A DNA stretch of 63,526 bases, the filler included, from Octopus bimaculoides (Eukaryota): the NCBI RefSeq assembly GCF_001194135.2. It is 7 parts of 5 records of this genome, joined end to end, with 100 filler letters (N's around TTAATTAATTAA, not from the genome) between each part and the next. Parts side by side here need not be neighbours in the genome. Positions count along the whole stretch, not along the records: positions 15,539 to 46,783 come from NC_068996.1; 6 more parts are not named here. One strand, given 5' to 3'. Each line of letters opens with the position of its first letter. Position 1 is the stretch's first letter. Positions 1 to 63,526 of this stretch are shown piece by piece. The translations under genes were made by a program, and so were the position numbers. Below the pieces are notes generated by a model that was not told where the DNA came from, ran no database searches, and saw nothing but the letters and a program-made list of their open reading frames with translations.

Positions 1-12115: not shown

Positions 12116-12600
12116 AAAACTCTCAGTATTATTTTGCTGTGTATGAGGAAAAGTGTCAGACGCCGCCCACAGTCAGCAGACTAACGTGACACTTGTTTAC
12201 TGATCATGCTTCTTCAAGACCCCTTGCAGAAGAGGGACTCTTGTGGTTCCAGGCAATGACGATTTCTGAAGAGGTTCTATTTATATATTCATCCCACTCC
12301 TTTTGAGTCACACTGGTACTTGGTATTCTGATGGTTTCAAGCACACCAACCACCACCGGCATCACGTCCACGCTCTTCATTGCCGACACCCTGTGTGTCT
12401 TTCCCACTTTGTTATAGCTGTTCATTTTTTCTTCTTTTTTCTCTTCAGTTCTATTGTCAGCACCATCATCCTCATCATCATCATCCTCGTCATCGTTTTG
12501 TCTTTGCCTTAATCTATGTAAGCTGCATCCCAAGTCTCAACCGGAGACATAAAGGGACAACAAGCTTTGGCGCTTTCTCAGCTAAATTTGGCTTCGTATA
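12116..12600 (-). mobile_element. 3' fragment of an R4/Dong-like (RLE) non-LTR retrotransposon
   Basis: VMPVVVGVLETI, then frameshifted IEPLQKSSLPGTTRV, resembling the R4-clade C-terminus; (AAT)n tail at 12026-12115. Confidence 0.45.
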
Positions 12601-13262
12601 ATTTCTAGGCCAGCAACACAAAGCAAAAATTCTGATTTAAATAATACTCAGAATATATATAGATATATATATATATGTATGTATGTATGTATGTATATAT
12701 GTATGTTTGTAATGTATGCATGTAAGTAAAATTATATAAACATAGCTAGTTTTGTGCTTCAATAAACTATTTGAAACAAAGCATTTGATATTATTATCCT
12801 TTAGAGTTGTGTCTACCCTGTTCCAGTAGAACTTAGGTAAACTATTCCACCATTAAATGACAAGAATTTTTTTTCCACAGACAGTGTACCAAAGACTACA
12901 TTCTCCAAAGTGTCACTGTTTTCTTAAAGCAATAAGATGGAGATTTGGCTACCAATTTGATGAGGTCAAGTAATCAAATACTGGCTTCATTTTGTTCTTT
13001 CAAACCCAGGTCATCCCAGATCATCTGAGCAGAAATCCGATCAGTGAATCTGCAGCAATGACCATCCCACCAGAGACTGCAATTTCCAAAATTTCCTTCC
13101 TTGATATTTCAAGGCGAAAGAGAGTATCTGAGAAAGAGATTTAGCTGCTGTTTCTAACAGGTTGAGTGACCTGTTCATCAACCATTCAATTTTGATTCCA
13201 ACAGTATAATTACTTGGTATGGCTGTCTATCTATCTATCTATCTATATGTGTGTGTTTTTAT

Positions 13263-13299
<37 letters not shown>

Positions 13300-14837
13300 G
13301 GGAGGAATAAGTGAATTACATTGACTCCCAGTATTCAACCGGTACTTATTTTATCAATTCCCCAGAGACGATGAAAAATCTAAGTCGACCTCGGTGGAGA
13401 TTAACTCAGGATGCCACTAACCATTTTGTATGGTATGTTGGTATGCTTACAATTCTGCCAGCTAACCATCTTAATATCATTGGACATATCCAGCAGGCAT
13501 TTCGAACATAGAATTCCGATGAAACAAAAAAGTAATATTATTTATATATCTAAATACTAATTCGATGACATGAAATGATGACGGGAAACTCATGAACATA
13601 AAATGGAAAAACAAAACAGGAAAAAACAAAAAAACAAATCACGTGGAGGAACACAGATAAACAAACGAAANNNNNNNNNNATATATGTATGTATATATGT
13701 AAGTATGTATGTATGTATGTATGTATGTATATAGACCATGTTTATCTAACTTAATAGCATTTGTGTGTACTTTCAGGCTGGTTAAAAAGTATATCTTATG
13801 GGATACCCATGGTGTTTATTTATATTTCCAAGGTCAGCCACAACCAAATTCATGTTGGGCTTCAAACAGTTTCGTCAAATAATTAATTTCGTTTCTGGGT
13901 CAGACATATCTTAGCATATTTTCACAATATTTTCTAGGGAAACCTTATCTAAGTGTGTATTTTCAGACTTAAAGGTAGTTCTTTTCTGGGATTTCTTTAA
14001 TTGGCTAGATCTATGACCAACGACACTCCAGATGTGACCATCCTATCTTCATTGTGATATACACTAAACAATATATAATTATAACTTTTTAAGATAATAA
14101 TGTGTAATTTGTGAGAGATTTAGCTGTTATTTCTAGCATCCAAGCAACTGCATAGAAGATTCATCTTTAGTTCCTTGGTGGCGCCAAGGTTTTTTTTTTC
14201 CGTTTCTATCACCCAAAATCTATTCACAAGGCTTTAGTTGGTGTGAGGCTACAATAAAAGGCACTTTCCCATGGTGTCACATAATCTATATTGAACAATT
14301 AAATATACTTTTTATATAAATTAACCTGATGTGTTTTCTGGGTGAACATTCAATAATTTATGTATCCTAGGGTACGAACTGTACCCTAGCAATGTAGTTT
14401 AGCTCTCAACCAAAACAGCAAAGTATAATTTTGGTATTAGCTGGTATCAATCATTGCTGAATGTAAGTTAATAGGTCAAAGTGTGCTAAGAATAGTTTCT
14501 AGGTCAAGCCGACTTAAATATATTTTCTGGGTCAACTAAAACTAAATTTACTTTCTGGGAGTCAATCAGAATCCAAATACCTGGATGGCTGTCTTGGGTC
14601 TGCTTCTGATTCTTTTGTTGTTGTTGTCTTGGTTCCTTGTGTTTCTGTTGTTAATGATGTTGTTGTGAGTGTCGTTGTGTTGTCGGCTGGTCCGAGGCAA
14701 TGGTTGGTCGGGTTGCTGAATGAAAATATTTTTCTCTGTTTACGCAAAGAAATAACTTGCAACACTCGTCAGCAATTAACACAAGATATTATTATTGCAC
14801 AAAGAGTTTAATTGTGTTGGTCTTTTGCAAAGAATGG

Positions 14838-15047
14838 CTTCAAATTTCAGCATAAGGCCAGTAATTTCAGAGGAGGGGGTAAGTTGATTACATTGACCCC
14901 AGTGCATAACTGGTACTTAATTTGTCGATCCCAAAAAGATGAAAGGCAAAGTCGACTTTGGCGGAATTTGAACTCAGAATGTAACAGCAGACGAAATACT
15001 GCTAAACATTTCACTTGGCGTGCTACCGATTCTGCCAGCTCACCGCC
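14838..15047 (-). mobile_element. tRNA-derived SINE, family B
   Basis: GGCGGTGAGCTGGCAGAATCG head, B-box and shared body. Confidence 0.75.
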
Positions 15048-15304
15048 AAACTGTTTGGCATTTTTGACAAGCTTACTGGTACAGCAATTTGTGGCTGGCC
15101 CAAAATACCTGTAAACAATTGTGCTATATTCGTAGCAATGGAGATTCAGTTCTGAAATTATTATTACACGATGAAGGTTGTGAAACAGCTGTAACCCTAA
15201 GGATGACAAGTGGTTGAATAAATATATTCATCTTTCATATCTCCTGACTTTTTATGGTTGTTTCATATATATATATATATATGTTTGTTTTTATGTTTAT
15301 ATGC

Positions 15305-15350
<46 letters not shown>

Positions 15351-15379
15351 GAGTGTGTGTATGTGTCTGTTTGTTGTTA

Positions 15380-15410
<31 letters not shown>

Positions 15411-16002
15411 ATGTGTGTGTATATATATGTATATATATNNNNNNNNNNNNNNNNNNNNNNNNNNNNNNNNNNNNNNNNNNNNTTAATTAATTAANNNNNN
15501 NNNNNNNNNNNNNNNNNNNNNNNNNNNNNNNNNNNNNNCCAGTAATTTTTAAACACCAAGTAATTTAAACTATAGATTTTTTTTCATCTTCATACACAAA
15601 TATTTTCGTAAATGAAGAAAAATATATTCTTTGTGAAGCTTTATTGAAAAAAATTCAACATAATTGGTTAACATTTTATCAAGGATATATGTATGTATAT
15701 ATGTAAAAAGTGAGGAAAACCAGATGGAAACAAACACTAAACTACAGCTATTTAAATTTTTTTTAAACATATATTTTTAAATTCTGATTTTAGTAATAGC
15801 ATAACATTTCTTTTGGCATAGTAGTTTTAGTAGCCAACAAATACTCAATTTCTATTAATATGAAAAATCAAAAAAGAAAAAAACCTTTGAGAACAAGAAC
15901 CACTTGTGATTCTTAGTGAAAGAGCTTGATCTTGTCAAGCTAATATATATAAGTTGAAGGGAATAGATCAGAACTGATATTCAATACATATACACCAACA
16001 AA

Positions 16003-16358
16003 GTGTGTGGTAAGTAAGTAGCTTGCTCACCAACAACATGGTTCCTGGTTCAGTCTCACTGCATGACACCTTGGGTAAGTGTCTTCTACTATAGCCTCGG
16101 GCCGACCAAAGCCTTGTGAGTGGATTTGGTAGACGGAAACTGAAAGAAGCCTATCGTATTGTATGTGTGTGTATATGTTTATTTGTCTGTGTTTGTCCCC
16201 CCAACATTGCTTGACAACTGATGCTGGTGTGTTTACATCCCCGTAACTTAGTGGTTCAGCAAAAGAGACCGACAGAATAAGTCCTAGGGTCGATTTGCTC
16301 GACTAAAGGCGGTGATCCAGCATGGCCACAGTCAAATGACTGAAACAAGTAAAAGAGT
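16003..16358 (+). mobile_element. tRNA-derived SINE, family A
   Basis: GTGTGGTAAGTAGCTTGC...GGTTCAGTC head, CCTTGGGTAAGTGTCTT, internal (GT)n; matches 62553-62974. Confidence 0.8.
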
Positions 16359-16969
16359 ATCTTTTATCAACAGCAATTAGTTTCCATAACATCAACTGTC
16401 TGTTTCAGTGTGCATATGCACATGTGTATAACTATGTTTGGGCTGAATTTATCCCAAGTTACTCTGTAGGTAGTCATAACAAATAACTCCATCTCAATGT
16501 TTCACAACTCAATTATATCATACACAATACATGCACACAAAACTTAGTGCTAGAAGAATATTCCTTTAGTTAGCTACAGAATATTCAGATATAATAACCA
16601 GACAATTCTCTTAAACTTGTTAAAAGCATGATGAAAAAGAGAGGAAGATTAGGTTAATAGTAATCTCTCCACAAGTACCATCAAATTTGCTTGCTTTAGT
16701 AGCAGCTCCTTAGGTGGAATATCCAAGTTGGCAAAAACAACACTAATAATTTGAGATAGACAATTACAAAGGGAGGGGTGGGAATAATTTAATTTTTAAA
16801 CTTGAAAAATAAAGAAATATTCTTTTTAGATATATCCTTTCAGATCTGGCAGTAGAACAAAAAGGACTAGTATATATTATAGATCACTAGCTTTTTTTTA
16901 ATATATATTTATAAAGGCTACACAGTCAAAAAATAAACATTTAAAATTTTCTCATGTATTTCAAATAAA

Positions 16970-16979
16970 TTTATTTACA
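16970..16979 (-). promoter_or_regulatory. Candidate polyadenylation signal AATAAA overlapping a Pumilio element TGTAAATA
   Basis: Minus strand reads TGTAAATAAA, ~480 nt after the stop, followed by a U/GU-rich tract (TGTTTATTTTTTGACTGTGT). No transcript evidence. Confidence 0.5.
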
Positions 16980-17453
16980 TTTAATATCAAGAGGTAAAAA
17001 GATGTAACACAATTTCTAAATATATATAGCTAAACCAAATTTGCAAAAATCTATATGGATTCAAAATACAGAGTAACATTAAATACACCGATTAAAAATA
17101 AATTCAAAAATGTCTAAAATGGAGGGAAACAGATACAAGCAAAAATAAGGGAAGAAAAAGTAAAATACAAATAAGTCAATACTGGGAGGAAAATATATTT
17201 TCTTCGAAATGTACAAATTTAATGTGATCTTTCAAGTTAACTTTGGTACTGCCTTTAAGAGCAAAAAGCCACCACAGAACAATTTAAATAGTGACAGCAT
17301 TAATTCAGAGGCAAAAATACATAACACTGATTTGACAGTTCTCAAAACAGCGCTTGAAAACAAAATACTAGTGCTGAAGATCAGCAGTACCAAGGTTAAT
17401 TAGCATAACTGAAATCTGTAAATAAACATGGAAAAAAGTAACGAAATATAGAT

Positions 17454-17762
17454 CTATGTAATATATAAAGTGTCTAGAACAAGAACATGATGGTTGTTTT
17501 TAGCAAGTGTAACTATATAACCTTCAGATGTTATATTGAGACCACAACAACGACTAACTTTGACATAAGGACACTCAAATTCTCCTATAAGAGACCCATC
17601 AGATTGGAATACAGCAACATGAAAGCGGTTACCATGACTGTCTCCAACCAAAACATCTCCAGCATCACTGATGTCAATTCCATTCGGGTAATTTGTGATA
17701 CTTTCACATCCAATACGTCTCAGAAACTGCCCTTCCTCATTGAATACAACAACACAGTGTCC
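17454..17762 (-). CDS. mei-P26: mei-P26-like terminal coding exon ([11 protein letters not shown]...LDTLYIT*)
   Basis: atttttAG acceptor, 309 nt, TAG stop at 17454-17456. Confidence 0.95.
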
Positions 17763-20700
17763 CTAAAAATAGAACATAAATTGCAATTTAGATTAAAATA
17801 CCATCCCAGTACAACAATTTGTATGAAGACAAGGTTTAATAAAAATCTATACTATCATTCAAATTAGTCAACTTAGCTCTTAGAAATAAACCATTATAAA
17901 AATTACATTAATTAATGCTAAAATTTTAAGAAACTATAGTAACAACATATAATTACCTTGAAATCACAGACAAAATATTCTTTTCCACTAATAGCAATGT
18001 CAGATGGTTCACGCATATAATCACTGCAGTCAAACCATTTAATCAGGTCTCCAGTTTCAGCAATACAAAACACTGTTGGCGAGACACTGTCCACAGCAAC
18101 AATGTGACCTAAATAAAATATCAAACATATCAATAGAATAGTAACATAGAAATCTAAATTTCAGAATCATTCTCATATGTGAATGATGGGAAGCAATAGC
18201 AAACACTTATTAATAAAGGAAATGTAACCTATCTTTCAAAATTAAAATATTTTCAACTACTTCCCTCTCATTTTTTTCCAACCAAAGCCAAGTTAATATA
18301 GGCATAAAGAAATGTGCTCATCTAAGGAGGAAGCACAACTTTGGGTCTTGTTTTTATTGAAATTTGACCGCATTTTTACTGCACCAATTTTTGAAGAGGT
18401 TTACAAAATTAGCTTCATTTTATTGACACTAAAATATAAAAATAAAGAAACTATACTGCTTAAAAGTAGCAGTTATGTGTTATTCTACAGTTAAATACAT
18501 TTTATTGAAGCTTTTTTTCCCAACCAATTTTCTATTATTATATAAAAATGTAGGGAAGCACTGGTCCTTTACAGTGAACTTTACATTTAATTTGGTCAAA
18601 ACTAAGGAATATAGTAGTGGCTGTAAAAATATTGAATTCAGACTAAGATTCTGTGTGTGTGTGTGTGTGAAAATTAATACACATGCATATACCATGACCC
18701 CTTATTTCTCTTCCTCTCTTGATGCTTCTCTAATTCTTTCCTTTTTCTTTTCCTTATAATCATATTTAATCACTCCTTACTTTACCTACTGGTCAAGTAT
18801 CTCCTCTATAGTAAGACACCTATCTTTATTCTTCTACTCTAACCCCTCACCTGGCACACAGCCACTTCCCTCAGTTACACTCCCTCTCCCAGTTGGGCAC
18901 ATCACCACCATCTCTATCTCTCCAACTGGGGTAACCACGTATTTCCTCTACAGCAAGACACCTATTTCTGTCCGTCTATCATAGTTTAACCTCTCATCAC
19001 TCGACACAAAACCATCTCACTCACTACTACTCTCCCTCTCAGTTGAGGGATCTTTGTCTTGCAAGTTATTTAGTGACCTAACTGGTGCTGGTGCCACATA
19101 AAAAGCACCCAGCACACTCTGTAAAGTGGTTGGTGTTAGAAAGGGCATCCAGCTGCAAAAACCAAGCCAAAGCAGACAATGAAGCTTGTGCAACTTGCCA
19201 GCTCCTGTCAAATTGTATGACTCGTGACAACATGGAAGACAGACATTATTAGATGATGTTCTCCAAATTTTTGGTATTTCTTTACAAATCCAACTATTTT
19301 CTGTATTTCTATAATGGTCAGTTTTTTTAATAATTTGTATGATTTTTCAAATACAGTAAATAAAATATAAAATGCATCATACATAAGAGATGGTGAAGTT
19401 TGAACAGGGTGTTTCAAATTCTAATAGTTTAAGTAATATGTAATAATGAAAGTAATGATATCTAGAAGAGTGAAATTTTTAAAGCTAATTCTCTTCTAAA
19501 GTTTTCAGAAGAAATCCAATCAGTTATCCTCATGACTCAAAACCCATTGAATATTTGCTTCTCTTTATTCCAATTCAAGAGTTCAGCATAATAACAGCAA
19601 CTGCAGAAAATAATCATTACGTAAAAGGAAAGTAAGAGGACAATCAGGACAAAATTAGGGCATTTTTCCATAGATATAATAACGGACATTTAATAAGCAC
19701 CTCGTTAAATGATGATATTTAAATAAAATTTATAAATAAATATATTATATAATTTTATTCATTACAAATAAAATTATATAAATTTTATCTGCAACCAAAG
19801 TAGTTCTGAGGTAAAGATTCCATATCTCACTAAAAAATTTAGTTAAAAAAAACAAGTTGCTTACAAAAGCGGTCTAAATTCAAGATTATTTTAGATTAAA
19901 TTGAAAGACACACAGTGCTTCATTTAGTTAGAAATACAAAAATAAAATTTAAACAGTAAATACTAAATCCTTCTGACGAATTTTTACCAAAATTCTTATC
20001 TTAAACTTATATATAAAAAAGATTAGATTATCAACTGCTTAACCATCACCTACTCAGTGTCTTTCAATGATTTATAGTGTTCAACATAAAACAATTTCAT
20101 CATCATAGCCCAAATAGTAGGTATAATCTCCTCCATTCTCAATTTAAATAAACATGTCAAATTAATTTCAATTAATAACAGCGCCTTTTTCTGATGTATG
20201 TAATTAACTGAATCAACTGAATATATTGCAGATACTTTTTAATAAGCAACCGTAATTTTATACTCAATAAACATAAAAGAAAAATGTATAGATATATACA
20301 AAATATAAAAACAAGAGAATAGCAAAAGTTTTACCTTGTTGAGTAATTGCTAAACCAGCAACAATGTCAATGTAACGGATGGCAATTTTCCTGATAAAGT
20401 GTCCATTTTTAGTGAAAATTTGCATACGGGATCTTTCATTTCCTCTGTCACAAACAACATATTTTCCAGTATTTCTCATGACAGCAACTTTCCTTGGGTA
20501 CCAAAGCTGACCTTCATCTCTTCCTGGAAGCATTGAAGAAAAATAAATCATAGAATGGCATCTATATGTCAAGAAACTTAATCATATTGAACTGATAAAA
20601 AGTATTAAGCTATACCTGGTATTCCAAACTGGTATTTAAATTCTCCATTTTTTTCAAAAACTTGTATACGATGATTGTTAGTATCAGCAACAATAATGTC

Positions 20701-23700
20701 TTCTTCAAGACCCAAACAGAAACCATGAGGAGAATTAAACTGTCCTTTGCCAGGCCCCAACTGCCCAAATTTGCACCTACAGAAAAAAAAAAAGAAAATA
20801 TAAGAAACCATGTCATTATCATCTCCAGCATAAAGTACTGGACTTATTAGAAATGTGAATAGCATAACACAAAAGCAACAGAATTCTAGAACTTCTTAAA
20901 ATGTTTTGCTTCGAAAGTTGGAGAGTTTCTCCCACAATGCAGATCACTGGAGATGCTCTCATTAAATTCCCTCAGAGCTGCATAGGCAGCAACATGCTTG
21001 TTCTTGTGAAAGTTGTCACGAGTTTCACCTTTGGACATGCGTAATTTTAATTAATGCCTCTCTATGTACACATCAAGTGCAACTTAGCTGAATCATAATT
21101 CATTTCAGTATTCCAAGTGAAACTAAAACTGAGGTGTCAGACTACTTTCTCTCTCTGGCCCTTGTTACCGTTGATTTAAAAGCAAAGGTGTCTTCACTTT
21201 CATCTTTGGAAGCAACTGCAGTGCTGTGTGTCCATTGACTGTAATTTGAGTGTCATATGCAGCACTGCAATATTTGTCTTCAAGCCTGTCACAGAGTATG
21301 ATGAACCTGTTTTGTACTACAACTGTAAACTCCTCACATAGTTGAGCAACACTGATATTATTCCCCACTCAATTTGTTTCATAGGAACTGGTGTTCTTGC
21401 AGCAACATATCTAGCATTTGCATAAAACAATTCCATGCTAAGATATAATGCCCTTGAAGTTGTTCTATTCACATGTATTTTTATGTTGTTAATCCATTTT
21501 TTTTCTAGCTAAGATATAATCCATTTGAGCACAGCTGTTATAGTGATGACTATGTCTAGAGTTTACCTGTATGGTTCTAAAAGCTGTATCACTAAAATGT
21601 ATCCTGCAGAAATGGCTCATCATGTTTTGGTAATCTTGCAGATTTATGGTGCCAAATGCTATACACACAAGTTCTTCCTTCTTGGTCAGCATCCTCATAT
21701 TGGAAATGCTGACAATAAAGTACAATTTACGCTAGAAGACAATGACTGCAGCATCTATATCTACATCAGGTTTGGGCAGTCTTTGAAGATTTAAAAATAT
21801 TGTATCATAATCATCAGGAACCAATGCTGACTCAAAGGCTGATGATGTTAATTCAGGAACTGATTCTGGTGTCATCACATTGTGAATTCATCTTTTTCAT
21901 TTGCTGATAGTTATATTGAGGATGCAACAACTTCAGCAACCCTGCTCTGTTGGAGCTGATCCTTTGGCCTTTAATGTCCATCATCTACAGGCAGCAGCTT
22001 CTATTGTCTTTATGTTTATCCTGTAGCTTTTAGACTCTAAGGTTCCTCCTGTAACAGCAATTACTAGCTAACCCTAGCTAGTTATAGAGTACTGCCTAAT
22101 CAAGGACTATACTGAATTGAAATCATTTTGTAATACAGTTTATTCTGCAACTGTTGCAGAAACTTCTGATCCTCATCCAAAAAGTTCTGAGAATCATGTT
22201 TGTTAAAAAGTAACTGCATTTTTTTTCAATATCTAGGATTTCTCAACCTTAGACCCTGGCACGTGATGCTATTTAAAATCATACCCAGGATATTAACTTT
22301 CATCATCATTAAGCCAAAGCTGGAATACAGATAAAGGTCAAGAAAGAAATTAGTAATTAAAATTATTGAAGGTTCCTTAAACTGAATGTTGAGTAATTAA
22401 GATAATTTGTCTAAACTGCCATCATCATTTTAATGTTCTCTTTTCCATGTTGCAATGTAATATATAAAACAAAAATGTCAAGCTGATGTTAAATTACTAA
22501 AATCTTATATACACCTATTCTTTCAAATTTTTTCTTTTCTTTTTTTGTAAGTAAAAAAAAATTCAATATATGCACATTCTCCAAGGAATTAAAAAAAAAA
22601 AGACTTACCTTATTTGCATAGGGCTCATTTTGTTACTTCTGCGAATAGGAGGATATGGTGGAGATATATTTGTAGGAAAATTATTACTAGATGCACTAGA
22701 AGTATTTGATATTGATCCTAGAAAGAGAAAACATTTCAGGAAAATTTTCCTTTAAATTGTTGCTAAATATATTTTGAATGGAAATTTAAACAAAAATGGT
22801 TTCAAATCTTAGCACAAGGCCACCAATTTTGTGGAAGGGTACAAGTCAATTATATTGACCTAGTCTTCAGCTGGTACTTATTTTATCAACCACAAAAGGA
22901 CAAAGAGCATAGTTGATCCTATCAGAATTTGAACTCAGAATGTCAAGTCAGAAGAAGCATATTTTCCAGCACAATGACAATTCTGTCAGCTCACTACCTT
23001 AGAATTGATAATATTAACACAAATAATACCAATGAATGTACAAATGCTGAGTGCTAGATGAACTTGTAATATTAAAGTATAATGGTCAAGGCAGTGAGCT
23101 GGCAGACTCATTAGCATGCTGGGCACAACACTTGGCAGCATTTAACCTGTCTCTATGTTCTGAACTCAAATGCTGTTGAGATCAACTTTGCGTTTCATCC
23201 TTCTATGGTCAATAAAAGAAGTACCAGTTAACCACAGGAGTCAATGTAATCAACTTACCCACTGCCATGAAATTGCTGGCCTTGTATCAAAATTTGAAAC
23301 CAATATTAAAGTATAATGGTTGCATGTTGCAATGAGAAATAGTACGAGGAAGTGATTTCACATAAAAGGGCTTATAATTATCATATGATCTTAACTACAC
23401 AGCAAGCATACTTCATTTTGTTTCTTAAATTTTTCAAGTGAAACCACTTCATATAAATACATTACAACTAAGCAAAATTTTTTCGGTCTTTTTTTAACCA
23501 ACAAAAAAGTGTTATCTATGTAACAAAATAATAAATAAAAAAAACTGAAACTGAATGTCATGCATTCAAGATAAAAGCAATTATTCTATGCATGCTCATT
23601 ATGTTTCGTGCTTTCTTTGGTCAGTTTTTGTAGTAGACCATACGATATTAGCCTCTCACTCAACCAACCTACCAAGTTCCATTTCTTGAAGATGGTCCTC

Positions 23701-26453
23701 TACAATCCTCTCACTTTTTACCTTAATGATACAATCATTTGATTCACATATTTACATAATACATTTTCACATATTACATAATATCAGAACTGGAGTGAAA
23801 CTACCGTTTTTGGCCTAAAGAATGCAAACCAAATGTCTCAAATGATAAAAATTGTGCCAGACAAATTAGATAATAAAAAAAAACAAAATTCTAATTCTTC
23901 AAAATCAATTCTGATAAGGCTGTCAAACTCCTTGTTTTCTCACACTAACAATCTGATATTCACTTTATTCTAACATTTAACTCCTATTTTTATCTTCATT
24001 GCTCTGCTTTTATAAAGAAAACTACCTCAATTAGAAAACTTCAAATCATAAATAAACTGGTTCAATCTATTTGAACAATTCAGAAATAGCCAAGAGACAC
24101 CAATGTTAAATTTAAACTCATGAAATAGTTTTAGGATTCTACTTAAACCTATCTTGTAAAATTTTGAATTTAGTGAAAGCTACACTGTACAATTGGGTTT
24201 TAATTTTCATATGATTTGTGACCTTTAGAAATAAAACAAAACAATAAAGAATTTAATTACAAAATATAGAAAAAAGTTAGCAACAGACCTGATGTAGAAG
24301 TTGAATTTATATTGGTGAGTGAATTCATTATCCCCATGTTACCAAGTCCACTTAAGCTTCCTAAATTTCCCAAGTTGTTGATCATATTTGTTGATGGTGT
24401 CTGATTTAAAAATCCCACTAGTGTATCTATATTTGATAAATTTGTGGTTGGAAGAGGAGAAGTTGTAGCAGTTGGACTAAGTATATTGGCAAGAGTGGAA
24501 TCAGTTTGAGAAACTGGCGTTTCAGTCCTACTTCCAGAAGTAGTTAGTCCATTTACAGTTATGTTCAATCCAGAAACAATGTGTTCATTCAAAGAGAGTT
24601 GTCCTAGACATAAAGAAAAAAAAATTTTTTTAATCAATTTTAAGATTTAAAAAAATTCTTTAAAAATAACCTGTTACAAGATGAAAAGAAATTAGTTGTG
24701 TACAGCCAACCCTAAAAAGGCTGTGTACTCCAAAGTGATTACGAAGAGTTATTGTATAGATGAAAATATAGAAATATGAACTCCACAGTAATTATGAATA
24801 GCTTCATGTAGCCATCCGTAAAAAGATGTGTGTGCTCCAGAGTAATTATGACTAGTTTGTAATTAAACCAGCACTGGAGAATGCTCTAAAGCTATTACTT
24901 ATGCCAATATATGACTAAGCACAAACAGGTATGAAGATGGACAGGTATGATACAAAACATTAGCAATTTAGTTTTGACATTTTTCCATGGGTGAGATATT
25001 TTTTGTACATTTAGAAATTTACAATATTAAAATTGATGGTACATAATTTCAAATAACACAAGAAGCTGGAAATAATAGGTCACACAAAGAGGTACAGGCA
25101 AAATAGCTGAATACTTTTGTGTTACATTATTAGATACATTTTTGTTAATTTTGAAGATATGTTCTATGACTCTATAGTAAAATTAGAGCAGTTAGGTGAC
25201 ATAAAGAGCACCTACAAGAGCCAGCCTATTTATCTTTCAATCTACTGAAGTCTAATGTAGTTATATATACTAGAGCATATTCACACATCAATACTTCAAT
25301 GCAAAAATTAGTATTTTACCAAAGTAAAGCATTCACTTTTTAATCTTCACATTTCAGTAAATCAAACAAAAAATTTAATTATAAAAAACACCAATGCTTA
25401 CCTCGTCCTAGTTTTGTCATATCATGGTAAAGTGGGGCACTTGGTGCACTATTAGTACTAGCAGCATCAACTGAAATGCCGCTATCGGACATAGCAGGAC
25501 TGTGAGAGCTACGCGACAGGCTGTTTTCAGGAATGTTGTGTGCACCAGTGATTGCAACTCCCATTGGGGAAGAATCAGATGATGACATGTGCAATGAATT
25601 AAAATGAGATCCCCCAGTAATAGGTACTGGTGTAACTGCATGCATATTGGGAAATTCTGAAGTAGATACTTGAGGCAACTCCGGACTCAGTACACCAGTG
25701 GGTAGACTGAAGCCTTCATTTTCAAATGATGAATGAAGAGATGATATTGGATTTTCAATCTGTAAAGAAATTGAAACAAAATAACATCATTAATGTTGAT
25801 TTGATATATAGAGAAAATATATGCTTACACATGGCTGTACAGTTAAGAAGTTGGCTTCATGACCACATGGTTTTGGGCTCAGTCCCCACTGCATGAAACA
25901 TTAGGCAAGTCTCTTCTATTATAGCTCTGTGCTAATCAATGCCTTGTAAGTAAATCTGGTAGATGGAAACTGCACATATTATGCACAAGCATCATGTTGC
26001 TTGATAAAGATTAGTGTGTCTGCATCACTGTTCAACAAAGGAACTGGAGTAAGTACTAGGCTTCCTTAACACTCAAACTAACCAAATAGAGTCACCATAA
26101 AAAAGTTATCAGTTTCAACTAGTTTCTCCTAAAATCGGTGGTCAGTCAGGCAAAAAGAGTCAGTAGGGCTCACTCTGTAGAGGCAGACAGTTTATTCATT
26201 TGTTCACTTTTACATCCGTTTTTCTATGCTGGATGTGCTAGATGAATATATTACCTGAGTGTTGTTTTACTATCAGTTGGTTTCCCTATTGCTAACCCTT
26301 ACCTGTTTCTCAAGTAAGGTAATATATTTCATGTTGTTGAAGGTGCCAAGCAAGCATATATATTTTGATCTCCAAGAAATGACACTAACATTGCCACAAG
26401 TAGCTTGTAATTTTCAGAAGTGCAAATGTAAAGACAGACAACTTATACATATA

Positions 26454-26486
<33 letters not shown>

Positions 26487-29400
26487 CACAAACAATACAG
26501 GCTTTCAGTCTGTGTACCAAATCCTTTTAAGGCTTTGGTCAGTCAAGAGCTACAGTAAAAAGAAACACTTGCCCCAAGTATTTAATCCTACACAGTGGGA
26601 CTAAACCTAAAAACCATACAGTTGAAAGCGAAGTTCTTATGGTCATGCCTATTTATTTTTATTTATGCATGTGATAGCATTAACTTTCAATTTCATAAAT
26701 ACACATATACATGTTATATATATATATTTCAAGTGGGAGTTGGAAAATCTGAAGATTTTAACAGAAAGCAAAATACCTCTATATCCCACAGAGTAGAGGA
26801 GTGATTTATTAATTTTGAAAGAGTTCAATATTAAAAAAGAAAATTGACAAGTTTTTGTGTCAATAGTAATCATCACAGGAGACTACAAAAAGGCTTATAA
26901 TTGTATAGGATAGAGTCTACTGTGACACCATCAGACAATACCTGCATGGAATTAAAAGTACAACACTAATTAAATTAAATTTTTCTATCCAGTTTTTAAA
27001 AATGTAATCAGTATTTCCTCACCACTAAGTTTTCTGAAATGAATCAGCTCAACTTAAAAGTTAAATCAACTTTTTTCACATTTCTGATTCCACTGTGAGC
27101 TCTAATAGTTTTCAAAATTCTGAATTGCTGAAGGAAACCTTTAAATTATATTGGGTATATCTGAATGAGCTGCACAGAAATGTGTCAGATTTTCTTTTCT
27201 TACAATAGCAGACTGGCTATTCAACCCCACTCCAAGATACAAGGAATGAGAAAGCAGAAATAGACATAAAATCATACTCCTTATACTCCCAAATGACAAT
27301 AAGTGTAGACCAAAGTTTTAAAGTAATCTTGGATTTTTGGTTACAAAAATACCTTTCTCGTCAGTAACCTACCCTCTGGAACTAAGTTGAGATGCACTTA
27401 ATTACCTTCCCAACATCATATTTAGTAAACTGAATTTCAGTGTTTTCCAAGCAGAGAAAGAAACTGATAATTATTTAACCTAGAGATTCAAGACAACTTA
27501 TTAGTTAGTGCCTTCCCACTTCATACTAAAAAGCCTATATCCCTCACTTAGTACACCCATTTCATTAAAAGTGTAAATAATGCAGATACAAATAAAATGT
27601 AAATATTTCCTTTCATATTGCTAAATAAATTGGTTTGCTATATATATATTGTTTTAAATTTGCAGCATACTTAATAAGGAAGATGGGTGTATACATCCTA
27701 TGTATAATTACAGAGTGGAATATGGTATTGGGAACATGGCCTGGGAGCTAAGAGCCAAGAAGTTGGGGAACTATTTGGCTGGGGGTGGGGCCGGATATTA
27801 AATCAAAGTTTTACTTTTGTTATTACAATATTAAAAAATTAACCCATGTATTTATTAATATTATGAATGCTAGAGTTAGTTCTGCTCGTAAAAACTGTTT
27901 CATGCACATTTAAAACTGAATTATTACCTGCAATACTTATTTCTAACTTAAATACTGAAAACAAAATCATAATACACATTATAATAAGCCAATTTAAAAA
28001 CAAATAATATAGGACCTTTGGGTCATTTGCATTCACCAGCTGAATGGAACCAAATGTTTTTCGGATGGCTTCAGTAAATACAACGTCATCTGTCTTGAAC
28101 TCAATACTTCTATTCAAATCTGGCTTAGGATTGTTGTTAAAAAGATATAGCATCTGATTGACAATGACTTTATGTAACATGAGTATTTGATAGCTGTTCC
28201 CATTTTTCATAACACGTTCTGCAAATTTACTTCCATCTTCTATCTTCTCAATTTTCTTCCCAACATTATGACACATTTCTATTATAGACATTTCTTGAGC
28301 AGCATGGATTTCTTCTAAATCCTTTAATAATTCATCCTAAAAAATATTAGAAATATGAAATTAAATATAATCAAAGGATATATTTCACTTTCAAATTTAA
28401 AACTAGACAAGAGAAATGGTGTAAGTTTTCAAAATTAATATCACATAGGCCTTCAATCCATAACACAGGTCTACGACCAAAACATTATTTTACATTTATT
28501 AGGTGAAATTGATCAATTTTTATCTGCTGATTTCAAAAATTGCAAAGAAATTACCCTATCACAGAGTTTCTTCACAAAATCGATCATTGCATTTTACCAT
28601 TATGTCAGAATTTGACTATTGTCTTTTATCATTACTATTAATTACCATAATAGACTATAACTGTATATCTAAAAGGTGTAATTTGGAAATATAAATATCT
28701 AGCAATGTTCAGGCCATTTCAGCTACACAAAAGTACCTGCATCACTGTAGCTACAGTCACTTACAAGCAGTGAGGAGAGAGACATGCTTTAAAAGGTCCT
28801 GTTGCTTAGGTTAAAGCGTTTTTTTTTTTTTTTTATCAGTTATTTCCTCATGCCTTTTTTTCAATTTATATATATACTACAAACATTGTTTCATTGTATA
28901 TGTTACATTTCAATGCTTCTTTAATATTATGTAAGCATTTAGATGGTAAATCAACATATACTGTAAAAAATGTCCACTTCCTTACAGATCTCCATATCAT
29001 TTGAAGCAAGGATGTCTTGTAGAAATGTGCAAGCAAGCCTGGGCAACTTTTGTTACATTCGTAGCAAGATAATGATTTAAAAAGCATCTGAGAAATATTA
29101 CCAAATTTGTCAAAAAATCTTGCTATGCCAACTTTGGTATAAAGGACCAAGATAAGAAGTGGGCTCCTCATAAAGCTTGTTCAATTTATGTTGAAGAAGA
29201 CAATGAACAAAATATACAAAGTTTTTTTCATTTTAGGATTCCAATGATTTATCCAGATCTCCCTTCTGCATTGCAACTTGTTGCCAATGGACCATACATT
29301 CCAGTCACATCACCACTAAGGAACCATGAAGACATACACTTGAGTTCTGAGTCAGAAGGCAGAAACAGCAATGATCATGAAGACTTCAATAGCAGTGAAG

Positions 29401-32400
29401 GTGAAGAACCTCAACTATTCAAGCAGTATGAATTAAATTNNNNNNNNNNNNNNNNNNNNNNNNNNNNNNNNNNNNNNNNNNNNNNNNNNNNNNNNNNNNN
29501 NNNNNNNNNNNNNNNNNNNNNNNNNNNNNNNNNNNNNNNNNNNNNNNNNNNNNNNNNNNNNNNNNNNNNNNNNNNNNNNNNNNNNNNNNNNNNNNNNNNN
29601 NNNNNNNNNNNNNNNNNNNNNNNNNNNNNNNNNNNNNNNNNNNNNNNNNNNNNNNNNNNNNNNNNNNNNNNNNNNNNNNNNNNNNNNNNNNNNNNNNNNN
29701 NNNNNNNNNNNNNNNNNNNNNNNNNNNNNNNNNNNNNNNNNNNNNNNNNNNNNNNNNNNNNNNNNNNNNNNNNNNNNNNNNNNNNNNNNNNNNNNNNNNN
29801 NNNNNNNNNNNNNNNNNNNNNNNNNNNNNNNNNNNNNNNNNNNNNNNNNNNNNNNNNNNNNNNNNNNNNNNNNNNNNNNNNNNNNNNNNNNNNNNNNNNN
29901 NNNNNNNNNNNNNNNNNNNNNNNNNNNNNNNNNNNNNNNNNNNNNNNNNNNNNNNNNNNNNNNNNNNNNNNNNNNNNNNNNNNNNNNNNNNNNNNNNNNN
30001 NNNNNNNNNNNNNNNNNNNNNNNNNNNNNNNNNNNNNNNNNNNNNNNNNNNNNNNNNNNNNNNNNNNNNNNNNNNNNNNNNNNNNNNNNNNNNNNNNNNN
30101 NNNNNNNNNNNNNNNNNNNNNNNNNNNNNNNNNNNNNNNNNNNNNNNNNNNNNNNNNNNNNNNNNNNNNNNNNNNNNNNNNNNNNNNNNNNNNNNNNNNN
30201 NNNNNNNNNNNNNNNNNNNNNNNNNNNNNNNNNNNNNNNNNNNNNNNNNNNNNNNNNNNNNNNNNNNNNNNNNNNNNNNNNNNNNNNNNNNNNNNNNNNN
30301 NNNNNNNNNNNNNNNNNNNNNNNNNNNNNNNNNNNNNNNNNNNNNNNNNNNNNNNNNNNNCATGGAGAGGGTCATAGCCCAACTAATTAGGGAGAGTCAG
30401 TTTAGATGAGATGCAGTTTGGGTTTGTGCCAGGGAAAAGCACCATTGATGCTATATTTCTGGTAAGACAGCTGCAGGAGAAATACCTAGCCAAAGATAAA
30501 CCTCTGTACTTGGCTTTACTGACATGGAGAAAGCCTTTGACAGGGCCCCCCGATCCCTTATCTGGTGGTCAATGAGGAAACTAGGGATAGATGAATAGTT
30601 AGTGAGAGCTGTGCGAGCCATGTACAGAGACGCTGTCAGTAAGGTGAGGGTTGGCAATGAGTACAGTGAAGAATTCCAGGTGGAGGTAGGGGTCCACCAA
30701 GGTTCGGTCCTCAGCCCACTCCTATTTATCAAAGTCCTCCAGGCGATAACAGAGGAATTCAAGACAGGATACCTCTGGGAGCTCCTCTATGCTGATGATC
30801 TTGCTCTAATTGCTGAGTCACTATCAGAACTCAAGAAGTTTCTTCAGGTGTGGAAGCAAGGATTAGAATCAAAGGGCCTTAGAATCAACCTAGCTAAAAC
30901 CAAAGCCCTAATAAGTAGGAAGGTAGACAAAACACAAATCCCTTCAGGTAGATGGCCCTGCTCAATCTGTAGAAAAGGCGTAGGTAGAAACTCAATAAGA
31001 TGTACCCAGTGTAAGCTATGGACACCTAGGAAGGCTAACTAGGAAGTTAGTCTTTGTATGTGGCAGATGCTCAGGAGCAATAAACACTGAAAATGTGCAG
31101 AAAACAACTTCTGCCACATTCCAGGGAGAAAAACTAGAAGTAATTGATAGCTTCCGTTACCTAGGTGACCAAGACAGTAGTGGGGGACAGTGAGCTGAAA
31201 GTGTAGTGGCTAGAATAAGAATAGCCTGGGCAAAGTTCAGAGTGCTCTTACCTCAGCTGGTGACAAAGGGTCTCCCTCTCAGAGTAAAAGGCAGACTGTA
31301 TGACGCATGTGTACGAACAGCCATGCTACATGGCAGTGAAACATGGACCATGACAGCTGAGAACATGCGTATGCTAGCAAGGAATGAAGCCAGTATGCTC
31401 CGATGGATGTGTAATGTCAGTGTGCATACTAGACAGAGTGTAAGTACCTTGAGAGAAAAGTTGGACCTAAGAAGCATCAGTTGTGGTGTGCAAGAGAGAC
31501 GATTGCACTGGTATGGTCATGTGGCGAGAATGAATGAGGATAGCTGTGTGNNNNNNNNNNNNNNNNNNNNNNNNNNNNNNNNNNNNNNNNNNNNNNNNNN
31601 NNNNNNNNNNNNNNNNNNNNNNNNNNNNNNNNNNNNNNNNNNNNNNNNNNNNNNNNNNNNNNNNNNNNNNNNNNNNNNNNNNNNNNNNNNNNNNNNNNNN
31701 NNNNNNNNNNNNNNNNNNNNNNNNNNNNNNNNNNNNNNNNNNNNNNNNNNNNNNNNNNNNNNNNNNNNNNNNNNNNNNNNNNNNNNNNNNNNNNNNNNNN
31801 NNNNNNNNNNNNNNNNNNNNNNNNNNNNNNNNNNNNNNNNNNNNNNNNNNNNNNNNNNNNNNNTATGCGTACCTTTCCTTCTTTGGACACAAAACTCTGC
31901 TTGCGAAGACCCATTGAGGCAAGTGAAATCGAAATCGAATCAAACCAAATTCGACGACTGGCACCCATGCCAACCTTCCTTCATTGAACACTAAACTCGG
32001 CTTGCGAAGACCTGTTGGGACAAGTGAGATTGAAACTGAACCAAATTCGATGACTGGTACCCATGCCAGTGGAGCACTAACAGCACTATCAGAGCGGGAT
32101 CACTGCCAGAGCAGCTATCTTGGCTTCCGTGCCGGTGGCACAGAAAACGTACCATTTGAGCGTGATCGTCACCAGCATCGCCTTATTGGCACATGAACAA
32201 AACATTCGAGTGAGGTTATTGCCAGTGCCGCTGGACTGACTCGTGTGCAGGTGGCACGTAAAAAACACCATTTGAGCGTGACCGTTGCCAGTCAAAGCAT
32301 CCAACCCATGCTAGCATGGAAAGCGGACGTTCAACGATGATGATGATTATATATATATACATATATACTTTTATTCTTTTGTGCATTTCAGCCCAAATGG

Positions 32401-35400
32401 TGTGGCCATGCTGTGGCACCCATTGTAATTATTTTTTTAATAGCCATTCTTATGTGATTGGCCTTTGGTGAAAGTGGGAGTTTACTATTACTGCCCTCCC
32501 TTGAGTTGCTTGCTGTGATGTACTTTCATCTGGGACCTTGGACAGCTAAAGGTCAAATTGTTTCTTGAAAACATCTACCCTTATTCTATGTAGATCCCAC
32601 AGATGTTCTGGCAAGATAGTAAATAGCCGTGGGCCTTTGAACAGTGCAGTGATATCCAGTTCATGAGCTGGCTAGCTCCCAATACCAAAGTTTGGTGCCA
32701 ACCCCTCCAAGATCTTCCATATGCATATCACTGCATACCTCTCCCATCTTCGATCCAGTGAGTAGAGTTGTAGCCTTTTCATTCTCTTCCAAACAGCTCT
32801 GCTGCTCTATTGATGCAATCTTCCTAGTGTAGCACCACTGAACTGCCTCAACTCCTGCTATTAATTTGTTAATGTGTCTGCAGACCATACATTGTTAGTT
32901 CTATTAAGTTATGGTACAAGAGAATCACTGGTGTCACTTTAACATTATGAATGAGCGTTGTATCAGTTGTAAAGTAGAGGTTCAGAGCATTTTTACCTCT
33001 TGTTGAGTGGAGCATTATTTGCTGGGTGGCACATAAAAGACACCATTTTCGAGCATGGCCGTTGCCAGTACCACCTGACTGGCCTTCGTGCGGGTGACAC
33101 GTAAAAGCACCCACTACACTCTGAGTGGTTGGCGTTAGGAAGGGCATCCAGCTGTAGAAACTCTGCCAAATTAGATTGGAGCCTGGTGTTGCCATCCGGT
33201 TTCACCAGTCCTCAGTCAAATCGTCCAACCCATGCTAGCATGGAAAGCAGACGTTAAACGATGATGATGATGATGATGATTAGGGAGGTTGAAGTCCCCT
33301 AGACATATATGATGGCTGTCATCTAGGTTGGTTAATATTTGAGTCCCCATAATCTGGAGTATCTGGTGGACAATATGTAGCACACATTACCTCTTCATCT
33401 GATTAATGTGTGCCACCAGAGTATCATCGACTGAGTTTGAGTGTCACAGCATTGGTGGGACATTACAAGGCCCGATATTCAGCAGGAATACCGATGTGAC
33501 ATTCAAGATGAGAGGTGACCACCCTGTTGTTTGCAACGGTCTTGAGTGCTGATACATGTTTCTCAGATTTAATGTCTTATAAAACAAGGTCTGCTACCTC
33601 TGTGCTATTTTCCAAAAAAGATAATGGTTCAGCAGCTGCTGTCTACACTGCATCTATATTCTTTTTCCTCTTAGGAGCATTGTGTGCACCATCCACATAT
33701 CTTCATGGTGGAGACATCGTATTTTGTAACCTGGTCATGTCCTTGGGGACAGGTCTTCCAAGCCGTGACATTAGCAAAATGAATACCACCCACACTGGAT
33801 TTGGGATGAGCAAATCTACAGCTTGTCACAAAATCTCCATGCCAATAAGTAACCTTTGCATAAACTTGCAGACTTTGTTTTTTTGTTTTTTTTTTAAAGA
33901 ACCTTTATCTTCTCAAGTTCCATTTCTTTTTCCACCTTGGGCCCACAGCCATCCTCAGCTTGCTTGTGCCTGCATCTTCATGTTTGGCTTCTTTGTTTCT
34001 CTTGATGAACTTTTGGTTTGCTGCTGTTCTCTTAGGGCACAAAGTTGGCCAGAGTGGTGATGTTTGTTGTGTTCCTACTGCACAGCAAGCCATATATGTA
34101 TATATCTATATATACACACACACACACACACACACGATGGACTTTCTTGTAGAAGACGACATGCGAGTGCTCAGCTTTTTTGCTAAACCTGCACAAATTT
34201 GTTTTATAGTGATCAAATGTTCATACCACACATTAGCTCTCTCTCTCTCTCTCTCAATCAAATCGACGTTGTCTGAACAAGTGCACTATTTACCGTGCAT
34301 CAGTGTCAAAGTGACCATACACACACATGCATATAGCATTTTTTGTTTCAATGATTAGACTGTGGCTATGCAGGGGCTCTGCCTTGAAGAATTTTAATCA
34401 AATGAATCAACTCCAGTACTTATTCTTTGAAGCCTGTTACTTATTCCATTGGTCTTTTGCTGAACCACAAAGTTACAAAGACATAAACACAATACTGGTT
34501 GTCAAGTGGCAGTGGAGAACAAACACGAACATAAAGACACACACACACATACATACATGTACACATAATTATACATACATATATGTATACATGCAAACAA
34601 ATTAAATAGAGAAATACAATTGACAATCTAACAAGAGCACACGGGACTTAGATTGTCTCAAATGCCCAGGAGGCTCTCTTGAGGTTGTAGATAGTTTCTG
34701 TTACCTAGGTGACCAAATTAGCAATGGTGGAGGATGCTCTGAAAGTATTGTTTCCAGAATAAGAATTGGGTGGTGGAAGTTCAGAGAGCTATTGCCTCTG
34801 TTGGCAACAAAAGGACTCTCTCTCAGAGTGAAAGGTAGACTATATGATGCTTGTGTACAAACAGTTATACTCCATGGTAGTGAGACAGGGCTCTGAATGC
34901 TGAGGACATGTAGACTGGAAAGAAACAAAGGTAGTATGCTCCGTTGGATGTGCAACATCAGTGCACATATTAGACAAAGTGCAAATGTATTGAAAGAAAA
35001 GTTGGGCATAAGAGGAATCAAATGTAGCAGGTAAGAGAGAAGACTATGTTGGTTTGGACATGTGATGCATATGAATGAAGTCAGCTGCATAAAGAAGTGC
35101 CAATCACTGAAAGTGGATGGTACCCATGGAAGAGGGAAACCCAGGAAGACATGGGATGAAGTGGTAAGGACTGATCTCAGAAAGTTGGACCTCACAAAGG
35201 AAATGACCATGGACCGAGATGTCTAGTGACATGAAGTTCTGGGCTCTAGAAGTGCTGTGCGCCCCACCCACACTTAAGAAAACTTCTCACACTATCTCAA
35301 CGAACCAAACTACATCTCTTTTCTTCCTCACATTCCGCTTCATGTACTGTGAATACCTCCTACTCCCCAATCTTGTCCTCTTGGCCCAGTGCCACTGTAT

Positions 35401-38400
35401 CATTGCTCTCTGCTTGCCCCTAACCTGTGTTCTACCCACATTCCGTCTCATTCTATTATTGCCATCCTAACCCCCGACCTGTGTGTTCCACCCACATATA
35501 ACAAGAAAACTTTTCCTTCACCCTACCCCAACAAACCAATCAACATCTCTTCTTTCTCGCATTTCCTCCTTCATTCACGATGCCTAGCTTTCACTCCCCA
35601 ATCATGTCTTCACAGCCCTGTTCCTCTGTATCATTGCTATCTGGTAGCCCCTCCAACTCTATATATACCCAGGTCTTTTGCGACTCATTCGCACTCCCTT
35701 TGCAATATCCTGTCACTTATATTATGGCATTTGAACTTCAAGGGTATGCCCTGGCACTTGCCACCATCTATATCTCTCTCTTCTTTTACTCAAACATCCC
35801 ATTTATATTCTGATCCCAGTCTCTTGTGAGTATGCCTAGCATTCTGCCACCATCTCCATCCTGCAGCCTCCTACTCTCTCTCTCTCTCCTGCACTTCCGT
35901 CAGGTTGGGCAACTGTGTATTTTCTTTGTGGTAGCACACCTGTTTCTATCTTCATTCCTGATCTTTTTCTCTCCAGCAAGGTAACCTTGTACTTCCTCTA
36001 CAGCAAGACACCTGTATCTGCCAAACTATAACCTTTTCATCATCACCTCCTGCCCTCTTAAGTGTTTTCGTTTTGCAAGTACTTGGTGACCCTGTCAGTG
36101 CAGGTGCCACTTAAAAGCACCCAGTCCACACTGTAAAGTGGTAGGTGTTAGGAAGGACATCCGGCTGTAAAAACCTTGCCAAAACTGACCTCACCTGTGC
36201 TTGTGCCACATAAAAAGCACTAAATCCACTCTGCTGAGTAGCTGGTGTTAGGAAGGGCATCCAGCCAAAACAGTTACAGAAGTCAGTGCAGGCTTTGGCC
36301 TGGTTGGCTCTTGCAGTACCATCCCACCCATGCTAGCGTGGAACACAGATGTTAAATGATGTAGATAAAACATTAAAAAATTATTAAAAAAACCCAAAAA
36401 GCCAACAATTTGTTTCAAATTATACATGCTTACTCCCTGTTTTTCACACAACTCATTCCAACATAGATGGTTCTCCGACACCCAGTTATGCACTGCTAAG
36501 CTAAGATTTTCTCTCGTTTTTCTATCTTTTCACTTATTCATTCGCATTAATGATTTAATATGTATTATTTACTAATATCTACTTTCATAAGCTAATTATT
36601 TAAATTGACTCTTCAATATATAACTTCCTAATTTCTCTGTCTCAGCCTTCGTTTCTCCTTAATTCTTCATGTAATCTCTCCTTCCCACCTGTTTTCTCAA
36701 GTTGGCTACATATTTTTTGTACCACCTCTCTAAATTAATCCTTGCTTGTCTGCGGTGCGCTTGTCCATTCCCACCCCCCACCATCACCAATACCTGATAT
36801 CTCTCTTCTCCCACCACCATTACCGGATATCTCTCTCTTCTCCCACTGGAAACCCCCTCCCTCACTGGTGGTATCCTCTATTCATACCTGCAATTTCCTC
36901 CTCCTCTCTCTCCTGCCCACCTACTTAATCGACTATCTTTCGTTTTGACTCAAAATTTGTCAGCAAATTACTCGGTAATTTCCATGGACATATCGAAGTG
37001 GAAAGAGAAAGCTAATGGATTGTATGTGCATGCTTGTTGCTCTCTTCACTTACTGGAAGCCCCCTCCCTCACTGGTGGCATCCTTTATCATACCTGCAAT
37101 TTCCTCTTCCTCTCTCCCCCAGGACAAATGCAACTAGTTTAGCTGCCCACCTACTTAATCTAACATTGGCATATTGATATTCATATTCTCTTTTATCTAT
37201 CTTTATTTATTTATTTACTTATAACTGCAACACCAGTAATCCTTAAATTTACGATGTCCATAATGCTTATACTTAAAACGCCGCTAACACCTACGCCTAC
37301 CCCCAGTAGGGGTAACAATCTTAACACGCCGGAATGTTTGAATGATGAGAAGTCTACAGGTGTAGCATGTCTGTCAAACGAACACATAAACCTTCTTCTT
37401 TTCAGGCACTGAATAACATCTCCCTTCTCCATGCCTCCTCCCACATTCCTTTCTCAGTTTTTAGAGTTGGTACTGTCAATGTAGGCACACTGAAAGGTAG
37501 GTCTAGTGAGATTGTAGAGATGCTTGAATAGAGACATGTTGATGTATGCTGCATACAAAAGGTAAGATGGAGAGGAGCTTCAGCCAGGGTCCTCACAGGC
37601 AAGGCACATAGGTATAAAATATTCTAGGAAGGTAACAGTGATGGAGTGTTGGCATACTCCTTGCGGAGAAATGGGTGGATAAGGTCACAGAGGTTGTCAG
37701 GGTATGCTATAGAGTGCTTAAGCTCAGGCTGGTCCTGCAGAATAGTATAGCTACAATTATCTCTGCCTATGCCCCACATGAGGGCATAGTAAACAATCAG
37801 AAGGACCACTTTTATGATACCCTTCTATGGGCTACCTCAAAGATGAGTGGCAATGACCTCATCTTTGCAGCTGGAGATTTTAATGGTCATGTTGGACAGC
37901 AATCCAGTATCTTCCATGGTGTTCACAGGGACCATGGAATCATTTCTCGAAATGAAAGAACTAGGCTACTGGAGTTCTGTGATGCATGTAACCTATTAAT
38001 CTGCAACAGTAACTTCAAGAAGCCAGACAGCCACCTGATAACCTATCAATCAGGTGACTCTGCTAGCCAGATTGATTTCATCCTCATCAGAAAGTGAGAT
38101 GCAAGTTCGCTCTTAAATACAAAGACCCTCCCTGGTGAAGAAAGTACCCCCAGCATAGACTAGTTATTAGTAACTTTAGACTCGAGGCCAGATGGATGCC
38201 AAGAAGCAGACCAATCCAGAAAAGAACGATTTGGAAGCTAAAGAATCCTTCACATGGTCAGAAATTTAGGGACATCCTCATTGAGAAATTTGATAAGAGG
38301 GAGGGGAAGCTACAGTAGAGCAACGTGGTGATGGAATAACACGGTAGATAGGGCCATTAAGAAACAGGCCTGGAAAATCTGGAAGAGTGGGGGTAGCAGG

Positions 38401-40230
38401 GAACTGTACCAGATAGCCAGAAGGGAGGCTGGGAGACAGATATACATAGCCAAGGGAAAAGCAGAAAAGAAGTTTACTAATGTTCAGTGATGTGAGGACC
38501 AAACAACTGAAGTATTTTGGATTGCAAGACTGTGTGAGAGAAAATTGTGATGTTACAGGAGAGAAATGTGTCTGCATGAATGATGGTGCACTTGCTTTTA
38601 ATGATTCTGCAAAGAAAGAGGCTTGGAGAAGCCATTATGAAGGGCTGCTGAATGTGGAGAATGAATGGGAGGAGGAGAGCCTGCCAAATGTGGACCCAGT
38701 AGAGGAACCAGGTACCCGAATAGATAGCACCCTGGAAGATAAAGTAATTAAGGATATGAAGTCAGGAAAACCTCTGGCCCATCAGGAACCACTGCTGAGA
38801 GGCTTAAAATATCTGGTGGTGTGGGTTATGGTCTAGTCACCTGTATTATAAACCAGGTAGTTCACGAAGGAGTCATACCCAATGATTGGCATAGCAGCAC
38901 CATAGTCAACTGCTACAAAGGTAAAGGTGATGCTTTAGATAGAAATAACCACAGGGTTATCAAACTGCGGGATCAGGTGATAAAGGTCACGGAGAGGGTC
39001 ATAGCCCAACTAATTAGGGACAGAGTCCACTTAGATGAGATGCAGTTTGGTTTTGTGTCAGGGAGAAGTACCACTGATGCTATATTACTGGTAAGGCAAC
39101 TGCAAGAGAAATACCTAGACAAAGATAAACTTTGAGTCTAAAGTTACTAATAACTAATCTATGCTGGGGGGGGTACGTTCTTCACCAGGGAGAGTCTTTG
39201 TATCTGAGAGCAACCTTGCATCCCGCTGACTGGTGAGGATGAAATCAATCTGGCTAGCAGTCACCTGATTGATAGGTTATCAAGTGGCTGTCTGGCTTCC
39301 TGAAGTTGGTGTTGCAGGTTAATACATTGCATGCATCACAGAACTTCAGTAGCCTATTTGGCTTTTGTTGATTTGGAGAAAGCCTTTGACAGGGTCCCCC
39401 GATCACTTATCTGGTGGGCGATGCGGAAACTGGGGATTTACAAGTGGCTAATAAGAGCTGTACAGGGATGCCATTAGTAAGGTAGAAGAATTCCAGGTAG
39501 AAGTAGGGGTTCACCAAGGAACAGCTCTCAGCCCCCTCTTATTCATCATAGTCTTCCAGGCAATAACAGAGGAATTCAAGACAGGTTGCCCCAGGAGTTC
39601 CTCTATGCTCATGACCTTGCTCTCATAGCAGAATCACTACCAGAACTAGAGAAGACATTTCAAGTGTGGAAGCAAGGTTCAGAATCGAAGGGCCTTAGAT
39701 TCAATGTTGCAAAAACCAAAGTCCTAGAAAGTAGGAAGGCAAACACATCACACACCCCTTCAGGTAGATGGTCCTGCTCAATCTGTAGGAAACTCCATAA
39801 GATGTACCAAGTGTAAGCTATGGACACATAAGGTGCAGCAACATCAAAGGAAAACAGATTCCATCACATGCCAGGGGGAGGAACTAGAAGTAGTTGATAG
39901 CTTCCGCTACCTAGGTGACCAAGTCTGTAGTCGAGGTGGATGCTCGGAGAGCGTTGCCACTAGAATAAGAATAGCCTGGGCAAAGTTCAGAAAGCTCCTA
40001 CCTCTACTGGTGAATAATGTATATAAGTTGAAACAAATTGTTGGCTTTTTTGAGTTAATCAATAATTTTTTGTTGTCTTATTTATAGTATATTATAATAT
40101 AAATAAATTGTTAGATTGTCAATTGTATTTATACCCCTATTTCTGTGATATTCAACTGACATACCAGTGAATTGGGTGTTTTACACCCCACTGATGGAAT
40201 TTTTTCCTTCGTTTGTTACATTGTATGTAT

Positions 40231-40309
<79 letters not shown>

Positions 40310-41558
40310 AACACACACACATATGAAGTCTGCTTAAAAAGTATCAGAACTGGTGCCATAAAAAGAAAACTACAACATATCAATTCAGCCTGCAATCTCC
40401 TTCAAAGTAGCACCCTTCTGAAACCACAGTTTCCATTGTTGGAAGCATTCCTGGAACTCTTTGTTTGGCATAGCAAGCAGCTGCCATGGCACATTCTTTT
40501 GGATTTCCTCAACATCTTGAAATGTTTCTGGGAGTCATCCATTGCAAAGACAGAGTCTTGATTTCAGAGTCATTACTATACACCCATCATTCATCACTTG
40601 TGATCACCATTTTCGAAAGGATTATGTCTTTCTCAGCACACCTGAGGAGATCCTGCACATCTGAAACATGATCTTTTTTCAGACCACCACACGCTACACC
40701 AGTGGTTCCCAAACTTTTTAGAGACACGACCCACTATTTATGACACCAGTTTATGGCGACCCACTTAACTCTACTGGGTAAAAACATTAATGAAAGAAAC
40801 AAATTTATTTCAGATTACATTTTCATTGAGGCGTTTTTTATAACTGTTTCAACGTCTCCATACCCTATGGGCAGGTATTAACTCTAATACAAAACCTCGA
40901 AGTAGTAACTGTTATTGGCTCGATCAGTGCTGTACTGCGCCTAGTTAAAGTTCTCTATAAATAGGTAAAAACAGACTTTTCCTTTTTACGATTACGTACG
41001 AATAAATAACTTGAGAAAATGACCACCTCTGATTTGTTAAGTTCGTGAAAAAAGCCTACTGCTTGATAAAACAACCAGTCTGGTATTGAAAACATGNNNN
41101 NNNNNNNNNNNNNNNNNNNNNNNNNNNNNNNNNNNNNNNNNNNNNNNNNNNNNNNNNNNNNNNNNNNNNNNNNNNNNNNNNNNNNNNNNNNNNNNNNNNN
41201 NNNNNNNNNNNNNNNNNNNNNNNNNNNNNNNNNNNNNNNNNNNNNNNNNNNNNNNNNNNNNNNNNNNNNNNNNNNNNNNNNNNNNNNNNNNNNNNNNNNN
41301 NNNNNNNNNNNNNNNNNNNNNNNNNNNNNNNNNNNNNNNNNNNNNNNNNNNNNNNNNNNNNNNNNNNNNNNNNNNNNNNNNNNNNNNNNNNNNNNNNNNN
41401 NNNNNNNNNNNNNNNNNNNNNNNNNNNNNNNNNNNNNNNNNNNNNNNNNNNNNNNNNNNNNNNNNNNNNNNNNNNNNNNNNNNNNNNNNNNNNNNNNNNN
41501 NNNNNNNNNNNNNNNNNNNNNNNNNNNNNNNNNNNNNNNNNNNNNNNNNNNNNNNNNN

Positions 41559-41614
<56 letters not shown>

Positions 41615-44600
41615 TACATAAATATAAATTGGCTGCAAGTGAAGCTACCTAATGCAATGGAGAAGTGACACCTCTCATGTGCTCTTTTGTATTCTCACTG
41701 TTGTTTCTCCCCAACAGCATGAATTACAAGATTCAGTAACTAGTGCCATTCCTCATGCTGCAGGATCTCCTCCTTCCAGTGTCTGAGGAAATGCTGAAGT
41801 TCATATATCTCCCTCAGTACATCCCTATATCGCAACTTCTGGCCACCCTGGCTCTGCCTGCCCTGATACAGTTCAGCATAAAAGCTACCTGCAAACATGT
41901 CCCACCCAACACAGCTACAATGAGGTAATGAGGCCCTTACAGTGTGAAGATCATGTCCATGGCCTGAAGCTATATTGACTGTTGAAATCGGCTCTGATGA
42001 TTTTCAGTCAATTGAGAATGATTTTTGCTAGCACCTTGCCAGCTATGGCCAACAGATGATTCCCACATTCTGCTCAATCTCACTTCCGTTTTGTAAATAT
42101 ATGTACAAGTAGTCTACCTAACCAAAAACGTTTATAGTCAACTTATTACAAGCTAAGCTTTCTTCTACTGCTTACCAATTCTCTGAATCTCTTCAGTCAT
42201 CCACATATTACTGATGTCTTCAGTTTTCCAAAAGTAATAAAACATGAAGTCAACCCCAAAAATCAATAGATTACGTGCTTGCCCACTTGAAATTTATAAA
42301 GCAATAAAAACTATTTTTTGAATATCAAATATGAAACTGAATAGACCAATCCCACTAAAAGATAAATATCAATCATCATATAATCTGCTTTAACTAGTTA
42401 ACTTCTGCATTACACATCAGTTGAAAATTGCTTAAAGTAAAAATACTTACCCTTCTGTTTTCTAAAGCAGTTTTGTAACTTTGGAACGTTTCTTGAACAA
42501 GTCCTTTAACATTATCTCGTTGCATCTGCATATCAGTTAAAGCATTTTCAAGATTGTTACTAGTTTCTTCAAAAAGCTTTATTTTATTCTTACTCTCTGT
42601 TACCAGATTGTTAATCTCATCAGAAAACTTTGTGTCAACATTAGAAATTTTTTCAGTAAAATGCTCTGGTTGCTGGTGATCTTCAGCAATGCAGTCATTG
42701 CAAACCACTTCCTGCAATATAATATTTTTCACATTGAAACATACAAGAAATTAACCATAACCAACCCAATTCACTTTTGTAACAACCAAAAGAAACATAT
42801 CCATCGCAAGCAGTTAAAGACATAGTGAGTATAAGACCTACAGACATTGTAGGGATCAAAGTAAATAGAAACTGACACTTGCTAAACTATTAAACCCATA
42901 CCCAGCATAGATAACAGATTAAAGAACAGAATTTGGATTTAGGTAGATTGAGATCCCTAAAGTTAATATCAAACTGTACCATCATTCAGTCCAGTTATCT
43001 GATGCATCTCAAATACAGAATATTCAACTTGCATTTTATTGGTGTGAAGAGTGGAAAGGTAAAGTAGAAAGTTAACAGCCAACTTAATAATTAAATACTT
43101 GTAAATCATATTTAGCTAGACCCACTGCACTGTATTTGAAGCTGATAACTTCCTTGTTTGTAAAGCTGATTTCTTACTATTTATTTCAGCATGAAGTTTT
43201 AGTTCAATTGGCATAAATTATTAGAGTGCTAGACAAAATGATTTGCAGCACTTTTACAGACTATTTAGATTCCTGGTTCAAATTCTGTCATGGTCAACTT
43301 TACTTCCTTGGGGCTCAAAAACCATACCTGTTTGAATACACTGCCATTTGTAATGCTTTATTAATGCCAACAAATCACACAATCACTTCAAAATCAGACT
43401 CATTACAGAGCAAAGCAAACAAGTTTTTATCCAATTAAATTGGCTTGTTGAAGGCACAGCAAAGACCATAGCAAGATCTCTACTATGAACATTACTAAAT
43501 AGACTTCATAAAAAAAGTGACACTTGAAAAATACATATCTAATTCCTTTTATGACTTTACAATCTATTGTTCCTATTTTTATGAGAAAAGCATGTTCAAA
43601 AGGAAATTGTCAAATTATCATTGCAACTAACCTTACAATAAGACAATAGATCTTTTTAGAACCATCCCACATTTATACACAATTCAAAAAGAAACTGATA
43701 AAACGAAATAGTAAAATATTAAAATACTGAATATACAGTTAAGTTAGCAATCGAGTCACTTGTTAATTCTTAACCACATAACCGAGTCTGTGTTTACATG
43801 CATATATCTTTTTAGACTCCACATGTCAGAACAACTAGGTTCAGCATTAAGATTTGTTAAAAATCTTACTAACATTGTACTGTAGCAGAATAATGTTATG
43901 TTTAATTTTGTTTCAAATGTTCTCTCCTAAGTCTGCATCTTCAGCACTATCCATGTGAACTTTACATCATCTCAAGAATTATATGCTTCAGAAAAATATC
44001 ATTAGAAATATGTATTATGTATTTCATGGTTCTTTACGAACATCCAACAATCTTAAGTTTCCAAAATAACATTGAGATTTTCACTGGTAAATACAGAAAT
44101 TAGCAAGGTTGTTGTTTACTTGCCAGATCTGGAATAGGGATAATGCCCATGGCCTGCAGAAGCCCTCTGCAACCAATGAGAGTGATGTCAATGGTTCATC
44201 TTGAACCATAAGTCAACACTCATGTGAAAGACATGAGCAGTGGAAGAATTCCAGAGAATCAATGTCCTGGGAAGGAAGAGCTGGGCAGAGATTTGTGCAG
44301 AGCCTGAGAAGATGTTAACAATAAGGATGATAAGAGGGAGACAAATGTGCTGGGAATGCTTGAGAGAAAGTGAAATGAGCTCAATCAGCTTGAAGGTACA
44401 GAAATTATTACTGTAACGGGGAAAAAGCAGAGAGAGAAGACAGCATGCTTGTGGTCAAAGGCTAGTTGAGTAGCCTTTTGTGGATGCAGTCTAGGAAAAA
44501 AAGGCCATTAAATCAGTGCAAGTAGTTTTAAGAAGAAATAAACTGTAGCATGAACAATTTCACAAAAAGTTGAAGTATAAATCTTTCAAGAACTGTTTTA

Positions 44601-44860
44601 CTAAATTAAAAATTGTCAATAAAGCTAAAACAAGGCCTCATTGAGAGAAGGAGAATATGATGTGAAATGGCTTCAACAAAAAATTAAAACAATGTTTACA
44701 TTCAAAAAGTTTCATCTCTGCCCATAAAACATAAATTCATTGTTCTTACCTGACATGAAAGACAAAAATATTTTACATTTTCACTTGGATGAATCCGACA
44801 AAACATTGGCTTCAGAAATTTAGGTCCATCTCCATTTTGCATATCTTCAAATGATATAAC
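17454..44860 (-). CDS. mei-P26: TRIM-NHL protein, Mei-P26/NHL-2 subfamily; 10 coding exons, 5' incomplete (no start, RING or B-box 1 found)
   Basis: Exons 44750-44860, 42451-42711, 28016-28336, 25402-25759, 24289-24603, 22609-22717, 20616-20776, 20335-20523, 17957-18108 and 17454-17762 have GT-AG ends, matching phases, and join without stops (2286 nt). NHL motifs [59 protein letters not shown] and [14 protein letters not shown] match Mei-P26/NHL-2 as I recall them, not Brat. Confidence 0.9.
17957..18108 (-). CDS. mei-P26: mei-P26-like NHL exon ([13 protein letters not shown]...VCDFK)
   Basis: tatttAG acceptor, AAG|GTAATT donor, 152 nt, phase 1-0. Confidence 0.95.
20335..20523 (-). CDS. mei-P26: mei-P26-like NHL exon ([14 protein letters not shown]...AITQQ)
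   Basis: cttccAG acceptor, G|GTAAAA donor, 189 nt, phase 1-1. Confidence 0.95.
20616..20776 (-). CDS. mei-P26: mei-P26-like NHL exon ([19 protein letters not shown]...QFGIP)
   Basis: Poly-T ctgtAG acceptor, G|GTATAG donor, phase 2-1; classic NHL repeat. Confidence 0.95.
20885..22320 (-). mobile_element. Highly decayed RTE/RTEX-like LINE fragment in an intron
   Basis: [14 protein letters not shown] (endonuclease end) and [16 protein letters not shown]...TALQLLPK; many stops. Confidence 0.5.
22609..22717 (-). CDS. mei-P26: mei-P26-like exon leading into NHL domain (SISNTSS...NKMSPMQIR)
   Basis: ctctttctAG acceptor, AG|GTAAGT donor, 109 nt, phase 1-2. Confidence 0.88.
22797..23000 (-). mobile_element. 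tRNA-derived SINE, family B (left member of an inverted pair)
   Basis: Reverse complement gives the GTGAGCTGACAGAATT head, GAGTTCAAATTC B-box and ...TTTGAAACC tail. Confidence 0.7.
23087..23301 (+). mobile_element. tRNA-derived SINE, family B, with 19-bp target-site duplication
   Basis: AATATTAAAGTATAATGGT at 23068-23086 and 23302-23320 flanks the copy. Confidence 0.85.
24289..24603 (-). CDS. mei-P26: mei-P26-like exon, Asn/Ser/Thr/Leu low-complexity linker
   Basis: atgtctAG acceptor, weak G|GTCTGT donor, 315 nt, phase 1-1. Confidence 0.82.
25402..25759 (-). CDS. mei-P26: mei-P26-like exon, Ser/Pro-rich linker (IENPISS...DSGISVD...KLGR)
   Basis: ctttacAG acceptor, G|GTAAGC donor, 358 nt, phase 0-1, open frame. 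Confidence 0.88.
28016..28336 (-). CDS. mei-P26: mei-P26-like exon, coiled coil ([11 protein letters not shown]...VNANDPK)
   Basis: ttttttAG acceptor and in-frame continuation of the helix. The donor AAG|GTCCTA is weak but is the phase-0 site the next exon needs. Confidence 0.85.
28743..29419 (+). mobile_element. 5' fragment of a CMC/Chapaev-like DNA transposase
   Basis: ATG at 29012, then [33 protein letters not shown]...PYIPV and [12 protein letters not shown]; runs into a gap. Superfamily label is from memory. Confidence 0.55.
30361..32348 (+). mobile_element. RTE-clade LINE (RT domain, 3' UTR, (GAT)n tail), gapped and decayed
   Basis: [49 protein letters not shown] and RLHWYGHV; tail ...GTTCAACGATGATGATGAT. 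Confidence 0.92.
32400..34060 (-). mobile_element. CR1-like LINE with large internal deletion and a nested insertion
   Basis: Endonuclease remnants (LGDFNLP; [11 protein letters not shown]...HNLIELTM) join directly to 3' ORF2 remnants ([17 protein letters not shown]). Confidence 0.65.
33000..33281 (+). mobile_element. 5'-truncated RTE 3' end or RTE-tailed SINE nested in the CR1
   Basis: AGGAAGGGCATCCAGCTGTAGAAA...CATGCTAGCATGGAAAGC...(GAT)n, shared with 32300-32348 and 36100-36361. Confidence 0.75.
34635..36361 (+). mobile_element. 5'-truncated RTE LINE (thumb/C-terminus plus long 3' UTR)
   Basis: [30 protein letters not shown] and [11 protein letters not shown]; ends GTTAAATGATG. Confidence 0.85.
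37230..40014 (+). mobile_element. RTE LINE, 5' end through RT, 3'-truncated, with an internal inverted segment
   Basis: [24 protein letters not shown] and SQIDFIL (APE endonuclease); [17 protein letters not shown] and EKAFDR; many stops. Confidence 0.92.
40322..40699 (+). mobile_element. Mariner-derived non-autonomous fragment
   Basis: TA-TGAAGTCTGCTTAAAAAGTATC resembles a mariner TIR; antisense transposase remnants. Confidence 0.45.
40700..41096 (+). mobile_element. hAT (Charlie-like) non-autonomous element, running into a gap
   Basis: Starts CAGTGGTTCCCAAACT, a typical Charlie-type TIR. Confidence 0.5.
42451..42711 (-). CDS. mei-P26: mei-P26-like exon, end of B-box 2 and start of coiled coil ([17 protein letters not shown]...ALENRR)
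   Basis: attgcAG acceptor, AGG|GTAAGT donor, 261 nt, phase 0-0. Confidence 0.92.
44750..44860 (-). CDS. mei-P26: mei-P26-like exon, first half of B-box 2 ([37 protein letters not shown])
   Basis: Acceptor ttttttaAG, donor CAG|GTAAGA, 111 nt, phase 0-0. C-x2-H and C-x2-C ligands continue in the next exon. Too short for the ORF track. Confidence 0.9.
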
Positions 44861-44958
44861 CTTAAAAAAGAAAAGAATTAAATAAACTGCCCAATTTCTT
44901 CTCAGATTCCAACGAAAAATTTGCTCATATTATATTAATATTTAAGGTCACAAATTTA

Positions 44959-45564
44959 CTGAAAATGGTGATAATGGATAGCAGATCCATAGGATGAATA
45001 CGTTCAAGTACGTCTTGCAGTTGTGGCACCCATGCTAGATGGTTCATGTCTGCTAACAATATATGTCTGTGCTCTTAGCATTGTGCATTTGTATGATAGG
45101 CTCTCACAGTATTTAGCATTCTAATAATGCATCAACATTGGAGTAGGATATAAAGATTGCCATTTAGTATTAATACTTCTGTCATATTTATTTTTTACAT
45201 TTTATGTTCAAATCTTCCTAAGTCTGCATTGCTTTTCATACTTGTGGTAATTGACTGGTGTTTATTTCATCAAAACCACAAGTATGAAAGGCAATGCTAA
45301 CTTCGGAAGATTTGAACATAAAATATAAAAAATAAATATGACAGAAGCAGTATTAATACTAAATAGCAATCTTTATATCCTACTCCAATGTTGATGCATT
45401 ATTAGAATGCTAAATACTGTGAGAGCCTATCATACAAATGCATAATGCTAAGAGCACAGATATATATTGTTAGCAGACATGAACCATCTGGCGTGGGTGC
45501 CACAACTGCAAGACGTACTTGAACATATTCATCCAATGGATCTATCCAGCATCACCATTTTCAG
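44959..45564. repeat. Long inverted repeat: 290-bp arms, 26-nt loop, intronic
   Basis: 44959-45248 versus the reverse complement of 45275-45564: about 14 substitutions and two 3-nt indels; 77-bp perfect core. Confidence 0.97.
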
Positions 45565-46439
45565 GTTAGTAATGATAATTTCTAGATAAAATTCTGCCAT
45601 CTATATTGTTTCATTATCTAATAACAGGATAAAAAGATTGTGACTCTGGTTAATGCATGAGAGGACATCAACATATGTTTTATGTATATGTCTAAATTTG
45701 TTATGCCCATCAACTGAAGAGAAATGAGCATGACTATAAAATGATTAATATGTTGAAGGAATATCAATCATTTCTTTAACTTTGACCAAGCTTATGAATT
45801 TGCACAGAATATTTAAGGTATGTTATTTATATGCTTCTATATTATATGAATACAGTATATACGCTGCAGCTGTTAGGTGCAGGTATGGTAATCGATGCAA
45901 ATAGGCTATGTGGTTAAGCAAGTTCATATCCGAAGCACATGGTTCTGGGTTCAGTCCCACTGCATTGTACTTTGCATAAATCTTCTAATAAACCTGGGCC
46001 TTGTGAGAAGATTTGATGGACAGAAACTGAAAGAAACCTCTCATGTGATGGTTCTAAAATGAGTGTTAACATCATAAAAGCAGTGTCTTTTGTTTCCAAT
46101 CTTCCATGAATACATCTGGCCATGGAGAAGCATTACCATTTTTGGAAACAGGCAAGGGTTAGCAATGGAAAGTAGATAACATTTACCATATTATAATGTA
46201 CAATACAGTATCACCACCTGTCTTATAGGGTGCATTATTAATGTACATAATGTAAAACAGCCTGTGCACTACCTATAGCATAATATCACTAATATCACTA
46301 CCAACAAATTCTAAGTACTCAAGTTATAAAACAAGGGTTATCAACAGAAAACAACTGTTTACATCAAAGACTTCTTCAGTAGAATAAAGGTTTTCTTTTG
46401 ATTTACATTTTTTTCCTGTTTGGTGTGCGTGTGTGTGTA

Positions 46440-46758
46440 TCTATATATATAAAAATGAGAACGTCTGTGTGTGTGTGTGTGTTTCCCTAAAACTCGAGAA
46501 CTACACAACCAATTTCATTCAAATTTTACACATGTCTTACTTAGGGTTCCGGTTGTGTTTTAGTCAAAAAAATTTTTTTAACTTCTTGCATAGTTCGAGC
46601 CCACAGCAACATCATATCTCCTCCACTATTTAAGTATTACGTGTCAAAAGTGAAACAAAAACACTCATGTCAAATACTTTCACTTTAAAAATGAAACTAT
46701 TCCACTAACTGAAACAATCACATTTCGATACTGTAATGACATACTTTCACTTTAATGG
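46440..46758 (+). mobile_element. Non-autonomous Helitron-like element, 5' end
   Basis: A|TCTATATATATAAAA start, (GT)n tract, AACTCGAGAACTACACAACCAATTTCATTCAAATTT; Lep1/DINE-like layout. Confidence 0.55.
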
Positions 46759-47029
46759 TGTATATATATATATATATATATATNNNNNNNNNNNNNNNNN
46801 NNNNNNNNNNNNNNNNNNNNNNNNNNNTTAATTAATTAANNNNNNNNNNNNNNNNNNNNNNNNNNNNNNNNNNNNNNNNNNNNTTCTGCCGTACCTTGAA
46901 TCTTAATACATAATTCATAACATCGTCAAACATTTTCTCTGCACTTCTAGTAATTATCCCAGTCACTACACACTCTCTGAAAATTAGAAACACTTTTTTT
47001 TTTCTGACGAAACGTTTGTCCTCTTTCAA

Positions 47030-48330
47030 TGTTGAGTCTCACTTGTTTTTGCATTGATGTGACCAAAATGTTACACCAATCGACACGCTGTTCTGTCTGA
47101 CATTGGACAGCTGTCTGTCAATCTATGATTCCCGAAGTCACTTTCCTGACGTCTTATTGCCTTGCAGAGAACGGAATACTTAAGGCATTCTTCCATGTTA
47201 GTGGTGAATACTTAAGGTATTCTCCTGTTAATGGTGATAAAGTACCTTTCTACTGGTTTTACGTCTCGGTGATGTAACAATGAAGCGCTTTTATGCAGAA
47301 AAGCCGTATTTGAAGGCATATAAGATGAATTTTTTTTTTCTCTTTTCAAAAATAAAAAAGGTCGAAAAAGCCACCCCGAGCCCTACATGCGAAATTGGGA
47401 CTCCCGAAAGCTTTAATACATTACAAACTTTCCTCTGAATATGTGCTACTGAAATTCGGTTTCTACTGGAATACTATCCAGTCCAGGCGATAGCCGTTTC
47501 TTTTTTTTTTAACATTTCATGGCAGCGCTAACTTTAGCAAAAGTGGCAACCTATTGATTTGGTGGATGATGAGTACTTCGTAAAACTCCTCTATAACTGC
47601 TGAATCCACTTATTTAGGCTGGTCTAGGGGCTTATTGAAGTACTTTTCTTCACGACTAACAGATGTCACGGTACAAATCCTGCTGTGATACAGTCTTCAA
47701 TGTATCAGAATCTGTTTATGTCATATTTGACTCTGTGCATCAAGATTTCTTGAGCTTTTACCATCCACCATTTTTTATTTAGAGTACAATGGGTGAGTTG
47801 AGCCTTCTCCGAAGAATTTGCACTGCTTGTATAGAATATGTGATGAGAAATTATTCAGATTGGCTCTGTGGACTTTGTGCATGTCATTGAGAAGCCTATG
47901 GGTTTTGCTGGAGTTCTCGTTGAATTACTTTTGACTTGTTTTTTCGTCTTGAAGCCAATGGTTTCGGCAGCAGCATCAAGGAATCTGGAATTTGAGAAGG
48001 ACCATTAGTCAACCATGCTAGCACTTGAGATGATGAGTGCCTCTAAAACTTTTAGTTTGACAACCAGAGTGTCAGATGTCAGGACGTTTGGGGATCTTTT
48101 ACGTCGTAAAGTGCGCATTTTCATCTAACTTTTGTTATATCAGTCGATGGTCTATCCAACATTCAATTCCCCTCGTTGCATTTTTTTAGGTTTGCCCAAC
48201 TGACCATGATAGACAATAAGATACCAGTATGCATTCATGAGATCTTGCGCTTGTTCTTTTACTAGGAGATTGTGCATGTGATGGTTTGATTGTGTTCCAG
48301 GCAGAGAAAAAGAAGTCTAATGCCTTTGCT
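47030..48330 (-). mobile_element. Decayed RTE LINE fragment
   Basis: TRGIECWIDHRLI, VDSAVIEE and SPGLDSIPVE motifs with many frameshifts. Confidence 0.6.
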
Positions 48331-49159
48331 GTTAGTTTTTCTCTAACAAAATAGCTAGTACAAACATAGAAGATAGTCCTCAACATAACATTAGTTTTGT
48401 TGTTAAAAATAAACTCCTGTCTTAACTCAGACACCAATTAACATTAATGAGCGGTTTGATGTCTCAAGACGGCAAATTGACTGTATCGTTAGAGGGTTGG
48501 ACAAAATGTTTTGCGTTATTTGTTCCGTTTCTTTACACTCTGAGTTTAAAACCCACCGCGATCATTCTCCATCAATTTCCATCGATCATTCTATTGGCTT
48601 TTAATGTCTTCTTTTAAATGTTTTCTTCGGTTTTTAACTTTTAATTATTTCTTTACTGAAACATTTTCTTTCTATGTCTTGTTTCCTTTATTCGCTAGTT
48701 CATTGCTGGTTTTTATTCCAGCTCATTACCCTCTGAGTTTAAATTCCGCCCAGGTCAATTGCGCTTTACAATCCTCCCAAGATCTATAAAATAAACTACC
48801 AGCTTAATGTGAGGGATTAATGGATTTGTTAGAATAATTAGAGAAAATCTTTTGTTGTATTTGTTCTGATTCATTACGTTCCGAGTATCCTAGCAGATGT
48901 TGCAAACTTGTTTGTGCCTTGCCGATAGAATGGTATCATGTAAATGTCAAAAATACCAGAAGAAAAGCAATGGGAAACCACGATCTTTGTATTCTTGCAT
49001 CAAAGTTACCAGGCTATCCATGTGCTGGCTCAAAGAAGGACCAATATCTCTTCGAAATTCCGCTTCTTGCAGCAAGAGTGTCTACACGCCAACTCTGCCA
49101 TCCGATAGTCTGCACAAAGACTGCTTCCAGCAGACATTTAATCAGGAGTTGATCATATT

Positions 49160-49390
49160 TATTTCTTTATTGCCCACAAGGGGCTAAACATAGAGGGGAC
49201 AAACAAGGACAGACAAATGGATTAAGTCGATTACCTCGACCCCAGCACGTAACTGGTACTTATTTAATCGACCCCGAAAGGATGAAAGGCAAAGTCAACC
49301 TCGGCGGAAATTGAACTCAGAATGTAACGACAGACGAAATACCGCTTAGCATTTCGCCGGGCGTGCTAATGATTCTGCCAGCTCGCCGCC
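49160..49390 (-). mobile_element. tRNA-derived SINE, family B (CpG-rich copy)
   Basis: GGCGGCGAGCTGGCAGAATC head through the TGTTTAGCCCCTTGTGGGC tail. Confidence 0.8.
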
Positions 49391-50166
49391 CATATTGGCT
49401 ACACACACTCACAAACGCTCACTCACGCACACGCACACGCACACACACACACACACACTCCAATATACGCAGGCACGCATGCACACACATACATGCACAC
49501 ACACATGCTTGCACACACACACACATACACACATACACACATGCACACGCACACACATTCACACGTGCAAATGCACATAGGCTTTATCTCAACGCTTTTA
49601 CGTACGTAGGTTCTGACGCGTCGACACACAAACACCAATATTTTGAATCGCGAAATATTAATGATCGGTTCTTGATACTGTATCTTAATATGTGACGAGG
49701 GGTGTGATGGGTCGGGGTTCGGAGTAGGGTGATACATTTTTGATATCGCTGTCCCATTGAGAGAATTCGATAAATGAGAGGAGAGACTGTTACTGTTGTA
49801 AAAACTGGATAAAAACTAAATATAATCAATCTAAAAAGACGCCTTGATAGCGGCCTATCACAACAAGCTACTTAATCTCCAATTAATCATGGCACGTCTC
49901 TTTGTTTCAAACATACGCAGGCACGCACGCGTATACACACACACACACACACACAAACACATACACACACATACACACACACACACACAAACACACACAA
50001 CTAGACACATGCAGAAACATACACACTCAAACGCTCGTGCACCCGCACAAAATTTCTGATAGTAAGAATTAAATACATAGATTTATGGTCTTTTTCAGAA
50101 ATCACCGTTGAATAAAAAGGCGGAATGTTGTTTGAAAGTGTTTGTGTGTATAATCTATGTATGTGC

Positions 50167-50214
<48 letters not shown>

Positions 50215-50891
50215 NNNNNNNNNNNNNNNNNNNNNNNNNNNNNNNNNNNNNNNNNNNNNNNNNNNNNNNNNNNNNNNNNNNNNNNNNNNNNNNNNNNNNN
50301 NNNNNNNNNNNNNNNNNNNNNNNNNNNNNNNNNNNNNNNNNNNNNNNNNNNNNNNNNNNNNNNNNNNNNNNNNNNNNNNNNNNNNNNNNNNNNNNNNNNN
50401 NNNNNNNNNNNNNNNNNNNNNNNNNNNNNNNNNNNNNNNNNNNNNNNNNNNNNNNNNNNNNNNNNNNNNNNNNNNNNNNNNNNNNNNNNNNNNNNNNNNN
50501 NNNNNNNNNNNNNNNNNNNNNNNNNNNNNNNNNNNNNNNNNNNNNNNNNNNNNNNNNNNNNNNNNNNNNNNNNNNNNNNNNNNNNNNNNNNNNNNNNNNN
50601 NNNNNNNNNNNNNNNNNNNNNNNNNNNNNNNNNNNATATATCGTGAAGTATATTTGCCACCTAAATGTGGCTAACCCTTAGGGGTTGATGTGCTACTGTA
50701 GCTTGTAGCCCCAGGAAGACATCTCCTCCAGCTTGCTATTTGCTTTTTTTTGCAAGATTCTTCATGTGAAATCGTGTGTTGAAACAGATATTGTTATATT
50801 TAGGGATGGTCATATATTTGCCAATTAACCACACGCACTATAGTACCAGTGGTTAATTGACTAAAAAATATGACCTTCTCCAAATATGACA

Positions 50892-50940
<49 letters not shown>

Positions 50941-52400
50941 CGTGCATTCAAGTATTATGTCACCCAAAATTAAGGACACGATTATTGACTGGAGATAAAA
51001 TGACAGTCGGAGGACATGTGTTTCTGGCTTATCTTCAGTAACCTTATCTTCAGTAACCAAAGAGCTTTGACTTATACAAAAACCAATGAAACACATTTAT
51101 AGCAAAAGGTAATTTTGCATAATTTATGTAAAAATTAGCTAAGAGGGATAACTCAGAGGAGCTAGAGGCATGTATTTGAACATAGACAAATACACGTATA
51201 TGAAATTGCTCGGTTAAATCCGTAAGATGATTTGATCATGGTCGTAGAATTTAGAAGTTTGCCCGATATGTTTATCGGGAGAACTTCTAAATTCGTGATA
51301 GAACATCTATCATGATAGCTCGTGATAGAACAAACTATCATGCATCTGAGTTTCAACAAGCACAATCAACAAGTTTATTGTGAGTATTGCAGCTTTATCT
51401 CGTTTCATTTTCAATTATATCTCAATTGTCCGACCAGTTATTAGTTACCGTCTGAGTTTTTCCATGTTCTGCGGGAACGACCGAATAATCTCACGGACTT
51501 ACCGGAAATATTCTATTAGGCGAAAACTACTCTAGGTTTCGTCGTTTCGCTTCTAACCTCTCTCTGTTCACTATCCATCTTCAACACAGAGAAACCAACT
51601 GGTGAAGGAATATTTTGATAACTACATTGATACGTGTTTCTTGATATTCATTTTTATGCGAGACATGGTATAAGACATAGAATATATTATATAAATGTAT
51701 ATATGTGTATATATGCTTGCATGTATGTGTATACATATTTTTATGTATATATACATATTTGTATACCATATNNNNNNNNNNNNNNNNNNNNNNNNNNNNN
51801 NNNNNNNNNNNNNNNNNNNNNNNNNNNNNNNNNNNNNNNNNNNNNNNNNNNNNNNNNNNNNNNNNNNNNNNNNNNNNNNNNNNNNNNNNNNNNNNNNNNN
51901 NNNNNNNNNNNNNNNNNNNNNNNNNNNNNNNNNNNNNNNNNNNNNNNNNNNNNNNNNNNNNNNNNNNNNNNNNNNNNNNNNNNNNNNNNNNNNNNNNNNN
52001 NNNNNNNNNNNNNNNNNNNNNNNNNNNNNNNNNNNNNNNNNNNNNNNNNNNNNNNNNNNTATATGGGGCAAATCTACAAAAGACAAAAGGCAGAGACAGG
52101 GAGGGAACAGCAAACAAAGTATATTAGTTTGACACTCAAATAGAAATGGAGGAGTCTTTGACGTTTCGAGCCTACGCTCTTTGATAGAATGAGGAAAGAA
52201 AACGGAGAAAAAAAGTGTCTGGATTAACGGTCACATATACAAACACTTACACGCACACGTCTTTGTTTACGTATTTCTATATATTTGTATAAAATCAGTT
52301 GTGTTTACATGAGTGTATATACACACACATGTATGTATGTATGTATGTATGTATGTATGTATATGTGTGTGTATGTGTGTGTGTATGTTGGTTGGTAGGT

Positions 52401-52665
52401 TACGATGACGTGTGTTCCAGCTGATCCGATCAACGGAACAGCATGCTCGTGAAATTAACATGCAAGTGGCTGAGCATTCCACAGACACGCGTACCTTTAA
52501 TGTAATTGAAAGGGCGACTCAGCGTGACACCGAATGCGACAAGGCTGGCCCTTAGAATTACAACTCATTTTTGCCACCTGAGTGAACTGGAGCACCGCCA
52601 GGAATCGATCTCACGCTCTCACGATCGTGAGCCAAGTAACCTAACCACTAAGCCACGCGCCTTCA
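52401..52665 (-). mobile_element. tRNA-derived SINE, family C (CpG-rich copy)
   Basis: GAAGGCGCGTGGCTTAGTGG head; homologous to 9868-10170. Confidence 0.65.
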
Positions 52666-53278
52666 GGAACTGAATGTATGTCCAACAGATATAATGAATC
52701 ATTAACGTATTGAACAAAATACAAAGTAGTATTTAGTTATTCAGCCGAAATCAATTTTGCCCTCCTTCCGTTTTATACTAAATATTGTACATTCTTAAAA
52801 TACTGTACCTTTAGTGTATTTGCTATATGTCTTGTCTGTATGTGTGTGTTTCTGTGTTTCTTTTATATGCATCTGCGTGCATCTATCTTCGTACGTATAT
52901 TTGTATTTGTTACTGCTCACATGTGTTATTTTCTACTCATCAACAGAGAGAACTAGCCGTAGCTAGAGGATGCGGAAGAGGCGGTCTTCCCTGGGCGGCA
53001 TTTTTATGGATGGCACCACTTTTGGGTCTGCTGTAGGATATAGGTTTTAAATTTCATAATAAGGAAGATGTGTGTACTAAGACAGGTGAATTTCTGGTTA
53101 GAATATGCTTGTGATCAGAGATAAACGTATCATCAGCCACGAAAGCACACGCCCAACTGGTTATGGTCAAGCAACTGACAAGTAAATCTGTGGTATCGAG
53201 CAGAATATTTACTGTGGCCTATCTTTTGTACCAAGATAGAACATTTACATGATAACACTTCCAATAAGTTAAGATCAG

Positions 53279-54060
53279 GGATCTTTGTGATTTGACGGGC
53301 AACACTTGTTTTCTTAACGAAACACTTTCAAACTTAGGACACTGGTAGAATGTGTCATATAAAACAACTTCTTCTCTTAACCTTCTTAACAAAAAATTGT
53401 ACATCGCAAGTTATTTCATGTTAAAGTTGTCGTATTTCTGTAATTTCAACCAATCACTGACGCCTATTCAACTGAATACAGTTAGTGCTGTTCGGTGTCA
53501 AGTGTGTTATTCCCTGTTTAATTATATCATTATTACCTAGTAAGGGTTTAGGGTTTTAGGGTTAGNNNNNNNNNNNNNNNNNNNNNNNNNNNNNNNNNNN
53601 NNNNNNNNNNNNNNNNNNNNNNNNNNNNNNNNNNNNNNNNNNNNNNNNNNNNNNNNNNNNNNNNNNNNATCATAACCCTAACCGTAATCCTAAAACTAAC
53701 CCTAACTCTAAAACCCGAACCCTAACCCTAAAACCCTAAAGCTAAAACCAGTACAAACGCACGAACGATGTCATAAATAACAGTGACACGGATAGTTTTT
53801 GTTGACAAACAACGGCACTAATTTTATTCAAGGGAAAAAATCCCGTAACACCGTTGTTTATATTCCACGGCGTAATTGTTTTCACCTCAATGATTGGTTG
53901 AAATTACCGAAATACGACAATTTTTTACATGAAATAACTTCAAATACAAAATTTTTTATCTGTTCTATACCACAAAATATACAAGTATTCGAAGTTTGAA
54001 AGTGTTTCGGTACCAAAAACACTACATAAAAAAATGTTGCCCATCAAATCACAAAGATCC
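53279..54060. mobile_element. Non-autonomous TIR element, ~190-bp imperfect TIRs, GG termini, 8-bp TSD (Merlin-like), telomere-like inner repeats
   Basis: TSD AAGATCAG at 53271-53278 and 54061-54068; ends GGATCTTTGTGATTTGA / TCAAATCACAAAGATCC; inserted into a family D copy. Confidence 0.85.
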
Positions 54061-54126
54061 AAGATCAGAAACTATGAGTGCCTCTGACTGGTATTGTATA
54101 AGGATATTATAATAATAATAATAATA

Positions 54127-54189
<63 letters not shown>

Positions 54190-54194
<5 letters not shown>

Positions 54195-54604
54195 TTCCGC
54201 CTTCGCTAAGGCGGAGTTATTGTTTTCAGTCGTATTTGTTTGTTCGTTTGTCCGTGGAGAAGATATCTCAAGAACTTCTGGATGGATTCAGATGAACGTT
54301 CAAGGATGTTTTGATTTTTTATTGTCCATACGGACTAACAAAGAGGGGACAATACAATACATTTGGGGACAGAACAAATGAAAAAAATAAAACGTATGAT
54401 ATAATGAAAAAAATGAAAATGCGAAATGGAAATAATGTTACTTGCCCCACCAAGTAACATCACTTACTTGCCTTTACCTCTGTATTCCATTATGTCCAGT
54501 GGGTCGATATTCGGAGAAGTTGAGGTCAGGTTCAAAAATGAAAACACGGCGAAAAAACACTCGGCGACACCACTAAGGAACGAAACTCACTGAGTGCTCT
54601 TAGT
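54190..54604 (+). mobile_element. Helentron-associated (HINE/DINE-like) element
   Basis: Stem CCGCC-TTCGCTAA-GGCGG, (GTTT)-type tract, GATATCTCAAGAACTTCTGGATGGATT; end ACTGAGTGCTCTTAGT. Confidence 0.5.
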
Positions 54605-54634
54605 ATTATTATTGTTGTTGTTGTTGCTGTTCTT

Positions 54635-54849
54635 AAGGTGTCGAGCTGGCAGAATCGTTAGCACGCAGGGCGAAATGGTTAGTGGTATTTCGTCTTACCG
54701 TTACGTTCTGGCTTCGAATTCTGCTGAGGTCGACTTTGCCTTTCACCCTTTCGGGGTCGATGAAATAAGTACCAGTTACGCACTGGGGTCCATATAATTG
54801 AGGAACTCCCGCCAAAAAATTTTCAAGGCTTTGTACCAAGAGTAGAAAT
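54635..54849 (+). mobile_element. tRNA-derived SINE, family B
   Basis: GAGCTGGCAGAATCGTTAGCACG head and shared body. Confidence 0.8.
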
Positions 54850-54863
54850 AATAATAATAATTA

Positions 54864-54896
<33 letters not shown>

Positions 54897-55427
54897 GAGT
54901 GAGTGAGAGAGCAGGGCATGCCATCAAAGTGACTCTGGGGTAAAATATACGAAGCCCAGTATACCCATCATGACTACCTGTCTGATAAGGGTACACTAGA
55001 TCCATGCATCACAATCATATGTGCGCGACATGGTGATCTCATATCAAGATAAACAGCGCATGACCTTGCAGGTGGGGGCCTAGTTAGAATTTTCTTCGGG
55101 CCGAGTAGCCCATCCCGCAATAAGGGTTGTTTAAGGATGTTGAACGAAACCCCCATGTTTCCAAAGGTGAATTATCCAAACCCCAAAGAATTCCTCTCAA
55201 CACATGGCTATGATGCTCCCCCACTACTTCTGCTCGTGACCAGAGATGCACATATCGTCAGCCACCAAGGGATATGCTCAACTGGTTAATATCACACAAA
55301 TGACAAGCAAATCTGTGGCATTGAGCAGAATATATTTACTGTAGCCCATCTTCTATACCAAGACAAAACAATGTGCATGATAATACTTCCAATCAGTTAA
55401 GATCAGAAGCCATGAGAGCCACTGCCT

Positions 55428-55428
<1 letters not shown>
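54897..55428 (-). mobile_element. Retroposon, family D
   Basis: Matches 11471-12026; (ATT)n on both sides. Confidence 0.8.
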
Positions 55429-55478
<50 letters not shown>

Positions 55479-57659
55479 NNNNNNNNNNNNNNNNNNNNNN
55501 NNNNNNNNNNNNNNNNNNNNNNTTAATTAATTAANNNNNNNNNNNNNNNNNNNNNNNNNNNNNNNNNNNNNNNNNNNNATATGCATATGCATACACACAT
55601 ATATATACATATATATAGATATGTATATACACATTTGTATCATATATATATACATATATGTATATATATACATATGTAAGTATGTATACATGTATGTATA
55701 TGTATGTATATATATATAATTCTTAGAGATATAGGGTAAAAATTAATAATTAATTGATACAATCCCGACATCACAAAATGTGTCTGAATAAACATTGCCG
55801 GACAGCAAATAGAGACTGGGACATTGCTTAGAAAATATTTTTCATTTTTAACCTCGTATATAGTATGCACTAGGGATTTTGACCTTTAAATTTTGGGAAA
55901 AAATTGCGGATTATACTCGAGGATAAACAAAAAATTTTTAAATAATTTAAATAAACTTCCAGTAAACACTGTCTGTGACTTGGTAATTACTATGATCTGA
56001 AACCAATTCACTTCAATTTCGGTTATGAATGTTCTAGGAAAAAGGCTCGAACATCACACATCACACAACCCCCATCCTTCCTTTAAAAGAAATCTGCAGG
56101 ATTGTGCCAAAGTAAGGAATCAAATACCTTACCGTTTTGTAAGATGATGTGAGTCTTTAAAGTAAAACAGAGTGAGTTCTCTCCTGACCGGAGCAAAAAA
56201 TTCTTCACGGCAAGTCTAAAGCAAAGATGTTTTCGCTGAAGTAAGAGTATAATGTGTTGCAATAGGTTACCACTGAATAAATAACTAAAGTGCAAAAATC
56301 CAGTGAAAGCAAATGAGAGACACACAGACAGACAAAAGAAAAACAAAAGAAAATAGAAAGTAGGGTAGAAGGAGCAAGGAATAAATCAAATAAACCTTTA
56401 TAAGCTCTGTTGATTATCTAGACTGTTAATTAAGCTTTCAATATTTCCAAATAACAACTTGATATAAAGGATATGGCTGAATGGATCCATTCTGCACGTT
56501 AACAAAGCCAAACAGAGATTTCTTTGGATTTCTCTTTCAAAGTGAAAACTCTACAGATAATTTATTCAGCTTGTTTCTCTTACATGCCCTGTTTAACAGA
56601 GTTTTATTAAATTATGCTAAACAAAAATTAATGACTGCAAAATATTACATAGTCAAAGTGATAACACATACATAACTTTCTTTAAGATATTTATACTGAG
56701 TCTTGCTTGAATTAACAAATATCTCACACACAAAAAGGCAAATATTTGTGTCCTAATTAGTAAATACATAAAGTCTCTATTTACTAATTAAGAGCTGCAG
56801 TGGTTTAGGTCACTAATGAATTGGAATGTTTAAAATGGGGTTCAAGAATTGTTTCTAAATACCAGCAGCATACAATTTGAAATGGCACAGTCCACCTACT
56901 GTAACAAGGCACAATTGTTGTTGTTTAGCCTTTGGTCAACCTGGTCAACACAAGCAGATATTTGATCAAAAGTATTCCAATTATGGCCAACCTGTCTTGT
57001 AGAACTGTGTTACTTAATGTGATGTTTACTTCTTTAAAAATGGTAGGGTGTGATATGAGGGAGATTTGGTTGTTATTTTTAATCAAGTCAAGCAACTATG
57101 TAGAGACTTTCTCATTAGCCTATCCTCTGTAGTGAGGTTCACCACTGAACTCATCATAGAAACAGCTAAATGAGGGGTTCTCTACAACTTGTTAGAAATA
57201 GCAGATAAATCTCTCTCACAATCACACCTTGCCATCTTAAAAAAGGGAAAATCAAGTCAGGAACTAAAAAAGAAGACAACATGATATAATAACTGCAATA
57301 GGTATCAAGTTTGTTTGAACAAAGCTGACCTAGGATTGAATAACATCAACAGCCTGTCACAATGCAGAGTTTAACTTCTTCCTTGTCTGGTTTAAGCCTT
57401 GGAATTGGCTGCCACCAACACTATCAAGCTGATTTGCCCTAAGTACACTAATTTGTTTTGAGGGAAATAGTGCCTTGCTACTTCAGAAATTATCAATTTA
57501 AATGATGGAGGATCCAGGAGAGCTAAGGCAAGCTGACTTTTCTGATTGCCAATGGATGATGTATTATAAAGTTCATTCTGGTCATTTGATGGTTTGGTTA
57601 CAGCTGAATGGACAACTTAGATAAGTGTAGATTCCCTTACTGTCATTTGAAATTCCAGC

Positions 57660-58163
57660 AGAATTTCAATGAAGTTTCAGTACAAATTCAGTAATACTTC
57701 GGAGCATGACAAGTATGTCCTGCAAACCCTGGTGGAGCAAAATCCCATCACAACTGTTAAGGAACTAGCAGAGAAGCTCAGATTTGGTCAGTCAACCATT
57801 CATCGACACCTGCAGTTGAAGAAAAATGACCATCTTTGGTTTTAAGAATAAAGGTGTTCTTCCATCAGGATAATGCTCAGCCACATACAACGAGGATGAC
57901 ATTCCAAAGGCTGGAGCAGTTTAAATGGAAAACGATACCCCTTCCAACATATTCACTGAACATTGCCCCATCTGATTATCCTTTATTTTGCAGTCTTCAA
58001 AATCATTTGAAAAGAAAAAATATGAATTGTGTAGATGAGGTCAAAACAGTACTAGAGGAGTAATTTTTGTCACAGACAAGTGAATTTTGGAATAGGGGTC
58101 TTACAAGTCTACCAGATAGATGGAAGAGCATTGTACAAAATGAAGGAGAGTATAGTTTAGATT
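57660..58163 (+). mobile_element. Internally deleted mariner transposase remnant
   Basis: HTH (TTVKELAEKL..QSTIHRHL) joined to FHQDNAQPH, YSLNIAPSDY and SLPDRWKSIV. Confidence 0.85.
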
Positions 58164-58263
58164 NNNNNNNNNNNNNNNNNNNNNNNNNNNNNNNNNNNNN
58201 NNNNNNNTTAATTAATTAANNNNNNNNNNNNNNNNNNNNNNNNNNNNNNNNNNNNNNNNNNNN

Positions 58264-59419
58264 CCTAATTATCTATCGCTTCCTCCCATCTATTTACAAG
58301 CTTTTTAATCCCATCAATGTAAAACTCTTTTGGTTTCAAAGCGAAGAACTCTGAAATGTCAGTTTTGACCTCCTCCTGGCTTGCGAAAGTTATATCCCCC
58401 AAATGATTCTGTAAACTACGAAACAAATGGTAGTCTGAAGGAGCATGGTCGGGAGAATAAAATGGATGAGGAATTTTATCCCAACCAAGCTCTTCGATCT
58501 TTTGTGATGTGATCTTTGCAGTGTGGGGTCGCGCACTGTCCTGATGAAACATCACTCCTTTCCGATTCACTAAAGCGGGTCTTTTTTTCTTCAAAGCTTG
58601 GTTCAAACGCTCTAATTGCTGACAGTAGACTTCAGCATTGATTGTTGCATTAGGTGGTAACAATTCAAAGTGAATTACTCCTTTGCAATCACATCGGATA
58701 GAGAGAAGAATCTTTTTCCCATGAAGTTCCCTTCTCGGTTGTGGCTGAGCTTTTTCCCTTTTACCAAACCACTGTTTACAACGTTTAACATATCGATAGA
58801 AGATCCATTTTTCGTCACTAGTCACAAGTCTATCCAAAAAGGGTGAAATGAGTTCGCGAGAATGGAGAGAAGAGCAGATGTCAACTCGGGATTTGCGGTT
58901 GCTTTCGGACAGTTCATGAGGCACCCATTTTCCAAGTTTAGGAACCTTTCCAAGTTGTTGAAGATGACGATGAACAGTTGTATGGTTTGAACTAAGCTTT
59001 ATTGTCAATTCTTCAACTGATAATGCAGGATTTTCTTCAAGTAATGCCTCAAGGAGCTTATCATCAAATTCAACTGGACGTTCGATCTTCAAGGCTGAAA
59101 TCTCCATCTTCTGCAAGTTCTTTCATTCAAGCATTCTTTTCCATAAAGTGAGTGTATGTTTCGAGTCGCTTCGGCTGCAGTTTCCTTTATTGTACTCATA
59201 AAGTATTATGTGCCTCAAATGCTCTTTGGTTACTTCCATGTTAGAAAAGGTTTTAATCAAAGAAATTTTAATTCTATTATTCTGTAAAATAATATTTAAT
59301 TAGTTTGAATGTACACAAATGCATAAAAATAATTTTTAATTCCATTAGACATTCTGAAATACTATTAAATTTCATTCAATTTTAAAAAAGGTAAAATCGG
59401 ACAGAACTTATGGGATGAC

Positions 59420-59424
<5 letters not shown>
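58264..59424 (-). mobile_element. Mariner element; catalytic region open (58265-59116) but N-terminal HTH frameshifted
   Basis: WVPHEL, LVTSDEKWI, HQDSARPH and YSPDHAPSDYHLF (D,D34D). Original ATG at 59239 (MEVTKEHLRH) with frameshifts; TIR TCAGGTCATCCCATAAGTTCTGTCCG abuts (TA)n. Confidence 0.93.
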
Positions 59425-59483
<59 letters not shown>

Positions 59484-60289
59484 CGACAGGCTTCCACTCA
59501 GTTTCCATGCTTCTGTGCATCAAATTCACTCATAAGGCACTGATCGGTCCGTGGCTATAGAAGACAGTTGCCCAAGGTACCGCACAATGGGGATGAACAC
59601 GAAACCACGTTGTTACCAAGCGAGCTGCTTATCCACACCGCCATGCCTGCGCCAATCTTCTTTTTTCTTTTCTTTATTTTATAGTTTTTACCAGGAAGGG
59701 GAGGGTAACCTCCACGACTGTTATTTTTTCCCCAGGACACAGTGACTTGTAAGAGACTAGAAGGAACTTATTCACTAACCTTAGACTCGACTTCAATACA
59801 TATCACAGAGTGGACTCCAGGGCGACGGATTAAGTCTACCAACCAAAGACTTTGAACACAAAGAAACAGAGAAATCACCCAAGAATTCCGTCAATCTATT
59901 GCTCTGGATTAGTACTTAATTGTCAACAGCGAAAGGATGAAACGCGAAGTTGACCGCAGCAGCATTTGAACTTCATCATGCAGTAGGCCGGAAAAAGTAC
60001 CGCAGAGGATTTTGTTTGTCGTTCAATCAATTCTAATTCAACTAATCTACCGTTAGTTGACGTCAGAGGGGTTTGATCTCAGATCTCAGAGAGCTGGAAC
60101 AAATACCGCAAGGTATTTTGTCCTGCGCTTTAACGACTCTTGTGTTGTTTACATGTATGTATGTATGTATGTATGTATGTATGTATGTATAGTTATATAT
60201 TTAAGAGATGAGGAATTATGTATATTATTTATATTACTTACATTTGACAAACAAGATGAGGATAAATATCCGTCAAATGTAAATAATGT

Positions 60290-60431
60290 AAGTAGTGTGT
60301 ATGTATGTATGTATGTGTTTGTCCGTTCGTCTATCTGTTTATCTACCTATTTATGTTTGTTTATCTCTCCCCCCTCTCTCTCTCTCTCTATCTATGTATC
60401 TGTCTGTGTGTCTGTCTGTGTGTCTGGGTGT

Positions 60432-60480
<49 letters not shown>

Positions 60481-60620
60481 TGTGTGTCTGTCTGTGTGTC
60501 TATCTGTGTGTCTGTCTGTCTGCGTGTCTGTCTGTGTCTATCTGCCTGCCTGCCTGTGTGCCTGTGCGCCTATCTGCTTGATTGTCTGTCTGTCTGTCTG
60601 TCTATCTACCTGTCTGCCCG
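60290..60620. repeat. Compound (GT)n/(CTGT)n microsatellite
   Basis: Direct reading. Similar (TA)n, (TACA)n, (CA)n, (ATT)n and (ACC)n tracts occur throughout, e.g. 1-450, 7645-7735, 10560-10870, 49400-49570 and 60960-61270. Confidence 0.95.
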
Positions 60621-62165
60621 ATTGTTTGTCTGTCAGTCTGTCTAAAATTATCAGTAAAAATACGTTACAGGAAAACTGTGGAGTTGTATCAGATGGGCCG
60701 TGTTTGTTCTTGGGTGAAAGTAGATACATTTCGTCCCCCAGTTCACCTCTCAACAATCATATCGAATTTAACTCTGGATGGAGACTTGGAAAATAATTGC
60801 TGGTCATTTTCCAGTTCATGTTTGTTTCAGTTGGATGGAGGAAGAACATAACTGCTCTAAATATTCGACAAACTATCCTAATAGTTAGTATTTCATACCA
60901 GATGGTGTCATTGCAATACGTCCTTGACTCTCGATGGCCAAGTCAAAGACATTCAAAACAGTATACATACATACTTGCATACATACATACATACATACAT
61001 ACATACGTACATACATACGTACGTACGTACATACATACATACATGCATGCATGCATGCATGCATGCATACATACATACATACATACATATATGCATACAT
61101 ACTTGCTTACATATATATATATACATACATAAATACATACATACGTATATACACACTTGCATACATACATGCATATTTGCATACACATATACTTACATAC
61201 TTAGGTTCAATACATACATACATACATGAATGCATACATACATACATGCGTGCATGCATGCCTACATACATAGGCGCAGACATGGCTGTGTGGTAAGAAG
61301 GTGCTTCCCAATCATATAGTTCTGGGTTCAGTCACCACCATCACCAGCAAAAATCTCTATCAACATCACCGCCAACACCAGCATCAATGTTACCAACAAG
61401 ACCACCACCACCACCACCACCACCACCACGAATCCGAGTACCCCCGACACCACCAACATCATCATCACTGTAACCAGCAAGAACACTATCGCCAGCAATT
61501 AACGTGGGAGCCTTCTCACAGTAGTCATTCGACCTGCTAGAAGTAGCAGCTACATCCTCTATATCAAATCTTATTGTCTTTAGAAATGAAAGACATATTG
61601 GGCAATGTAATGCTAAATATACAACAGGTGAGATGGTCATATTTAGAATGCCTTTGATAATAGATCTGCTCGATCAAAGCTGACTTGAAGCCAAGTACCT
61701 CCAGCGCCACTTACGCCAACCCCACAATTACTATAACCATTATCAACAACAATAACAGCCGCAGCAACAAGAACAAGAACAACAAAAACAAGAACAAGAA
61801 CAAGAAGAAGAAGAAGAACAACAACAACAACAACAAATAACGTCGTATGTTGCAGTTTAATAAAATAATTTTAAAAAATATTTCTTAAAAGAAATTTATT
61901 CATTTATTTTTAAAAATTTTAATATTTGTTTTCCCCAGTTTGTGATTTCATAACATTTTTACATTTATAAAGNNNNNNNNNNNNNNNNNNNNNNNNNNNN
62001 NNNNNNNNNNNNNNNNTTAATTAATTAANNNNNNNNNNNNNNNNNNNNNNNNNNNNNNNNNNNNNNNNNNNNGTGTGTGTGTGTGTGTGTGTGTCTGTGT
62101 CTGTGTGTGTATGTATGTGTATATACATGTGCATGTGTATGTGTATGTGTGTTTGTGTGTGTGTT

Positions 62166-62204
<39 letters not shown>

Positions 62205-62552
62205 ATACACACACTTTGATTTTGCATATGGTTTGCAAGATTCTTAACCTGAATTCGTGTGTTGAAACAAATCTTGTATCATGGAAAGATCATTACTCCA
62301 ATAATAACAAACAGCACACGTACTGGATCAATATCATTTCTTTATGGTTATTGAATCGGCTAAGTATCTAACTTACTAACTTAATCGATCGTTTGTTGAA
62401 TGTGTTGGCTGGAGAATCGTTTGTTTGTGTGTCAACCGATTGATTGTTTAACCAACACATTAAACAAACGATCGATTAGTTAGTTTGTTAGGTATTTAAC
62501 CGATTGACTATTTTTAACCGTCAGATATCTAACAGATTGACTATATTAACCA

Positions 62553-62763
62553 CTTTTATTCTTTTACTTGTTTCAGTCATTTGACCGCGGCCATGCTGAA
62601 GCACCGCCTTTAGTCGAGCAAATCGAACCCAGGACTTATTCTTTGTAAGCCTAGTACTTATTCTATCGGTCTCTTTTGCCGAACCGCTACGTTACGGGGA
62701 TGTAAACACACCAGCATCGGTTGTCAAGCGACGTTGGGTGGGGTGACAAACACAGACACACAA

Positions 62764-62806
<43 letters not shown>

Positions 62807-62974
62807 TACGACAGGCTTCTTTCAGTTTCAGTCTACCAAATCCACTCACAAGGCTTTGGTCGGCCCGAGGCTATAGTAGAAGACACTTGCCCAAGGTGCT
62901 ACGCAGTGGGACTGAACCCGGAGTCATGTGTTTAGTAAGCAAGCTACTTACCACACAGTCACTCCTGCGCCTCC
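62553..62974 (-). mobile_element. tRNA-derived SINE, family A, near full length (CpG-rich copy)
   Basis: GGAGTGACTGTGTGGTAAGTAGCTTGC head, GGTTCAGTCCC B-box, tail GACTGAAACAAGTAAAAG. Confidence 0.85.
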
Positions 62975-63491
62975 ATTAATTATTTAACAGATTGACTATA
63001 TCTAAACCTCAAATATTGTACCTATTTAATATACGTACGTTATAAATTAATTCTTTAATAAGTTTGCCTGAACTTATTAACTACAAAACTGAACATTTAT
63101 CATCCATGTATTCTTAAGAGATATTCAAAGCGTATAATTAAAACGGGCCCAATTTATTTTGACCTTAAGTTGACATGAAACAGCTCTATAAAGTCCTGGC
63201 ATCAAAAATAATCGCCGTCGAGAAAACCATTAAAGTTGTGCGTTTGTACAAAATTACCCGGTGGTGTTGTTTGTTTTGTCCGAGTTACATAGACGCACCC
63301 ATGTCGCTCCATCCATCAGAAATGCAGTGAACCATTGACTAGGTAGTAAGGGAAATAAATTTGATACGAAACTGTTGCTGTATGGCTTTTTAATTCATTT
63401 ATCTTGAATAAACAGTACTTCTGGAAGATGTTCTATTTATTCGCACTAAAAAGCGTGCGCGCACATCGCTCCATATACACAAACACAAGCA

Positions 63492-63526
<35 letters not shown>

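What the first reader, a model, noticed from the sequence alone, without database searches (positions are those of the whole stretch)
44959..45564. Near-perfect 290-bp intronic hairpin 97 nt upstream of the B-box 2 exon acceptor
Seen: 290-nt arms, a 26-nt loop, ~14 substitutions, two 3-nt indels and a 77-bp perfect core. In the minus-strand transcript about five differences give A-C mismatches and about five give G-U pairs. The centre is a decayed family B SINE read through the loop, suggesting fold-back duplication. The neighbouring exon is 111 nt, phase 0-0. Established: long duplexes are ADAR and Dicer substrates, coleoid cephalopods edit heavily, and Mei-P26/NHL-2 act in small-RNA pathways. 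Inference: it may drive hyper-editing, alter splicing of this exon, or yield hairpin siRNAs, possibly autoregulatory.
Basis: partly seen in the sequence, partly recalled or inferred. Interest (0 to 1): 0.72.

Follow-up and report, generated by a model that had tools for sequence, protein, structure and literature searches.

The report
Young intronic inverted repeat, likely neutral
A real 606-base near-perfect hairpin sits in an intron of a cephalopod Mei-P26-like gene, but it looks like an ordinary young inverted duplication or palindromic repeat with no sign of conservation or selected function.

Summary
The arms are 44959-45248 and 45275-45564, 290 nt each, with a 26-nt loop, 14 substitutions, two 3-nt indels and a 77-nt perfect run. 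In the minus-strand transcript the differences give 5 G·U, 5 A·C and 4 other mismatches. The RNA folds at -462 kcal/mol (z = -52). The hairpin lies 98 nt upstream of a 111-nt phase 0-0 exon (44750-44860). That exon encodes the first half of B-box 2 of a Mei-P26-like TRIM-NHL gene.

- No similarity to either SINE family in the piece could be shown.
- No second copy of the arm was found anywhere I could search.
- There is no clean target-site duplication.
- The same intron in Sepia pharaonis has no counterpart.
- The 5:5 split of G·U to A·C and the spread of the differences fit neutral decay.
- A published survey finds no endo-siRNA pathway or siRNA-type Dicer/Ago in molluscs.

The substitutions are rich in transitions and concentrated at CpG sites, which argues against an assembly artefact.

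Best reading: a lineage-specific, roughly 5%-diverged inverted duplication. An in-situ fold-back is slightly favoured over a palindromic MITE-like insertion. It is transcribed passively, probably hyper-edited by ADAR, and degraded with the intron. Interest is low.

The parts
44959..45248 (.). Left arm of the inverted repeat (290 nt). In the minus-strand pre-mRNA this is the 3' arm, the one nearest the exon.
   Evidence: 95% identity to the reverse complement of the right arm.
45249..45274 (.). 26-nt spacer (loop). Its ends TTGA/TCAA pair, leaving an unpaired loop of about 13 nt.
45275..45564 (.). Right arm of the inverted repeat (290 nt). In the pre-mRNA this is the 5' arm.
44861..44958 (-). 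98 nt of intron between the hairpin base and the exon. It carries the polypyrimidine tract (ttatttaattcttttcttttttaag) and lies outside the helix.
44750..44860 (-). 111-nt phase 0-0 exon encoding [37 protein letters not shown], the N-terminal half of B-box 2. The orthologous Sepia exon, read from the sequence as about L004 9172-9282, is also 111 nt.
42451..42711 (-). Next exon, 261 nt: the rest of B-box 2 and the start of the coiled coil. The junction with the exon above is confirmed by the spliced mRNA orthologue L003/P0134.

Best explanation
The element is a genuine, evolutionarily young, lineage-specific inverted duplication of about 290 bp of intron sequence. It was probably made in place by a fold-back (template-switch) replication or repair error, and its arms have since drifted apart neutrally to about 5%. 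It has no dedicated function. It is transcribed as part of the Mei-P26-like pre-mRNA and folds into a dsRNA of about 290 bp. That dsRNA is expected to be promiscuously A-to-I edited by nuclear ADAR and then removed and degraded with the intron, leaving the 3' splice site (98 nt away, outside the helix) usable.

Shown: the structure, its reality as diverged sequence, its position, its lack of conservation, and the lack of bias towards RNA pairing.

Inferred: the fold-back origin, transcription-coupled folding, and ADAR editing.
For: - Structure and thermodynamics.
- Real divergence rather than artefact. There are 10 transitions to 4 transversions. Three of the four CpG sites differ between the arms. 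The indels are 3 nt. The nearest assembly gap is more than 3 kb away.
- Single copy in everything searchable. There is no other copy in the 31-kb piece or in four related cephalopod loci. Arm ORFs find no relatives among 5.8 billion clusters or 1.84 billion representatives, only spurious tandem-repeat proteins. Two 23-mers have no match in metagenome contigs.
- No target-site duplication of 2, 3, 8 or 9 bp. The flanks are ...CACAAATTTA | GTTAGTAATG....
- Neutral pattern. G·U to A·C is 5:5 in the transcript (binomial P = 1). The perfect run is not exceptional (P = 0.11). Inner versus outer substitution density is not significantly different.
- Not conserved. The orthologous Sepia pharaonis intron (L004 1087-9167) has no homologue and no hairpin near the acceptor.
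- Young. Arm divergence is 4.9% (K2P 5.1%). A congener-like species (Logan contigs L001/L002) differs by about 14% over 1.66 kb of another part of the gene, intron plus one exon.
- ADAR expectation: PMC9989829.
Against: - Origin cannot be settled without the source genome or a close orthologue.
- The sharp outer boundaries, the 606-bp size and the AT-richness also fit a palindromic MITE.
- A 4-bp flank pair TTTA/GTTA (3 of 4 matching) and a 'TA' on the left side leave a short-TSD transposon possible.
- My negative copy-number evidence is weak, because the source genome and most cephalopod genomes were not searchable as DNA.
- Gene conversion between the arms could make the element older than it looks.
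- No expression or editing data were available.
Confidence: 0.45

Rival explanations
1. It is an insertion of a palindromic non-autonomous DNA transposon (MITE-like or foldback-type, essentially two long terminal inverted repeats around a 26-nt remnant). Once inserted it is equally passive.
For: - Its size is 606 bp, its GC is 34.5%, the inverted repeat spans the full length, and both outer boundaries are abrupt.
- TIR transposons, especially Tc1-mariner, are diverse in octopus genomes, and MITE families are annotated there (PMC13282606).
- 'TA' precedes the left end, and the 4-bp flanks TTTA/GTTA match at 3 of 4 positions.
- Repeat families in inverted pairs occur in the Sepia version of the same intron.
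Against: - There is no clean TSD of any standard length.
- The termini CTGAAAA...TTTTCAG do not resemble the Tc1/mariner, hAT, piggyBac, PIF or CACTA ends known to me (own knowledge).
- No second copy appears in 31 kb of the same genome, in the related loci, or through ORF searches.
Confidence: 0.3
2. It is a selected cis-regulatory dsRNA. Either it acts as an ADAR-recruiting 'editing inducer element' that raises editing of the neighbouring B-box 2 exon, or it is a structural modulator of that exon's inclusion.
For: - A long intronic stem lies 98 nt from an exon.
- In mammals such stems raise editing at nearby sites (PMC3479170, PMC5654063).
- Skipping the 111-nt exon would keep the reading frame.
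Against: - The exon and its flanks have no local structure above shuffles (z = -0.01).
- There is no excess of G·U over A·C.
- There is no counterpart in Sepia, although the exon is conserved at 111 nt.
- The splice signals lie outside the helix.
- The spliced orthologue mRNAs include the exon.
Confidence: 0.07
3. It is an hpRNA-type locus that Dicer processes into endo-siRNAs, possibly autoregulating the small-RNA-pathway gene that hosts it.
For: - Its geometry resembles Drosophila hpRNAs (hundreds of bp of stem; PMC12553114).
- The host gene is Mei-P26-like.
Against: - Molluscs lack siRNA-type Dicer and Ago and show no endo-siRNA signature in about 2.3 billion small-RNA reads, O. bimaculoides included (PMC12479628).
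- The arms have no similarity to any exon of the host gene or its mRNA, so siRNAs would target only the intron itself.
- Rfam miRNA hits at the loop are far below threshold: 39 bits against 100, and 35 against 72.
Confidence: 0.03
4. It is an assembly artefact: a fold-back contig or a gap-closing error.
For: The piece comes from a scaffolded assembly with N gaps. A 77-bp perfect palindromic core is hard for de Bruijn assemblers.
Against: - The arms differ by 14 substitutions with a 10:4 transition bias and CpG-site decay, plus two indels. Fold-back artefacts are identical copies.
- There is no gap within 3 kb of the element.
Confidence: 0.05
5. It consists of two independent insertions of the same short interspersed element, landed head-to-head or tail-to-tail 26 nt apart (an IRAlu-like pair).
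For: - The arm length of 290 nt is SINE-sized, and the piece is full of SINEs.
- There is a faint 28-nt match between outer arm 45013-45038 and the tail of a SINE at 36308-36336.
Against: - The arm has no significant similarity to the SINE families present.
- There is no tRNA-like head, and no A-rich or microsatellite tail at either end.
- There are no per-arm target-site duplications.
- The arm is not found elsewhere.
Confidence: 0.05

Closest known systems
Inverted repeat pairs in introns that form long dsRNA and are hyper-edited by ADAR (e.g. inverted Alu pairs in primates; young-repeat dsRNA across metazoans, PMC9989829)
   Same: It is an intramolecular, near-perfect dsRNA several hundred bp long, embedded in a pre-mRNA intron. 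It is young, lineage-specific and shows no selection. It is expected to be a promiscuous ADAR substrate.
   Different: The arms are not recognisable copies of a dispersed repeat family. The spacer is only 26 nt. The arms are much more alike (95%) than typical independent repeat copies.
Palindromic MITEs / foldback-type non-autonomous DNA transposons
   Same: It is about 600 bp, AT-rich, an inverted repeat along its whole length, with sharp ends.
   Different: No target-site duplication and no other copy were detected. The termini match no superfamily consensus.
Drosophila hpRNA loci (hp-CG4068, hp-CG18854 and similar) that yield endo-siRNAs through Dcr-2/AGO2
   Same: It is a long hairpin made by inverted duplication, with a stem of comparable length.
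   Different: The required siRNA machinery is reported absent in molluscs (PMC12479628). The arms are not derived from any detectable target gene. The element is intronic rather than an independent transcription unit.
Editing inducer elements (the long intronic hairpin of Gabra3; PMC3479170, PMC5654063)
   Same: It is a long intronic stem within about 100-150 nt of an exon.
   Different: There is no adjacent short editing-site stem and no conservation. Editing is untested.

Membership tests
MITE / TIR DNA transposon | Terminal inverted repeats | tested here: met
   Arms of 290 nt at 95% identity reach both ends of the element.
MITE / TIR DNA transposon | Target-site duplication directly flanking the termini | tested here: not met
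   The flanks are CACAAATTTA | GTTAGTAATG. There is no 2-, 3-, 8- or 9-bp direct repeat, only a 3-of-4 match TTTA/GTTA, which is not meaningful in AT-rich DNA.
MITE / TIR DNA transposon | Multiple dispersed copies in the genome | tested here: inconclusive
   No other copy was found in the 31-kb piece, in loci L001-L004, through ORF-based protein searches, or with two 23-mer metagenome scans. The source genome itself could not be searched.
   nhmmer, relaxed blastn and a SINE profile gave no hit. Smith-Waterman against 7 copies gave only two faint matches (1-3 of 200 shuffles reached the observed score, over 14 tests). Of these, the match to the abundant SINE tail lies in the outer arm, not the centre. 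The other, inner-arm match to the 45937-46042 copy is 30 nt of A-rich sequence.
   ARAGORN finds nothing. There is no A-rich or microsatellite tail at either arm end.
hpRNA / endo-siRNA locus | Long, nearly perfect hairpin transcript | tested here: met
   for the predicted fold. Transcription is inferred from the intronic position.
hpRNA / endo-siRNA locus | Arms homologous to a target gene | tested here: not met
   No match to the host-gene exons, to the mRNA orthologue L003, or to anything else available.
hpRNA / endo-siRNA locus | Dicer-dependent 21-23-nt phased small RNAs, with siRNA-class Dicer and Ago present in the lineage | not testable with these tools
   There are no small-RNA data here. 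The literature reports no siDicer, siAgo or endo-siRNAs in molluscs (PMC12479628).
Editing inducer element | Long intronic stem close to an edited exon | tested here: inconclusive
   The stem lies 98 nt from the exon. Editing of the exon is unknown.
Editing inducer element | Separate short stem holding the selectively edited site | tested here: not met
   The exon plus flanks folds no better than shuffles, z = -0.01.
Editing inducer element | Evolutionary conservation of the stem | tested here: not met
   It is absent from the orthologous Sepia pharaonis intron. Closer species were not available.
miRNA / mirtron precursor | Match to a curated family at its gathering score | tested here: not met
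   The best hits are MIR6445 at 39 bits against 100 and mir-513 at 35 against 72. No hit reaches gathering score anywhere in the piece.

The most novel reading that the evidence does not exclude
The hairpin is an ADAR-recruiting 'editing inducer' that a heavily editing cephalopod has co-opted. It would raise recoding of, or modulate inclusion of, the adjacent in-frame B-box 2 exon of a Mei-P26-like translational regulator. That would be a lineage-specific structural switch born from a recent fold-back duplication.
Probability: 0.05. Interest if true: 0.5.

Novelty: new member of a known kind. Interest (0 to 1): 0.15.

Why it matters
If the ordinary reading is right, the locus matters only as a clean, datable example of how long intronic dsRNA arises in a cephalopod gene, and as a convenient positive control for hyper-editing pipelines. 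It would become interesting only if RNA data showed that the hairpin changes editing or inclusion of the neighbouring B-box 2 exon. Nothing in the sequence points that way.

Tried and rejected
I tested it with blastn (word sizes 9 and 7), nhmmer with the arm as a single-sequence query, an nhmmer profile of four copies of the abundant SINE family, and shuffled Smith-Waterman against 7 SINE copies. Nothing was significant. The MAFFT alignment with the second SINE family was forced and unconvincing.
- Orthologous genomic contigs from the closest species in Logan (SRR11869391/4). Only the coiled-coil exon region was retrievable (L001/L002). Searching with ORFs of the hairpin and of the B-box 2 exon returned only a spliced mRNA from a more distant cephalopod.
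- SRA accession numbers searched in the literature to name those species: no hits.
- Two 23-mer scans of JGI metagenome contigs: no hits.
- An arm ORF searched against 1.84 billion representative proteins. The three hits are tandem-repeat or TPR-like proteins matched through many weak stretches, not homologues.
- Rfam: only sub-threshold generic miRNA-hairpin matches centred on the loop.
- Extending the inverted repeat into the flanks, or finding TSDs of 2-9 bp: none.
- Non-uniform spread of the differences (perfect core, loop-proximal excess): not significant (P = 0.11; P = 0.14).

Full report
**What is there**

Reading 44700-45900 and running the inverted-repeat finder show one large palindrome. 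A gapped global alignment of 44959-45248 against the reverse complement of 45275-45564 gives two 290-nt arms and a 26-nt spacer. The 646-nt minus-strand RNA folds into a single helix of -461.9 kcal/mol, against -137 ± 6 for dinucleotide shuffles (z = -52). As DNA it folds at -301.9 kcal/mol. The ends of the spacer (TTGA/TCAA) also pair, so the open loop is about 13 nt.

**Context**

The piece carries a TRIM-NHL gene on the minus strand.
- Stop-to-stop ORFs, Pfam and tblastn of full-length cephalopod orthologues map the exons at 44750-44860, 42451-42711, about 28019-28336, about 25406-25765, about 24290-24604, about 22578-22679, 20614-20778, 20318-20530, 17957-18148 and 17457-17780.
- The NHL domain matches Drosophila Mei-P26 (PDB 7nyq) at E = 1.7e-69, far better than TRIM71, TRIM2/3 or Brat. 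The 'Mei-P26-like' label is therefore justified.
- The closest named protein is from the cuttlefish Acanthosepion (Sepia) pharaonis. The variable regions are only 57-72% identical to two decapodiform orthologues.
- The two SINE families in the piece look to me like the abundant octopus SINEs (my own recollection, not tested). The source is therefore a cephalopod, probably an octopod.
- The exon next to the hairpin is 111 nt. It is bounded by AG (44862-44861) and GT (44749-44748), is phase 0-0, and encodes the first half of B-box 2.
- Its junction to the next exon is confirmed by a spliced Logan mRNA (L003/P0134). Read from the sequence, the Sepia exon (about L004 9172-9282) is also 111 nt.
- Ninety-eight intronic nucleotides, including the polypyrimidine tract, separate the hairpin from the exon and stay outside the helix.
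- The upstream exon (RING plus B-box 1) is beyond the end of the piece.

**Is it real?**

The piece comes from a gapped scaffold (N runs at 29440-30360, 31551-31863 and 41097-41558), but none lies within 3 kb of the hairpin. More telling, the arms differ in the way old DNA differs. There are 10 transitions to 4 transversions. Three of the four CpG positions differ between the arms. There are two small indels. Fold-back assembly artefacts produce identical arms. I put an artefact at about 5%.

**What is it made of?**

I could not reproduce this.
- blastn with word sizes 9 and 7 and nhmmer with the arm, run against the rest of the piece, found only AT-rich noise.
- An nhmmer profile of four copies of the abundant SINE found nothing, even without filters.
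- Smith-Waterman scores against seven SINE copies sit within the shuffle distribution, with two faint local matches. One is 28 nt in the OUTER arm (45013-45038 against the SINE tail at 36308-36336). The other is 30 nt of A-rich sequence.
- ARAGORN sees no tRNA-like head, and there is no tail or tandem repeat.

The arm is also not found anywhere else I could look.
- Related loci L001-L004: no match.
- Proteins predicted from public assemblies, queried with the arm ORFs: no match. The three representative-library hits are tandem-repeat proteins, not homologues.
- JGI metagenome contigs, queried with two 23-mers: no match.

The flanks (…CACAAATTTA | GTTAGTAATG…) show no target-site duplication of a standard length, and the inverted repeat does not extend into them.

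**Origin**

Two mechanisms fit: an in-situ fold-back (template-switch) inverted duplication of intron sequence, or insertion of a palindromic MITE-like element.
- The missing TSD, the apparent single-copy status, and termini unlike the common superfamilies tilt me towards the fold-back (about 0.45 against 0.30).
- The copy-number evidence is weak, because the source genome could not be searched as DNA.
- TIR transposons and MITEs are well represented in octopus genomes (PMC13282606).
- Two independent head-to-head insertions of one SINE are unlikely, given no family similarity, no tails and no per-arm TSDs.

**Age**

Arm divergence is 4.9% (K2P 5.1%). Logan contigs from a closely related species (98% amino-acid identity in the coiled-coil exon) are 85.9% identical to the window over 1.66 kb of intron plus exon. 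If there has been no gene conversion between the arms, the hairpin is younger than that species split. It should be missing, or present as one arm only, in that relative. This is a direct test that I could not run, because the contig for this part of the gene was not retrievable.

**Is there any sign of function?**

None that I could find.
- If the minus-strand RNA helix were under selection, transitions should be biased towards G·U. They split 5:5.
- The 77-nt perfect core is within expectation for 16 events on 293 columns (P = 0.11). The loop-proximal excess of substitutions is not significant (P = 0.14).
- The orthologous 8.1-kb intron of Sepia pharaonis (L004 1087-9167) has no homologue of the arm and no hairpin near the acceptor. 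It has its own unrelated repeat pairs 1.6-3.8 kb upstream. So long inverted repeats in this intron are commonplace and interchangeable.
- The splice signals are not sequestered.
- The exon region has no structure above background (z = -0.01). This removes the short editing-site stem that an editing-inducer arrangement needs (PMC3479170, PMC5654063).
- The arms match no exon of the host gene or its mRNA, so 'autoregulatory' small RNAs would have no mature target.
- A clade-wide survey reports that molluscs, O. bimaculoides included, lack siRNA-class Dicer and Ago and show no endo-siRNA signature. It suggests that editing, rather than dicing, deals with repeat dsRNA (PMC12479628).
- Rfam gives only sub-threshold generic hairpin matches at the loop.

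**What it most likely does**

It is transcribed passively with the intron and folds into about 290 bp of dsRNA. It then becomes one of the very many young-repeat dsRNAs that ADAR edits promiscuously in metazoans, octopus included (PMC9989829), and is discarded with the lariat. It is also generic, and it is untested here.

**Verdict**

The SINE centre, the siRNA and autoregulation ideas, and any regulatory role are unsupported or contradicted. The element is a new instance of a well-known kind, and interest is low (0.15). The most novel reading still open is an ADAR-recruiting element that modulates the B-box 2 exon. I rate it at about 5%.

Noticed in passing
window 37642-40084 (+) and 30393-31039 (+): There are two copies of the same non-LTR retrotransposon. 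ORFs with an endonuclease-like N-terminus (recognised by eye; no Pfam hit) and a reverse transcriptase (Pfam RVT_1) are present. The RT regions are 81-93% identical in blocks. The second copy abuts assembly gaps at 29440-30360 and 31551-31863.
   Followed up: partly
window 37959-38151 and 39169-39359: A second long inverted repeat lies in the piece (about 190-nt arms, 88-90% complementary, about 1 kb apart), inside the retrotransposon. The finding's hairpin is therefore not the only long inverted repeat in this gene's introns.
   Followed up: no
window 19060-19330, 32090-32370, 33000-33290, 36075-36390; and 16033-16155, 25862-25972, 45937-46042: At least two SINE families populate the introns. 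One contains GGCATCCAGCTG...CCCATGCTAGCATGG and a (GAT)n-type tail. The other has a tRNA-like GGTTC.GGTTCAGTC head and ends GCCTTGTGAGTGGATTTGGTAGACGGAAACTGAAAGAAGCC. One copy of the second family lies about 370 nt from the hairpin but is not part of it.
   Followed up: partly
L004 27448-28356: About 8 kb downstream of the Sepia pharaonis orthologue there is a second B-box 2 plus coiled-coil coding segment (64-73% identical, with one short 23-aa stretch at 100%). This suggests a tandem TRIM-NHL paralogue or a partial duplicate.
   Followed up: no
L004 5383-5613 / 6418-6648 / 7039-7139 / 7498-7587: The orthologous Sepia intron holds its own family of repeats in inverted pairs (231-nt arms at 85%). 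They are unrelated in sequence to the window's hairpin.
   Followed up: partly
L003 about 880-915: The Logan mRNA contig L003 is frameshifted within B-box 2 relative to its cluster-mate P0134 (912 aa, intact). This is probably a contig error, not biology.
   Followed up: partly
window 40208-40330 and 41559-41630: Long (TA)n/(CA)n microsatellites flank the assembly gap at 41097-41558. The gap probably reflects unassemblable simple repeat.
   Followed up: no
protein searches: No annotated octopus protein appeared among the listed hits for this gene, although the window looks octopod. Either the gene is missing or fragmented in the public octopus annotations, or those proteins are absent from the indexed collection.
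   Followed up: no
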